Shown here: positions 1 through 20,129 of the stretch, piece by piece
Position numbering within the stretch: position 1 is the stretch's first letter
How the letters are laid out: each line of letters begins with the position of its first letter
Source of the DNA: a virus
Lineage: Duplodnaviria; Heunggongvirae; Uroviricota; Caudoviricetes
Reading direction: 5' to 3' (one strand)
Length of the DNA: 20,129 bases
Virus record (IMG/VR): IMGVR_UViG_2534681762_000006
Notes under the pieces: model-generated
What the model was told of the DNA's origin: nothing
Database searches by the model: none
The model's input: the letters and a program-made list of their open reading frames with translations, nothing else
Position numbers and translations under genes: made by a program

Positions 1-88
1 CGTCACCTTCACCAATAAATTCATTAGTTCCGGCCAGCAGATTATAAATTGTTATGGTCCGTGGTTGTTCACTCATTCTGAATGCCAT
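1..88 (-). CDS. tfa: tail fiber assembly protein Tfa, N-terminal 29 codons only (gene runs off the left edge of the window)
   Basis: Minus-strand ATG at 86-88 overlaps the stf stop (TAATG). Hand translation gives [29 protein letters not shown], which matches the N-terminus I remember for lambdoid Tfa proteins. Not in the ORF track because it is truncated by the window edge. Confidence 0.65.
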
Positions 89-3048
89 TATGCAAGCCTC
101 ACAATATAGTTAAATGCGATGTTTTTGACGGTGTTTTCCGCGTTACCAGCAGCGTTAACGGTGATGGTGTGTCCATGTGAACCAATCGCAACGGAGTGCG
201 TGTGTGCACCAATACCGACAGTATGTGCGTGTGCACCTGCAGATGCTGCTGTGCCGGACAGTGAGTGGCTATGGTTACCATCTGTACTGGTATTAGCTAA
301 CGCCCCCGTAGACATACCTACTGAGCCTTGTACACCCCAGGTATTTTGACCTGAGCTTGTATAACCATATTGATAAGTATCTTTAAAAACACTGGGGTTA
401 AATCGACGGCCATCTCTATGGCTGTGATTACCAGCTGCATTCGTGCTGCCACTTAAACTATGGGTATGCGCACCAGTGTTATTCGTGGATTTAGTGCCGT
501 AATCAAACGACGATGTGGTTTTCGTCCCCAAATCAGTACTGGATGCGCTGGCGCTGTGGGTATGCGATTTTATGCCGTCCTGTTCCTGAGACAATACGGC
601 ACGACCACTGGCGGGCTTGCCCTTAATCGTCCAGCCACGCATATCAGGGATCACGCCTGACGGATAAGCAACTGCAAGTTTCGGGTAAGCAGATTTGTCA
701 AAAGTCTGCCCCTGCATCAGGGCATAGCCAGACGGAACGGTATCTGATGGCCACGGGATTGGTGCGCCAGGCGGATAAAACTGCTCTGATGGCGTATAGA
801 GTGAATAAACTGTACCGTCCGTTAACCCTTCCGGCTTATTAGCAGAATATGCTGGTGACGTATGAATCGTCACGCTGGCATTACTGGTATAATCCCATTG
901 AATATTTACACCAGTCGCATAATTTCCGATTGCAACGTAAATATCGTAAGTATCACCAGATGTATTGACCCAGGCAAAATTTGTAAACCCTGTCGATGTG
1001 CGCTGCCATAAAGCACCAGTAATCCCCTTCGGATTACCATTACCTGCACGTAAAACAAGTTCAGATATACCTGCCTGTTGAGGTGACCCCACGTTAAATC
1101 CAGCGCCACCAATCAACGTAATTGAAACAACAGAACTCGCCTGTGGCATGGTTACCGTTGCTAATTTGAACCAACCAGCACCACCGCTGAATGACATTGT
1201 TGTTGAGTTAAGCGTACCAATATCTTTCGGCGTCAGTGTTATATCCGCTGAAAGCGCCTTACCATTCACCTTACGGGCAGAAGGTACCCGACCATTCGCA
1301 TTGTCATTAGCTGCTTTCACTGCTTTCGGTGTCGCAGCAAGCGTTTCAGATGTGCTGTTGGTTGCACTACTGAGCTGGACAATTCCTTTTTGTGCTGTCG
1401 TAGCGTCCTGTGCGGTGTATTTCCCGTTAGCCAGGTCATACGCGGCCTTAACGGCTTTTGGCGTTGCCGCCAGTGACTCGGAAGTGCTGTTAGTCGCACT
1501 GCTGAGCTGAACTATCCCTTTCTGTGCTGTCGTTGCATCCTGTGCGGTGTATTTCCCGTTAGCCAGGTCATACGCGGCCTTAACGGCTTTTGGCGTTGCC
1601 GCCTGTGACTCGGAAGTGCTGTTGGTCGCACTGCTGAGCTGTACTATCCCCTTTTTCGTCGTGCTCGCATCCTCAAGCGCCACGGCGGATGCAATATCCT
1701 CTGCCCGTTTTGCTGCTGTCTCGGCGCGCGTTGCCGCGGATTCCGCCGTACTTTTGCTCTGTGCTGCCGCTGCCGCACTGCCAGCAGCCTCTGTCGCCTT
1801 CGTGGATGCCGTCGTGGCGCTGCCCCTCGCTGCTGACGCCTGTCTGGTCGCCTCATCTTTTGAAGCAGACGCAGATGATGCCGATGACGCCGCCGAACTG
1901 GCGGACGATGCGGCAGCCGTTTTTGAGGATTCTGCGCTGGTTTCCGACGCTTTCGCGTTCGTTTCGGATGTCTTCGCTGCGGAAGCAGACCTCGCTGCTG
2001 CGCTGGCCTGTTCAGTGGCTTCGCCAGCCTTCGTTGTGGCTGTTGAAGCGGATGATGCGGCGCTTTCTGCCGATTTTCCGGCGGCGGTGGCACTGACTGC
2101 TGCCTCCTCTGCCTTAATGGACGCCTCACGGGCCGATGATGCAGCTGCTGTCTCAGAGTCTGCCGCAGCTGAGGCGCTCTGTTCCGCTGCCGTTTCAGAA
2201 GACCTGGCATTCGTCTCGGACGTTTTTGCCGCCTTCACGGAATTTCCTGCCGCCGTTGCCGAGGAGGCTGCACTGCTGGCGCTTGTGGAGGCGTTCGTTT
2301 CTGATGATTTTGCCGCCTCTTTGGAGGCCGCCGCATCTCTGGCTGAAGTGGCGGCTTCTGACGCTTTCGTCGTCGCAGTGGATGCAGAAGTGGCTGCTGA
2401 TTTTTGTGACGCTGCAGCATTCGTTTCTGACGTTTTCGCCGCACCGGCACTGGTGGCCGCCGCGCTTTTTGAGGACTCTGCAGCGGCAGCACTTTTTGAT
2501 GCTTCAGTGGCCTTTGTTGATGCCGTTCCTGCGCTGGAAGACGCCTCCTGAGCCGAAGTCGCGGCCTGTCCGGCTGACGTGCTGGCTGCACGCGCTGAGC
2601 CTGCAGCATCAGTCGCATGGGTTGCCGCCTCACGGGCAGATGTGCCGGCATCACTGGCTGACTTCTTCGCGGCTGCCGTGTTCTGTGCCACCACGGACGC
2701 GTTACGCGCCACCTCTTCCACCATCAGTTCAAAACGGCGCAGAGCCTCCGGACGGGCATCATCCTCCGTCATGGCACCGAGAAAATCATTCAGCGTACCG
2801 GGTCGGGAATCTTCATACACGGTGATGGTCCCGGCATGTGACGGCGGGAATCCTTCCACCAACAGAATAACGCTGTACTGACCGTACTCAACGTCCATGC
2901 TGTAACGCCCGGCTTCATCCGGATTTTCTGAGGCCAGCGTGTTCACCACCACCGAGGTGCTGTTACGTTTTGCTTTCAGCTGGATTGTGCAGTTCTGTAC
3001 CGGTTTTCCTGTGCCGTCTTTCAGTACACCTGAAATCTTTACTGCCAT
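88..3048 (-). CDS. stf: side tail fiber protein Stf (about 986 aa), with a long Ala/Ser/Thr-rich shaft, three tandem 44-aa repeats and a His-rich C-terminal tip
   Basis: ORF 88..3054 (-). N-terminus [26 protein letters not shown] and C-terminus [24 protein letters not shown] match lambda Stf as I recall it. The likely true start is the ATG at 3046-3048; the ORF track begins at an upstream GTG. Confidence 0.9.
1270..1665 (-). repeat. three tandem in-frame 132-bp repeats inside stf, each encoding a 44-aa unit ([43 protein letters not shown])
   Basis: The string tgcggtgtatttcccgttagccaggtcatacgcggccttaacggcttttggcgttgccgcc recurs at about 1411 and 1543, a period of 132 bp. The protein shows three consecutive 44-aa units, the third diverged. 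Confidence 0.85.
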
Positions 3049-3056
3049 ATTCACCC

Positions 3057-3086
3057 CACAAAAAAGCCCGCCTGAACCGGCGGGCT
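3057..3086 (-). terminator. putative intrinsic terminator between lom and stf
   Basis: 8-bp GC-rich stem (3065-3072 pairs with 3079-3086) with a 6-nt loop; on the minus-strand transcript it is followed by UUUUUUGU. It sits just upstream of the stf start and overlaps its RBS region. Confidence 0.55.
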
Positions 3087-3112
3087 GTCATAACACTGTG
3101 TTACCTGGCTAA

Positions 3113-3712
3113 TCAGAACTTATAACCGACACCCACGATGAAACCGTCAGTGCGCCAGTCGCCACTGCCGGAGCCTTCATAAGCAATATCAATGGCCACG
3201 GATTCGGTCGGGTTAAACTGCACGCCAGCTCCCCACGCCAGAGACGTGTTGCTGTGGCGACCGTCATCACTTCCGGTCAGCACGTCGTGCGTTTTCCCCT
3301 TGTTGTCAGTTACGCGGAGATAATCCCCGGAGAAAGTCGACACACGGCTGTAAGCCACACCCGCCATCGCATACGCGCTGAACCATTCATTCACGCGCAC
3401 AGACGGCCCCGCCATTACGCTGAACCAGCGGTTACGAACGGAATCTTCATGCCAGCGAGTATCGCTGTAATGGGTCAGCTGGCGATTCTTGTCTCCTGCA
3501 TAGCTGAATGACGTCACCAGCCCCAGCGTATCCGTAAACTCATAACGGTATTTCACGTTAATCCCGTTCAGATCATCACTGCCGGGAACGTTGGTCCGGG
3601 CATGAAGATACCCCGCGCTCAGCGTGGACTGATGTTCAGACGCCCATGCAGGCGCACCGGATACGGCCAGACAAATGGCTGCGGACAAAATGGCGGCACA
3701 AACTTTACGCAT
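3113..3712 (-). CDS. lom: Lom/Ail-family outer membrane beta-barrel protein (prophage moron)
   Basis: 199-aa ORF with an N-terminal signal peptide (MRKVCAAILSAAICLAVSGAPAWA) and the C-terminus IAYEGSGSGDWRTDGFIVGVGYKF shared with lambda Lom. It occupies the lambda position between J and stf. GAGAGG Shine-Dalgarno upstream of the ATG. Confidence 0.9.
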   Translation of the reverse strand: MRKVCAAILSAAICLAVSGAPAWASEHQSTLSAGYLHARTNVPGSDDLNGINVKYRYEFTDTLGLVTSFSYAGDKNRQLTHYSDTRWHEDSVRNRWFSVMAGPSVRVNEWFSAYAMAGVAYSRVSTFSGDYLRVTDNKGKTHDVLTGSDDGRHSNTSLAWGAGVQFNPTESVAIDIAYEGSGSGDWRTDGFIVGVGYKF

Positions 3713-3733
3713 AATTACCTCTCGCTTTTCTGC

Positions 3734-3760
3734 AATAAAAAAGGCGTCATTCCTGACGCC
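3734..3760 (-). terminator. putative intrinsic terminator between J and lom
   Basis: Stem ggcgtca (3743-3749) pairs with tgacgcc (3754-3760) around a 4-nt loop; the minus-strand transcript continues with UUUUUUAUU. On the plus strand it is flanked by A- and T-rich runs, so it may act in both directions. Confidence 0.55.
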
Positions 3761-3823
3761 ATTTATTGGGGTTATAAATATTTCAACGAATACTGATGCC
3801 GGAAGCCGCTTTTTTGGTCACAA

Positions 3824-4639
3824 TCACCGTACAGTCGGTGATATTGCCTGCCCCCTGATTGCCTTCTGGAAAATCTTAAACTCCAGAGTGACGCTACCAC
3901 CACCACTAGGCATATCAATAACTGCACTGTAACTACCGGGAATGGCCCCTTTAGTTTCTCTGGATGCGATTAATACGCCGTTTTTGCGAACTTCAAAACC
4001 ATAACCCGTGTATCGCGTGCCTCCCGAGTTATTTCCGCTCCCCGGATCGTCATACGCTATACCGTTAAAAATAATGGGCGGAATAATAATCTGGCGGTCA
4101 AAGTTATGATCATCGCTGATGGTGACTGTAACCGTACCGTCTGGTGTTTCCGTGTTACCCCACGTACCGACTTTTTTCGGGAAGGCTTTTGATACAGCTT
4201 TAACGAAATCCCCTCTGACCTGGGTCGCCTCCAGCATGCCCTTAATCGTACAGTTCTGGTTAATCGTGACATTGTTGAGCGTTCCTGAGTTCGCATTCAC
4301 ACTGCCACTGATATCCGCATTTTTAGCGGTCAGCTTTCCGTCTGATGTCAGGGAAAATACCGGAGGACTGCCACCACTGGTAATGGTGGGGGCCGTCAGG
4401 CGCTTCAGGAACACGTCGTTCATGAATATCTGATTGCCCTGCGCCACAAACATCGGCGTTTCATTCCCGTTTGCCGGGTCAATAAATGCGATACGGTTAG
4501 CGGCAACCAGAAACTGACTCAGTTTGCCTTCCTCCGTGTCCTCCATGCTGAGGCCAATACCCGCGACATAATGTTTGCCGTCTTTGGTCTGCTCAATTTT
4601 GACAGCCCACATGGCATTCCACTTATCGTTGGCGTCCTT
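3824..4639 (-). CDS. J: host specificity protein J, C-terminal receptor-binding segment, lying downstream of an in-frame TGA
   Basis: Same reading frame as ORF 4640..7195. The codons after the TGA read [81 protein letters not shown], which matches the lambda J C-terminal region as I recall it. The last ~150 aa diverge from lambda. Confidence 0.85.
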
Positions 4640-7198
<2,559 letters not shown>

Positions 7199-7217
7199 TC
7201 ACGCTCCATAAATGACA

Positions 7218-7237
7218 AAACCGCCCGCAGGCGGTTT
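7218..7237 (-). other. I-J intergenic stem-loop (possible weak terminator or attenuator)
   Basis: 8-bp stem aaaccgcc / ggcggttt with a 4-nt loop, followed on the minus-strand transcript by a moderately U-rich stretch and then the J ribosome-binding site. Confidence 0.35.
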
Positions 7238-7255
7238 CACATAAAACATTTTGCA

Positions 7256-7550
7256 TCAGCGACCAATCACCACAACCTGACCACCGTCCCCTTCGTCTGC
7301 CGTGCTGATCTCCTGAGAAACCACGCGAGACCCCACGCGCATTTCCCCGTACAGAACAGGCAGAACATTGCCCTGGGCAACCATGTTATCCAGTGAGGAG
7401 AAATAGGTGTTCTGCTTACCGTTATCCGTTGTCTGTGTACGGGGAGTTCTGGCTTTCGGTGCCAGCATCTGCGCCACACCACCGAGCACCATACTGGCAC
7501 CGAGAGAAAACAGGATGCCGGTCATACCACCGGTCCCAATGGCTGCCCCC
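7256..7550 (-). CDS. I: tail tip assembly protein I, C-terminal part, in the frame downstream of a 1-nt frameshift
   Basis: ORF 7256..7552 translates to MGAAIGTGGMTGILFSLGASMVLGGVAQMLAPKARTPRTQTTDNGKQNTYFSSLDNMVAQGNVLPVLYGEMRVGSRVVSQEISTADEGDGGQVVVIGR, matching the lambda gpI C-terminus. Confidence 0.85.
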
Positions 7551-7926
7551 ATGCTGCAAGGGTGGCTCCGGCGGTAAAGAATGATCCGGCAATGGCGGCA
7601 GCCCCCAGGACAATCTGGAATACGCCACCTGACTTGGCCCCGGCGACTCTGGGAACAATATGAATCACAGCGCCATCAGGCAGAGTCTCATGTAACTGCG
7701 CCGTTAACCCGGACGTGCTGACGTCCCGCCCGGCAATCCGTACCTGATACCAGCCGTCGCTCAGTTTCTGACGAAACGCCGGGAGCTGTGTGGCCAGTGC
7801 CCGGATGGCTTCAGCCCCCGTTTTCACACGAAGGTCGATGCGGCGACCAAATCGTTGTAAATCCCCGTAAAGGCAGATGCGCGCCATGCCCGGTGACGCC
7901 AGAGGGAGTGTGTGCGTCGCTGCCAT
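7546..7926 (-). CDS. I: tail tip assembly protein I, N-terminal part, in the frame upstream of the frameshift
   Basis: ORF 7522..7926 begins MAATHTLPLASPGMARICLYGDLQRFGRRIDLRVKTGAEAIRALATQLPAF, the lambda gpI N-terminus. After ...TLAAWG it leaves frame and ends in 7 missense codons. The start overlaps the K 3-prime end by 103 nt, as in lambda. Confidence 0.85.
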
Positions 7927-8567
7927 TTGTCGGTGTACCTCTCTCGTTTGCTCAGTTGTTCAGGAATATGGTGCAGCAGCTCGCCGTCGCCGCAGTAAAT
8001 TGCGGCGTGATTCGGCACTGATGAACCAAAACAGCACAGCAGCACATCGCCCGGCTGTGCCGCTGACAACGGCACCTGATACAGCCCCGTCGCCTCCAGA
8101 TTATCCAGATAGAGATTCTGGCCGTGACGCCACCAGTCATCCTCACGATAAAAGTCCGGCATCTCAATCCCCGCCAGATGATAAGCATCCCGGAACAGTG
8201 TGTAACAGTCCGTCACACCGTGCTCAAAGCGCCGCCCGGAAAGATGCGGCACACAGCGGAACTTATGAATCGTCCCCCGGCAGACCAGCCACCACGGCAA
8301 ATCACTCTGCACCTGCAGCCGCCGGTCGGCCTCACTCAGCCAGGGCAGACCACCGGGGTGGCTGTGGACCAGCGCCACAATCTCACCCTGCATTTCTGCC
8401 TGCAGCCAGTCTTCCGGCGACATACGGAAATACGCCTCCGGCTCACCGGAGATATTCACGCAGGGAAAATATCTTTCCCCCTCCGGCGTGCTTACCACGA
8501 AGCCGCACGACTCCGCTGGCGCACATCGCCGGGCGTGCGCCAGAATCGCTGATTCTGTCTGTGTCAT
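7824..8567 (-). CDS. K: tail tip assembly protein K (MPN/JAB plus NlpC/P60 domains); long form 247 aa from ATG at 8565-8567, lambda-annotated short form 199 aa from ATG at 8421-8423
   Basis: Translation matches lambda gpK. The open frame extends 48 codons upstream of the conventional start with no stop, and that extension contains AESCGFVV, which resembles the conserved Glu of the JAMM motif that precedes HSHPGG. Confidence 0.85.
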   Translation of the reverse strand: MTQTESAILAHARRCAPAESCGFVVSTPEGERYFPCVNISGEPEAYFRMSPEDWLQAEMQGEIVALVHSHPGGLPWLSEADRRLQVQSDLPWWLVCRGTIHKFRCVPHLSGRRFEHGVTDCYTLFRDAYHLAGIEMPDFYREDDWWRHGQNLYLDNLEATGLYQVPLSAAQPGDVLLCCFGSSVPNHAAIYCGDGELLHHIPEQLSKRERYTDKWQRRTHSLWRHRAWRASAFTGIYNDLVAASTFV

Positions 8568-8572
8568 GGGAT

Positions 8573-9271
8573 TTACTGCGAAAGTTTGTTAATGGAAAGG
8601 AAGCCGCCAAAGTTGCCGACGTTATTGCGGAACTTACAACCGCTCAGGCATTTGCTGCATTTATCCTTCGTGATATCGGACGTTGGCTGGTCATATTCAT
8701 CCGCGACAGCCGGACCGCTATAACCGCACTCGTCACCGCGATAGGTCCAGGTGCAGGTGTTGGCCAGCATGATACGTCCCGGAAAAACAGCGCCATCCGT
8801 TTCCGTCGGCGTGGACAGTACAAAGGAGGCACTCACCGCGCTCAGTTCGCTGCACTGCTCAATGCGCCAGCGGCTGATCACCTCCTGCTCCGGATCGGCG
8901 TAACTGTTTCCGTTGACGAAGTTCACCGCATCCAGAAAACGGGCGTAAACCTTACGCCGGACCACCGTTCCGCCGACCAGACTCTGCATATCTTCCGCCA
9001 TCCCGGTGACCATACCGTACAGGTTAGAAACCGTCAGCGTGGGGCGCGTACTGGTGCCTTTGCCATTCAGTTCAAAACCGCTCCCCTGAATGGGATACGG
9101 CTGATACTGTCGCCCCTGCCAGGTGACCGGCTCACCTTTTTCGTTCTGCTCATTACAGAAAAAATAACGTTCTCCACCGACCTCTGTCAGGTCGATTTCC
9201 CAGAGCACCACGCTGGCCGACTGCTCCGCACGGGTGCATTCATTCAGTGTTTCCTGCCGGATATCCTGCAT
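8573..9271 (-). CDS. L: tail tip assembly protein L
   Basis: 232 aa, the same length as lambda gpL. Starts MQDIRQETLNECTRAEQSASVVLWEIDLTEVGGERYFFCNEQNEKGEPVTWQGRQYQPYPIQGSGFELNGKG. Confidence 0.9.
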   Translation of the reverse strand: MQDIRQETLNECTRAEQSASVVLWEIDLTEVGGERYFFCNEQNEKGEPVTWQGRQYQPYPIQGSGFELNGKGTSTRPTLTVSNLYGMVTGMAEDMQSLVGGTVVRRKVYARFLDAVNFVNGNSYADPEQEVISRWRIEQCSELSAVSASFVLSTPTETDGAVFPGRIMLANTCTWTYRGDECGYSGPAVADEYDQPTSDITKDKCSKCLSGCKFRNNVGNFGGFLSINKLSQ

Positions 9272-9600
9272 CAGTTCACCACCTGTTCAAACTCTGCGCT
9301 GAACTCAACACGCAACATACTGACCCGCGACGACCATTTTGCGCAGGTCACCTTTATCTGCCGCCACTCATAAGGCGGCGTCCACAGAAAGGATTTCCAG
9401 CCCCCGTGCTCTTCCAGAAACGACTCCAGTACCGTGGCCTCCTCACGGGGGACAGAAAGCGTCACGCTGTACGTTTTCAGGTTGGCATTCAGCCCGGCAG
9501 GCGCTCGCTGAGAATAGCCATCACCAAAGCGCACCTTTCTTACAGAAGGGACCGAAGCCACATCCATACCGGGTTTCACTTTCCAGCGGAAGGTCTTCAT
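9271..9600 (-). CDS. M: tail tip assembly protein M
   Basis: 109 aa, the same length as lambda gpM. Its start overlaps the H stop by 4 nt (ATGA) and its stop abuts the L start, as in lambda. Confidence 0.9.
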   Translation of the reverse strand: MKTFRWKVKPGMDVASVPSVRKVRFGDGYSQRAPAGLNANLKTYSVTLSVPREEATVLESFLEEHGGWKSFLWTPPYEWRQIKVTCAKWSSRVSMLRVEFSAEFEQVVN

Positions 9601-10301
9601 CGTCCACCTCCGGAGAACAGGCCACCATCACGCATCTGTGTCTGAATTTCATCACGGGCACCCTTGCGGGCCATGTCATACACCGCCTTCAGAGCAGCCG
9701 GACCTATCTGCCCGTTCGTGCCGTCGTTGTTAATCACCACATGGTTATTCTGCTCAAACGTCCCGGACGCCTGCGACCGGCTGTCTGCCATGCTGCCCGG
9801 TGTACCGACATAACCGCCGGTGGCATAGCCGCGCATCAGCCGGTAAAGATTCCCCACGCCAATCCGGCTGGTTGCCTCCTTCGTGAAGACAAATTCACCA
9901 CGGTGAACAATCCCCGCTGGCTCATATTTGCCGCCGGTTCCCGTAAATCCTCCGGTTGCAAAATGGAATTTCGCCGCAGCGGCCTGAATGGCTGTACCGC
10001 CTGACGCGGATGCGCCGCCACCAACAGCCCCGCCAATGGCGCTGCCGATACTCCCGACAATCCCCACCATTGCCTGCTTAAGCAGAATTTCTGTCATCAT
10101 GGACAGCACGGAACGGGTGAAGCTGCGCCAGTTCTGCTCACTGCCGGTCAGCATCGCCGCCATATTCTGTGCAATACCATCAAAGGTCTGCGTGGCTGCA
10201 CTTTTTACCTGCGACATACTGTCCGTGGCGCTCTCTTCCCACTCACTCCAGCCGGACTTCAGGCCTGCCATCCAGCTCCCGCGAAGCTGGTCTTCAGCCG
10301 C
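9597..10301 (-). CDS. H: tail tape measure protein H, C-terminal segment (234 codons) downstream of an in-frame TAG
   Basis: In frame with ORF 10302..12158. It reads AAEDQLRGSWMAGLKSGWSEWEESATDSMSQVKSAATQTFDGIAQNMAAM...RDGGLFSGGGR, matching the lambda gpH C-terminus. Confidence 0.88.
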   Translation of the reverse strand, partial: AAEDQLRGSWMAGLKSGWSEWEESATDSMSQVKSAATQTFDGIAQNMAAMLTGSEQNWRSFTRSVLSMMTEILLKQAMVGIVGSIGSAIGGAVGGGASASGGTAIQAAAAKFHFATGGFTGTGGKYEPAGIVHRGEFVFTKEATSRIGVGNLYRLMRGYATGGYVGTPGSMADSRSQASGTFEQNNHVVINNDGTNGQIGPAALKAVYDMARKGARDEIQTQMRDGGLFSGGGR

Positions 10302-12158
10302 CTAGGTCTTTTTCTGCTCTGACATGACGTTATTCAGCGCCAGCGGATTATCGCCATACTGTTCCTTCAGGCGCTGTTCCGTGGCTTCCCGTTCTGCCTG
10401 CCGGTCAGTCAGCCCCCGGCTTTTCGCATCAATGGCGGCCCGTTTTGCCCGTTGCTGCTGTGCGAATTTATCCGCCTGCTGCGCCAGCGCGTTCAGGCGC
10501 TCCTGATACGTAACCTTGTCGCCAAGTGCAGCCAGCTGGCGTTTGTACTCCAGCGTCTCATCTTTATGCGCCAGCAGGGATTTCTCCTGTGCGGACAGCT
10601 GGCGACGTTGTGCCGCCTCCTCCAGTACCGCGAACTGACTTTCTGCCTTCCACAAATCCCGGCGCTGCTGGCTGATTTTCTCATTCGCTCCGGCATGCTT
10701 CTCCAGCGTCCGGAGTTCTGCCTGAAGCGTCAGCAGGGCAGCATGAGCACTGTCTTCCTGACGATCGCCCGCAGACACCTTCACGCCGGACTGTTTCGGC
10801 TTTTTCAGCGTCGCTTCATAATCCTTTTTCGCCGCCGCCATCAGCGTGTTGTAATCCGCCTGCAGGATTTTCCCGTCTTTCAGTGCCTTGTTCAGTTCTT
10901 CCTGACGGGCGGTATATTTCTCCAGCGGCGTCTGCAGCCGTTCGTAAGCCTTCTGCGCCTCTTCGGTATATTTCAGCCGTGACGCTTCGGTATCGCTCTG
11001 CTGCTGCGCATTTTTGTCCTGTTGAGTCTGCTGCTCAGCCTTCTTTCGGGCGGCTTCAAGCGCAAGACGGGCCTTTTCACGATCATCCCAGTAACGCGCC
11101 CGCGCTTCATCGTTAACAAAATAATCATCCTTGCGCAGATTCCAGATGTCGTCTGCTTTCTTAAACGCAGCCTCTGCCTTAATCAGCATCTCCTGCGCGG
11201 TATCAGGACGACCAATATCCAGCACCGCATCCCACATGGATTTGAATGCCCGTGCTGTCCTGTCTGCCCAGGTTTCCAGCGTGCCCATGTTCTCTTTCAA
11301 GCGTCGGGTCTGGTCATCAAACCCTTTCGTTGCGGCCTCGTTCGCCGCCTGCAATGCCCCGGCTTCATCGCCGGAACGCTGCAACTGAGCAACATACGCA
11401 ATCTGCTCCGCCGTCACGTTATGGAACTGGCGTGCCATCGCCGTCAGCCCCGACGTCGGGTCTGTGGTCAGCTTCCCGAAGGCTTCAGCGACCTTGTCCA
11501 CCTCCACGCCGGATGCAGAGGAGAAACGCGCCACACTCTGGCTGATGGACGCAATCTGAGCCTCACCGCTTACCCCCGCCTTAACCAGTGCGCTGAGTGA
11601 CTCGCTGGTCTGGTTAAACGTCAGCCCTGCCGCCTGCCCGGCTCTGGACAGGACCAGCATACGATCTGCCGTCAGTCCCGCCTGATTGCCGGAAAGGACC
11701 AGCGTTTTGTTGAAATCGGACAGGGTTGAGTTGCCCTGATACCAGGCATACGCCAGCGCTCCGGTCGCCACCGCCAGCGAGGTAGCCCCCACCATCGGCA
11801 GGGTGATCGCACCGGCAAGCCCCCGGAACATGGGGATCATCCCGCCGAAGGAGTCCTTCACCTGACCCCCCTGTTGCAGCAGGATCAGCCACGGACTTTG
11901 CCCGCCTGCAAGCTGCGTGGCCACGTCAGTGAACTGCGCAGGCAGCATACGCATGGCGGCTTTATACTGCCCGACGGAAATTCCCGCTTTCTGTGCAGCC
12001 AGCGCCTGCCGGTTCATCGACTGTTCAACGACTGCCGCTGTTTTTTTCGCATCACTTTCCGTACCGGAAAAATGACGCCTGACTCTGGCCATCTGCTCGT
12101 CAAATCTGGCCGCATCCAGACTCAAATCAACGACCAGATCGCCTACCGGTTCAGCCAT
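10302..12158 (-). CDS. H: tail tape measure protein H, N-terminal 618 codons, ending at an in-frame TAG (10302-10304)
   Basis: Starts MAEPVGDLVVDLSLDAARFDEQMARVRRHFSGTESDAKKTAAVVEQS. The segments total 618 + 1 + 234 = 853 codons, exactly the lambda gpH length. The stop sits where I recall Trp in lambda (...MSEQKKT-W-AAEDQL). Confidence 0.9.
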   Translation of the reverse strand: MAEPVGDLVVDLSLDAARFDEQMARVRRHFSGTESDAKKTAAVVEQSMNRQALAAQKAGISVGQYKAAMRMLPAQFTDVATQLAGGQSPWLILLQQGGQVKDSFGGMIPMFRGLAGAITLPMVGATSLAVATGALAYAWYQGNSTLSDFNKTLVLSGNQAGLTADRMLVLSRAGQAAGLTFNQTSESLSALVKAGVSGEAQIASISQSVARFSSASGVEVDKVAEAFGKLTTDPTSGLTAMARQFHNVTAEQIAYVAQLQRSGDEAGALQAANEAATKGFDDQTRRLKENMGTLETWADRTARAFKSMWDAVLDIGRPDTAQEMLIKAEAAFKKADDIWNLRKDDYFVNDEARARYWDDREKARLALEAARKKAEQQTQQDKNAQQQSDTEASRLKYTEEAQKAYERLQTPLEKYTARQEELNKALKDGKILQADYNTLMAAAKKDYEATLKKPKQSGVKVSAGDRQEDSAHAALLTLQAELRTLEKHAGANEKISQQRRDLWKAESQFAVLEEAAQRRQLSAQEKSLLAHKDETLEYKRQLAALGDKVTYQERLNALAQQADKFAQQQRAKRAAIDAKSRGLTDRQAEREATEQRLKEQYGDNPLALNNVMSEQKKT

Positions 12159-12585
12159 ACCGGACTCCTCCTGCGATCCCTTCTGATACTGTCATCAGCA
12201 TTACGTCATCCTCCGTCATGTCCGCCACATCCGGGGAAGCGGGGATAACTTCATTCCCGTCCGGGCCAAAGCGGACGCCTCCGGCAAGCCCTGCCGCTTT
12301 CTGCATCAGCACATCATCTTCAGGCTCTTCGTCAGCCTCGCGCCGGTTCAGCAGACTGAAATCCAGCGGATGCATATCCGGATCGCTGAAAAACAGGCTG
12401 AGTACGGTGTACGTCAGCCCGGAAAAGTGCATATCCAGCAGAACATCATGAAAATAATGGGTACTGTAAAAGCGGTGCCAGTCGGCATACTCCGTGGATG
12501 ACATCCCGGCAAGCATGGCGCGCCAGTCGGGTCGCCCCATCTCACGCGCCAGTTTCAGGGCAAAACTCAGCTCACCGTCGAACAC
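12151..12585 (-). CDS. T: T-frame of the tail assembly chaperone, expressed only as a G-T fusion by programmed -1 frameshifting (the listed start is an ORF-caller artefact)
   Basis: ORF translation (M)FDGELSFALKLAREMGRPDWRAMLAGMSSTEYADWHRFYSTHYFHDVLL matches the lambda T-frame. It overlaps H by 8 nt and G by 19 nt, as in lambda. Confidence 0.85.
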   Translation of the reverse strand: MFDGELSFALKLAREMGRPDWRAMLAGMSSTEYADWHRFYSTHYFHDVLLDMHFSGLTYTVLSLFFSDPDMHPLDFSLLNRREADEEPEDDVLMQKAAGLAGGVRFGPDGNEVIPASPDVADMTEDDVMLMTVSEGIAGGVRYG

Positions 12586-12989
12586 TTTCCCGCAGAAACA
12601 GGCTCTGCTGGCCCGGCGTCATCTGCCTGTTCAGGTGCATCATTCACAACAAACTCAGACATACCGGACAGACGCATTACCACATTTTCAGCCTGAGCAA
12701 TTGCCTCTGTGGGCCAGGTGGTAAGCACTTCCTGCTCAATTTGTTTAACGGCTTCATTCATGGACGGCATCTTTGTCTTCTGCGGATGGCTATGCCACAG
12801 GGACATCGCCACCAGAAAAGCACCGGTTCTGACGAGATCTTCCACGCTCACCTGTCGATTGAGACTGGATCCCGCCTGTTCTGCCTGTCGTTTCAGCAGG
12901 GCGAGATGCTCAATTCGCTGCAGGGCTGACAGTTCAGAAAGCGTGACGCTCACACCGTTATATTCAAATGATTCGGTTTTCAGGAACAT
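12567..12989 (-). CDS. G: tail assembly chaperone G
   Basis: 140 aa, the same length as lambda gpG: MFLKTESFEYNGVSVTLSELSALQRIEHLALLKRQAEQAGS... Confidence 0.9.
   Translation of the reverse strand: MFLKTESFEYNGVSVTLSELSALQRIEHLALLKRQAEQAGSSLNRQVSVEDLVRTGAFLVAMSLWHSHPQKTKMPSMNEAVKQIEQEVLTTWPTEAIAQAENVVMRLSGMSEFVVNDAPEQADDAGPAEPVSAGKCSTVS
12585..12591 (-). other. programmed -1 ribosomal frameshift slippery heptamer G_GGA_AAG (G to G-T fusion)
   Basis: Plus-strand ctttccc at 12585-12591 is GGGAAAG on the minus strand. In the G frame the codons are GCG GGA AAG UGU; after a -1 slip the reading is GGG AAA GUG UUC GAC..., giving the T-frame sequence VFDGELSF. Confidence 0.85.
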
Positions 12990-13004
12990 CGCTGACTCTC
13001 CGGA

Positions 13005-13745
13005 TTAACTGTCGGTGACGGTGATTTCTGCAACCACAGCAAGTTCACCATTACCGGATACAACCGGAATGTTGACCTTGCCTGCAGCAACACCTTTCAC
13101 GGTGATGGTCATACCACTGACCGACACGGTGGCTTTTGTTTTATCCGCAGACACCGCACGGAAGCTCTTGTCGGTTGCGCCTTCCGGCTGGAATGCCACG
13201 GTCAGCGTGGTGCTCTGCCCTTTCACCACCGAAGTGCTGGCAGGCGTCACGGTCATGCCGGTTGCCGCTGTTACCGTGCTGCGATCTTCTGCCATCGACG
13301 GACGTCCCACGTTGGTGACTTTCACCGTGCGGGTGATCACTTCCTTCGCCGTCACCGCCTTACCGATACTGCTGACCCAGCCGCGAAACACATCGACCGT
13401 GCCGTTCGGGAAGCGGATTTTATAGGCACGGGTATCCCCTTCATTAAACCACGCCAGCAGCGCCTGCTGCCCCTGCTCTCCGGGCATCCACGCCAGCGTG
13501 AAGCTGGTATCTCCGGCAGATTTCTGCCCCTGCCCGGTCGCAGTCCAGTCCGCATCTTCATCATCGAGATAGCTGTCGTCATAGGACTCAGCGGTCAGTT
13601 CGCCGGGCGTCAGGTCTTTAACTTTAGCCAGACGCGACCAGTCAACGTCTGAAAGCGGGTTCGCATAAGGGTCACCGTTCCCCTTATAAACCCACAGTGT
13701 GGTCCCGGCCCCTTTCACCGGCATTACTGGATTTGGTACAGGCAT
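13005..13745 (-). CDS. V: major tail tube protein V
   Basis: Start chosen at ATG 13743-13745 ([22 protein letters not shown]...), giving 246 aa as in lambda gpV. The ORF track extends to an upstream ATG at 13775, which would overlap U. GAGGA Shine-Dalgarno 4 nt upstream. Confidence 0.88.
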
Positions 13746-13752
13746 AGCGTCC

Positions 13753-14148
13753 TCACATTTCATAGGTAATGACATAAGTCAGATCGGCTGAACTCCACAG
13801 GCCCGCATCATCGTCGCGCCGGTAGTCATAGCCACTGGCCACCAAACTGGTGATCAAATCTGACAGTGCCGGGACATCGCTCATCACCGGATAAATCCGG
13901 GACTCCATCCACGAATCCAGCTCTGAATCCGGCACCTGAGCAGGCAGGAAAACTTCAATATGCAGCTCCGCCTGCCAGGTATCACTGTCCAGCTCTTCGC
14001 CCGTGTATTCAGCGCCGGTGAGATAAACGGCAATTGCCGGAAAATCCGCCTCATCAAAAACAGCGGGGCGACCATCAAAAAGCGTCGCCCCGGTGTCATG
14101 CTTCTCCAGTGCATCCAGTACGGCTGCACGGAGTTCAGTATGTTTCAT
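13753..14148 (-). CDS. U: tail terminator protein U
   Basis: 131 aa, the same length as lambda gpU: [54 protein letters not shown]... Overlaps Z by 4 nt. Confidence 0.9.
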
Positions 14149-14723
14149 CGCTTTATTACCATTCTCAGTTGATGCTGCAGCGCATAGCCCAGCTCTTTCG
14201 GAAGACGTTCACGCCGTATCCGTTCAATATTCTGTTTAAACGCCGTGGTAAGCGGCACCGCCATCGGGATTTTCACCACATCAATGGGGTAACGGTTTTT
14301 CCCGGCCACACGCTGCATGACATGCCACCGGCCATTTTTCAGTTGCTGAATAAACGCGCCGGGAATACGACGGTTTCCCACCACAAGCACGCTGCCGCCA
14401 CCTTTCAGGGATGAACGCTGCCCCTTTTTACGACGTCTGCGGCGGGAAAGGACAACCCGCGCGTTACCCAGCTTGATTACGGGCAAATCCCCCCGGTTAA
14501 CCCTGATTCTGGCCTGCGGATTTTTGACCGTGGCCCTTTTCAGCCTGGCCCTTTCCTTTACCAGTTTCCGGCGTACCTTTGTCTCACGGGCAACCTGTGA
14601 CGCAGACTGCGATATCGCGGATGACGCAACGCGGTTAATGGCCATTGCGGCGGCACCAGGCACCGCCGTTTTGCTGATACGGCTGAGGTTTTCAACGGCC
14701 TGCTCAAGACCTTTTATGGCCAT
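14145..14723 (-). CDS. Z: tail completion (head-tail joining) protein Z
   Basis: 192 aa, the same length as lambda gpZ. Confidence 0.88.
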   Translation of the reverse strand: MAIKGLEQAVENLSRISKTAVPGAAAMAINRVASSAISQSASQVARETKVRRKLVKERARLKRATVKNPQARIRVNRGDLPVIKLGNARVVLSRRRRRKKGQRSSLKGGGSVLVVGNRRIPGAFIQQLKNGRWHVMQRVAGKNRYPIDVVKIPMAVPLTTAFKQNIERIRRERLPKELGYALQHQLRMVIKR

Positions 14724-14734
14724 ACATCCCCCTT

Positions 14735-15088
14735 TCAGCGGCGACGGTTAACGGCAGGCGGCACGCCACGCCCAAGCCAGAGATGACAGCTTCCGCCATC
14801 ATCCGGCGAAATCCGGTCCACCCAGAAGTTTTCCTCGCCGATGGTCAGCGTGTCGCCGCGCCGCAGCTGCCGCACATCATCAGTCCGGACAAACAGGGAC
14901 GGGCTGGAGCCTTCAACGCGCACCCCCTGTCCGGCATAGCTGATATTTTCAGGGTCATCAAAAACACCACGTATCACAGCACCGGACAGCTCACCGGATG
15001 TCATGGTGGCTGACGTTCCCATGTACCCGCGTATCGTTTCATCGGCGCGGGCAATGGCAGCATCGAACAGGTTATCGGAATCAGCCAC
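14735..15088 (-). CDS. FII: head-tail connector protein FII
   Basis: 117 aa, the same length as lambda gpFII: MADSDNLFDAAIARADETIRGYMGTSATMTSGELSGAVIRGVFDDPENISYAG... Confidence 0.88.
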   Translation of the reverse strand: MADSDNLFDAAIARADETIRGYMGTSATMTSGELSGAVIRGVFDDPENISYAGQGVRVEGSSPSLFVRTDDVRQLRRGDTLTIGEENFWVDRISPDDGGSCHLWLGRGVPPAVNRRR

Positions 15089-15099
15089 AGCGCCTCCCG

Positions 15100-15498
15100 T
15101 TATTGCATTCTGGCCAGGCCATGTTCTGTCATTTCGGCTGCCACACCGGCAGAGACACGAAACGCCGTTCCCGGCAGCACAAATGCCACAGGCTCATCCC
15201 GCGTGGCGTGAAGTGCATCAGTATGCAGCGTCACCAGTGCCACGACCGTGACCAGAGCAGCCGTATCAATCACGGTATCCGGCTGCGCTGATACCACCTC
15301 ATTTTCATGTCCGGTCAGCGCATTTTCCGGGCTGACAGATGTGTCCTGACCGGCAGCGTCATCCGTGTCATCAAGCTCCTCTTCCAGCTCTGCCACACGG
15401 AGCACCAGTTCTTCTTTCGTCCCCGTCAGGCTGACATCACGGTTCAGTTGTTCACCCAGCGAGCGGAGACGGGCAATCAGTTCATCTTTCGTCATGGA
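15100..15498 (-). CDS. FI: DNA packaging / head assembly protein FI
   Basis: Start chosen at ATG 15496-15498 (MTKDELIARLRSLGEQLNRDVSLTGTKEEL...), giving 132 aa as in lambda gpFI, with a GGAGGAG Shine-Dalgarno upstream. The ORF track starts 12 codons further upstream. Confidence 0.88.
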   Translation of the reverse strand, partial: SMTKDELIARLRSLGEQLNRDVSLTGTKEELVLRVAELEEELDDTDDAAGQDTSVSPENALTGHENEVVSAQPDTVIDTAALVTVVALVTLHTDALHATRDEPVAFVLPGTAFRVSAGVAAEMTEHGLARMQ

Positions 15499-15516
15499 CT
15501 CCTCCACAGAGAGAAA

Positions 15517-15534
15517 ATGGCCCCGAAGGGCCAT
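15517..15534 (-). other. E-FI intergenic hairpin with a UUCG tetraloop
   Basis: Stem atggccc (15517-15523) pairs with gggccat (15528-15534). The plus-strand loop cgaa is UUCG on the minus-strand mRNA, closed by a C-G pair. It is followed by UUUCUCUCU and the FI Shine-Dalgarno. Confidence 0.5.
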
Positions 15535-15536
15535 GA

Positions 15537-15572
15537 TTACGCCAGTTGTACGGACACGAACTCATCAGGATC
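15537..15572 (-). pseudogene. E: 3-prime remnant of major capsid gene E (last 11 codons DPDEFVSVQLA plus stop), separated from the rest of E by the IS66 insertion
   Basis: Hand translation of the minus strand gives GAT CCT GAT GAG TTC GTG TCC GTA CAA CTG GCG TAA. It is contiguous with the E fragment at 18661.. once the IS and one TSD copy are removed. Confidence 0.85.
15565..15572. repeat. target-site duplication TCAGGATC, left copy
   Basis: Identical 8-mer immediately outside both IS ends. Removing the IS and one copy rebuilds an uninterrupted E sequence (gaactcatcaggatcagccaacag on the plus strand). Confidence 0.9.
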
Positions 15573-15657
15573 GTAACCGTCTCATTTAAACCGTCTTTCG
15601 CCTCCCTTTCCTGTTTCCGATACTAATGTCCATTTTCGCAGTAAAGGGACATTTAAG

Positions 15658-16308
15658 ATGAATGCACGAAAAGCGGTACTGGCAGACAATCCGGAATTGA
15701 TCCTGCGTGTGCTACAACTGAGATTTGACGAGTCACTGTCGTACCCGCGCATTTCTGCGCAGACCGGTATCAGCAAAACCGCCATTTTTTCTCTGGTGAG
15801 GCGATTTCACCAGGTATTCACTGACTGGCCTCTTTCCGGAGAATATTCCTGCGTGCAACTGGCCCGGGCTCTGTTCCCGGGGCGATACCCTTCAGCCCCG
15901 ACAGTGACTCAGCCTGTGAAAACAGAGAAAATCCGCCGGAACCGATTTTCACCGGAGTTTAAATGGAGGCTTGTTCAGCAAACTCTTTTACCCGGTGCCT
16001 GTGTCGCACAAATAGCTCGTGAGAACGGAATCAACGATAACCTGCTCTTTAACTGGCGGCATCTCTGGCGTAACGGCGGCCTGCAGCCGACCGGCGAACA
16101 TGAAACATCGCTACTTCCCGTGACGTTAACTCCGGAGCCGGATAATAAAATCCCGGCACCAGTGCAGATACCTGAACAGATAAATACACCGCCCGACAGT
16201 CTGTGCTGTGAGCTGGTTCTGCCGGCCGGAACTCTCAGGCTGAAAGGTGAACTGACACCGGCGTTATTACAGACACTTATCCGCGAAATGAAAGGGAGCA
16301 GCCACTAA
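15658..16308 (+). CDS. tnpA: IS66-family accessory protein TnpA (Orf1), helix-turn-helix
   Basis: 216-aa ORF, first gene of the IS. Its stop overlaps the tnpB start (ATGA). Contains a transposase-like helix-turn-helix region (RRNRFSPEFKWRLVQQTLLPGACVAQIARENGINDNLLFNWR). Confidence 0.75.
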   Translation: MNARKAVLADNPELILRVLQLRFDESLSYPRISAQTGISKTAIFSLVRRFHQVFTDWPLSGEYSCVQLARALFPGRYPSAPTVTQPVKTEKIRRNRFSPEFKWRLVQQTLLPGACVAQIARENGINDNLLFNWRHLWRNGGLQPTGEHETSLLPVTLTPEPDNKIPAPVQIPEQINTPPDSLCCELVLPAGTLRLKGELTPALLQTLIREMKGSSH

Positions 16309-16655
16309 TGATATCTCTCCCTGCCGGTTCGCGTATCTGGCTGGTTGCCGGTATCACCGACATGCGAAATGGTTTTAACGGCCTGGCATCAAAAGTTCAG
16401 AACGTCCTGAAGGATGACCCGTTCTCCGGGCATCTGTTCATCTTCCGCGGACGCCGGGGTGACCAGATAAAAGTGTTGTGGGCTGACAGTGACGGACTGT
16501 GCCTCTTCACCAAACGCCTGGAGCGGGGCCGCTTCGTCTGGCCGGTTACCCGTGACGGCAAGGTGCACCTTACTCCGGCTCAGTTATCTATGCTTCTTGA
16601 AGGTATCAACTGGAAGCACCCGAAACGAACGGAACGCGCTGGCATCCGCATATAA
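16308..16655 (+). CDS. tnpB: IS66-family protein TnpB (Orf2)
   Basis: 115 aa: MISLPAGSRIWLVAGITDMRNGFNGLASKVQNVLKDDPFSGHLFIFRGRRGDQIKVLWADSDGLCLFTKRLERGRFVWP, the typical IS66 Orf2. Confidence 0.88.
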   Translation: MISLPAGSRIWLVAGITDMRNGFNGLASKVQNVLKDDPFSGHLFIFRGRRGDQIKVLWADSDGLCLFTKRLERGRFVWPVTRDGKVHLTPAQLSMLLEGINWKHPKRTERAGIRI

Positions 16656-16674
16656 CCCGTTGTAAAGTGAGGAT

Positions 16675-18228
16675 ATGGACACCTCACTTGCTCATGAGAA
16701 TGCCCGCCTGCGGGCACTGTTGCAGACGCAACAGGACACCATCCGCCAGATGGCGAAATACAACCGCCTGCTCTCACAGCGGGTGGCGGCTTATGCTTCC
16801 GAAATCAACCGGCTGAAGGCGCTGGTTGCGAAACTGCAGCGCATGCAGTTCGGTAAAAGCTCAGAAAAACTTCGCGCTAAAACCGAACGGCAGATACAGG
16901 AAGCCCAGGAGCGAATCAGCGCACTTCAGGAAGAAATGGCGGAAACGCTGGGTGAGCAATATGACCCGGTACTGCCATCCGCCCTGCGCCAGTCTTCAGC
17001 CCGTAAGCCGTTACCGGCCTCACTTCCCCGTGAAACCCGGGTCATCCGGCCGGAAGAGGAATGCTGCCCGGCCTGTGGTGGTGACCTCAGTCCTCTGGGG
17101 TGTGATGTGTCAGAGCAACTGGAGCTTATCAGCAGCGCTTTTAAGGTTATCGAAACACAACGTCCGAAACTGGCCTGTTGCCGGTGCGACCATATCGTGC
17201 AGGCACCAGTACCTTCAAAACCCATTGCACGCAGTTATGCCGGAGCGGGGCTTCTGGCTCATATCGTCACCGGGAAGTATGCAGACCATCTGCCGTTATA
17301 CCGCCAGTCAGAAATATACCTTCGTCAGGGCGTGGAACTGAGCCGCGCCACGCTGGGGCGCTGGACCGGTGCCGTTGCTGAACTGCTGGAGCCGCTGTAT
17401 GACGTGCTGCGCCAGTATGTGCTGATGCCCGGTAAAGTCCATGCGGATGATATCCCCGTTCCGGTCCAGGAGCCGGGCAGTGGTAAAACAAGAACTGCCC
17501 GGCTGTGGGTCTATGTCCGTGATGACCGTAACGCCGGTTCACAGATGCCCCCGGCGGTCTGGTTCGCGTACAGCCCGGACCGGAAAGGTATCCATCCACA
17601 GAATCACCTGGCCGGTTACAGCGGTGTGCTTCAGGCAGATGCTTACGGTGGTTACCGGGCGTTATACGAATCCGGCAGAATAACGGAAGCCGCGTGTATG
17701 GCCCATGCCCGGAGAAAAATCCACGATGTGCATGCAAGAGTGCCAACCGACATCACCACGGAAGCCCTGCAGCGTATCGGTGAACTGTATGTCATCGAGG
17801 CAGAAGTCCGGGGATGTTCAGCAGAACAGCGTCTGGCAGCAAGAAAAGCCAGAGCGGCTCCACTGATGCAGTCACTGTATGACTGGATACAGGAACAGAT
17901 GAAAACACTGTCGCGTCACTCGGATACGGCAAAAGCGTTCGCATACCTGCTGAAACAGTGGGAGGCCCTGAACGTGTACTGCAGTAATGGCTGGGTGGAA
18001 ATCGACAACAACATCGCAGAGAACGCCTTACGGGGAGTGGCCGTAGGCCGGAGAAACTGGCTCTTCGCGGGTTCCGACAGCGGTGGCGAACATGCGGCGG
18101 TGTTGTACTCGCTGATCGGCACATGCCGTCTGAACAATGTAGAGTCCAGAAAAATGGCTTGCGTTACGTTATTGAGCATATCCAGGACTGGCCGGCAAAC
18201 CGGGTACGCGAATCTGTTGCCCTGGTAA
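16675..18228 (+). CDS. tnpC: IS66-family DDE transposase TnpC, C-terminus frameshifted inside the first unit of the tandem duplication
   Basis: 517-aa ORF with an N-terminal coiled-coil and a CxxC...CxxC zinc-ribbon-like motif (CPACGG...CCRCDH). It ends ...[34 protein letters not shown], whereas the duplicated unit and the second IS copy read ...[37 protein letters not shown](T/S)SQ. Confidence 0.88.
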
Positions 18229-18660
18229 AGTTGATCTGACTTCTCAGTAAATATCAATACGGTTCTGGCGAGCCGCTTACAGATGAAAACACTGTCGCGT
18301 CACTCGGATACGGCAAAAGCGTTCGCATACCTGCTGAAACAGTGGGAGGCCCTGAACGTGTACTGCAGTAATGGCTGGGTGGAAATCGACAACAACATCG
18401 CAGAGAACGCCTTACGGGGAGTGGCCGTAGGCCGGAAAAACTGGCTCTTCGCGGGTTCCGACAGCGGTGGCGAACATGCGGCGGTGTTGTACTCGCTGAT
18501 CGGCACATGCCGTCTGAACAATGTAGAGCCAGAAAAATGGCTGCGTTACGTTATTGAGCATATCCAGGACTGGCCGGCAAACCGGGTACGCGATCTGTTG
18601 CCCTGGAAAGTTGATCTGACTTCTCAGTAAATATCAATACGGTTCTGGCGAGCCGCTTAC
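17897..18660 (+). repeat. direct tandem duplication of the IS66 right end: unit 1 at 17897..18280 (384 bp) and unit 2 at 18281..18660 (380 bp), each ending in the right inverted repeat
   Basis: Unit 2 repeats unit 1 from agatgaaaacactgtcgcgtcactcgg through gagccgcttac. Unit 1 differs by four 1-nt insertions (gagtccag vs gagccag; ggcttgcg vs ggctgcg; gcgaatctg vs gcgatctg; ccctggtaaag vs ccctggaaag) and one substitution (ggagaaactgg vs ggaaaaactgg). Confidence 0.9.
18283..18630 (+). CDS. TnpC C-terminal fragment (115 aa) encoded by duplication unit 2; an intact version of the transposase C-terminus
   Basis: [115 protein letters not shown]. Near-identical to the C-terminus of the second IS copy. 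Confidence 0.7.
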   Translation: MKTLSRHSDTAKAFAYLLKQWEALNVYCSNGWVEIDNNIAENALRGVAVGRKNWLFAGSDSGGEHAAVLYSLIGTCRLNNVEPEKWLRYVIEHIQDWPANRVRDLLPWKVDLTSQ

Positions 18661-18668
18661 TCAGGATC
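18661..18668. repeat. target-site duplication TCAGGATC, right copy
   Basis: See the left copy. 8 bp is the characteristic target-site duplication length for IS66-family elements. Confidence 0.9.
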
Positions 18669-19398
18669 AGCCAACAGCATCAGCGGTGCTGACTGAATCA
18701 TGGTGAACTCACGCGCCGGATCGCCGGTGGTCACCCAGTTTTTCGGGTAGCGGGCAGAGGCGTTAATACCTTCGCGCTGTGCGTCCGCATCCTGAATGCA
18801 GCCATAGGTGCGCAGACCGCGTGCCTGAGTGTTCCCCAGCACCATCGTGTTGTCCGGCAGGAAGTTCTTTTTGACGTCGTTTTCCACGTACTGTCCGGAA
18901 TACACGACGATCGCCGTATCGCCATACATCCCCTTATAGGACACCGCTTCGCCCAGGTCTTTTACCGCTGTCTCCAGCTCGGAATTAGAGCCGCGACGGG
19001 TATCCAGCTTCTCCTTGACGGCTTTGAAGGAACGGAACAGCGCCCAGCCTTTCGGATCAAACACGATGATATTCACCACGCCGCTGGCGTTCAGCGCGTA
19101 GGCTTCGATATCGTCGGTCGGGTCATACGTGGACTTGTCACGCTTGCTCCACTCCGTGCCGCCGGACTGCGTGATGTTGTTCGCCGCACTGCGGCCCATA
19201 TCCACCTCAACCGGATCGAAGGCTTCACCGGTCATGGTGTATTTGCCCTTGAGCACGGCAGAAACTGCCTGCATCTCTTCGACCTGAGCAATGGCCAGCT
19301 CTTCGTCACGCATGTTCTGCAGGATGATGCGACGGCGGCGGTAAGCCGGGTCCGCCAGATTCTGCGGATCTTCATCCGGCAGGCGACGCAGGGTCATC
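18661..19398 (-). pseudogene. E: major capsid protein E, internal fragment (about codons 91-333 of 341), bounded on both sides by IS66 ends
   Basis: ORF 18657..19397 translates to MTLRRLPDEDPQNLADPAYRRRRIILQNMRDEELAIAQVEEMQAVSAVLKGKYTMTGEAFDPVEVDMGRS...MIQSAPLMLLADP, matching lambda gpE from an internal Met. The terminal Glu and TAA stop are created at the IS junction. Confidence 0.88.
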
Positions 19399-20129
19399 GT
19401 AAGCGACTCGTCAGAACCGTATTGATATTTACTGAGAGCTCAGATCAACTTTCCAGGGCAACAGATCGCGTACCCGGTTTGCCGGCCAGTCCTGGATATG
19501 TTCAATGACGTAACGCAGCCACTTTTCTGGCTCCACATTGTTCAGACGGCATGTGCCGATCAGCGAGTACAACACCGCCGCATGTTCACCACCGCTGTCG
19601 GAACCCGCGAACATCCAGTTTTTCCGGCCTACGGCCACTCCCCGTAAGGCGTTCTCTGCGATGTTGTTGTCGATTTCCACCCAGCCATTACTGCAGTACA
19701 CGTTCAGTGCATCCCACTGTTTCAGCAGGTATGCGAACGCTTTTGCCGTATCTGAGTGACGCGACAGTGTTTTCATCTGTTGCTGTATCCAGTCATACAG
19801 TGACTGCATCAGTGGCGCGGCTCTGGCTTTTCTTGCCGCCAGACGCTGTTCTGCTGAACAGCACCGGACCTCTGCCTCGATGGCATACAGTTCACCGATA
19901 CGCTGCAGGGCTTCCGTGGTGATGTAGGTGGGCGCTCTTGCATGCACATCGTGGATTTTTCTCCGGGCATGAGCCATACACGCGGCTTCCGTTATTCTGC
20001 CGGATTCGTATAACGCCCGGTAACCACCGTAAGCATCGGCCTGAAGCACACCGCTGTAACCGGCCAGGTGATTTTGTGGATGGATACCTTTCCGGTCCGG
20101 ACTGTACGCGAACCAGACCGCCGGGGGCA
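19399..20129 (-). mobile_element. second IS66-family copy in inverted orientation, partial (runs off the right edge); its right inverted repeat abuts E at 19399
   Basis: Plus strand at 19399 reads gtaagcgactcgtcagaaccgtattgatatttactgag, the reverse complement of the first copy's right end with 2 mismatches in 38. Internal sequence encodes the TnpC C-terminal half on the minus strand. Confidence 0.85.
19429..20129 (-). CDS. tnpC: IS66-family transposase TnpC, C-terminal portion (5-prime part lies beyond the window)
   Basis: ORF 19429..20049 ((M)[60 protein letters not shown]...KVDLSSQ); the frame stays open upstream to the window edge (...[27 protein letters not shown]). It shows several amino-acid differences from copy 1 (for example VPTDITT vs APTYITT, WEAL vs WDAL, NWLF vs NWMF). 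Confidence 0.85.

Follow-up and report, generated by a model that had tools for sequence, protein, structure and literature searches.

Variation in the number of tandem PF03406 repeats in a side tail fibre gene of a defective lambda-like Escherichia coli prophage

The side tail fibre gene stf of a defective lambda-like prophage was analysed within a window of 20,129 nucleotides, this being the whole stretch of DNA studied. It is highly probable that positions 1270-1665 of this window encode three tandem 44-aa repeats of the PF03406 family which join the shaft of the fibre to its distal part, that the copy number of these repeats varies by exchange between the first two units, and that the conserved core of the unit is a junction between fibre modules. 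That such repeats form a family, that lambda Stf contains one and that tail fibre genes are mosaic are long-established facts. As a discovery the array therefore matters little, being a catalogued repeat in a well-known mosaic gene, real but ordinary; it does offer a clear case from nature of a tail fibre repeat whose sequence directly displays both product types of unequal exchange.

The Gene and Its Prophage

The features of the gene and of its product are collected in Table 1. By its sequence, stf belongs to the lambda-type side tail fibre genes, because the product has the PF08400 N-terminus, matches over residues 1-94 the 94-residue 'Tail fiber protein' chain of PDB 9e7m (E 5e-51), ends in a tip resembling that of T4 gp37 (aa 744-986 against PDB 2xgf, E 8e-86) and is encoded between lom and tfa. 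The Pfam families found in the product were PF08400 (aa 1-134), PF03406 in three copies, PF07484 (aa 761-808) and, weakly, PF03335. The order J - lom (3113-3712) - stf - tfa, read from the open reading frames and from the annotation of the near-identical locus of E. coli SA186, is that of a lambda-like tail cluster; in SA186, the near-identical gene of the same length is annotated as a prophage tail fiber protein, and the overlap between stf and tfa is annotated as well. Many genomes have annotated genes with 98-99% full-length identity to it, and the exact full-length Stf protein was absent from a collection of 15 billion proteins that was queried with and without the stop codon.

Table 1. 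Coordinates of stf, its modules and the adjoining tfa gene in the window
Feature	Position	Strand	Basis or remark
stf, side tail fibre gene, 986 aa	88-3048	minus	ATG at 3048, TAA at 90-88; ORF, Pfam and PHROG tail fibre families
N-terminal virion-attachment domain (aa 1-134)	2647-3048	minus	PF08400, E 4e-71
Shaft rich in Ala/Ser/Thr with a heptad period (aa 120-455), presumably a trimeric coiled coil	1684-2691	minus	composition and periodicity
Repeat unit 1 (aa 462-505)	1534-1665	minus	head unit, abuts the shaft
Repeat unit 2 (aa 506-549)	1402-1533	minus	internal unit; 119/132 nt as in unit 1
Repeat unit 3 (aa 550-593)	1270-1401	minus	diverged terminal unit, moving with the distal module
Distal region (aa 594-743), fold unassigned	820-1269	minus	no Pfam or PDB match
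Collar and needle-like receptor-binding tip with His-x-His motifs (aa 744-986)	91-819	minus	PDB 2xgf, PF07484
tfa 5' end (tail fibre assembly gene)	1-88	minus	ATG overlaps the stf stop; continues beyond the window

Alanine, serine and threonine make up 72% of the shaft (aa 120-455), whose self-identity reaches 0.39-0.42 at lags of 7, 14, 21 and 28 residues against 0.13-0.24 at other lags, and the equivalent segment of Ur-lambda Stf has been modelled as a proximal coiled coil (PMC12617516). Shaft length variants among the relatives differ by 105 or 112 aa, and a 336-nt indel separates the shaft of the window gene from that of the FORC_029 gene. Behind the array, the distal 150 aa gave no Pfam match and aa 585-760 gave no PDB sequence match at E<=10; this distal region was found behind both Stf-type and P2 gpH-type N-termini, at 96-100% amino acid identity.

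The prophage that carries the gene is a decayed lambda-like prophage of E. coli and is defective, because J and H contain nonsense codons and elements of the IS66 family interrupt the head region. In J the nonsense codon is an in-frame TGA and in the tape-measure gene H an in-frame TAG, both of which fall at positions where, as we assume, lambda J and H have tryptophan. Judging from these lesions, the Stf fibre of the window is probably not assembled into virions by its own prophage, and the gene is therefore best seen as a reservoir allele.

Structure of the Repeat Array

The array covers codons 462-593 of the minus-strand stf gene, exactly 3 x 44 codons in frame. The preliminary description of this DNA was right about the interval 1270-1665 and about its reading frame, as well as about the position of the array between the Ala/Ser/Thr shaft, which ends at aa 455, and the distal region; its naming of the gene as a side tail fibre gene is borne out by the PF08400 domain, the 9e7m chain, the lom-stf-tfa order and the T4 gp37-like tip. 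It gave no strand for the gene, which lies on the minus strand. It had also presented the three 132-bp units as near-identical, which holds for units 1 and 2 and fails for unit 3, as detailed below.

Tandem Repeats Finder assigned a score of 524 to a 132-nt period present 2.3 times with 91% matches, and this was the sole long-period array across the 20-kb window; the array in stf is real and lies well above chance expectation. In Pfam, PF03406 (Phage_fiber_2, 'phage tail fibre repeat', 'Pf2') was recovered in three stretches with an E value of 1.1e-54 and 182.2 bits against a gathering cut-off of 22, the best stretch covering profile positions 1-41 of 42. The units, which start at aa 462, 506 and 550 and are thus spaced by 44 aa inside a tail fibre protein, belong to this family. 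When the whole protein was used in the PDB sequence search, unit 3 matched residues 97-157 of the Mu tail fibre protein S (PDB 5yvq, 8ju3); when the repeat region of 132 aa was queried alone, the only PDB match was again Mu S, at residues 97-153. According to Ghosh et al. 2012 (PMC3368898), it was in lambda stf that the PfN and Pf2 (PF03406) domains were originally recognized, and their structure was then little known.

Units 1 and 2 are alike at 119 of 132 nt (90%) and 40 of 44 aa (91%), 9 of their 13 nucleotide differences falling within the first eight codons, and they have in common a perfect run of 66 nt at unit positions 63-128, i.e. at 1538-1603 and 1406-1471 of the window. They are recent duplicates or a homogenised pair. 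The nucleotide identity of unit 3 to units 1 and 2 is 60-64% and its amino acid identity 68-77%, the longest exact run shared with either of them is 11 nt, and its last seven codons bear no relation to theirs. Unit 3 is an old paralogue that has retained its likeness at the protein level only and that is part of the distal module.

Each unit is composed of a strongly conserved core, with one S/T position inside it, and a short linker. Over core codons 5-37, units 2 and 3 differ at 25 codons, 22 of them synonymously and 3 non-synonymously, so that the core is under strong purifying selection at the protein level; such selection points to a structural role for each unit and is silent on whether the number of units matters.

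Unit Number in Related Fibre Genes

The number of units changes by whole units between otherwise near-identical genes, and complete E. coli genomes carry from one to three of them in the genes listed in Table 2. The stf gene of A2, for example, is separated from that of the window by a single clean gap of 132 nt. Among the IMG/VR and GTDB loci in which the shaft end and the distal 150 aa were both at least 96% identical, two units were present in 9 loci, three in many and four in L027 and L028, which confirms the expectation expressed in the preliminary description that copy number would vary among related prophages.

Table 2. Unit number of stf in complete E. coli genomes
Genome	stf product	Units	Relation to the window gene
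SA186 (L001)	986 aa	3	99.9% across the repeat region (1100-1850), 98.3% for the gene as a whole
A2 (L002)	942 aa (986 - 44)	2	99.4% over 2829 nt, one clean 132-nt gap
NDM_11.16372 (L004)	1008 aa	2	different tip
FORC_029 (L003)	944 aa	1	more diverged

The 4-unit allele was also found in at least 4 complete genomes, as a single alignment at 99-100% identity. The flanks of the 1- and 5-unit alleles are more diverged. The 5-unit allele, with a shaft 98% identical and a distal region 85% identical, is known from two IMG/VR contigs of one genome and was not found among the complete E. coli genomes searched.

The comparison of homologues that had been proposed as a check likewise showed that the triplet is not invariant: in a census of 97 complete ORFs, skewed to relatives of the 3-unit query and including draft assemblies, 26 had one unit, 15 two, 33 three, 14 four, 8 five and a single one seven. 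This census was run by hmmsearch --max; the default filters drop single-unit fibres, such as StfR and those of several phages, owing to the low-complexity shaft. BLAST span arithmetic was taken as a lead only, overlapping pieces making its unit counts unreliable. Cultured phages are represented as well, with one unit in Ur-lambda, PhiR34_1, PhiR29_1, 2H10 and Chlobot and two in PhiR42_1, mEp460_ev081 and Salmonella phage SPF_0923, and StfR of K-12 has one unit. Literature searches retrieved no description of Pf2 copy-number variation in stf.

Module Exchange at the Array and Fibre Geometry

Comparison with other fibre types shows that the array is also a junction for the exchange of fibre modules. 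With PF12571-type fibres of 3-4 units, a DNA identity of 93-96% begins at gene nt 1405 (aa 469), where the core starts, and continues through the distal region, and K-12 stfR and lambda stf are homologous to the gene from its 5' end as far as aa 490-494, where the core ends; the breakpoints of BLAST alignments to complete genomes gather at these places too. Because homology with other fibre types starts or stops there, the core serves as a shared patch of homology for the swapping of attachment and receptor-binding modules. The last residues of the terminal unit change together with the distal module, the StfR type ending in ...AYDNAEKRLQKDQ and lambda in ...VVMDETNRKAPLD, while the gene of the window differs from both. 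The pattern of breakpoints agrees with the view, long held, that unrelated phages exchange segments of their tail fibre genes horizontally (Haggard-Ljungquist 1992; Sandmeier 1992/1994; both cited in PMC3945230), and also with the recombination that has been demonstrated between lambda and stf genes of defective prophages (PMC3945230).

It is quite conceivable, if somewhat short of probable in our judgement, that the array matters mainly as such a homology patch for the exchange of receptor-binding modules and that the number of units is a neutral by-product without important structural effect. The breakpoints with lambda stf, StfR and P2 gpH-type fibres do lie within units, and the 2-, 3- and 4-unit alleles share one tip (99% identity), as would be expected just as well if the variation were neutral. 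The strong purifying selection on the core described above (22 synonymous against 3 non-synonymous differences) speaks against this reading insofar as it suggests a structural role per unit; it does not address their number.

A structural effect of unit number would take the following form. The unit, as inferred from its sequence, is a structural module of the trimeric fibre, and each additional unit would add 44 residues per chain. In Ur-lambda Stf, Yu et al. (PMC12617516) assign residues 394-422 of their model to a hinge that connects the proximal arm with the distal one, and the single unit, at aa 357-398, thus ends at this hinge. Added units would sit at the equivalent point, beside the knee, and would change the reach or geometry of the fibre; by this analogy, we infer that unit number may affect the length of the fibre or its hinge. 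Pf2 has also been tentatively read as a globular node between stalks in rotary-shadowed EPclB (Ghosh et al., PMC3368898). An AF2 monomer model of aa 440-640, made from an alignment of 30 sequences, had a mean pLDDT of 35.7 and a pTM of 0.17, too low for use.

A further-reaching idea, which we consider decidedly doubtful, is that Pf2 unit number might be a fast-evolving, selectable setting of the reach or knee geometry of the side tail fibre, tuned by unequal exchange on very short time scales and perhaps matched to the thickness of the surface polysaccharide of the host. Defective prophages would then be a reservoir of length variants that infecting phages take up via recombination.

Gain and Loss of Units

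The descent of individual units from unit 1 or unit 2 was read from the 13 diagnostic sites at which these two differ. In all the 2-unit alleles examined, the lone non-terminal unit reads 11111111111-22, matching unit 1 at sites 1-11 and unit 2 at sites 12-13, with an exchange interval at unit positions 62-129, inside the perfect run. The extra unit of the 4-unit allele reads 222222222-1111 (like unit 2 at sites 1-9 and like unit 1 at sites 10-13), with an exchange interval at unit positions 24-42, and the 5-unit allele holds two units with a unit-2 head and a unit-1 tail. The terminal unit is 97-100% identical among alleles with the same distal module, at any copy number.

A unit-1-head/unit-2-tail chimera in the shorter alleles and the reverse chimera in the longer ones are the two product types expected from unequal crossover, and the 2- and 4-unit alleles arose by separate events because their exchange intervals differ (62-129 against 24-42). 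Allele differences of whole units between near-identical flanks and chimeric head/tail junction units, by which an unequal-exchange polymorphism is recognized, were both found. Misaligned homologous exchange between units 1 and 2, or slippage between them, would lead to the gain or loss of whole units. Unit 3 is a poor partner in such recombination because its exact runs with the other units are 11 nt at most. The proposal that the repeats are substrates for unequal recombination is thus upheld for units 1 and 2, with their chimeric junction units and their 66-nt run, and scarcely extends to unit 3.

It is possible, though we think it rather unlikely, that the number of units is altered by slippage or template switching within one molecule rather than by crossover between molecules or prophages. 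Identical chimeric junction units would result if slippage took place between direct repeats of 132 nt that have 66 nt perfectly in common, and the different exchange intervals of the 2- and 4-unit alleles, hence their separate origins, agree with it. Against it, both reciprocal product types occur in nature, E. coli genomes often contain several stf copies (median 2 and up to 8 matching places per genome), and the stf of defective prophages is a ready recombination partner for lambda (PMC3945230). The sequences by themselves would not tell whether unequal crossover, replication slippage or gene conversion was at work.

It is highly improbable that the three copies are an assembly artefact in which a tandem array was collapsed or expanded. 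Many homologues are indeed 'partial' proteins encoded where a contig of 1-2 kb ends, and short-read assemblies often break in stf, but the 3-copy architecture was found at 99.9% identity in independent complete genomes (H1-H3; L001) and in at least 20 IMG/VR contigs, the units are distinguishable (by 13 sites between units 1 and 2 and by about 50 for unit 3) and the entire array measures merely 396 nt. A Gin/Cin/Pin-type invertase that uses a crossover site within the fibre gene, the mechanism of Mu, P1 and e14 and one that Sandmeier proposed (as cited in PMC3945230), has a vanishingly small probability of driving the variation: the 2-unit relative A2 does have pinQ downstream of tfaQ, but the window, which ends inside tfa, contains no AAACCNNGGTTT crossover core even when one mismatch is allowed and no AAACC..GGTTT core of the invertase-switched class (Mu G, P1 C and e14 P segments), the closest relative SA186 has no invertase adjoining tfa, and in-register changes of whole units with chimeric units are not an outcome of inversion.

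Two further points are of practical use. Counts of units are to be trusted only where an assembly runs across the entire array, and the conserved unit core could be used as a natural splice point for engineered chimeric fibres, with unit number as a candidate design variable.

Comparison with Known Systems

The likeness to T4 gp37 (2xgf) is limited to the tip, where aa 744-986 can be aligned to the domain of collar and needle, His-x-His motifs included; the 2xgf chain is itself a tip fragment. Stf of lambda (Ur-lambda), of 774 aa, is similar throughout its architecture, with the same N-terminal domain, the heptad Ala/Ser/Thr shaft, the repeat motif at the shaft end, the same gp37-like His-x-His tip and the same J-lom-stf-tfa gene order. 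It differs in having one unit (aa 357-398) where the gene of the window has three, in a shaft 105 aa shorter and in the segment between unit and collar, which is unrelated to that of the window gene. StfR of the K-12 Rac prophage, of 1120 aa, shares 94% DNA identity over aa 1-494, which comprise the N-terminus, the shaft and the first unit, and its tip is similar, whereas its single unit, ending in ...AYDNAEKRLQKDQ, is followed by a much longer and unrelated distal region.

The same repeat is also found in fibres of the P2 gpH type (PF12571 N-terminus), with 3-7 units in the loci examined, and in Mu S, with one unit at residues about 97-153. Some of the P2 gpH-type fibres even have the same distal module as the gene of the window, at 96-100% amino acid identity, but both they and Mu S have a different N-terminus for baseplate attachment and are without the long Ala/Ser/Thr shaft. 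Within the PF03406 family as a whole, database proteins, many of which are partial, have arrays that reach 9 or more units and alternate between periods of 44 and 56 aa, and all three units of the window match the 42-position profile end to end, with no essential difference from the other members.

Length variation in the side tail fibre and its database relatives

The side tail fibre gene, stf, varies in length among its relatives at the shaft as well as at the array of three 44-aa PF03406 units. Shaft lengths differ by 105 or 112 aa, each a multiple of seven, and in one relative the difference is due to an in-frame 336-nt indel; therefore, the shaft is a second length-variable element of the fibre. 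In other E. coli tail fibres (proteins P0021, P0025 and P0030) long arrays were observed in which 44-aa units alternate with 56-aa units, the latter using a second linker type (..AGKAPSSHTHPWNQITGVPTA..), so that each pair forms a 100-aa super-repeat and the arrays reach up to 9 or more units.

The database homologues P0001-P0120 were mostly "partial" tail fibre proteins that end where a short contig ends; certain clusters of them comprised hundreds of members. Breaks inside stf are common in short-read assemblies, and therefore the repeat-unit counts taken from draft genomes are lower bounds. The loci L099-L113, found on GTDB genome contigs, all matched lambda stf orf-401 over equal length and with equal identity (77%) in assemblies labelled Pseudomonas, Shewanella, Paenibacillus, Enterococcus, Kitasatospora and others, and the contigs carrying several of these matches were about 48.4 kb long and had low coverage. 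They most likely represent lambda DNA contamination of those assemblies.

Decay of the tail and head genes

An in-frame TGA (context ..EEFSKE*KDANDKW..) breaks gene J into two ORFs, one of 851 aa and one of 262 aa, whereas the annotations of close relatives show an intact J. Since lambda J presumably carries Trp at this position, the lesion looks like a TGG to TGA change. In the same tail cluster, the tape-measure gene H is interrupted by an in-frame TAG (context ..SEQKKT*AAEDQL..), which we take to be another Trp codon turned into a stop by a G-to-A change, assuming that lambda H has Trp there. Disruption is seen in the prophage head region as well, which contains a complete IS66-family element with three ORFs (216, 115 and 517 aa), besides extra IS66 transposase fragments.

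Features of the prophage, with positions in the window
Feature	Position	Strand	Remarks
stf shaft, aa 120-455	1684-2691		Ala+Ser+Thr 72%; strict 7-residue periodicity
stf distal region, aa 594-743	820-1269		150 aa
stf receptor-binding tip, aa 744-986	91-819		His-x-His motifs
In-frame TGA in J	4640-4642	minus	gene J, 3824-7195
In-frame TAG in H	10302-10304	minus	gene H, 9597-12158
IS66-family element and further IS66 transposase fragments	15658-18228, 18283-18630, 19429-20049		
Major capsid gene, C-terminal remnant	18657-19397		IS66 sequences on both sides

Distal region and tip

Pfam and PDB sequence searches with the stf distal region returned no match. Together with the terminal repeat unit, this region is transferred as one block between Stf fibres of the lambda type and fibres of the P2 gpH type, with 96-100% amino acid identity. 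The receptor-binding tip closely resembles the needle domain of T4 gp37 (2xgf), the main difference being an insert of about 40 aa.

Follow-up and report, generated by a model that had tools for sequence, protein, structure and literature searches.

The window, i.e. the whole stretch of 20,129 nt analysed here, very probably represents the tail half of a lambda-type prophage, one already non-functional and now in neutral decay. The prophage is an ordinary dead lambda-like remnant in a draft E. coli genome. A functional prophage requires major capsid, tape measure and tail tip genes in working order, which this one lacks: the capsid gene E is cut twice, and H (tape measure), I (tail tip assembly protein) and J (tail tip/host specificity) are disrupted by exactly four point lesions, the repair of which gives back full-length proteins. 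The interruption of E by IS66-family elements leaves the prophage dead regardless of the state of H, I and J. The original prediction had described three lesions in an otherwise intact late region; both the fourth lesion, a second one in J, and the insertions in E depart from that description.

The whole window is one draft contig (AQEJ01000040.1), in which the genes lie in the collinear order FI-FII-Z-U-V-G-T-H-M-L-K-I-J-lom-stf-tfa, as established from the Pfam families of each gene and from alignments to lambda and E. coli prophages. The contig is bounded by repeats, namely tfa on the left and IS66 on the right, and as it ends in these repeats only the tail half of the prophage is visible, the remainder lying on other contigs. 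The closest finished E. coli genome shows 99.0% identity over the region and 97.3% over the window, and no phage record spanning at least 80% of the window was found.

E sits just upstream of FI and is distributed, together with its insertions, as follows.

15537 to 15572, minus strand: end of E, the last ~11 codons of the major capsid gene, closing with the target-site duplicate TCAGGATC (15565-15572).
15573 to 18660, plus strand: IS66-family element inside E, with the 8-bp direct repeat TCAGGATC on both sides.
15658 to 16308, 16308 to 16655 and 16675 to 18228, plus strand: the IS66 ORFs for TnpA, TnpB and the transposase, respectively, all three with NCBIfam hits above cut-off.
18661 to 19398, minus strand: middle of E, 738 nt, Phage_cap_E.
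19399 to 20129, minus strand: second IS66-family element, inverted, 99.7-99.9% identical to ISCro1-family copies.

The three ORFs, the GTAAGCG-type terminal repeats and the 8-bp target duplication place the first element in the IS66 family; its right-terminal ~382 bp are present in two copies, the second at 18281-18660. The other element cuts E ~260 nt from the gene start and extends to the contig end. E has been struck twice by IS66-family transposition.

The four small mutations that disable H, I and J, probably all spontaneous, are located within these three genes as follows.

9597 to 12158, minus strand: H pseudogene, tape measure, with a single in-frame amber codon; 846 of 853 residues identical to lambda H.
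10302 to 10304, minus strand: H lesion, Trp619 TGG to TAG in a Dcm site (CCTGG to CCTAG), established by sequence comparison and also present in NKEQ01000071.1 (L005).
7256 to 7926, minus strand: I pseudogene, 671 nt; adding back one G restores a 223-aa lambda-like I.
7546 to 7550, minus strand: I lesion, a G6 to G5 homopolymer deletion, seen as a C5 run on the plus strand.
3783 to 7195, minus strand: J pseudogene with two lesions; fixing one deletion and one stop gives a 1137-aa frame, of the same length as in relatives.
4640 to 4642, minus strand: first J lesion, Trp852 TGG to TGA, where relatives have TGG.
3864 to 3865, minus strand: second J lesion, a 1-nt deletion (AAA to AA on the gene strand; TT on the plus strand vs. 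TTT in relatives).

The H lesion is real and inherited, as the amber codon is present in an independent assembly: the window and NKEQ01000071.1 are 100% identical from 15649 to 9101 (6.5 kb) and share the E::IS junction as well as this codon, base for base. The H frame reads through 853 codons with this one in-frame TAG, whereas all intact relatives have TGG at the position; the nearest intact allele shows 3 differences in 2562 nt, the TAG being one of them. In its codon context (ACC TGG GCG to ACC TAG GCG), the change is a G:C to A:T transition at the inner C of CCWGG. The module has 14 Dcm positions at which an amber codon can arise, this being one of them; H itself has three Dcm amber sites (gene positions 415, 889 and 1855), next to ~89 other transition-nonsense sites. 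The cytosine of Dcm sites is a classic hotspot of 5-methylcytosine deamination, the amber hotspots of lacI and of lambda cI being the textbook examples. Trp619 would have been lost in the same manner, the methylated inner C of the opposite strand having been changed to T. CCWGG sites are documented as G:C to A:T hotspots (PMC13250602, PMC2715241). The same TAG is rare, being found at 1 of 4847 homologous places in finished genomes, and also occurs in L033 and L041, that is on three H backgrounds of which none are each other's closest relatives. The amber is thus met again in prophages that are unrelated, so that a lesion held in common is no proof of common descent; the recurrence could instead reflect short-tract recombination rather than independent mutation. 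Looking up the C-terminal fragment of H returned many matches, mostly from noisy long-read assemblies.

In J, the TGA would represent a second G:C to A:T change of a Trp codon to a stop, to which a 1-nt deletion near the 3' end would have been added. The deletion shifts the last ~27 codons and creates a premature stop at 3824-3826; the ancestral stop lies at 3783-3785, and the true frame ends at 3783, not 3824. The segments surrounding both lesions are identical to intact alleles, and in finished E. coli genomes the TGA allele had 0 exact matches at 979 homologous places, as had the deletion allele at 1980 places in finished genomes. An exact look-up of both J fragments and of stf gave no match beyond this contig.

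I differs from an intact allele at 2 positions. One G may have been dropped by replication slippage from its G6 run; in the ancestral module, only two other G/C runs reach a length of 6 or more. Of 2566 places in finished genomes, 1 matches the G5 allele exactly, in a copy that is annotated as frameshifted. The identical frameshift product is found in 157 collection blocks, mainly noisy long-read assemblies, and the look-up of the I fragments likewise returned many matches, mostly from such assemblies. The run is a recurrent frameshift site that is usually an error in long-read assemblies, which makes a split I alone weak evidence of decay.

Such observations bear on the most serious alternative, namely that the lesions, in part or in full, are consensus errors of a 2013 draft assembly and that the genes are intact in the cell, a reading that appears rather unlikely as a whole. 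Two of the four lesions are 1-nt homopolymer deletions (G6 to G5 and A3 to A2), the error class typical of pyrosequencing and nanopore data; the I frameshift is shared with many plainly noisy assemblies; and the I and J lesions of this prophage were found in one assembly only. Against this, the H amber codon is reproduced in an independent assembly, errors creating TGA by substitution are rare in consensus sequence, and real lesions are to be expected anyway in a prophage killed by E::IS66. In addition, the contig is otherwise clean: at the other ~60 homopolymers of at least 5 nt, the phage part has no net indel vs. relatives, six genes are 100% identical in DNA to alleles elsewhere, and the 12 neighbouring genes as well as the three IS66 ORFs are open. 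The original prediction had left prophage decay and assembly error side by side. Decay gains from the second assembly carrying both the H amber and the E::IS66 junction, and from lesions that are rare in finished genomes and lie on near-identical intact backgrounds; error is excluded for H only and may still account for the two 1-nt deletions in homopolymers.

The neighbouring genes were indeed found open, as predicted, and mostly with exact lambda lengths.

1 to 87, minus strand: 5' start of tfa, tail fibre assembly, a 29-aa partial cut by the contig end, matching the lambda orf-194/tfa region at 97.8%.
88 to 3054, minus strand: stf, side tail fibre, intact, 986-988 aa; open and 99.3% identical to the intact 986-aa allele of L002.
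3113 to 3712, minus strand: lom, Ail/Lom outer-membrane protein, intact, 199 aa; Pfam Ail_Lom, 100% identical to the L002 allele.
7824 to 8567, minus strand: K, intact, 247 aa, by comparison with lambda (as for M, V, U, Z, FII and FI below).
8573 to 9271, minus strand: L, intact, 232 aa, with DNA matching lambda L at 100%.
9271 to 9600, minus strand: M, intact, 109 aa.
12151 to 12585, minus strand: T frame, intact, 144 codons, identical to lambda T.
12567 to 12989, minus strand: G, tail chaperone, intact; G-T slippery heptamer GGGAAAG at 12585-12591.
13005 to 13745, minus strand: V, major tail protein, intact, 246 aa.
13753 to 14148, minus strand: U, intact, 131 aa.
14145 to 14723, minus strand: Z, intact, 192 aa.
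14735 to 15088, minus strand: FII, intact, 117 aa.
15100 to 15495, minus strand: FI, intact, 131 aa.

Lambda lengths are exactly kept in FII, Z, U, V, G, T, M and L, while FI is shorter by one residue and lom by seven. The difference between K and the 199 aa annotated in lambda is one of start-codon choice only, the 247-aa call being that of relatives; likewise, stf matches the 986 aa of relatives and is not comparable with lambda, where it is split (orf-401 + orf-314). The signal for the programmed -1 frameshift of G-T is present, with GGGAAAG near the end of G and T open in the -1 frame.

The original prediction also saw in the concentration of lesions in H, I and J something special, which the present analysis does not bear out, as this clustering is not beyond chance. 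When lesions are placed at random on 15.2 kb of coding sequence, a span no larger than that observed has P=0.31 for three lesions and P=0.20 for four; the probability of all lesions falling in H, I and J is 0.083 (three) or 0.036 (four), for a statistic chosen post hoc. By length, these genes together make up 43% of the coding sequence, and they offer 50% of the G:C to A:T nonsense target, H and J accounting for 45% of the transition-nonsense target. Under neutral decay, the hits in H and J would follow from the size of these two targets, by far the largest, and the hit in I from its long G/C run, of which there are few, whereas the twelve small neighbours would be intact because too little time has elapsed. 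Besides the lesions, ~9 window-specific substitutions were counted in 11.3 kb of genes with a close panel allele; after dropping variation shared with panel alleles, 5 are synonymous and 4 nonsynonymous, too few for a meaningful dN/dS, and pairwise dN/dS vs. relatives would mostly reflect the history before inactivation. Nonsense changes represent 2 of the ~11 window-specific substitutions, somewhat above the 3-5% expected, an excess that appears compatible with mutational hotspots and with the choice of the window for having lesions.

It is quite improbable that the hits were non-random, either because hotspots (the Dcm site of H Trp619 and the G6 run of I) make these tail genes predictable early casualties or because selection favours their loss once the capsid is broken; if true, lesion patterns in such remnants would be partly deterministic. 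Still less credence can be given to selected inactivation in the lysogen, whereby the loss of H, I and J would be favoured while lom, stf and the other tail genes would be retained because they serve the host. The intactness of lom and stf, the confinement of all four point lesions to H, I and J (with the post hoc P given above) and the large part that disabling changes take among the few window-specific ones would fit such a scenario. In the assembly of the lambda tail, however, L, K, M, G and T share the tail-tip/initiator pathway with H, I and J. As these genes are intact here, no functional partition separates the lost from the kept; moreover, H and J are the largest genes with unremarkable span tests, two lesions sit at mutational hotspots, the lesions are rare and not conserved, and the private substitutions are too few to show constraint on the intact genes.

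Lesions in other late genes of related prophages follow no pattern: they comprise A::IS66, a stop in K and C::IS66, frameshifts in the portal gene and V together with an H stop, and frameshifts in K and I, with stf also among the lesioned genes. Together with the two hits in E, such lesions elsewhere in the late genes are of the kind that the original prediction had itself named as grounds for refuting it, and domestication of the module, as selection on the surviving genes, is supported by nothing here. Programmed recoding, by which the TAG, the TGA and the frameshift would be read through or shifted (through a suppressor tRNA or a slippery run) to make full-length proteins, was rejected as scarcely conceivable: although the operon already uses a -1 frameshift in G-T and bacterial in-frame stops with readthrough exist (PMC7918605), the stops and the G5 run are not conserved among homologues, where they are nearly absent (1/4847, 0/979 and 1/2566 places), their occurrences elsewhere sit in decaying prophages and annotated pseudogenes, and J would require two recoding events in a prophage whose destroyed E leaves no functional context.

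The pattern is most probably that of generalised neutral decay of a defective prophage and leaves the understanding of phage biology unchanged. For annotation, H, I and J are to be described as pseudogenes, J with two lesions and a frame ending at 3783, E as IS-disrupted and the prophage as defective.

With respect to known systems, the region resembles the lambda late operon (NC_001416) in its collinear genes and in the equal lengths of FII, Z, U, V, G, T, H, M and L. At the protein level, identity ranges from 86% (G) to 100% across FI, FII, Z, U, V, G, T, H, M, L and K, with T, M and L identical and the G-T slippery site kept. It differs from lambda by its DNA identity of ~97%, so that it is not lambda itself, by a lom only ~46% identical, by other alleles of stf and of the J C-terminus, as well as by the pseudogenes H, I and J and the IS-disrupted E. 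A laboratory sus/amber mutant of lambda was considered and rejected in view of the same ~97% DNA identity, of just one amber stop and of the presence of IS66. Defective lambdoid prophages are exemplified by Rac, Qin and DLP12 of K-12 and by the Sp prophages of O157:H7 Sakai. Like such cryptic prophages, the remnant has morphogenesis genes inactivated by IS insertions, nonsense mutations or frameshifts among many neighbours that are still open, a mixture also seen in the related prophages compared here; unlike the cryptic prophages, it is early in point-mutational decay, with few private substitutions. Defective and cryptic E. coli prophages are covered in a review (PMC6379469).

A last parallel is found in stf of lambda PaPa, the laboratory lambda, where a 1-nt deletion in the tail fibre gene gave orf-401 and orf-314. 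In both cases a one-base frameshift is carried silently in a tail gene and leaves two adjacent ORFs (the split being visible in NC_001416), but in the present prophage stf is intact and the frameshifts lie in I and J instead.

With high confidence, the damage in this lambda-like prophage is best explained as decay that proceeded neutrally in an element already dead, two of its lesions lying at classical mutational hotspots. The prophage failed the membership test for a functional prophage and is one more of the defective lambdoid prophages well known from E. coli. The window (20,129 bases) corresponds to draft contig AQEJ01000040.1 (assembly GCA_000355115.2) in its entirety. Its minus strand carries the tail half of a late operon of lambda type, an assignment on which Pfam families agree with collinear alignments to both lambda and E. 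coli prophages and which membership tests also confirm:

first 87 nt, minus strand, tfa
88-3054, minus strand, stf
3113-3712, minus strand, lom
3783-7195, minus strand, J (tail tip, host specificity)
7256-7926, minus strand, I (tail tip assembly)
7824-8567, minus strand, K
8573-9271, minus strand, L
9271-9600, minus strand, M
9597-12158, minus strand, H (tape measure)
12151-12585, minus strand, T
12567-12989, minus strand, G
13005-13745, minus strand, V
13753-14148, minus strand, U
14145-14723, minus strand, Z
14735-15088, minus strand, FII
15100-15495, minus strand, FI

The same element is absent from finished E. coli genomes, the best match being 97.3% identical across the window as a whole and 99.0% across the H-J region. 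The twelve neighbours of H, I and J, originally described as intact at exact or near-exact lambda lengths, are indeed all open, with exact lambda lengths for FII, Z, U, V, G, T, M and L, one residue fewer in FI and seven fewer in lom, but the length match extends neither to K, whose 247 aa vs. the 199 annotated in lambda reflect start-codon choice only and agree with relatives, nor to stf, which has 986 aa as in relatives and is split in lambda, hence precluding the comparison. The G-T slippery heptamer is retained.

All three lesions first reported, namely a TAG in H, a 1-nt deletion in I and a TGA in J, are present in the window. The H frame comprises 853 codons with a single TAG at 10302-10304, where every intact relative has TGG; I, at 671 nt, is one G short of a G6 run (CCCCC on the plus strand at 7546-7550, against six C in relatives and lambda); and in J a TGA at 4640-4642 replaces the TGG of relatives. 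J was thought to bear this lesion only and to end at 3824, whereas alignment to three relatives uncovered a second net 1-nt deletion at 3864-3865 (AAA to AA on the gene strand), so that the stop at 3824 is frameshift-induced and the ancestral one lies at 3783. Putting back two bases and two Trp codons returns all three genes to full length (853 aa for H, 223 aa for I and 1137 aa for J), so the point lesions number exactly four.

Besides, gene E, 42 nt upstream of FI, is destroyed, which the original prediction had missed. An IS66-family element at 15573-18660, with intact TnpA, TnpB and transposase ORFs, ~94% identity to ISCro1 and an 8-bp target duplication (TCAGGATC; one duplication around the whole composite), leaves the final ~11 codons of E cut off from the middle of the gene (18661-19398); the element was confirmed as an IS66 insertion by the membership test. 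A second IS66 element (19399-20129), ISCro1-like and in opposite orientation, shares 99.7-99.9% identity with copies of the ISCro1 family found in other genomes; it interrupts E once more at 19399 and continues to the contig end. Both contig ends thus lie in repeats, tfa on the left and this element on the right, which is why the assembly broke there. Of note, the right-terminal ~382 bp of the first element is tandemly repeated (18281-18660 is 98.7% identical to 17895-18280), which is either an artefact of repeat assembly or a one-ended duplication of an unusual kind. ISCro1-type IS66 has independently struck different head genes in close relatives, i.e. terminase A in 2013C-3181 and protease C in O26 strains, besides E here (L002 21563-26195 and L003 18460-22486, two loci with related prophages; window 15537-20129), which suggests that IS66 repeatedly targets, or is tolerated by, prophages of this family.

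Regarding assembly error, contig NKEQ01000071.1 (7,019 bp) of the independent assembly GCA_002462765.1 matches the window at 100% identity between 15649 and 9101, a stretch that spans the H TAG as well as the E junction with the initial 77 nt of its IS66 element. The H amber and the E::IS66 insertion are therefore real and shared by descent. The sole differences are 18 clustered mismatches near that contig's end, packed into 112 bp of gene L (window 8989-9100), which stem either from a chimeric consensus built on paralogous copies or from a short tract that recombined in from another lambdoid prophage. Error, one of the two explanations initially offered, is thereby set aside for H; no other contig of the collection carries either J fragment or stf, so that the J and I lesions are only probably real. 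That one or both homopolymer deletions (I and J) are assembly errors is the main rival, though an improbable one. The collection lists the same I frameshift product (101 aa + 98 aa) in 157 blocks, which belong mostly to noisy long-read assemblies with genes fragmented throughout, and noisy loci retrieved for another reason show it as well, vs. 1 of 2566 places in finished genomes. The G6 run is a recurrent frameshift site in lambda-type I (window 7546-7550; retrieved loci L008-L029, L031, L039 and L042) and likely a systematic consensus-error hotspot. Against a generally error-prone assembly argue the other ~60 homopolymer runs of at least five in the phage part, which show no net indel, the neighbouring genes and IS66 ORFs, all open, and six genes DNA-identical to alleles elsewhere. 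Were these deletions errors, the prophage would be judged defective all the same.

As to mechanism, the H change (ACC TGG GCG to ACC TAG GCG) turns the Dcm site CCTGG into CCTAG and would result from C to T at the methylated inner cytosine of the complementary strand; deamination of 5-methylcytosine to thymine makes CCWGG sites recognised hotspots of G:C to A:T change (PMC13250602, PMC2715241). The module holds 24 Dcm sites and 14 positions where a Dcm-type change creates an amber, three of them in H. The same TAG at H Trp619 is found in KB733071.1 (L033, 5952-5954) and strain OkiPb01695 (L041, H gene 9178-11739), whose H alleles differ from that of the window at 32 and 43 positions, respectively, the window's closest allele being intact. 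As the three TAG-bearing alleles are not each other's closest relatives, the common lesion does not imply common ancestry, and its independent recurrence at the hotspot is a more economical reading than spread among prophages by short-tract recombination. The I deletion sits in a G/C run of at least six, of which the ancestral module has only three, the J TGA is, like the H TAG, a G:C to A:T Trp-to-stop transition, and the J deletion falls in a short A run; we infer the mechanisms of all four lesions from such sequence context.

The special clustering proposed for H, I and J was not supported. These genes make up 43% of the module coding length and 50% of its G:C to A:T nonsense target; in simulations, lesions placed at random had a span as short as that observed, or shorter, with P=0.31 for three lesions and 0.20 for four, and all landed in H/I/J with P=0.083 or 0.036, the latter a statistic picked post hoc and ignoring hotspots. 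In lambda, L, K, M, G and T act with H, I and J in the tail-tip initiator pathway; these same-pathway genes being intact, damage specific to tail tip and tape measure lacks a functional partition. Lesions elsewhere in the late genes, which the original prediction had itself taken as the sign of unselected, generalised decay, are found in related prophages (A::IS66; K stop and C::IS66; portal and V frameshifts; K and I frameshifts; stf::IS2) and here as E::IS66. From the proposed recent decay of a domesticated prophage, decay is thus retained, with H amber and E::IS66 in a second assembly, while selected inactivation of H/I/J is unlikely.

The closest intact H allele, that of strain Evo1, shows 3 differences over 2562 nt, TAG included, and the 300-nt stretches enclosing the two J lesions match intact alleles exactly. 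Window-specific substitutions amount to six in J (4 synonymous, 2 nonsynonymous; vs. a 13-allele panel) and, in the remaining genes with close alleles, to one synonymous and two nonsynonymous, plus the TAG. Among homologous places in finished E. coli genomes, the H TAG 65-mer occurs at 1 of 4847, the I G5 run at 1 of 2566, the J TGA at none of 979 and the J deletion at none of 1980; PGAP calls the carriers' genes pseudogenes, in prophages bearing further lesions. The four lesions appear sporadic, recent and of deleterious type rather than conserved features. Programmed recoding is unlikely, the lesion alleles failing that membership test as rare and not conserved in finished genomes.

Long antisense ORFs on the plus strand at 4571-6103 (510 aa), 7877-9373 (498 aa) and 1547-2551 (334 aa), facing J, K-L and stf, respectively, most likely arose by chance within coding sequence that is GC-rich. 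The Ail/Lom outer-membrane protein gene lom (3113-3712), of lysogenic-conversion type, is 100% identical to the 2013C-3181 allele and only ~46% to lambda Lom, and may be the sole gene in the window under host-level selection.

Follow-up and report, generated by a model that had tools for sequence, protein, structure and literature searches.

When a tail fibre is lambda-like over most of its length and unlike lambda at its end, which receptor did that end recognize, and can the gene still serve it? This question is raised by a window of 20,129 nt, the whole stretch of DNA analyzed here, which makes up the complete contig AQEJ01000040.1 of a 2013 draft assembly (GCA_000355115.2) of Escherichia coli ThroopD, an enterotoxigenic isolate (Dallas, 1975/76; PMC4309559). 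The window holds the late region of a lambdoid prophage, encoded on the minus strand. Based on divergence from lambda, identity to phage 434 and Pfam matches, we delimit a receptor-binding domain module of the phage 434 type at 3783..4258 (minus strand; J residues ~980-1137). In our reading, to which we give a probability of about 0.88, this segment is the 434-allele (OmpC) receptor domain of a lambda-family J, and the copy present here is a fossil.

Gene J, which encodes the central tail fibre or host specificity protein, was traced by translation, frame repair, Pfam and synteny to 3783..7195 on the minus strand, where it is a pseudogene. Its ancestral coding sequence counts 3413 nt in the window, compared to 3414 nt in phage 434 and the E. 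coli relatives. When the single deleted nucleotide is restored, a protein of 1137 amino acids is obtained that is 98.8% identical to 434 J. The 851-residue part of J matches FNIII-A_GpJ, Phage-tail_3, Ig_J and Ig_J_second above the Pfam cut-offs, and the repaired C-terminal part matches Phage_Tail_Tip and Ig_GpJ_C. Gene calls and Pfam place J between I and lom in a tail cluster with the order ...H-M-L-K-I-J-lom-stf, and the gene order around J agrees with the prophage of E. coli 2013C-3181 and with phage 434. An uninterrupted J frame of ~1130-1140 codons is absent from the window, since codon 852 reads TGA and one nucleotide is deleted near codon 1110. By architecture and synteny, J belongs to the lambda J/TipJ family, but as a pseudogene and not as a working member.

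The repaired protein was compared with lambda (NC_001416), phage 434 (OL657226) and the best E. coli match, strain Z1323HEC0067. In a global alignment, residues 1-980 are 97.8% identical to lambda J (958/980), whereas residues 981-1137 agree with it in only 61 of 163 alignment columns (37%), with several indels. At the DNA level, blastn similarity to lambda (95.9%) extends from the J start down to window position 4226 (~codon 990), and no alignment to lambda DNA was obtained across 3783-4225. The divergence of the J end from lambda is far beyond chance. A preliminary description of this DNA, made from the letters alone, had proposed precisely such a split between a lambda-like body and a divergent C-terminus. 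The alignment bears this out: instead of the high identity to lambda J residues ~980-1132 by which a lambda-type, LamB-binding domain would be recognized, only the above 37% of amino acids is retained over 981-1137. The region it had marked, 3824-4300, comes close to the true divergent segment, but the strand has to be corrected, since the gene lies on the minus strand; translation of the window from 7195 to 3824 reproduces the peptide that had been quoted.

The origin of the divergent end becomes apparent from a comparison with other phages. The DNA at 3824-4300 matches 74 phage records, with 98.7% identity to phage 434, 98.5% to 434B and to lambda h434 imm21, 99.0% to several Stx-converting phages and, as the best phage match, 99.2% to mEp460_ev081. 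Between residues 851 and 1050 the repaired J agrees with 434 J at every position (100%), and the receptor domain differs from that of 434 at four of its 157 residues (S1057P, I1108V, Q1110H and G1115R, the window residue being given first), one of them private to the window. Across J nt 1801-2970, the G-to-A change that creates the TGA is the sole difference from 434 J. A tblastn search with the 159-residue domain against 50,697 phage records separates the matches into discrete groups: 74 records show at least 90% identity and 169 less than 60%, with zero in between. In this search lambda h434 imm21 scores 96.9% amino acid identity, the OmpC phage phi330 42.2% and lambda 37.4%. The collinearity of the window with 434 moreover extends past J and lom into stf, at 96.7% in blastn. 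On these identities, the divergent J end is the receptor-binding module of phage 434 (h434), which forms a discrete class.

A J end of the 434 type is not new, nor is anything else here new in kind. Genetically, the 434 host-range allele has been on record since the 1960s, it has been sequenced and it is now used in engineered lambda particles; as a discovery, the finding of an already known module carries little weight. The J protein of phage 434 (OL657226, UMO75286.1) has the same length as the repaired window protein, 1137 residues, and 434 has the same order downstream of J, namely terminator, lom and stf. Differences from 434 J comprise the replacement of W852 by TGA, the 1-nt deletion near codon 1110 and the private P1057S. 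The stf genes are also different alleles, the window encoding a longer product (986-988 amino acids) compared to the 437-residue side fibre of 434 (1314-nt gene).

How the gene was broken follows from a three-way DNA alignment of its last ~960 nt, in which the window and its E. coli relative Z1323HEC0067 differ at exactly three places. The first is codon 852 (4640..4642, minus strand), where a TGA stands in place of the TGG found in lambda, 434 and the closest E. coli sequences. The second is a private missense change, CCG to TCG (P1057S; 4025..4027, minus strand), located where the 434-type domain exceeds that of lambda by six residues. The third is the loss of one A from AAA on the coding strand, seen in the window as TT at 3864..3865 instead of the TTT of the relatives. 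This deletion is likewise present in the gap list of a blastn comparison with E. coli 2013C-3181. For the domain DNA itself, the best E. coli matches are 99.6% identical, which corresponds exactly to P1057S and the deletion.

As the TGA replaces a conserved TGG, normal translation from the J start ends at residue 851, and the view of the preliminary description that the divergent end is unexpressed as written, because it lies downstream of this TGA, is upheld. A second inactivating lesion, the frameshift inside the receptor domain, was missing from that account. Beyond J residue ~1110 the deletion puts translation out of frame, and the protein as written ends at an out-of-frame stop at 3824..3826 (minus strand; ORF 3824-4612); in the ancestral frame, translation would continue for another 41 nt, up to a stop at 3783-3785. 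The quoted tail of J is therefore correct as a translation, but the reduction from TTT to TT makes its last 13 residues a frameshift product. Taken as written, the C-terminal peptide is an artefact of the frameshift that would mislead searches or modelling. Residues 841-861 of lambda J belong to the helical shaft (PMC11101478); mapped onto this architecture, the TGA at 852 removes part of the shaft, the whole beta-prism fibre and the receptor domain; even without it, the frameshift would cost the receptor domain its last ~27 residues. An exact-sequence look-up found the 851- and 262-residue products as written each on a single contig, AQEJ01000040.1, hence the J lesions are private. Selenocysteine insertion or programmed readthrough at the TGA was considered and rejected, given the TGG in lambda, 434 and the closest E. 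coli, the private nature of the TGA and the second lesion downstream of it.

The J lesions do not stand alone in this prophage. Past J, the genes follow in the order I, K, L, M, H, T/G, V, U, Z, FII and FI. The tape-measure gene H (9597-12158, minus strand) carries, by comparison with a relative, an in-frame TAG for TGG at 10302-10304 (W619*), which splits it into ORFs of 618 and 224 amino acids. A frameshift in the tail assembly gene I (~7545-7546, minus strand; five C's versus six in E. coli 2013C-3181) leaves two short ORFs. Further along, a plus-strand IS66-family (ISCro1-like) element with tnpA, tnpB and tnpC occupies 15658-18228, followed by a partial repeat of its IS end at 18279-18660. 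Of the major capsid gene E, 738 nt (18661-19398) survive as a fragment between the IS66-family copies; the inverted IS end beyond it runs off the contig end (20129), and the contig lacks the head genes that lie past E. The arrangement at 15570-20129 could reflect either an IS-mediated rearrangement or an assembly artefact caused by repeat collapse. Within the sequence, the real lesions number four: the nonsense codons J W852* and H W619* and one frameshift each in J and I. Per-site codon comparison with 2013C-3181 had listed additional nonsense changes, which were discarded: at J Y328 the codon reads Trp by way of two changes, and M (Y79, W53) and G (Y105) are uninterrupted ORFs in the window. 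Both H W619* and J W852* arose by a G-to-A change in a Trp codon.

It could be argued that the TGA and the frameshift are sequencing or assembly errors and that the real ThroopD possesses an intact J with a working 434-type fibre. The nature of the source lends this some support, as the window is an entire 20-kb contig of a 2013 draft assembly, the J (3864-3865) and I (~7545) frameshifts are both single-base homopolymer losses, and all J lesions are private to that contig. Yet, the J TGA and the H TAG are substitutions of TGG, which is untypical of consensus error, and the reduction of E to a fragment between IS copies with the loss of the head genes stands whatever point errors may be present. 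Four lesions in ~7 kb fit a decaying prophage, even though, in a draft assembly, two of the four are homopolymer indels, a classic type of error. We therefore regard the error explanation as unlikely. Two substitutions of TGG by a stop, together with the IS damage, make a decaying prophage of the enterotoxigenic strain ThroopD, with lesions taken as real mutations, the better reading.

The genes lom (3113-3712) and stf (88-3054), both called on the minus strand, are lysogen-expressed and accessory genes that have stayed intact, in contrast to the broken H, I, J and E. The lom gene is nucleotide-identical to that of E. coli 2013C-3181, and stf is without indels, with an Ala/Ser-rich repetitive middle containing three direct repeats of ~45 amino acids.

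If the copy in the window is a fossil, its receptor has to be read from its relatives. Pfam PF12421 (Ig_GpJ_C) matches the domain over its full length with 92.7 bits against a cut-off of 26.2, and in phmmer searches the domain alone retrieves the solved gpJ chains 9wca (E 2e-30), 8xcj (E 1e-22) and 8iyk (E 1e-21). It is thus predicted to share the fold family of the lambda gpJ C-terminal domain, which is Ig-like as in PDB 8xck. Lambda gpJ (P03749; PDB 8iyk, 8xcj, 8xck), whose receptor is LamB, has the same architecture as the window protein and a homologous Ig-like C-terminal domain, but the window domain differs from it by its low identity (37%), a 6-residue insertion, other indels and the lack of DNA similarity. 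The lambda J trimer terminates in three Ig-like domains, which reach into the LamB trimer with their four bottom loops; on binding, the Ig-like domains move apart, and the resulting twist travels up the beta-prism fibre and the helical shaft, upon which the tail opens (PMC11101478). By analogy, the Ig-like loops of the J trimer in an intact phage with the window-type fibre would dock on a trimeric outer-membrane porin and trigger tail opening, and the 434 allele would redirect this docking to OmpC.

That such ends act as portable cassettes is well-illustrated by engineered and natural relatives. Lambda particles are redirected to OmpC by exchanging the C-terminal module of their J at lambda residue 964 (PMC11338833). 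One such construct, the A8 gpJ chimera (PDB 9wca/9wcb; Brödel et al., 2024, PMC11338833), bears an OmpC-targeting natural J end on lambda at this residue and provides the best-scoring solved structure for the window domain, at the E-value of 2e-30 given for 9wca. The graft shows that this end of J can be transferred as a receptor cassette; the junction in the window (~residues 975-990) is the same, yet the A8 domain is only 42% identical to the window domain and represents a different allele class. Phage phi330 (PV189401) resembles the window phage in being a long-tailed lambdoid of pathogenic E. coli that has a porin as receptor and a homologous receptor domain of the J type, while its domain is 42% identical to that of the window. 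Its OmpC dependence has been proven by knockout and complementation, and the phi330, 434 and lambda domains share 35-40% pairwise identity (PMC12502783). Since at least two other domain classes, A8 and phi330, each at 42%, also use OmpC, sequence class and receptor are not related one-to-one.

For the 434 module itself, lambda equipped with the J of 434 binds OmpC, which is the receptor of 434 (PMC11101478, PMC3509688); the original work on OmpC as the 434 receptor is Hantke (1978), as cited in PMC7553319. The preliminary suggestion that this tail served an outer-membrane receptor other than LamB is in line with these data, the module being of the 434 type with OmpC as its receptor in the literature. 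Given the near-identity to 434 together with the literature on 434 and lambda h434, the intact ancestor of the window J probably directed adsorption to OmpC.

An ancestral domain that bound another receptor would require either that the OmpC use of 434 resides in its side fibre or that S1057, I1108, Q1110 and G1115 shifted the specificity. The first possibility deserves attention because of the composition of the sequenced hybrid lambda h434 imm21 (OM418627). Here, the switch from lambda to 434 takes place inside J at nt 2115-2132, near codon 706-711, and the hybrid keeps the lom, stf and tfa of 434 along with type III effector genes. The historical h434 host-range allele is consequently a far larger segment than the receptor domain, spanning stf and tfa besides the J end, and this hybrid alone cannot separate the J domain from the side fibre. 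In addition, the side fibres of Ur-lambda bind OmpC (PMC12617516), and in phage 21 one mutation in J can be enough to add a receptor (PMC11336670). On the other hand, reviews and the structural paper credit the J of 434 with OmpC use (PMC3509688, PMC11101478), and the protein essential for adsorption is J, the side fibres only making the process faster (PMC12617516). The closest intact E. coli J moreover shares three of the four differences from 434, and tblastn finds domains 95-99% identical to that of the window in 28 phage records. A non-OmpC receptor is therefore very unlikely, and we retain OmpC as the probable receptor of the ancestral J. It is scarcely credible that the 262-residue ORF (3824-4612; GenBank EMW91542.1) is translated by re-initiation from its ATG at 4612, nine codons (27 nt) past the TGA, into a free C-terminal fibre fragment with a function of its own, as a clear Shine-Dalgarno was not found upstream of this ATG, the fragment is without the hub domains needed to join the tail, its receptor domain is itself frameshifted and the exact product is on record from no other contig.

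The prevalence of both alleles in E. coli puts the divergence from lambda in a different light. With presence defined as at least 80% coverage, 2091 of 5426 complete E. coli genomes contain the 434-type domain DNA (3783-4255), in up to seven copies per genome. Lambda's own J end (lambda 3476-3904) was found in 98 of the 5426, always at 99% identity or more, and among the matches listed (n=5) all are laboratory or expression strains, namely K-12 and B derivatives and DE3 lysogens. These counts imply that what reads as a divergence from lambda is rather lambda itself carrying a rare allele. The 434/OmpC-type module is about twenty times commoner than the LamB type in complete E. coli genomes, and the receptor tropism of lambdoid prophages can be deduced from the final ~160 codons of J.

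The J end module is swapped among lambdoid phages via homologous recombination in the conserved J sequence just upstream; such exchange accounts for a protein that is lambda-like before residue ~980 and unlike lambda after it. The recombination context in the window consists of a long lambda-identical J sequence upstream of the cassette and lom downstream. More speculatively, the dead cassette may donate OmpC tropism to a superinfecting LamB-type phage, and P1057S may record an adaptation to an OmpC variant before the gene died, a combined scenario that we consider improbable.

The conserved part of J has a history of its own. In codons 1-600 (window 5395-7195), lambda-like and 434-like states alternate at the sites where lambda and 434 differ, whereas from nt 1801 onward J is purely 434-like; compared to 434 J, the N-terminal 600 codons are thus a mosaic of both kinds of sites. 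Recombination has mixed the two kinds of sequence on a fine scale over these first ~1800 nt, inside the conserved portion of J. At the opposite end of J, a pattern scan located a terminator-like hairpin on the minus strand at 3743..3760 (GGCGTCA-GGAA-TGACGCC, followed by TTTTTT), 23 nt past the ancestral J stop and ahead of lom, and phage 434 has an annotated terminator at the equivalent place in its J-lom gap.

What the first reader, a model, noticed from the sequence alone, without database searches (positions are those of the whole stretch)
7522..7560. Tail-tip gene I split by a 1-nt deletion in a C5/G5 homopolymer
The I reading frame changes at plus-strand ccccc (7546-7550). Adding one G on the coding strand restores TGG GGG GCA GCC ATT GGG (W G A A I G) and a continuous 223-codon lambda-like I. 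The upstream frame ends after 7 missense codons; the downstream ORF carries the rest of I. Homopolymer length errors are a common sequencing artefact, but slipped-strand mutation is also a genuine route to gene inactivation.
Basis: seen in the sequence. Interest (0 to 1): 0.45.

Follow-up and report, generated by a model that had tools for sequence, protein, structure and literature searches.

The report
Frameshifted tail gene in dead prophage
The lambda-type tail-tip gene I in this contig really is broken by the loss of one G from a six-G run, but it is one of several ordinary inactivating lesions in a decayed prophage of the ETEC strain ThroopD.

Summary
On the minus strand, gene I is split at the C5 tract (7546-7550) into a 134-aa ORF (7522-7926) and a 98-aa ORF (7256-7552). 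Adding one G gives a 223-aa protein identical to gpI of the viable phage phiSTEC1575-Stx2k and 221/223 identical to lambda gpI. All phage records examined have G6.

The window is the whole contig AQEJ01000040.1 of ETEC strain ThroopD, sequenced with Illumina HiSeq 100-bp reads and assembled with Celera. It contains no other frameshifting indel in about 12 kb.

The prophage is already dead:
- The capsid gene E is cut by IS66 elements (8-bp target duplication).
- H carries an amber codon.
- J carries an opal codon.

An independent assembly shares the IS junction and the H amber. A genuine slipped-strand deletion in a decaying prophage is therefore most likely (about 0.85). A sequencing artefact remains possible (about 0.12).

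The same G5 allele recurs in 14 complete RefSeq E. coli chromosomes, where PGAP annotates it as "frameshifted". It also recurs in many error-prone long-read assemblies. This is ordinary and already known in kind, so interest is low.

The parts
7546..7550 (-). Homopolymer tract: C5 on the plus strand, G5 on the coding strand. It is G6 in all functional relatives. This is the site of the 1-nt deletion.
   Evidence: The only gap in I against lambda (C6 at lambda 15149) and against phiSTEC1575.
7256..7926 (-). Gene I (tail tip assembly / lumen plug protein gpI) as a frameshifted pseudogene, 671 nt instead of 672.
   Evidence: After repair it is 223/223 identical to phiSTEC1575 gpI and 221/223 to lambda gpI. 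RefSeq PGAP annotates the same allele elsewhere as 'tail assembly protein, frameshifted'.
7522..7926 (-). Upstream fragment of I: 134 aa, made of residues 1-127 of gpI plus 7 missense codons and TGA. It contains the PF06805 domain.
   Evidence: Pfam PF06805 Lambda_tail_I, E=4e-29, residues 14-97.
7256..7552 (-). Downstream fragment of I: 98 aa, M-G followed by gpI residues 128-223. This covers the whole part of gpI that is resolved in lambda virions (134/135-223). There is no convincing ribosome-binding site.
   Evidence: gpI residues resolved in virions: PMC10721106 and PMC12617516. The sequence shows GGAG 13 nt upstream of the ATG.
7824..8567 (-). Gene K, intact at 247 aa with JAB/MPN and NlpC/P60 domains. 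It overlaps the start of I by 103 nt, as in lambda.
   Evidence: Pfam PF14464, PF00877; for the lambda K/I overlap.
4640..7195 (-). Gene J, N-terminal 851 codons, ended by an opal codon (TGG to TGA, W852*) at 4640-4642.
3824..4612 (-). Remainder of J (C-terminal 262-aa ORF), in the same frame as the N-terminal part.
9597..12158 (-). Tape-measure gene H, 853 codons in frame but with an amber codon (TGG to TAG, W619*) at 10302-10304.
   Evidence: The same codon is present in the independent assembly NKEQ01000071.1.
15573..18660 (+). IS66-family element (tnpA 216 aa, tnpB 115 aa, transposase 517 aa) inserted in the 3' end of capsid gene E. The 8-bp target duplication TCAGGATC lies at 15565-15572 and 18661-18668. 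The last ~382 bp of the element duplicate 17895-18280.
18661..19398 (-). Internal fragment of major capsid gene E (lambda nt 6395-7132), bracketed by two IS66 copies.
   Evidence: PF03864.
19399..20129 (-). End of a second IS66-family copy in inverted orientation, running to the contig end. It replaces or interrupts the 5' part of E.
   Evidence: 99.9% identical to the IS66 element in L009, reversed.

Best explanation
Gene I of a lambda-like prophage in ETEC strain ThroopD lost one G from its G6 run through replication slippage. Translation therefore ends after 127 native residues plus 7 missense residues. The C-terminal part, residues 128-223, is no longer made. In lambda virions that part forms the trimeric plug in the tail-tip lumen and binds gpJ and the C-terminus of gpH.

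The lesion is one of at least four inactivating lesions in a prophage that can no longer make particles:
- E is cut by IS66 elements.
- H carries an amber codon.
- J carries an opal codon.
- I carries this frameshift.

The frameshift is thus a neutral decay mutation at a mutational hot spot, and I is a pseudogene.

Shown directly: the deletion, the restored protein, the other lesions, the provenance of the contig, and the recurrence of the allele elsewhere. Inferred: that the deletion is in the DNA rather than in the assembly, and that slippage was the mechanism.
For: 1. The deletion and the exact restoration of a 223-aa gpI are shown.
2. The window is the whole of contig AQEJ01000040.1 of GCA_000355115.2.
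   - AQEJ00000000 is strain ThroopD, run SRR447116.
   - It was sequenced on Illumina HiSeq2000 with 100-bp reads and assembled with Celera Assembler; the project averaged >200x coverage.
   - This chemistry is not prone to 5-versus-6 homopolymer errors (established knowledge).
3. The G5 tract is the only genuine window-side frameshifting indel in about 12 kb aligned to lambda or phiSTEC1575.
   - The other two flagged groups are the edge of the divergent J C-terminus and a 1-nt difference that lies in the lambda reference itself.
   - Error-prone assemblies that carry G5 show 5-57 such indels per ~13 kb.
4. Relaxed selection is demonstrated by the other lesions.
   - IS66 sits in E with an 8-bp target duplication, and a second IS66 copy follows.
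   - H has W619amber and J has W852opal.
   - The E::IS66 junction and the H amber are identical in the independent assembly GCA_002462765.1.
5. The same G5 allele exists in other clean, short-read-sized contigs whose neighbouring tail genes are all intact: L034, L035, L041 (a Logan assembly of ERR11813606) and L042.
6. It also exists in 14 complete RefSeq chromosomes on two haplotypes.
   - Two of the three inspected also carry IS66 insertions in J or V.
   - G6 to G5 is therefore a real, recurrent event.
Against: - The reads were not examined, so the tract length in ThroopD DNA is not verified directly.
- The independent sister contig stops inside L (window 8631) and does not cover I, so the I lesion itself is not replicated.
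- The J opal product was found only on the source contig.
- Many G5 calls elsewhere are clearly homopolymer artefacts of long-read assemblies. This shows the tract is also an error hot spot.
Confidence: 0.85

Rival explanations
1. Sequencing or assembly artefact. The ThroopD prophage really has G6 and an intact I, and the consensus dropped one base in the homopolymer, or collapsed reads from paralogous prophage copies.
For: - The G5 call is frequent in low-accuracy assemblies. Most long contigs that carry it have 5-57 frameshifting homopolymer indels per ~13 kb.
- In complete, mostly polished RefSeq genomes it is rare, at 14 of roughly 2,800 records.
- E. coli genomes often hold several near-identical K-I-J modules: median 2 and up to 7 places per genome.
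- The I lesion is not replicated in a second assembly.
Against: - The assembly is Illumina HiSeq with Celera (project average >200x coverage), not 454, Ion Torrent or Nanopore.
- There is no other frameshifting indel in the contig.
- The surrounding lesions are substitutions and IS insertions, and two of them are reproduced independently.
- The same allele occurs in other clean short-read contigs.
Confidence: 0.12
2. The G5 allele is not null. Either a -1 slip of tRNA-Gly on U-GGG-GGC (GGG to GGG, then GCA) regenerates exactly wild-type gpI at a low level, which might suffice because only three copies per virion are needed. Or the tract acts as a reversible G5/G6 switch.
For: - Read directly from the sequence, a -1 P-site slip on the G run would give W-G-A-A-I-G, which is the wild-type sequence.
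- gpI is a trimer in the virion.
- The allele recurs on several backgrounds, sometimes in otherwise intact tail modules.
- A modest hairpin lies 8 nt downstream: MFE -42.8 kcal/mol over 96 nt, z = -2.1.
Against: - No phage record has G5: 0/56 and 0/80. With a background near 0.5% this sample is too small to be decisive.
- There is no canonical X XXY YYZ heptamer.
- The downstream sequence is the same in G6 phages, which need no shift, so it is not a dedicated stimulator.
- A run of 5-6 G is short for phase variation.
- In this window it is moot, because E, H and J are also broken.
Confidence: 0.03

Closest known systems
Bacteriophage lambda gpI (tail tip assembly / 'insertion' or hub protein I; Pfam PF06805 Lambda_tail_I)
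   Same: - Same gene position (K-I-J) and the same 103-nt overlap with K.
- 221/223 residues identical after repair; 223/223 to phiSTEC1575-Stx2k gpI.
   Different: The reading frame is broken after residue 127. The virion-resolved plug part (residues 134/135-223) is therefore not translated as part of the protein.
RefSeq/PGAP 'tail assembly protein, frameshifted' pseudogenes in E. coli prophages (e.g. WHU73_RS16920 in Z1323PEC0010, I3Q_RS04215 in O103 RM8385, EW995_RS00150 in LSN03-016011/A)
   Same: - Exactly the same G6 to G5 lesion in the same gene.
- In RM8385 and LSN03-016011/A the prophage also carries an IS66-family insertion in a tail gene.
   Different: They lie in different strains and on partly different prophage backgrounds, at 95-98% identity. 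The window additionally has nonsense codons in H and J and two IS66 copies in E.
Frameshift in the side tail fibre gene stf of laboratory lambda (lambda PaPa)
   Same: It is a single-base frameshift that inactivates a lambdoid tail gene and splits it into two ORFs (mentioned in PMC10721106).
   Different: stf is dispensable and the lambda mutant is a viable phage. gpI is a structural part of the tail tip, and here the whole prophage is defective.
Programmed -1 frameshift of the lambda G/GT tail chaperone genes
   Same: It is a frame change within the lambdoid tail gene cluster.
   Different: G/GT uses a conserved slippery sequence present in all functional relatives. In gene I, functional phages have an uninterrupted frame (G6), so the shift in this window is a mutation and not a conserved recoding signal.

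Membership tests
Lambda gpI / PF06805 Lambda_tail_I | N-terminal Lambda_tail_I domain above the Pfam gathering score | tested here: met
   99.9-101.3 bits against a cut-off of 23.8, residues 14-97, in both the repaired protein and the 134-aa fragment.
Lambda gpI / PF06805 Lambda_tail_I | Full-length colinearity with lambda gpI (223 aa), including the C-terminal plug region 134-223 | tested here: met
   This holds only after inserting one G: 221/223 identical to lambda and 223/223 to phiSTEC1575. The C-terminal region is encoded in the other frame (98-aa ORF).
Lambda gpI / PF06805 Lambda_tail_I | Position between K and J, with the start overlapping the end of K | tested here: met
   The order is K 7824-8567, I 7256-7926, J from 7195 downward, with a 103-nt K/I overlap as in lambda.
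Lambda gpI / PF06805 Lambda_tail_I | Uninterrupted reading frame (a functional gene rather than a pseudogene) | tested here: not met
   a 1-nt deletion, with a stop after 7 missense codons. It is filed as a pseudogene of this family.
Defective (decaying) lambdoid prophage | Several independent inactivating lesions in essential morphogenesis genes | tested here: met
   E is interrupted by IS66 with an 8-bp target duplication, and a second IS66 copy follows. H has an amber and J an opal codon. I has the frameshift.
Defective (decaying) lambdoid prophage | Lesions are inherited, not assembly noise | tested here: inconclusive
   The IS junction and the H amber are reproduced in GCA_002462765.1. 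The I and J lesions are not covered by any second assembly that could be retrieved.
Programmed ribosomal frameshift site | The shifted arrangement is conserved in functional relatives, with a slippery heptamer and a dedicated stimulator | tested here: not met
   All phage records have G6 and a single frame. There is no X XXY YYZ heptamer in the sequence. The downstream fold is only z = -2.1 and is shared with G6 phages.
IS66 family insertion sequence (flanking lesion) | tnpA-tnpB-transposase trio, GTAA... terminal repeats and an 8-bp target duplication | tested here: met
   (PF01527, PF05717, PF13007/PF13005/PF03050). (ends GTAACCG.../...GCTTAC; target duplication TCAGGATC).

The most novel reading that the evidence does not exclude
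The recurrent G5 allele of lambdoid gene I could be leaky or reversible rather than null. A -1 slip of tRNA-Gly on the G run would regenerate exactly wild-type gpI. Only three copies are needed per virion, so prophages whose only lesion is G5 might still produce some infectious particles. Alternatively they might toggle between G5 and G6.
Probability: 0.03. Interest if true: 0.45.

Novelty: already known. Interest (0 to 1): 0.07.

Why it matters
It matters little beyond correct annotation. I should be annotated as a frameshifted pseudogene, and the ThroopD prophage should be treated as non-inducible for particle formation.

There are two minor practical points:
- The G6 run in lambdoid gene I is both a real slippage hot spot and a recurrent homopolymer-error site in long-read assemblies. 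A split I gene is therefore a handy local indicator of either prophage decay or assembly quality.
- The break falls exactly between the N-terminal PF06805 domain and the C-terminal part that plugs the tail tip in lambda virions.

Tried and rejected
1. I looked for the source among complete RefSeq E. coli genomes.
   - The only exact 901-nt match (Z1323PEC0010) is a different, otherwise largely intact prophage.
   - No complete genome has the E::IS66 junction.
2. A scan of IMG/VR viral contigs for the exact G5 34-mer found no hits.
3. I tried to replicate the I lesion in the sister assembly GCA_002462765.1.
   - Exact-product look-ups of the J 851-aa fragment, the J 262-aa fragment and the 986-aa tail fibre returned only the source contig.
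   - The sister contig ends in L.
4. I considered whether phage records with a 901-nt span (Chlobot, Lambda_ev058, ev099) carry G5. They have G6 and an intact I, and the missing base is in the I-J spacer.
5. I considered whether the H and J stop codons could be systematic long-read errors at methylation motifs or homopolymer boundaries. I rejected this because the assembly is Illumina and the H amber recurs in a second assembly.
6. I considered programmed frameshifting. There is no conservation of the shifted state and no canonical slippery site, and the downstream structure is only modest.
7. The absence of G5 from phage records (0/80) is not statistically informative against a ~0.5% background in chromosomes, so I do not use it as proof of lethality.

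Full report
**What is in the sequence**

The plus strand has exactly five C at 7546-7550. On the minus strand two ORFs overlap there.
- ORF 7522..7926 (134 aa) ends ...ATLAAWG-QPLGPVV*.
- ORF 7256..7552 (98 aa) begins MGAAIGTGGMTG... at an ATG that spans the tract.

Against lambda and against the viable Stx2k phage phiSTEC1575, the only gap inside this gene is one missing C in a C6 run. Inserting one G restores 672 nt, which is 223 codons. The product is 223/223 identical to phiSTEC1575 gpI and 221/223 identical to lambda gpI. The N-terminal part carries PF06805 Lambda_tail_I at 100 bits. The gene lies between K and J and overlaps K by 103 nt, as in lambda.

**Which state is ancestral**

- All phage records inspected base by base have G6.
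- None of the 56 and 80 phage records that match the two local haplotypes has an exact G5 61-mer.
- Among complete RefSeq E. coli genomes, 1 of 2,076 records carries G5 on the window's haplotype and 13 of 2,783 carry it on the lambda haplotype. The remaining listed hits span 62 nt, which means G6.

G6 is the functional and ancestral state, and G5 is a rare derived state that has arisen on more than one haplotype.

**Where the window comes from**

An exact look-up of the truncated H product showed that the window is the entire 20,129-bp contig AQEJ01000040.1 of GCA_000355115.2. AQEJ00000000 is ETEC strain ThroopD, from Dallas in 1975, run SRR447116 (supplement of PMC5469772). These genomes were sequenced on Illumina HiSeq2000 with 100-bp reads and assembled with Celera Assembler, at >200x average coverage (PMC5469772; PMC4462620).

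**Context: the prophage is dead**

- E first IS66. The alignment to lambda is interrupted at 15573-18660 by an IS66-family element (tnpA, tnpB and transposase). It is inserted near the 3' end of the capsid gene E, with an 8-bp target duplication TCAGGATC.
- E second IS66. A second, inverted IS66 copy begins at 19399 and runs to the contig end. Only an internal piece of E (18661-19398) survives between the two copies.
- H. The tape-measure gene is in frame throughout but has TGG to TAG at codon 619 (10302-10304).
- J. This gene has TGG to TGA at codon 852 (4640-4642).
- I is thus one of at least four broken morphogenesis genes.

An independent assembly, GCA_002462765.1 contig NKEQ01000071.1, covers window 8631-15649. 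It is identical to the window apart from an 18-mismatch patch in L. The shared sequence includes the E::IS66 junction and the H amber codon. At least those two lesions are therefore real and inherited. That contig stops short of I.

**Real mutation or artefact**

Evidence for an artefact:
- The tract is plainly an error hot spot.
- The long contigs that carry the identical truncated product mostly come from assemblies with 5-57 frameshifting homopolymer indels per ~13 kb.

Evidence against an artefact in this window:
- The chemistry is Illumina.
- The contig has no other genuine frameshifting indel in ~12 kb. The two other flagged sites are the edge of the divergent J C-terminus and a 1-nt difference that belongs to the lambda reference K region.
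- The gene lies in a prophage under demonstrably relaxed selection.
- The same G5 allele also occurs in clean contigs of short-read size in which H, M, L, K and J are all intact. These are L034, L035, L042 and the Logan assembly of ERR11813606.
- It also occurs in complete chromosomes where PGAP annotates it as 'frameshifted'. Two of the three inspected also have IS66 insertions in tail genes.

I put a genuine slipped-strand deletion at about 0.85 and an artefact at about 0.12.

**Consequence**

In lambda virions the resolved part of gpI is residues 134/135-223. This part forms a trimer that plugs the tail-tip lumen. It binds gpJ by beta-sheet augmentation and holds the C-terminal helix of gpH (PMC10721106; PMC12617516). 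The frameshift after residue 127 removes exactly that part from the translated product. The 98-aa downstream ORF encodes it, but only a weak GGAG lies 13 nt upstream of its ATG. With E, H and J also broken, the lesion has no separate phenotype.

**A more exotic reading**

A -1 slip of tRNA-Gly on the G run would regenerate wild-type gpI. Three points count against a programmed event:
- No functional phage carries the shifted arrangement.
- There is no canonical slippery heptamer.
- The modest downstream hairpin (z = -2.1) is shared with G6 phages.

I give this reading about 0.03.

**Verdict**

This is an ordinary frameshifted pseudogene at a homopolymer hot spot in a decayed lambdoid prophage. 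The same lesion is already annotated as such in RefSeq genomes. The kind is already known and interest is low.

Noticed in passing
window 10302-10304 (-) and 4640-4642 (-): The tape-measure gene H carries an in-frame amber codon (W619, TGG to TAG). The tail-tip gene J carries an in-frame opal codon (W852, TGG to TGA). Both are G-to-A transitions. The H amber is also present in the independent assembly NKEQ01000071.1.
   Followed up: yes
window 15565-18668 and 19399-20129: An IS66-family element (15573-18660) is inserted in the 3' end of capsid gene E, with the 8-bp target duplication TCAGGATC. Its last ~382 bp (18279-18660) are a direct duplicate of 17895-18280. A second, inverted IS66 copy starts at 19399 and ends the contig, leaving only an internal E fragment (18661-19398).
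   Followed up: partly
window 8989-9100 (gene L) versus L015: The sister assembly GCA_002462765.1 is identical to the window over 7,019 bp except for 18 mismatches, all clustered in a 112-bp patch inside L. This looks like a gene-conversion or recombination patch, or read mixing from a paralogous prophage.
   Followed up: no
window 8433 (gene K, 7824-8567) versus lambda nt 14266: The lambda reference lacks one base that is present in the window and in phiSTEC1575. This is why lambda K is annotated as 199 aa, while K in the window is 247 aa with an N-terminal JAB/MPN domain plus NlpC/P60. Several prophages share the lambda state (199-aa calls in L018, L022, L026).
   Followed up: partly
window 7256-7552 (-): The downstream I ORF starts at an ATG formed across the frameshift site. 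It encodes residues 128-223, which is the whole gpI segment resolved in lambda virion structures. There is no good Shine-Dalgarno sequence (GGAG 13 nt upstream), so expression is doubtful.
   Followed up: partly
loci L004-L013, L018-L027, L036, L038-L040, L043: Many long (>0.2 Mb) contigs from recent assembly series (JBIG.../JBIH... and others) carry the same G5 allele together with 5-57 frameshifting homopolymer indels per ~13 kb of prophage. Z, U, H, K, L and J are all fragmented, which marks these as error-prone long-read assemblies.
   Followed up: partly
window 1-4461 (J C-terminus, lom, tail fibre): From about 4228 downward the J C-terminal (receptor-binding) region and the 986-988-aa side tail fibre diverge from lambda (81-87% identity or no alignment), while lom is conserved. 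This is the usual mosaic host-range module. The exact 986-aa fibre product was found only on this contig.
   Followed up: no
window 15268 (gene FI): There is a 3-nt in-frame deletion relative to lambda in FI. It is ordinary allelic variation.
   Followed up: no

What the first reader, a model, noticed from the sequence alone, without database searches (positions are those of the whole stretch)
10271..10310. In-frame amber codon inside tape-measure gene H with exact lambda length preserved
H totals exactly 853 codons, the lambda gpH length, but codon 619 is TAG (10302-10304, inside the plus-strand string cctagg). The downstream 234 codons are still in frame and lambda-like. A tape measure truncated at 618 residues would be expected to give shorter or no tails. 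As with J, the position matches a Trp in my recollection of lambda H, so both nonsense codons would be G-to-A transitions at TGG.
Basis: partly seen in the sequence, partly recalled or inferred. Interest (0 to 1): 0.55.

Follow-up and report, generated by a model that had tools for sequence, protein, structure and literature searches.

The report
Nonsense-killed tape-measure gene, dead prophage
The stop codon inside the lambda-type tail tape-measure gene is real, but it is one of at least six disabling lesions in a decaying prophage of a 1975 clinical E. coli isolate. It arose by the classic C-to-T change at a Dcm methylation site, so it is an ordinary pseudogene and not a special coding feature.

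Summary
H lies on the minus strand at 12158..9597, with 853 codons plus a stop. Codon 619 is TAG (10302-10304). Lambda and all close relatives read TGG (Trp) there.

The window is the whole contig AQEJ01000040.1 of enterotoxigenic E. coli ThroopD. It is a natural lambda-like prophage, 98.9% identical to lambda in H, not a laboratory amber mutant.

The same prophage also carries:
- TGG->TGA in J
- 1-bp deletions in J and in I
- an IS66-family insertion with an 8-bp target duplication in capsid gene E
- a second IS66 copy that cuts E again

On the plus strand the H change is CCAGG->CTAGG. That is C->T at the inner, Dcm-methylated cytosine, a known 5-methylcytosine deamination hotspot.

The same TAG occurs on three different H haplotypes. 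One of them differs from an intact allele by this single base, which indicates recurrent mutation. The allele is still very rare: 1 of about 4,325 copies in 5,426 complete E. coli genomes.

The preserved length only shows that the mutation is recent. The 618-residue product lacks the C-terminal helix that anchors gpH in the tail tip, so no tails are expected. Interest is low.

The parts
9597..12158 (-). Tape-measure gene H (lambda gpH orthologue), a pseudogene: 853 codons plus stop, interrupted at codon 619
   Evidence: Pfam TMP_2 and Tape_meas_lam_C
10302..10304 (-). In-frame amber codon TAG. The ancestral codon is TGG (Trp619), and the mutated base is window 10303
10302..10306 (+). Former Dcm site. 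Ancestral CCAGG now reads CTAGG, with the inner (methylated) C changed to T
   Evidence: (alignment with L003)
10305..12158 (-). Coding sequence of the 618-residue N-terminal product (GenBank EMW91550.1), stop codon not included. It carries only the TMP_2 domain
9597..10271 (-). Residual 224-codon ORF (ATG at H codon 630, GGGAG 4 nt upstream) that encodes the Tape_meas_lam_C domain. Gene finders call it as a separate gene
3783..7195 (-). Tail-tip gene J, a pseudogene. TGG->TGA at codon 852 (4640-4642) and a 1-bp deletion in a T run at 3863
7256..7827 (-). Tail assembly gene I, a pseudogene. A 1-bp deletion at 7545 shortens a C6 run to C5
15573..18660 (+). IS66-family element (tnpA, tnpB and a DDE transposase) inserted near the 3' end of capsid gene E. 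It is flanked by the 8-bp direct repeat TCAGGATC (15565-15572 and 18661-18668). The right end is duplicated: 18279-18660 repeats 17895-18280
18661..19398 (-). Internal fragment of major capsid gene E (residues 88-333), bounded by IS66 elements on both sides
19399..20129 (-). End of a second, inverted ISCro1-like IS66 copy that runs off the contig end

Best explanation
The amber codon is a spontaneous inactivating point mutation in the tape-measure gene of a natural, already degenerating lambda-like prophage of ETEC strain ThroopD.

Mechanism, inferred from the sequence context: the ancestral plus-strand CCAGG is a Dcm methylation site. Deamination of the 5-methylcytosine at the inner C gives T. 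If very-short-patch repair misses the T:G mismatch, it is fixed as CTAGG, which reads TGG->TAG on the coding strand.

Translation then stops after residue 618. The product keeps the N-terminal TMP_2 region but lacks the C-terminal 234 residues, including the helix (818-842) that sits in the tail-tip lumen on the gpI trimer. It therefore cannot take part in tail initiation.

Because the prophage is not under selection for virion production, the lesion persists alongside the others (J opal and frameshift, I frameshift, IS66 insertions in E). The exact 853-codon length simply reflects how recent the substitution is.
For: Shown:
- TAG replaces TGG relative to lambda, Evo1 and 2013C-3181.
- The change is CCAGG->CTAGG at the inner C.
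- 23 of 26 CCWGG sites in the aligned 15.6 kb are kept, and the other two changes are ordinary divergence. There is no systematic error at methylation motifs.
- An independent assembly has an identical H sequence with the TAG.
- The same prophage has five further disabling lesions.
- Only 1 of about 4,325 copies in 5,426 complete E. coli genomes has TAG. NCBI's annotation of that record marks the gene as a pseudogene with an 'internal stop'.
- TAG619 sits on three H haplotypes that are 32-43 nt apart. The L009 allele differs from the intact allele of strain A35 by nt 1856 alone. This points to recurrent mutation at this site.
- Only 3 of 271 possible nonsense substitutions in H are at Dcm-methylated cytosines, and the observed one is among them.

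From the literature:
- CCWGG is a G:C->A:T hotspot through 5mC deamination (PMC13250602).
- gpH residues 818-842 form the coiled coil in the tip lumen (PMC10721106).
- ThroopD is a clinical isolate from Dallas, 1975 (PMC4309559).
Against: - The Dcm origin is inferred from context and recurrence. It was not measured.
- The matched controls had no statistical power. In complete genomes the counts were TAG619 = 1, TGA619 = 0, and TAG at the Dcm Trp codon 139 = 0.
- Raw reads could not be inspected.
- The two 1-bp deletions lie in homopolymer runs and could be sequencing errors. If so, the lesion count would drop. The IS insertions and the J opal codon would still remain.
- Whether ThroopD carries an amber suppressor tRNA elsewhere in its genome is unknown.
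Confidence: 0.9

Rival explanations
1. Sequencing or assembly error: the true sequence is TGG and H is intact.
For: The contig comes from a draft assembly. Two other lesions are 1-bp deletions in homopolymer runs, a typical error type. Methylated motifs are known trouble spots for some long-read basecallers (own knowledge).
Against: A separate assembly (GCA_002462765.1) has an identical 2562-nt H with the TAG. The same TAG appears in two further unrelated assemblies. 23 of 26 CCWGG sites are unchanged, so there is no motif-wide error pattern.
Confidence: 0.03
2. Conditional (suppressor-dependent or readthrough-dependent) gene: the UAG is decoded by a host amber suppressor or by natural readthrough, full-length gpH is made, and the prophage can still build tails.
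For: The downstream 234 codons are intact and in frame. Amber mutants of lambda tail genes are classically rescued in supE hosts (own knowledge).
Against: There is no tRNA gene in the window. The prophage is natural, not a laboratory sus mutant (98.9% identity to lambda). J also carries an opal codon and a frameshift, I carries a frameshift, and E is split by IS66 elements, so amber suppression could not restore function. The stop is not conserved: TGG occurs at 4,324 places against 1 for TAG. The intact downstream frame is what a recent mutation would leave in any case.
Confidence: 0.03
3. Split tape measure or selected truncation: the 618-residue N-terminal fragment and a 224-residue C-terminal fragment act as two polypeptides, or the truncated protein benefits the host. 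The C-terminal fragment would be made by re-initiation at AUG630, which has a GGGAG 4 nt upstream. The recurrence of TAG619 would then reflect selection and not mutation bias.
For: An SD-like GGGAG precedes the ATG 30 nt after the stop. The same stop arose on three haplotypes.
Against: The allele is extremely rare and shows no sign of spread. All three carrier prophages have other lesions: E is truncated in L009, and the portal and V genes are frameshifted in OkiPb01695. If selection favoured inactivation, any of 271 nonsense changes or many frameshifts would serve, so exact recurrence at a Dcm cytosine points to mutation bias. No split lambda-type tape measure was found in this work, and none is known to me.
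Confidence: 0.02

Closest known systems
Bacteriophage lambda gpH (tail length tape measure protein, NP_040595, 853 aa)
   Same: Gap-free alignment over all 853 codons at 98.9% nucleotide identity. Same domains (TMP_2 and Tape_meas_lam_C). Same G-T-H-M-L gene order, and the GGGAAAG slippery site of G-T is retained.
   Different: Codon 619 is TAG where lambda has TGG. There are 27 other substitutions, mostly synonymous. The host prophage is defective.
Cryptic or defective lambdoid prophages of E. coli, with structural genes decayed by IS insertion, nonsense and frameshift mutations
   Same: Several independent inactivating lesions in the head and tail genes, including an IS66 insertion with an 8-bp target duplication. 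The lom and stf genes remain intact.
   Different: Decay is still at an early stage. Most tail genes are full length and 95-100% identical to functional relatives.
5-methylcytosine deamination hotspots at Dcm sites (CCWGG), including the classic lacI amber hotspots
   Same: C->T at the inner C of CCAGG creates TAG and the rare CTAG tetranucleotide. It recurs on independent backgrounds (PMC13250602). The lacI precedent is from my own knowledge (Coulondre et al. 1978).
   Different: In this case the hotspot is inferred from natural genomes. It was not measured in a mutation assay, and the frequency controls were uninformative.
Laboratory lambda sus (amber) mutants in tail genes, such as Ham and Jam alleles
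   Same: A TGG->TAG nonsense codon in H, which a tRNA suppressor could in principle suppress.
   Different: The background is not laboratory lambda. J carries an opal codon and not an amber one, there are additional frameshifts and IS insertions, and the host is a natural clinical isolate.

Membership tests
Lambda-type tape measure protein gene (gpH family) | N-terminal TMP_2 domain (PF06791) | tested here: met
   E = 4e-70, residues 54-256 of the 618-aa product
Lambda-type tape measure protein gene (gpH family) | C-terminal Tape_meas_lam_C domain (PF09718) | tested here: met
   E = 2.5e-22, but it is encoded downstream of the TAG
Lambda-type tape measure protein gene (gpH family) | Collinear with lambda H and placed between G-T and M-L | tested here: met
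   Gap-free alignment at 98.9% identity, with flanking genes T and M
Lambda-type tape measure protein gene (gpH family) | Uninterrupted reading frame encoding the full-length protein | tested here: not met
   TAG at codon 619. It is a pseudogene of the family
Defective (cryptic) lambdoid prophage | Several independent inactivating lesions in essential morphogenesis genes | tested here: met
   H amber, J opal plus a 1-bp deletion, I 1-bp deletion, and E cut twice by IS66 elements
Defective (cryptic) lambdoid prophage | No virions produced on induction | not testable with these tools
   Needs induction of ThroopD followed by EM or a plaque assay
Dcm 5-methylcytosine deamination hotspot mutation | The ancestral sequence is CCWGG and the change is C->T at the inner C | tested here: met
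   CCAGG->CTAGG at 10302-10306
Dcm 5-methylcytosine deamination hotspot mutation | Recurrence of the identical change on independent backgrounds | tested here: met
   Three haplotypes 32-43 nt apart. L009 differs from intact A35 only at nt 1856
Dcm 5-methylcytosine deamination hotspot mutation | Higher frequency than matched changes at unmethylated positions | tested here: inconclusive
   TAG619 = 1, TGA619 = 0, TAG139 = 0 in 5,426 genomes. The counts are too small to decide
Dcm 5-methylcytosine deamination hotspot mutation | The host has an active Dcm methylase | not testable with these tools
   dcm is not in the window. It is near-universal in E. coli (own knowledge)
Suppressor-dependent (sus/amber) conditional phage mutant | An otherwise functional phage whose only defects are amber codons | tested here: not met
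   Opal codon in J, frameshifts in I and J, and IS66 insertions in E
Suppressor-dependent (sus/amber) conditional phage mutant | A cognate suppressor tRNA is available | not testable with these tools
Programmed stop-codon readthrough or recoding | The stop codon is conserved among relatives | tested here: not met
   TGG at 4,324 places against TAG at 1. No exact match in the metagenome or species-representative collections

The most novel reading that the evidence does not exclude
Selection, not mutation bias, drives the recurrence of TAG619. Under this reading lysogens gain from expressing a truncated 618-residue tape measure, perhaps together with a re-initiated 224-residue C-terminal fragment from AUG630. 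The gain could be superinfection interference or a two-piece tape measure.
Probability: 0.02. Interest if true: 0.5.

Novelty: already known. Interest (0 to 1): 0.1.

Why it matters
It matters little beyond annotation. H, J and I in this ThroopD prophage should be marked as pseudogenes, and the prophage as defective.

The one point of wider interest is a small natural example of a textbook mutational mechanism. The same Trp-to-amber change at a Dcm site has arisen independently in at least two, and probably three, lambda-like prophages. This shows that prophage decay follows the host's mutational hotspots. It also shows why an in-frame stop with the gene length preserved is not evidence for suppression or recoding.

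Tried and rejected
1. Laboratory lambda amber mutant. Rejected: H differs from lambda at 28 positions, and the host is a 1975 clinical ETEC isolate.

2. Systematic basecalling error at methylated motifs. Rejected: 23 of 26 CCWGG sites are intact, and an independent assembly carries an identical H.

3. Wide occurrence of the split gene. The 224-aa ORF is listed on 88 contigs. However, nine of the ten places shown are assemblies in which this prophage region is fragmented by frameshifts throughout. Only L009 shows the 618 + 224 pattern.

4. Frequency controls using 45-mers that can only seed on the mutant base. TGA at codon 619 gave 0 hits and TAG at the Dcm Trp codon 139 gave 0 hits. These are too few to test the hotspot statistically. 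The Dcm Trp codon 297 was not tested, because flanking polymorphisms prevent a haplotype-independent seed.

5. Exact 31-mer scans for the TAG allele in metagenome contigs and in one genome per species. Both returned nothing.

6. Suppressor tRNA in the window. None was found.

7. A literature search for Dcm amber hotspots returned mostly irrelevant papers. A second search gave a usable source.

Full report
**Observation.** The tape-measure gene H lies on the minus strand at 12158..9597. Its translation has 853 sense positions plus the terminal stop, and one internal stop at codon 619. The plus strand reads cctagg at 10301-10306, so 10302-10304 is TAG on the coding strand. The ORF list shows the two pieces: 10302..12158 (618 aa) and 9597..10271 (224 aa, starting at ATG codon 630).

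**Ancestral state.** H aligns without gaps to lambda H (NC_001416 10542-13103) with 28 substitutions. One of them is nt 1856 G->A, TGG (Trp619) -> TAG. Strain Evo1 carries the closest allele in 5,426 complete E. coli genomes, with 3 differences. Strain 2013C-3181 is also close. Both read TGG. The parallel statement about J is also correct: lambda J has Trp at codon 852 (EFSKEWKDA) and the window has a stop. That stop is TGA, at 4640-4642.

**Source.**
- The window is the entire 20,129-bp contig AQEJ01000040.1 of GCA_000355115.2.
- The 618-aa product is GenBank EMW91550.1 from E. coli ThroopD.
- ThroopD is an enterotoxigenic clinical isolate from Dallas, 1975 (PMC4309559).
- The prophage is therefore a natural lambda relative. 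It is mosaic, with per-gene identity to lambda ranging from about 84% to 100%. It is not a laboratory sus mutant.

**Context: a decaying prophage.** I compared the window with the collinear prophage of strain 2013C-3181 (15.6 kb, 97.7% identity). That comparison shows exactly two indels, both 1-bp deletions in the window. One is at 3863 in a T run in J. The other is at 7545 in I, where C6 became C5. tblastn with the relative's proteins shows the following:
- H has one stop.
- J has one stop and a terminal frameshift.
- I is split by a frameshift.
- Capsid protein E is present only as residues 88-333.

An IS66-family element (tnpA, tnpB and a DDE transposase; Pfam) occupies 15573-18660. It is flanked by the 8-bp direct repeat TCAGGATC, the hallmark of a true transposition into E. 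A second, inverted ISCro1-like copy starts at 19399 and runs off the contig. No head gene upstream of E is present in the contig. With the capsid gene destroyed and J and I broken, suppressing the amber in H could not restore a viable phage.

**Is it an artefact?**
- An independent assembly (GCA_002462765.1, NKEQ01000071.1) is 100% identical to the window across H, TAG included.
- Its only differences lie in a 112-bp patch of L, near the end of that contig.
- 23 of 26 CCWGG sites in the aligned region are unchanged, so there is no motif-wide basecalling artefact.
- Raw reads could not be examined.

**Mechanism of origin.** On the plus strand the change is CCAGG -> CTAGG, a C->T at the inner cytosine of a Dcm site. 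Dcm methylates that cytosine, and 5-methylcytosine deaminates to thymine. CCWGG sites are recognised G:C->A:T hotspots in E. coli (PMC13250602). The lacI amber hotspots are the classic case (own knowledge).

H contains 12 Trp codons, and three of them overlap CCWGG. Of 271 single substitutions that would create a stop in H, only three are 5mC-type changes. The observed one is among them.

**Recurrence.**
- A 45-mer that can only seed through the mutant base finds TAG at 1 place in 5,426 complete genomes. That genome is OkiPb01695, where NCBI's annotation of the record marks H as a pseudogene with an 'internal stop'. Its portal and V genes are frameshifted.
- The TGG version is found at 4,324 places in 3,142 genomes.
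- A third carrier is L009 (GCA_000352565.1), found through the 224-aa ORF.
- The three TAG-bearing haplotypes (ThroopD type, L009, OkiPb01695) differ from each other at 32-43 positions, including sites within 30-230 nt of the stop.
- The L009 allele differs from the intact allele of strain A35 at nt 1856 alone.

The simplest reading is at least two, and probably three, independent hits at the same methylated cytosine. Each is in a prophage with other defects, and none has spread.

The matched controls gave zero hits (TGA at codon 619; TAG at the Dcm Trp codon 139). Exact scans of the metagenome and species-representative collections also gave nothing. These counts are too small to test the hotspot quantitatively.

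**Consequence for the protein.**
- The 618-residue product keeps the TMP_2 domain and loses Tape_meas_lam_C.
- In the lambda virion, gpH is a trimer. Residues 818-842 form a coiled coil in the tail-tip lumen, seated on the gpI trimer (PMC10721106).
- A protein without this end cannot be built into the tip complex that initiates tail assembly, so the expected phenotype is no tails. This is an inference. Shorter tails come from in-frame internal deletions (own knowledge).
- There is no tRNA gene in the window.

**Why the length is preserved.** Downstream of the stop, the window differs from Evo1 at two positions only. At one of them Evo1 is the odd one out. The other is a synonymous polymorphism shared with other alleles. 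There has been no time for further decay, so the intact downstream frame says nothing about selection or suppression.

**Comparison and verdict.** By sequence, domains and synteny the gene belongs to the lambda gpH family, but it fails the uninterrupted-frame criterion. It is a pseudogene in a defective lambdoid prophage. It is neither a sus-type conditional mutant nor a recoding site, because the defining features of both were tested and not met.

The feature is real but ordinary. The only mildly instructive aspect is the recurrent Dcm-site origin. Interest is 0.1, and the novelty category is 'already known'.

Noticed in passing
window 15565-18668: The IS66-family element in capsid gene E has a clean 8-bp target duplication (TCAGGATC). 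It also carries an internal tandem duplication of its right end: 18279-18660 repeats 17895-18280 at about 98.7% identity. At 3,088 bp the element is longer than I would expect for this family (own knowledge).
   Followed up: partly
window 19399-20129: A second IS66 copy, 99.7% identical to ISCro1 of strain 2013C-3181, lies in inverted orientation. It cuts E at residue 88 and ends the contig. The E fragment is therefore bracketed by two IS66 elements, so an IS-mediated deletion or inversion of the head genes is possible.
   Followed up: partly
window 4640-4642, 3863 and 7545: J has TGG->TGA at codon 852, which is not at a Dcm site, and a 1-bp deletion in a T run. I has a 1-bp deletion in a C6 run. 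The two deletions are in homopolymers and could be sequencing errors.
   Followed up: partly
window 88-3712: The side tail fibre gene stf (986-988 codons) and the outer-membrane gene lom are intact, and lom is 100% identical to that of strain 2013C-3181, while the neighbouring tail genes are broken. Lom-type genes are expressed from prophages (own knowledge), which would fit with its retention.
   Followed up: no
window 12567-12989: The tail chaperone gene G is only about 89% identical to every relative examined, although the flanking T and H genes are above 99% identical to Evo1. This looks like a mosaic patch. The G-T slippery heptamer GGGAAAG is retained at 12585-12591 on the minus strand.
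   Followed up: partly
L009 (GCA_000352565.1 KB733071.1) 390-3213: In this other TAG619 carrier, the truncated E gene is preceded by a second capsid-E-like gene, a head-decoration-like gene, an AlpA-family gene and a Nu1-like small terminase gene. The set resembles a capsid-forming phage satellite (PICI-like) inserted beside or into the prophage.
   Followed up: no
L007, L008 and L010-L016: In these nine of the ten places shown for the 224-aa ORF, the called genes across the prophage region are fragmented throughout. They probably come from unpolished long-read assemblies. Counts of 'split' H genes in protein databases are therefore inflated by assembly errors.
   Followed up: partly
window 8989-9100: All 18 differences between the window and the independent contig NKEQ01000071.1 fall in a 112-bp patch of gene L, near the end of that contig. 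This suggests either a short recombination tract or an assembly chimera with a paralogous prophage.
   Followed up: no

Follow-up and report, generated by a model that had tools for sequence, protein, structure and literature searches.

An IS66-family element with an 8-bp target-site duplication in capsid gene E of a lambda-like prophage of E. coli ThroopD

Among described insertion sequences (IS), the one closest to the element analyzed here is IS679 of the IS66 family, which shares with it a core of 2,704 bp, an 8-bp duplication, terminal inverted repeats that are imperfect and ~25 bp long, and the gene layout tnpA-tnpB-tnpC, with tnpB overlapping the tnpA stop and tnpC located ~20 bp downstream. 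IS679 was reportedly described from EPEC plasmid pB171 (Han et al. 2001, J Bacteriol 183:4296, as cited in PMC6778807). A copy of exactly 2,704 bp that is labeled "IS679 family" in RefSeq was 95.9% identical to the present element over 2,704 bp in a gap-free alignment, and it is this label that gives the name. The present element differs from the labeled copy by its ~4% divergence, an extra 380-bp repeat of the right end and a damaged tnpC. By the ISfinder convention, isoforms have ~95% or more nucleotide identity to the reference. The RefSeq name of the matching transposase (WP_000381449.1) is just "IS66 family".

A second relative is ISCro1, an IS66-family element of Citrobacter rodentium and E. 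coli. It was only 94.7% identical to the present element over the 3' 2,286 bp, and the first ~420 bp were too diverged to align. Copies of ISCro1 interrupt other lambdoid prophage late genes, namely FII in strain A1 and U in ETEC H10407. Both strains ranked high for the region as a whole but were rejected as candidates for the same insertion, as it is these genes, not E, that are interrupted. Because of these related copies, an IS66-family insertion in a lambdoid late gene is an ordinary kind of event.

The window analyzed is the whole 20-kb contig (20,129 bp) of E. coli ThroopD; the protein records EMW91560.1, EMW91562.1 and EMW91550.1 bear the strain name. ThroopD is an enterotoxigenic (ETEC) isolate from Dallas, collected in 1975 (PMC4309559). 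The minus strand of the window carries the late-gene arm of a lambda-like prophage. In intact relatives, the order D-E-FI is kept, with E located 41 bp upstream of FI. The ThroopD FI was 98.5% identical over 131 aa to that of a reference prophage with an uninterrupted E (L017), and an intact, 341-aa E was directly upstream of the identical FI allele in all nine of the other contigs listed. Unlike the gene for lambda gpE, the major capsid protein (PF03864), the ThroopD E gene has been split into three by two insertion sequences. The features are collected in Table 1.

Table 1. Features of the E region and lesions in the tail genes (coordinates are those of the window).
Feature	Coordinates	Strand	Basis or remark
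FI, DNA-packaging gene, intact; first late gene downstream of the insertion	15100..15495	-	PF14000 Packaging_FI
Detached E 3' remnant, codons DEFVSVQLA plus stop, including the left duplication copy	15538..15572	-	rejoined translation
Left copy of the 8-bp target-site duplication TCAGGATC	15565..15572	.	sequence; 8-bp flank overlap in uninterrupted L017
Whole inserted element, 3,088 bp: full IS679-like IS66-family copy plus tandem 3' fragment	15573..18660	+	
Full copy, 2,708 bp	15573-18280	+	
Left inverted repeat (GTAACCGTCTCATTTAAACCGTCTT)	15573..15597	+	17/25 positions match the reverse complement of the right end
tnpA, 216 aa, accessory helix-turn-helix protein	15658..16308	+	PF01527; NF038385 IS66_access_TnpA
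tnpB, 115 aa, IS66 accessory protein	16308..16655	+	PF05717; NF033819 above cut-off
tnpC, DDE transposase, 517 aa as assembled	16675..18228	+	PF03050, PF13005, PF13007
tnpC private changes	18053 (K460R substitution); 18145, 18159, 18211, 18226 (single-base insertions)	+	
Inner right inverted repeat, end of the full IS copy	18256..18280	+	identical to the outer right inverted repeat
Tandem 380-bp copy of IS positions 2325-2704	18281..18660	+	repeat families D1, D3, D4
ORF for an intact TnpC C-terminus, inside the tandem copy	18283-18630	+	PF03050 tail and PF13817
Outer right inverted repeat	18636-18660	+	
Right copy of the 8-bp target-site duplication TCAGGATC	18661..18668	.	sequence; also in independent contig NKEQ01000157.1
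Internal E fragment, residues 88-332	18661..19398	-	PF03864; called ORF 18657-19397 ends in ADPE and a stop
Second IS66-family element, ISCro1-like, right end and 3' part of tnpC	19399..20129	-	terminus GTAAGCGACTCGTCAGAACCG; NF033517
H lesion			TGG>TAG; vs 99.2%-identical intact prophage
I lesion			C6>C5; vs 99.2%-identical intact prophage
J lesions			TGG>TGA and T3>T2; vs 99.2%-identical intact prophage

The insertion of an IS66-family element in E was confirmed. The initial annotation had placed a precise insertion in the last codons of this lambda-type capsid gene, flanked by a perfect 8-bp duplication, and both statements were borne out by the duplication, the rejoined translation and the empty site. 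The octamer occurs only twice on both strands of the window, once at each end of the element (mean of 0.38 occurrences in shuffles). The left copy runs straight into GTAACCGTCTC, and GAGCCGCTTAC directly precedes the right copy; a chance match of the 8 bases flanking both termini has a probability of 4^-8 (~1.5e-5). A target duplication of 8 bp is the reported rule for the IS66 family (PMC6778807), and this family trait is thus present. When positions 15538-15572 were joined to 18669-19398, removing the element and one repeat, the minus-strand translation ended in MIQSAPLMLLADPDEFVSVQLA and a stop, while the interrupted copy ended in MLLADPE and a stop; excision hence rebuilds the 3' end of E as had been claimed, and the last nine residues are indeed exchanged for a single Glu. 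The restored C-terminus, MLLADPDEFVSVQLA, is that of a gpE-type protein.

The comparison with the empty site in relatives, which the initial annotation had called for, gave the same result. Among complete E. coli genomes, 3,183 records matched the rebuilt junction with a coverage of at least 80%, the best match being a single ungapped piece with 100% coverage and 99.5% identity; 79 phage records matched it as well. At the empty site of the reference prophage, the left flank ended at 17600 and the right flank started at 17593, an overlap of exactly 8 bp. Both junctions were also present, on two contigs, in a second assembly (GCA_002462765.1): one contig (L036) corresponded to window positions 8631-15649, reaching 77 bp into the IS, and the other (L006) was an exact match to 18585-19475. 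The IS interior is known from a single draft assembly, since the second stops 76-77 bp inside each IS end. An exact-pattern scan of viral contigs did not return the left junction. Since IS copies are repetitive and one of them lies at the contig end, the junctions could in principle be chimeric, with two IS copies threaded together and FI and the E fragment not true neighbors. This is extremely unlikely: the two flanks overlap by exactly 8 bp and meet at a site that more than 3,000 genomes have uninterrupted. Such a fit is the signature of a single insertion event, and both junction sequences recur in the second assembly.

The genes of the inserted element were on the strand opposite the late genes, as had been noted, tnpA, tnpB and tnpC being antisense to the late operon. 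The tnpA product scored 285 bits against NF038385 (cut-off 150). TnpC matched PF03050 (E=7e-103) together with the zf-IS66 and LZ_Tnp_IS66 domains, and it scored 460 bits against NF033517 (cut-off 180). The gene set is that of the IS66 family, with tnpA and tnpB upstream of tnpC; the ATG of tnpB overlaps the tnpA stop codon (TAATG, 16306-16310), and a short spacer of 19 bp (16656-16674) separates tnpB from tnpC. The termini, GTAACCG... and GTAAGCG..., fit the imperfect IS66 inverted repeats GTAA(G/C)CG, with 17 of 25 positions matching, and the same termini were found on the copies L001, L002, L003 and L038. The earlier assignment to the IS66 family thus stood, with the tnpA, tnpB and tnpC profiles above their cut-offs, but the element is not one simple IS: a 2,708-bp copy is followed by a tandem 380 bp, giving one left end and two right ends (two right inverted repeats). 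At the internal junction, CTTAC is followed directly by AGATGAAAAC. When the first copy of the duplicated tail was disregarded, the element differed at 1 of 2,704 positions from a copy on plasmid NZ_CP025861 (L003), and the tandem 380-bp copy had 0 differences from the tail of that same copy.

A similar architecture was found on complete IncFIA ETEC plasmids (NZ_CP025904, NZ_CP035856 pTW11681_100 and NZ_CP035839). This relative, of 3,083 bp, consists of a 2,704-bp copy and a 379-bp ISCro1-like right-end fragment, and it is 99.3% identical overall to the ThroopD unit. In both, the last ~380 bp of an IS66-family element come directly after a full copy, and 8-bp duplications flank the whole. The plasmid fragment differs in being ISCro1-like (14 substitutions), in starting at position 2326 and in having CTTAC joined to GATG, whereas the 380 bp of the ThroopD unit are identical to the element's own tail, start 1 bp away at position 2325 and have CTTAC joined to AGATG. 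Unlike that of ThroopD as assembled, tnpC is intact in the plasmid copies. The plasmid relative occupied two sites that lie 12 bp from each other, and a separate 8-bp duplication marks each of them (TCTGATTA and TCCTGTTC), which indicates that two-ended units move as a whole.

The ThroopD tnpC differs from intact copies in length (517 aa as assembled vs 523 aa). Aligned to the intact protein, it was native apart from K460R through residue 490 and, being frameshifted as assembled, garbled thereafter, and a profile search of the 517-aa product returned no match to the C-terminal domain, PF13817. The five tail changes fall within 174 bp, in the last 230 bp of the full copy. They were carried by none of ~9,400 database matches to the tail segment (best match 97.7% identical), and the exact 517-aa product is on record only on the ThroopD contig. 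The changes may be real damage or consensus errors; being private and clustered, they resemble consensus error in a repeat more than natural mutation. Other copies could act in trans on the identical IS ends.

These same changes bear on an alternative for the unit as a whole, in which it is a plain 2,704-bp IS and both the 380-bp tandem repeat and the four single-base insertions arose as artefacts of assembly. A collapsed IS contig that ended at the IS terminus could, for example, have been joined to a flank contig extending 380 bp inside the IS, with the overlap left untrimmed. The draft contig spans a multi-copy repeat and ends inside another copy, the five private changes are clustered in the final 230 bp of that first copy, the 517-aa product is confined to this contig, and the repeat copies overlap by only 2 nt (AC) at the join. 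We nonetheless regard this alternative as somewhat unlikely, for closed ETEC plasmids share the architecture, with a fragment start only 1 bp off and with their own target duplications at two sites, and a random mis-join would fall within 1 bp of the plasmid position with a chance of ~0.1%.

For the preferred, two-ended unit, the most economical origin would be the insertion of one copy into another at AGATGAAA, 380 bp from the right end, after which transposition would have used the inner copy's left end together with the outer copy's right end; in-place recombination between the long left-hand repeats might have had the same outcome. A nested IS-in-IS precursor was not found in complete E. 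coli genomes, where a chimeric query gave only two-piece matches from neighboring copies. Pattern scans of species-representative genomes and JGI metagenomes, two of the three contig collections covered, did not return the exact internal junction, and a 114-bp BLAST query over this junction joined both halves on ordinary copies, with the variants not separable. A more far-reaching reading, which we consider distinctly improbable, is that the two-right-end unit is a naturally mobile derivative that arose by self-nested insertion, position 2325/2326 in tnpC being a preferred target for sister copies. Were it true, the ThroopD and ETEC plasmid junctions, 1 bp apart, would be independent events, and the IS66 family, whose target choice and mechanism are poorly defined, would have a structural target preference. 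The two-ended variant is a small lead for work on end choice and target choice in the family. A parallel to the preferred-target reading was drawn from IncFIA plasmids, where three insertions of IS66-family elements lie within 28 bp next to hok.

The initial annotation had treated E as truncated by this insertion. The loss of the last nine residues holds, but E is not otherwise whole: only residues 88-333 are present, and a second IS66-family element begins at 19399. The E fragment (PF03864, Phage_cap_E, E=2.5e-46) lies between the right ends of the two elements, and residues 88-333 aligned at 99.6% identity in tblastn with E of the reference prophage. The second element runs off the contig end, and its genes are oriented as E. 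It was 96.0% identical to the canonical tail and 99.5% identical to the 379-bp plasmid fragment, and its right inverted repeat is shared with ISCro1, being equal to that of a RefSeq-labeled ISCro1 copy (L001). As a simple insertion, it would give E codons 1-89, GATGACCC, an IS66 left end, the remainder of the element, its right end and again GATGACCC. The upstream chimera so predicted, E(1-89) followed by RNRLI and a stop, was present exactly in the protein collection, and its 90%-identity cluster included a 92-aa entry named ThroopD.

Two related IS copies in inverted orientation 738 bp apart, with the far side of the second outside the window, might also mean that the 738-bp E fragment stems from an IS-mediated deletion or inversion, or that it is the passenger of a composite transposon, rather than the product of two simple insertions. 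We hold this to be very unlikely, given the perfect duplication and matching empty site of the first IS, and given that the chimera expected of a simple insertion with an 8-bp duplication exists exactly, with the ThroopD-named entry in its cluster. The composite transposon in particular was rejected, as both IS right ends face the E fragment and each has evidence of its own simple insertion.

Two simple insertions thus remain the preferred account. In the first, an IS66-family element closest to IS679 would have transposed into codon 333 of E; its DDE transposase would have cut the two target strands at points staggered by 8 bp, and gap repair would have duplicated TCAGGATC, as is typical of the family. 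The event would strip the last nine residues from E and separate it from FI by 3.1 kb of antisense DNA. Taken as one combined reading, it is highly probable that an IS679-like element, as a two-ended unit, inserted in E with target duplication, that the second element independently hit E after codon 89, that the prophage is a defective, decaying remnant, and that the insertion was one step of this decay, without evident function. The defective state follows from the second hit in E and from the nonsense and frameshift mutations in H, I and J. A lambdoid prophage of a historical ETEC strain would thus have been inactivated when two IS66-family elements hit its capsid gene, with point decay in the tail genes coming later.

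Any polar effect on late transcription, which the initial annotation had thought probable, would be largely moot, because the capsid gene is broken twice and H, I and J carry lesions. RNA polymerase modified by Q reads through terminators. No excess of terminator-like sites was found in the IS on the late-transcript strand.

The locus provides a clean, independently verified instance of the 8-bp duplication made by an IS679-like element. In annotation, a full IS and a partial repeat should be recorded for the 3.1-kb unit, and a pseudogene in three pieces for E. Beyond such bookkeeping its significance is slight, the two-ended IS variant being only a mild curiosity. The tail genes H, I and J were compared with a 99.2%-identical intact prophage. 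The frameshift allele of I is widespread elsewhere, and many of the assemblies with it are visibly error-rich; being common in other assemblies, it is uninformative on the quality of the ThroopD assembly. The amber codon of H was also present in the second assembly.

The insertion of an IS66-family element into capsid gene E, as observed in the initial annotation, was confirmed. The octamer TCAGGATC was found at 15565-15572 and 18661-18668 and, with both strands considered, nowhere else in the window (shuffled mean, 0.38), and the perfect 8-bp duplication described earlier was thus borne out. The 3,088-bp block between the two copies starts with GTAACCGTCTC and finishes with GAGCCGCTTAC, and the inverted repeats match at 17 of 25 terminal positions. 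On the minus strand, a Phage_cap_E protein is encoded in the right flank and FI in the left. When the flanks were joined with one octamer copy, the translation ended in MIQSAPLMLLADPDEFVSVQLA and a stop, compared to MLLADPE and a stop for the interrupted gene. Excision of the element plus one repeat therefore does rebuild the 3' end of E, and the claim that nine residues were replaced by a single Glu was exact.

The reconstructed junction was matched by 3,183 records in complete E. coli genomes (coverage of at least 80%; top E. coli match 99.5% identical over 100% of the query, in one piece) and by 79 phage records. Comparison with the empty site in related prophages had been suggested, and the flanks were contiguous there: in L017, an intact relative with an uninterrupted E, the right flank aligned from 17593 and the left flank to 17600, an overlap of exactly 8 bp. 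An intact 341-aa E lay directly upstream in all nine of the other contigs listed with an identical FI allele.

The window is the complete contig AQEJ01000040.1 of assembly GCA_000355115.2, the proteins of which were deposited as E. coli ThroopD, an ETEC isolate obtained in Dallas in 1975 (PMC4309559). In assembly GCA_002462765.1, a contig of 7,019 bp corresponds to window 8631-15649, save for an 18-mismatch patch in gene L, and enters the left IS end by 77 bp; an 891-bp contig is identical to window 18585-19475. Because both junctions recur, the insertion is real and common to at least two assemblies. The gene L patch (112 bp, window 8989-9100) holds all 18 differences from contig NKEQ01000071.1 of that assembly, and it could reflect recombination or assembly cross-talk among several lambdoid prophages.

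Han et al. (2001) reportedly regarded the tnpA/tnpB/tnpC anatomy and an 8-bp duplication as the signature of the IS66 family. All three genes were present in the element (see table); the tnpA stop is overlapped by the tnpB start (TAATG), and 19 bp then separate tnpB from tnpC. The same signature is described in PMC6778807, and the family assignment made earlier was upheld by the gene set, the start/stop overlap and the duplication.

Genes of the IS66-family element in E and lesions in the prophage tail genes
Feature	Coordinates	Strand	Description	Basis
tnpA		plus	216-aa helix-turn-helix protein	Pfam and NCBIfam cut-offs passed
tnpB		plus	115-aa TnpB_IS66 protein	Pfam and NCBIfam cut-offs passed
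tnpC		plus	DDE_Tnp_IS66 transposase with zinc-finger and leucine-zipper domains	Pfam and NCBIfam cut-offs passed
H	10302-10304		TGG>TAG (amber)	vs JNE132847
J	4640-4642		TGG>TGA (opal)	vs JNE132847
I	7545		C6>C5 frameshift	vs JNE132847
J	3863		T3>T2 frameshift	vs JNE132847

A probable second right end was missed in the initial annotation. Positions 17897-18280 are repeated at 18281-18660, so that the IS right end is present twice in tandem (384 and 380 bp), each time with a right inverted repeat. A 2,704-bp copy from plasmid NZ_CP025861 served as the reference. The second tail copy is the canonical tail, with no differences; the first carries a substitution at 18053 and single-base insertions at 18145, 18159, 18211 and 18226, and the remainder of the element differs at one base. 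TnpC has K460R, is otherwise native up to residue 490, and is garbled thereafter until a stop at residue 517. It is devoid of the DDE_Tnp_IS66_C domain, which is intact in a fragment ORF at 18283-18630. None of the five changes was found in ca. 9,400 database matches to the tail segment (best match, 97.7% identical), and the 517-aa product is on record from the window contig only. Real damage and consensus error in the repeat are about equally probable explanations for these changes.

A unit of like design occurs in complete ETEC IncFIA plasmids, where a canonical 2,704-bp copy is followed by a 379-bp right-end fragment (3,083 bp in all). The plasmid fragment is ISCro1-like, with 14 substitutions, whereas the 380-bp fragment in the window is the element's own canonical tail; the junctions lie one base apart (CTTAC/GATG in the plasmid unit, CTTAC/AGATG in the window). 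The plasmid unit was found at two sites 12 bp apart with separate 8-bp duplications, TCTGATTA and TCCTGTTC, and it therefore transposes whole, by its outer right end. Were the join in the window an assembly error at a random position, it would fall within one base of the plasmid junction with a chance of about 1/1000; a real duplication in the window is therefore favored, and we consider it probable.

Such a structure would have arisen when a sister copy was hit by another copy, 380 bp short of the sister's right end; under this nested model, the duplication left by that insertion would make up the fragment's first 8 bp. Either joint transposition from the inner left end and outer right end or recombination between the long left-hand repeats would have followed. 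A single origin with subsequent gene conversion of the fragment is a possible alternative. For the nested model, no IS-in-IS precursor was found in complete E. coli genomes using a chimeric query. Exact-pattern scans revealed no further copies of the internal junction in species-representative genomes and JGI metagenomes, or of the left junction among viral contigs. Beside hok on the IncFIA ETEC plasmids (L002, L003, L019-L024), three IS66-family sites occur within 28 bp (duplications TCCTGTTC, TCTGATTA and TGCTGCCC; one insertion oppositely oriented), and this cluster looks like a local insertion hotspot.

Judged by length and sequence identity, the closest known element appears to be IS679: a RefSeq-labelled "IS679 family" copy is likewise 2,704 bp and is 95.9% identical, and ISCro1 is 94.7% identical across the 3' 2.3 kb. 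Plasmids commonly carry near-identical copies (39 PLSDB records at 99% identity or above). In other, related lambdoid prophages, ISCro1 copies interrupt FII in strain A1 (L001 2588-5286; duplication CGAAATCC) and U in ETEC H10407 (L037, approximately 4593-7287), and adjoin C-type protease genes (two S49 peptidase annotations) in O26 strains. The deposited record already had the IS66 proteins annotated, as well as the capsid fragment. A known element and a known kind of event are involved, the two-ended form being a minor curiosity. On an O166:H15 chromosome, two "IS679 family" copies, identical to each other and in direct orientation, are separated by 143 bp (L038 1239-3942 and 4086-6789). A further copy of the first element's IS, with tnpC split into 368-aa and 115-aa ORFs, occurs in a lambdoid prophage of another assembly, with the lysis/bor genes on one side and Nu1 on the other (L013, AFEB01000020.1, 2762-5348).

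The initial interpretation as a whole was partly supported. The 3' truncation of E by an IS stood, but E is not otherwise whole: a second IS66-family element, encoded on the minus strand, has its right end GTAAGCGACTCGTCAGAACCG at 19399 and extends as far as the contig end. Its identity to the tail of the first element is 96.0%, and it shares the inverted repeat of a RefSeq-labelled ISCro1 copy. It cuts E after codon 89, and the window holds E residues 88-333 only, a 738-bp fragment with an IS right end on either side, the two being inverted relative to each other. A simple second insertion with an 8-bp duplication (GATGACCC, E strand) should leave an upstream piece comprising E(1-89), RNRLI and a stop. 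Exactly this 94-aa protein is present in the protein collection from three contigs, the longest being 523,891 bp; a 92-aa entry in the same 90%-identity cluster, located on a contig also of 523,891 bp, is attributed by name to ThroopD.

Tail lesions were called against a 99.2%-identical intact tail module from strain JNE132847. The H amber is also present in GCA_002462765.1; the I allele is uninformative because it recurs widely in other assemblies, which are often error-rich. Given the lesions in H, I and J, the prophage is a decaying remnant. The IS genes are antisense to the late operon, as had been noted, and a probable polar effect had been proposed. Terminator-like sites in the IS on the late-transcript strand showed no excess over shuffles, and the sole good hairpin (15534-15517) falls outside the insertion, in the native E-FI spacer. 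Lambdoid phages transcribe their late genes under Q antitermination, which should blunt any polar effect of the IS. As the capsid gene is split into three pieces, the question carries no phenotypic weight. The tail-fibre gene at the window's left end contains three tandem 132-nt units (1292-1687), of which the second and third show 77% and 63% identity with the first.

Follow-up and report, generated by a model that had tools for sequence, protein, structure and literature searches.

A tandem right-end repeat in an IS66-family element of an Escherichia coli draft contig is probably an assembly product

Results

An IS66-family element in the capsid gene of a decaying lambdoid prophage

The window analyzed here is a stretch of 20,129 bp that corresponds to the complete contig AQEJ01000040.1 of GCA_000355115.2, a 2013 short-read draft assembly of E. 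coli ThroopD. An IS66-family element is inserted about 30 bp from the 3' end of a lambda-like major capsid gene (Table 1) and contains consecutive tnpA, tnpB and tnpC genes, of which tnpC encodes the DDE transposase (NF033517, 460 bits). All three NCBIfam models exceed their cut-offs and the Pfam domains LZ_Tnp_IS66, zf-IS66, DDE_Tnp_IS66 and TnpB_IS66 are matched as well. The terminal inverted repeats are imperfect and start with GTAA (left GTAACCGTCTC..., right GTAAGCGGCTC... as reverse complement). The element is flanked by an 8-bp target-site duplication, as positions 15565-15572 are identical to 18661-18668 and both map to 8001-8008 of the uninterrupted prophage of ETEC H10407 (L001), in which TCAGGATC is single-copy. 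According to the descriptions in ISfinder, terminal repeats with GTAA and a target duplication of 8 bp are features of the IS66 family.

Table 1. Coordinates of the features in the 20,129-bp window.
Feature	Position	Strand	Remarks
Left 8-bp target-site duplication TCAGGATC	15565..15572		in 3' end of lambda-like major capsid gene
IS66-family element as assembled, 3,088 bp	15573..18660	+	2,704 bp without the inner unit
tnpA, 216 aa	15658..16308	+	NF038385 IS66_access_TnpA, 285 bits
tnpB, 115 aa	16308..16655	+	NF033819 IS66_TnpB, 129 bits
tnpC as deposited, 517 aa	16675..18228	+	frameshift past residue 490; lacks DDE_Tnp_IS66_C; EMW91560.1
Inner tandem unit (unit 1), 384 nt	17897..18280	+	terminates exactly at IS end ...GCCGCTTAC
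Insertion in unit 1, extra T	18145		pairwise alignment
Insertion in unit 1, extra T	18159/60		pairwise alignment
Insertion in unit 1, extra A	18211/12		pairwise alignment
Insertion in unit 1, extra T	18226		pairwise alignment
Novel junction, IS right terminus to internal tnpC	18257..18304	+	...GAGCCGCTTAC/AGATGAAAACAC...
Outer tandem unit (unit 2), 380 nt	18281..18660	+	adjoins right target duplication
115-aa ORF in unit 2	18283..18630	+	TnpC residues 409-523, canonical C-terminus; translation
Lambda-like major capsid (gpE) fragment, 738 bp	18661..19398	-	Pfam Phage_cap_E; between two IS66-family elements
Second, inverted IS66-family element, right end, ISCro1-like	19399..20129	-	runs off contig end

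The capsid fragment opens with the right copy of the target duplication and is followed by a second IS66-family element, which is 99.7-99.9% identical to copies in H10407 and MS 119-7. An independent draft (GCA_002462765.1) contains an 891-bp contig, NKEQ01000157.1, with the same capsid fragment and 77 bp of each IS end, and therefore the double IS insertion around the capsid fragment is real. None of the complete E. coli genomes has the junction between the capsid gene and the left IS end, so that a finished version of the locus is absent from this collection. Compared with the ISCro1 of the H10407 prophage, the ISCro1-like element meets the capsid gene 207 bp deeper inside (L001 8739-8945), which indicates either independent insertions in the two strains or an IS-adjacent deletion in ThroopD.

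The prophage is an otherwise decaying lambdoid with interruptions in the gpJ, gpI and tape-measure genes. The lesions comprise a -1 change in a T run close to the 3' end of gpJ (3863), an in-frame stop in gpJ (4621-4623; ...EFSKE, stop, KDAN), a -1 change in a C run (7545), with the tail assembly gene gpI split as a result, and an in-frame stop (10302-10304, CTA on the plus strand) that divides the tape-measure gene into ORFs of 618 and 224 aa. These lesions fit a defective prophage, and at the two homopolymer sites an assembly error is also possible. In addition, the side tail fibre gene (988 aa, minus strand) harbors a 132-nt tandem repeat with about three copies (1292-1687, 63-91% identical), and in the closest relative, MIN10, this repeat region self-aligns out of register.

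The right end of the element is present twice in the deposited contig

A repeat search and MAFFT alignment revealed that the last 380 bp of the element are present as two head-to-tail units, which bears out the initial annotation of a right end of about 380 bp that is doubled in tandem together with its inverted repeat. Both units close with an identical right end of 54 nt, which comprises the terminal inverted repeat. No array was reported by TRF, but a 380-nt repeat with 98.7% identity greatly exceeds what chance would produce. AC is shared by the right terminus (...GCTTAC) and the internal site (...GGAAC/AGATG), and since this dinucleotide is found at the end of both junction partners the boundary between the units is ambiguous by 2 nt. 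The tandem duplication is confirmed as content of the deposited contig, not as structure of the genome.

Pairwise alignment of the two units showed exactly five differences, namely one substitution (G in unit 1 at 18053, A in unit 2) and four insertions of a single nucleotide. We compared these sites with the inverted second IS copy and 15 other homologues, a set that includes one sequence with 70% identity, and found the derived state in unit 1 at all five sites. As unit 2 matches the second IS copy and every collected homologue, all changes lie in unit 1; the alignment and the homologues hence agree with the earlier reading that placed all five differences, four of them 1-nt insertions, in a single unit. 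Unit 2 is 100% identical to IS66 right ends elsewhere (homologues L006, L008-10, L014-16), and the right end next to the capsid fragment in NKEQ01000157.1 also has the clean, insertion-free sequence of unit 2.

Consequences for the transposase reading frame

The frameshift that had been proposed for the inner unit was reproduced by translation: the insertions shift the frame of TnpC behind ...CRLNNVE, and a TAA stop (18226-18228) arises from the last of them, so that TnpC ends after 517 aa. The assignment of the canonical C-terminus to the outer unit also holds, as translation yields the 115-aa ORF and unit 2 agrees with the second copy. The deposited gene thus fails to encode a full-length TnpC with the C-terminal domain PF13817, whereas such a protein of 523 aa is obtained when unit 1 is removed. 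The resulting 2,704-bp element shows 99.63% identity to a copy in the complete genome NZ_CP024263.1 (L016), and its alignments to this copy and to ISCro1 copies are free of gaps. Within the IS66 family the element is an ordinary one and lies near an unnamed 2.7-kb element which is common in ETEC.

Other single frameshifts in the C-terminal part of IS66 TnpC are present in public assemblies (P0031-P0035), and two -1 deletions, located in runs of G and C, are seen in the homologue L012 (5610, 5676). IS66 transposases with a frameshift are therefore frequent in databases, and sequencing errors may account for many of them.

Junction and inserted bases are confined to a single contig

For the search of the novel junction we used a 48-nt query, in which any 28-mer seed is forced across the junction. 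Longer queries of 80 and 54 nt were uninformative, because BLAST linked pieces from either half over 382 bp and 28-mers could seed owing to the AC microhomology. With the 48-nt junction, 5,426 complete E. coli genomes gave four chance matches of 28-32 nt and no full-length one, and a full match was likewise absent among 72,556 plasmids (PLSDB). A query covering 17600-18900 (IS66 plus 240 bp of capsid flank) found about 17,800 matching places in the same 5,426 genomes. A 23-nt junction pattern was not found in the GTDB species representatives or the JGI metagenomes.

The inserted bases are equally restricted. For the distal part of unit 1, identity to the 5,426 complete E. coli genomes reached at most 97.9%, every time with four gaps and one mismatch, which means that all complete genomes lack the four insertions. 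The frameshifted tail was not found in 5.8 billion protein clusters, where the matches were different variants with a single frameshift, and the 517-aa protein occurs on AQEJ01000040.1 only. Both the junction and the variant bases are thus without support in independent sequence, as is expected for a repeat expansion in an assembly.

These results bear on the possibility that the duplication is real and the frameshifts are consensus errors from the assembly of a repeat that exceeds the insert size. In this case the inner copy would code for an intact TnpC, and the outer unit would be left as an inert remnant that carries an additional right inverted repeat. Such a structure could arise if the same IS inserted into the first one at ...GGAAC/AGATG... 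in the same orientation and the left parts then recombined, or by a one-ended attack of the right end with the same outcome. It is attractive that nested insertion plus recombination predicts the structure to the base, that the breakpoint falls exactly at the IS terminus, the site of transposase cleavage, and that a perfect 8-bp target duplication flanks the composite at its outer end. Furthermore, 100-bp reads would cross a true junction, so its assembly would have been possible. However, the junction is absent from the complete genomes, plasmids and metagenomes searched, the insertions would still require an assembly error, and the related draft lends no support as its 891-bp contig enters the IS by 77 bp only. 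Taken together, we consider a real duplication with erroneous frameshifts unlikely.

The changes in unit 1 differ from natural variation

Between the collapsed element and natural copies (L016, L012, L001) there are 176 substitutions and 2 indels, whereas unit 1 differs from unit 2 by one substitution and four insertions; under the assumption of an indel fraction of about 1%, which is taken from the natural copies, the probability of at least four indels in five changes is about 7e-8. The four insertions are packed into 82 bp and all five changes into 173 bp, and the remaining 211 bp of the unit are identical. In comparison to its closest complete relatives, the 15.5 kb of prophage on the same contig show two net single-base indels, both of them -1 changes in homopolymer runs. 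This is the usual kind of natural indel, and the spectrum of unit 1 is not a biological one.

A staggered alignment of two IS66 alleles is unsupported as an explanation for the insertions, since no collected homologue has a substitution at the four insertion sites.

If both the duplication and the frameshifts were real, the disabled tnpC could be repaired by RecA-dependent recombination between the 380-bp repeats, provided that the crossover takes place within the first 248 bp (17897-18144). Direct repeats of this length serve well as RecA substrates and the deposited sequence encodes exactly such an arrangement. In the distal halves of the units the differences are not more than 91 nt apart, so that 100-bp reads could separate the two copies. 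Nevertheless, four +1 insertions and one substitution within 173 bp correspond to no known mutational spectrum: indels make up about 1% of the changes in natural copies, and the natural frameshifts on this contig and in L012 are -1 changes in homopolymers. In addition, AQEJ01000040.1 is the only contig with the insertions and the peptide tail, and there is no sign of selection for a switch device in the host prophage or the IS. This makes it very unlikely that both are genuine.

One edge of the unit coincides with the IS terminus

One edge of the unit is the exact IS terminus, a repeat boundary, and this terminus is special to two processes only, namely cleavage by the transposase and branching of the assembly graph. 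Such an endpoint makes an origin by random replication slippage unlikely.

The other edge lies at a point in tnpC (GGAAC/AGATGAAAAC, 17890-17897) where three unrelated structures break within 6 nt. The first is the deposited junction itself. The second consists of remnants on IncFII plasmids, in which an IS91-family end (...CCTATACGTGAAC) abuts AGATG (L006/L008/L009/L010 5985-6000; L014 118-133); GAAC is the target of the IS91 family. The third is a mosaic beside an eatA-like autotransporter gene, in which an ISEc8-like tnpC changes into the present IS at ...GACTC/AGATG (L007, L011 5990-6000). This mosaic is rare with two complete records, and plasmid p948 of H10407 has a full ISCro1 beside eatA. 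The clustering of breaks in part reflects selection bias, as the search used the 115-aa ORF that starts 2 nt downstream, but the site may mark a repeat boundary that confuses assemblers. If ThroopD had a second repeat boundary at this left edge, the unit would form an exact node of the assembly graph.

Scaffold KK037015.1 of GCA_000567445.1 (L006 5287-6378) repeats the same 380-bp right-end unit, in the order IS91 tail, unit positions 1-162, 100 N, unit positions 332-380, the same 200-bp IS91 tail and the full unit. This arrangement looks like a scaffolding loop through the same repeat, and such a loop across an N gap indicates that the unit is troublesome in draft assemblies.

The altered right end and the AGATG... 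sequence could also derive from a decayed IS66 copy elsewhere in ThroopD, for example from an IS66-in-IS66 arrangement on a plasmid, and have been joined into a chimeric contig. IS66-family copies are numerous in ETEC, with 14 matching places in the H10407 chromosome and fragments on p948, and remnants or mosaics that start within 6 nt of the AGATG site are known from other genomes. As no other genome has such a decayed right end or the junction, and as a spectrum of insertions would be equally odd for a decayed copy, we regard a chimera of this kind as extremely unlikely.

Discussion

Repeat expansion in a short-read draft

The ThroopD reads were generated in the IGS ETEC project on a HiSeq2000 (100 bp, 300-bp inserts, more than 200x coverage) and assembled with the Celera Assembler (PMC4462620; PMC5469772). 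The initial annotation had left room for an assembly or long-read artefact. The first alternative is favored by the evidence, whereas an insertion error of long reads is ruled out, since the project data are Illumina 100-bp reads only. With 380-384 bp the unit is longer than reads and inserts, so that no read or read pair spans it and its copy number is unverifiable by spanning data; possible read evidence for two units is limited to reads across the novel junction. Repeat expansion and contig ends of low quality are documented classes of assembly errors (PMC2397507), and a unit that is bounded by a repeat edge and exceeds 100-bp reads and 300-bp inserts corresponds to the first of them. We therefore interpret the second copy of the right end as a repeat-expansion misassembly with a poor local consensus, with a probability of roughly 80%. 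The ThroopD genome most likely contains one ordinary 2,704-bp IS66-family element in the capsid gene of a defective lambdoid prophage.

The source and type of the data, the uniqueness of the junction and insertions and the non-biological mutation spectrum are shown by the analysis, and the following assembler steps are inferred. One piece of the assembly would have run from the phage side through the IS and halted at the IS terminus as a repeat boundary. A second piece, anchored in the unique 738-bp capsid fragment, would have reached 380 bp back into the IS, and both pieces may then have been abutted instead of being merged over their 380-bp overlap. The contig consensus of the Celera Assembler can force unitigs to abut when no overlap is found. 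The five differences would accordingly represent consensus errors and not mutations, located where the first piece runs out with poor support; this tail may have been tiled by leftover error-bearing reads at very high coverage.

Several points stand against a misassembly. Insertions are rare in Illumina reads, and four of them in a consensus of more than 200x need a special cause; conceivable are a forced alignment and a spur of error-bearing reads at low coverage. A correct overlap of 380 bp with 100% identity should be easy to find for an assembler. If the inner unit truly differed, an assembler could tell the two units apart, and the deposited contig is what a correct assembly would produce. 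Finally, a structure made by the transposase would likewise break at the IS terminus.

The proposed transposase switch and implications for the database records

It had been suggested initially that a recombination event between the units would remove unit 1 and repair tnpC, and that the arrangement could serve as a reversible on/off state. The first part stands, as a TnpC of 523 aa is encoded without unit 1. The second does not: collapse deletes the unit that bears the frameshifts and a renewed duplication would not recreate them, so the process is one-way only. Judged from the sequence, the two states are not interconvertible, and the duplicated state does not recur, with 0 full matches of the junction in the 5,426 complete E. 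coli genomes and 72,556 plasmids. Irreversible collapse also speaks against the combination of a genuine duplication with genuine frameshifts as an on/off device, and a biological switch for the transposase is not supported. It seems very improbable that duplication and frameshifts are genuine and that IS66 attacked itself by its right end in a nested or one-ended insertion with subsequent recombination, which would have left two right inverted repeats and a transposase that is silent until RecA-dependent collapse allows a one-shot reactivation. If this were true, it would be a small curiosity of IS biology, namely IS66 self-targeting and a one-way reactivation by repeat collapse, and no new kind of system.

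The feature is real in the database record, but probably not in the organism. EMW91560.1, a truncated IS66 transposase, and the neighboring 115-aa "transposase" probably result from an error of the draft assembly, and neither a pseudogene nor a regulatory arrangement should be deduced from them. The main value of this analysis is therefore a warning flag on two deposited protein records.

Comparison with known systems

As in the duplication-collapse systems of heteroresistance and phase variation, direct repeats of 380 bp would recombine with the loss of one unit, and a crossover before 18145 would restore the frame. These systems are reversible or occur as mixed populations, whereas the frameshifted unit would be lost for good here and no second state was observed. 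Nested IS insertion followed by recombination likewise results in a full element and a right-end remnant with the IS terminus as breakpoint. In contrast to nested IS insertions, no left-end junction or internal target duplication is left here and the junction is found in no other genome.

The contig shares with repeat expansion as described in PMC2397507 the extra repeat segment, the limitation by a repeat edge, a unit longer than read and insert, the poor consensus in one copy and the lack of independent support. The signatures of this class are stretched mates, reduced depth and missing junction reads, and the assignment here is based on sequence-level criteria. In contrast to the described class, the consensus errors are of the insertion type, which is unusual for Illumina data.

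In comparison to the other IS66 copies examined, a second right end and a truncated TnpC are found only in the deposited element. The collapsed element resembles the IS66 elements of Enterobacteriaceae in the tnpA-tnpB-tnpC order, the GTAA ends, the 8-bp target duplication and the length of 2,704 bp. It is about 94.5% identical to ISCro1 and shows 99.6% identity to the unnamed 2,704-bp "IS66 family" element of ETEC (e.g., NZ_CP024263.1).

Follow-up and report, generated by a model that had tools for sequence, protein, structure and literature searches.

Defective prophages riddled with insertion sequences (IS) are found in pathogenic Escherichia coli and Shigella, for example with IS629 in O157 prophages, and IS66-family insertion sequences have reportedly been described by Han et al. 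in 2001 (J Bacteriol 183:4296) and by Gourbeyre et al. in 2010. In related lambdoid prophages of finished genomes, single ISCro1-type IS66 elements of 2699 bp are present within gene E of the H10407 prophage (locus L001, 9946-12644; 8-bp duplication GATCAAAC), within D of the MS 119-7 prophage (L002, 10121-12819; 8-bp duplication CAGCCTCC) and within FII of the A1 prophage (L003, 3684-6382; 8-bp duplication CGAAATCC). More E. coli genome records show other spacings between E and the IS.

Here we analysed a stretch of DNA of 20,129 bp, referred to as the window, which is the entire draft contig AQEJ01000040.1 (GCA_000355115.2), whose proteins carry the label '[Escherichia coli ThroopD]'. The ETEC strain ThroopD was isolated in Dallas in 1975 (PMC4309559, PMC4462620). 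Besides the region of E, the window carries a lambdoid tail module comprising stf, lom, J, I, K, L, M, H, T/G, V, U, Z, FII and FI. Window positions 6566-15572 are 98.4% identical to the H10407 prophage (NC_017633.1, 1.31 Mb) and share its gene order (tail genes, Z, FII, FI, E), a comparison that stops at the 36-nt E 3′ end, the internal fragment of E having been compared with the E. coli genome set only. The major capsid gene E is cut in three by two separate IS66-family insertions. The overall explanation, which we hold with considerable confidence, is that of a decaying lambda-like prophage in ETEC ThroopD whose E gene was disrupted by two independent IS66-family transpositions and persists as three collinear pieces. 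Two of these pieces lie in the window:

18661-19398, (-) strand: internal fragment of E, nt 261-998, residues 88-333 of 341, placed by alignment to intact E
15537-15572, (-) strand: 3′ terminal piece of E, nt 991-1026, the last 11 codons (DPDEFVSVQLA) plus the stop, read directly

In the H10407 and MS 119-7 prophages, which are related to that of ThroopD, full-length E measures 1026 bp and encodes 341 aa. The internal fragment, which is 99.8% identical at the nucleotide level to annotated major capsid genes, contains a 246-aa ORF (18657-19397, (-) strand) that matches Pfam Phage_cap_E (PF03864; E=2.5e-46; profile positions 94-322 of 329). The stop codon of this ORF falls within an IS terminus, the 3′ end of the E fragment being cut as well. 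The 3′ terminal piece is located directly upstream of FI (15100-15534), beyond the first IS66 copy (copy 1), and is collinear with E of H10407 and MS 119-7. The assignment of the gene to the lambda gpE type is supported both by the family-profile match and by the conserved position beside FI. With the 5′ piece on another contig, the pieces of E cover nt 1-268, 261-998 and 991-1026; they are collinear, and neighbours overlap by exactly 8 bp. Production of capsid protein from ThroopD E is impossible. As the earlier note had claimed, the 738-bp E fragment lies between two inverted IS66 right ends, identified by Pfam matches and by right-end repeats that end at 18660 with ...GAGCCGCTTAC and start at 19399 and enclose exactly 738 bp. 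Its statement that E is interrupted by the second copy (copy 2) also stands, except that the break falls in codon 87 by alignment to intact E and not at about codon 91; the duplication associated with copy 2 spans codons 87-90.

The features of copy 1 and of its flanks are as follows:

15573-18280, (+) strand: IS66-family copy 1 as assembled, 2708 bp (Pfam matches and terminal repeats)
starting at 15573: left inverted repeat of copy 1, GTAACCGTCTCATTTAAACCG
15658-16308, (+) strand: copy 1 tnpA (Pfam HTH_Tnp_1, 5.6e-16)
16308-16655, (+) strand: copy 1 tnpB (Pfam TnpB_IS66, 4.7e-40)
16675-18228, (+) strand: copy 1 tnpC (LZ_Tnp_IS66, zf-IS66 and DDE_Tnp_IS66, 7.1e-103), frameshifted near the C-terminus
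ending at 18280: first right end of copy 1, ...GAGCCGCTTAC
18281-18660, (+) strand: 380-bp tail, which repeats the final 380 bp of the copy-1-type IS (direct repeats D1-D3, spacing 380-384)
15565-15572: left copy of the 8-bp target-site duplication of copy 1, TCAGGATC
18661-18668: right copy of the same duplication, TCAGGATC, which brackets the IS plus the tail

Copy 1 shows the tnpA-tnpB-tnpC arrangement, imperfect terminal repeats starting with GTAA and the 8-bp target-site duplication of the IS66 family. Because TCAGGATC is present at both flanks, with E sequence on either side, copy 1 is an insertion within E. Its right end, the reverse complement of GTAAGCGGCTCGCCAGAACCG, terminates at 18280 and again at 18660. 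Compared with a 2704-bp copy in the finished F6326-C1 genome, copy 1 is 99.4% identical and has four extra bases. Its body is a natural allele: window positions 17550-18052 have many 100% matches in finished genomes, and ten substitutions relative to a finished reference likewise belong to an allele with 100% matches in other genomes. The first ~418 nt (15573-15990), which comprise the left end and the 5′ part of tnpA, have only the 24-nt terminal repeat in common with the ISCro1 type; the remaining 2.3 kb are 94.6% identical to the ISCro1-type element of H10407. A copy-1-type IS66 was also seen just upstream of Nu1 in another lambdoid prophage (L015, 1262-3848; GCA_000225245.2, AFEB01000020.1), where tnpC is broken into ORFs of 368 and 115 aa.

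The tail of copy 1 contains an intact tnpC 3′ end and a right inverted repeat, and it is the right end that actually touches the E fragment. The region with the two right ends occupies 17895-18660. The tail ORF (18283-18630, 115 aa) matches Pfam DDE_Tnp_IS66 and IS66_C. As assembled, copy 1 tnpC is frameshifted from 18145 and ends without the IS66 C-terminal element; putting the tail in place of the first right-end segment would restore a 523-aa TnpC, and an intact transposase, with autonomy of the element, would hinge on whether the doubled end is genuine. The frameshift is caused by four single-base insertions that, together with one substitution, lie within 175 bp of the first right-end segment:

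18053-18226, (+) strand: five private changes of the first right-end segment, namely a substitution (G) at 18053 and +1 insertions at 18145 (T), 18159 (T), 18211 (A) and 18226 (T)

Chances are slightly better than even that the extra 380-bp right end is an assembly artefact, the true locus containing one ordinary 2704-bp IS. Dropping either repeat leaves an element of 2704 bp that aligns without gaps to the finished-genome copy. This copy is matched by the tail at 100% identity, the private changes being confined to the first right-end segment, and the remaining contig contains a single frameshifting indel (9 kb compared with H10407). Among ~7,000 IS66 places in 5,426 complete E. coli genomes, no match above 97.6% to 18040-18290 was found, and the joint GCTTAC followed directly by AGATGAAAAC occurred as one piece in none of these genomes (megablast, 18201-18360), so that both the joint and the private variants are absent from this set. 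In agreement with an artefact, the frameshifted 517-aa TnpC is on record from the ThroopD contig only, and the assembly is reported to have been made from short, 100-nt-class Illumina paired reads with 300-bp inserts using Celera Assembler (PMC4462620). It is harder to reconcile with an artefact that an overlap-based assembler requires reads spanning a junction, that insertions are rare in Illumina reads, and that the first repeat stops exactly at the IS terminus, like a joint made by transposase.

The exact coincidence of the joint with the IS terminus, and the fact that the 8-bp duplication encloses the whole structure, favour a real rearrangement in which the right terminus of copy 1 became fused to a site inside another copy lying in tandem. 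Such an event could have proceeded, for example, by formation of a tandem dimer and a subsequent adjacent deletion, or through a one-ended event, and we consider it a serious possibility, somewhat short of an even chance. It would require several steps, and four clustered +1 insertions in one repeat are an abnormal mutation pattern. Moreover, no second example of a tandem right end like that of copy 1 was found in the 5,426 finished genomes or among contigs with the 115-aa tail ORF (24 read, 10 places shown); the contigs inspected carry IS66 remnants cut by IS91, or frameshifted copies. It is doubtful, on our estimate, that the second end reflects an IS66 end-anchored rearrangement in which a right terminus cleaved by transposase was joined inside a tandem sister copy and error-prone synthesis beside the joint left the clustered +1 insertions; on this reading the inverted pair around the E fragment could also be an invertible segment in the population. 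If true, a real second right end would be a natural footprint of a poorly characterised IS66 transposition pathway. Any mechanistic interest that the locus may have is limited to this doubled end. The 380-bp extra right end and the four private +1 insertions beside it, exactly where copy 1 meets E, count against the overall explanation.

On the other side of the E fragment, the window contains the beginning of copy 2:

19399-20129, (-) strand: IS66-family copy 2 (ISCro1-type), visible 731 bp, with the right inverted repeat and the 3′ 232 codons of tnpC
19391-19398: deduced 8-bp duplication of copy 2, inner copy, (+) strand GGGTCATC, or GATGACCC when read along E (from the protein EMX01651.1 and the window junction)

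The right inverted repeat that begins at 19399 reads GTAAGCGACTCGTCAGAACCG (also written GTAAGCGACTCG... and GTAAGCGACTCGTCAG...), and an ORF at 19429-20049 on the (-) strand contains the second half of DDE_Tnp_IS66 (E=2.8e-52) and the IS66 C-terminal element (E=1.3e-16). Copy 2 hence shows both the IS66-type transposase and the right terminal repeat, and a second IS66-family copy starting at 19399 in the opposite orientation, as the earlier note had described it, is borne out. Its visible part is 99.7% identical to the 2699-bp ISCro1-type element of the H10407 prophage, and relatives at this identity are annotated by NCBI as 'IS66-like element ISCro1 family'. Taken together, the E fragment plus copy 2 are 99.6% identical to H10407 (E. 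coli genome set). The contig ends 731 bp into copy 2, and only the inner junction of this copy is inside the window, as had been said before. The window stops at this point because a multi-copy IS repeat was not bridged by the short reads and the draft contig ended; the end of a window inside a repeat can be the end of a contig and not biology.

To look for the same layout elsewhere, 5,426 complete E. coli genomes were searched by megablast with window positions 18100-20129, 18201-18360 (tail junction) and 15490-15680 (left junction of copy 1). None of the three junctions was contiguous in any of them, and thus no finished relative confirms the layout. Apparent full-coverage matches proved to be two pieces of ordinary IS and not the junctions. 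Exact matches to a 30-mer across the junction of E with copy 2 were sought in GTDB species representatives, in IMG/VR and in JGI metagenomes, and none was found. The protein encoded by the E fragment is on record on two contigs, AQEJ01000040.1 and NKEQ01000157.1. The latter (891 bp, GCA_002462765.1), which comes from a separate assembly, consists of the 738-bp E fragment flanked at either end by 72-78 nt of IS terminus, and both inner junctions match the window base for base. Because NKEQ01000157.1 has both, the inner junctions are real and no artefact of the ThroopD assembly. The second assembly is most simply explained as that of a related isolate.

The far junction of copy 2 was approached through the peptide that it should encode. 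If E nt 1-268 abutted the IS left end GTAACCGNCTCATTTAA, translation would read through into the IS and yield a 94-aa product, E(1-89) followed by RNRLI and a stop (C/GT AAC CGN CTC ATT TAA). The predicted 94-aa E(1-89)+RNRLI sequence is present exactly in the protein collection, on 3 contigs, the longest of which measures 523,891 bp, and an 89-aa 'partial' form of E ending in ...QMT is found on 7 contigs. On the 523,891-bp contig, which belongs to ThroopD, the protein is EMX01651.1 (92 aa, starting from Met3; 'phage major capsid E family protein [Escherichia coli ThroopD]'), which corresponds to E(3-89)+RNRLI* and ends in ...NPQMT-RNRLI*. A homology search returned cluster representatives only, none of which had the RNRLI tail. 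Only a junction after E nt 268 yields the RNRLI peptide, and therefore the E 5′ part joins an IS66 left end; since the window junction is at nt 261, the duplication of copy 2 is GATGACCC. As DNA, the far junction would read ...CCGCAGATGACCC followed by GTAACCGNCTCATTTAAACC. A left end of copy 2 with a matching 8-bp duplication was found in this way at the protein level, in one annotated ThroopD protein. We infer the far junction of copy 2, and with it the full length of the element, from EMX01651.1, and copy 2 is most likely complete and the result of a simple insertion. The H10407 prophage, 98.4% identical over 9 kb, has genes D, C, B, W, A and Nu1 in this order, and by analogy they would be expected upstream of E in ThroopD as well. 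In another strain, a short contig carries C-D-E and ends at E nt 266. The earlier note had asked whether codons of the E 5′ part follow the far end of copy 2 and whether that end has its own duplication; codons 3-89 and the implied 8-bp duplication GATGACCC were both recovered through EMX01651.1, at the protein level. The same protein speaks against the two outcomes that the note had named as fatal to its reading, namely a copy 2 without a left end and the lack of an E 5′ part. More generally, a missing junction can be recovered by predicting a read-through peptide and looking it up.

Over the 731 bp that they share, the two copies differ by 29 substitutions, which change about 8 amino acids, and are 96% identical. 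The earlier suggestion that copy 2 did not arise as a recent duplicate of copy 1 agrees with these differences and with the 99.7% identity of copy 2 to the ISCro1-type element. The copies are independent insertions of different variants, the copy 1 type being a mosaic IS66-family variant that is common in ETEC genomes. Gene conversion between the copies was considered and rejected, since 8 of the 10 differences of copy 1 from one finished reference are not copy-2 alleles.

The inverted arms around the E fragment show 96% complementarity over 382 nt, and 96% over 599 nt when copy 2 is compared with the copy 1 body. RecA-mediated exchange could take place between arms of this size, which extend over 382-599 nt in the visible part (96%) and over about 2.3 kb in full, and the right side of copy 2 is outside the window. 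From such a layout the earlier note had reasoned that recombination between the inverted copies may have inverted or deleted DNA, leaving the head genes beyond E displaced or lost. We regard this as very improbable, given that matching 8-bp duplications are found on both sides of copy 1 plus its tail, that the E fragment and the E 3′ end share one orientation and are collinear, and that no hybrid copy is seen, the right-end segments of copy 1 being all copy-1-type and the visible part of copy 2 all ISCro1-type. In addition, the junction between E(1-89) and an IS66 left end, with its matching duplication, exists in ThroopD (protein level). Neither mismatched duplications nor hybrid copies nor a reversed inner segment, as expected of IS-mediated inversion, were found in the visible parts. 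Because the duplication of copy 1 is intact and the E fragment is collinear with 15537-15572, the visible arrangement is native and uninverted. The proposed fate of the head genes thus found no support, and loss of the E 5′ part is contradicted by E(3-89)+RNRLI* in EMX01651.1.

The same layout of two related inverted IS around a short segment, which resembles Tn5 and Tn10, and the recurrence of the fragment and its junctions in a second assembly might suggest a composite transposon that arrived, or is mobile, as one piece with E as passenger. This is extremely unlikely, because each IS has its own 8-bp duplication within E and the three E pieces are collinear with exact 8-bp overlaps. The 89- and 94-aa N-terminal fragments of E on about 10 contigs are consistent with descent within a lineage. 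A single outer duplication and a passenger unrelated to the target, the marks of a composite transposon, were both absent, and there was no sign of the IS-E fragment-IS structure moving as a unit. The separate duplications and the collinear, 8-bp-overlapping E pieces lead us to conclude that the structure was formed in place by two insertions.

Under the preferred explanation of two independent transpositions, the window carries, on the minus strand, genes for the tail and for head completion from a lambda-like prophage in decay. A 2704-bp element of the copy-1 type would have entered E at nt 991-998, giving the duplication TCAGGATC, with its transposase genes opposite to E; a common 2699-bp ISCro1-type element would have entered at nt 261-268, giving the duplication GATGACCC, with its genes in the same direction as E. 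The analysis showed directly both inner junctions, the copy 1 duplication, which contig the window is and how far the two copies diverge. Beyond what the earlier note contained, the contig ends in a repeat, copy 1 also lies in E, and the right end that faces E is the 380-bp tail.

Other structural genes of the prophage are damaged as well:

10302-10304, (-) strand: in-frame TAG in the tape-measure gene H, which leaves two ORFs (618 and 224 aa), whereas in H10407 the homologue is intact at 853 aa
4640-4642, (-) strand: in-frame TGA in the tail-tip gene J, leaving ORFs of 851 and 262 aa
7545: frameshift in a C run of the tail assembly gene I (C5 here, C6 in H10407)

The lesion in gene I is the only frameshifting indel in the 9 kb aligned to the H10407 prophage. 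The damage to H, J and I fits a prophage in decay. With its E gene in three pieces and with lesions in H, J and I, the ThroopD prophage cannot form particles. The significance of the locus goes little beyond annotation: the capsid gene of the ThroopD prophage is dead.

When the locus is set beside known systems, both copies share the transposase domains of the IS66 family (IS66, IS679, ISCro1-type), and copy 1 also shares its gene layout, GTAA repeats and 8-bp duplication; copy 1, in its assembled form, departs from this family by its two right ends and by the frameshift in tnpC. With the composite transposons Tn5 and Tn10 the locus has in common two related inverted IS copies around a short DNA segment. 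In contrast to these transposons, the inner ends are the right ends of non-identical elements, each element has its own duplication, and the 'passenger' is the part of the target gene between the insertion sites. IS66 insertions recur in the D-E-FII region of lambdoid prophages, which may be a preferred target region. The E gene of the H10407 prophage is likewise broken by an ISCro1-type element, whose orientation is that of copy 2; the difference is that H10407 has one insertion, at E nt 51-58, whereas ThroopD has two, at nt 261-268 and 991-998, made by two IS variants. As in the IS-riddled prophages of E. coli and Shigella, from which it shows no substantive difference, structural genes of the ThroopD prophage are inactivated by IS and by point mutations, and the locus is an ordinary, already known case of IS-mediated prophage inactivation.
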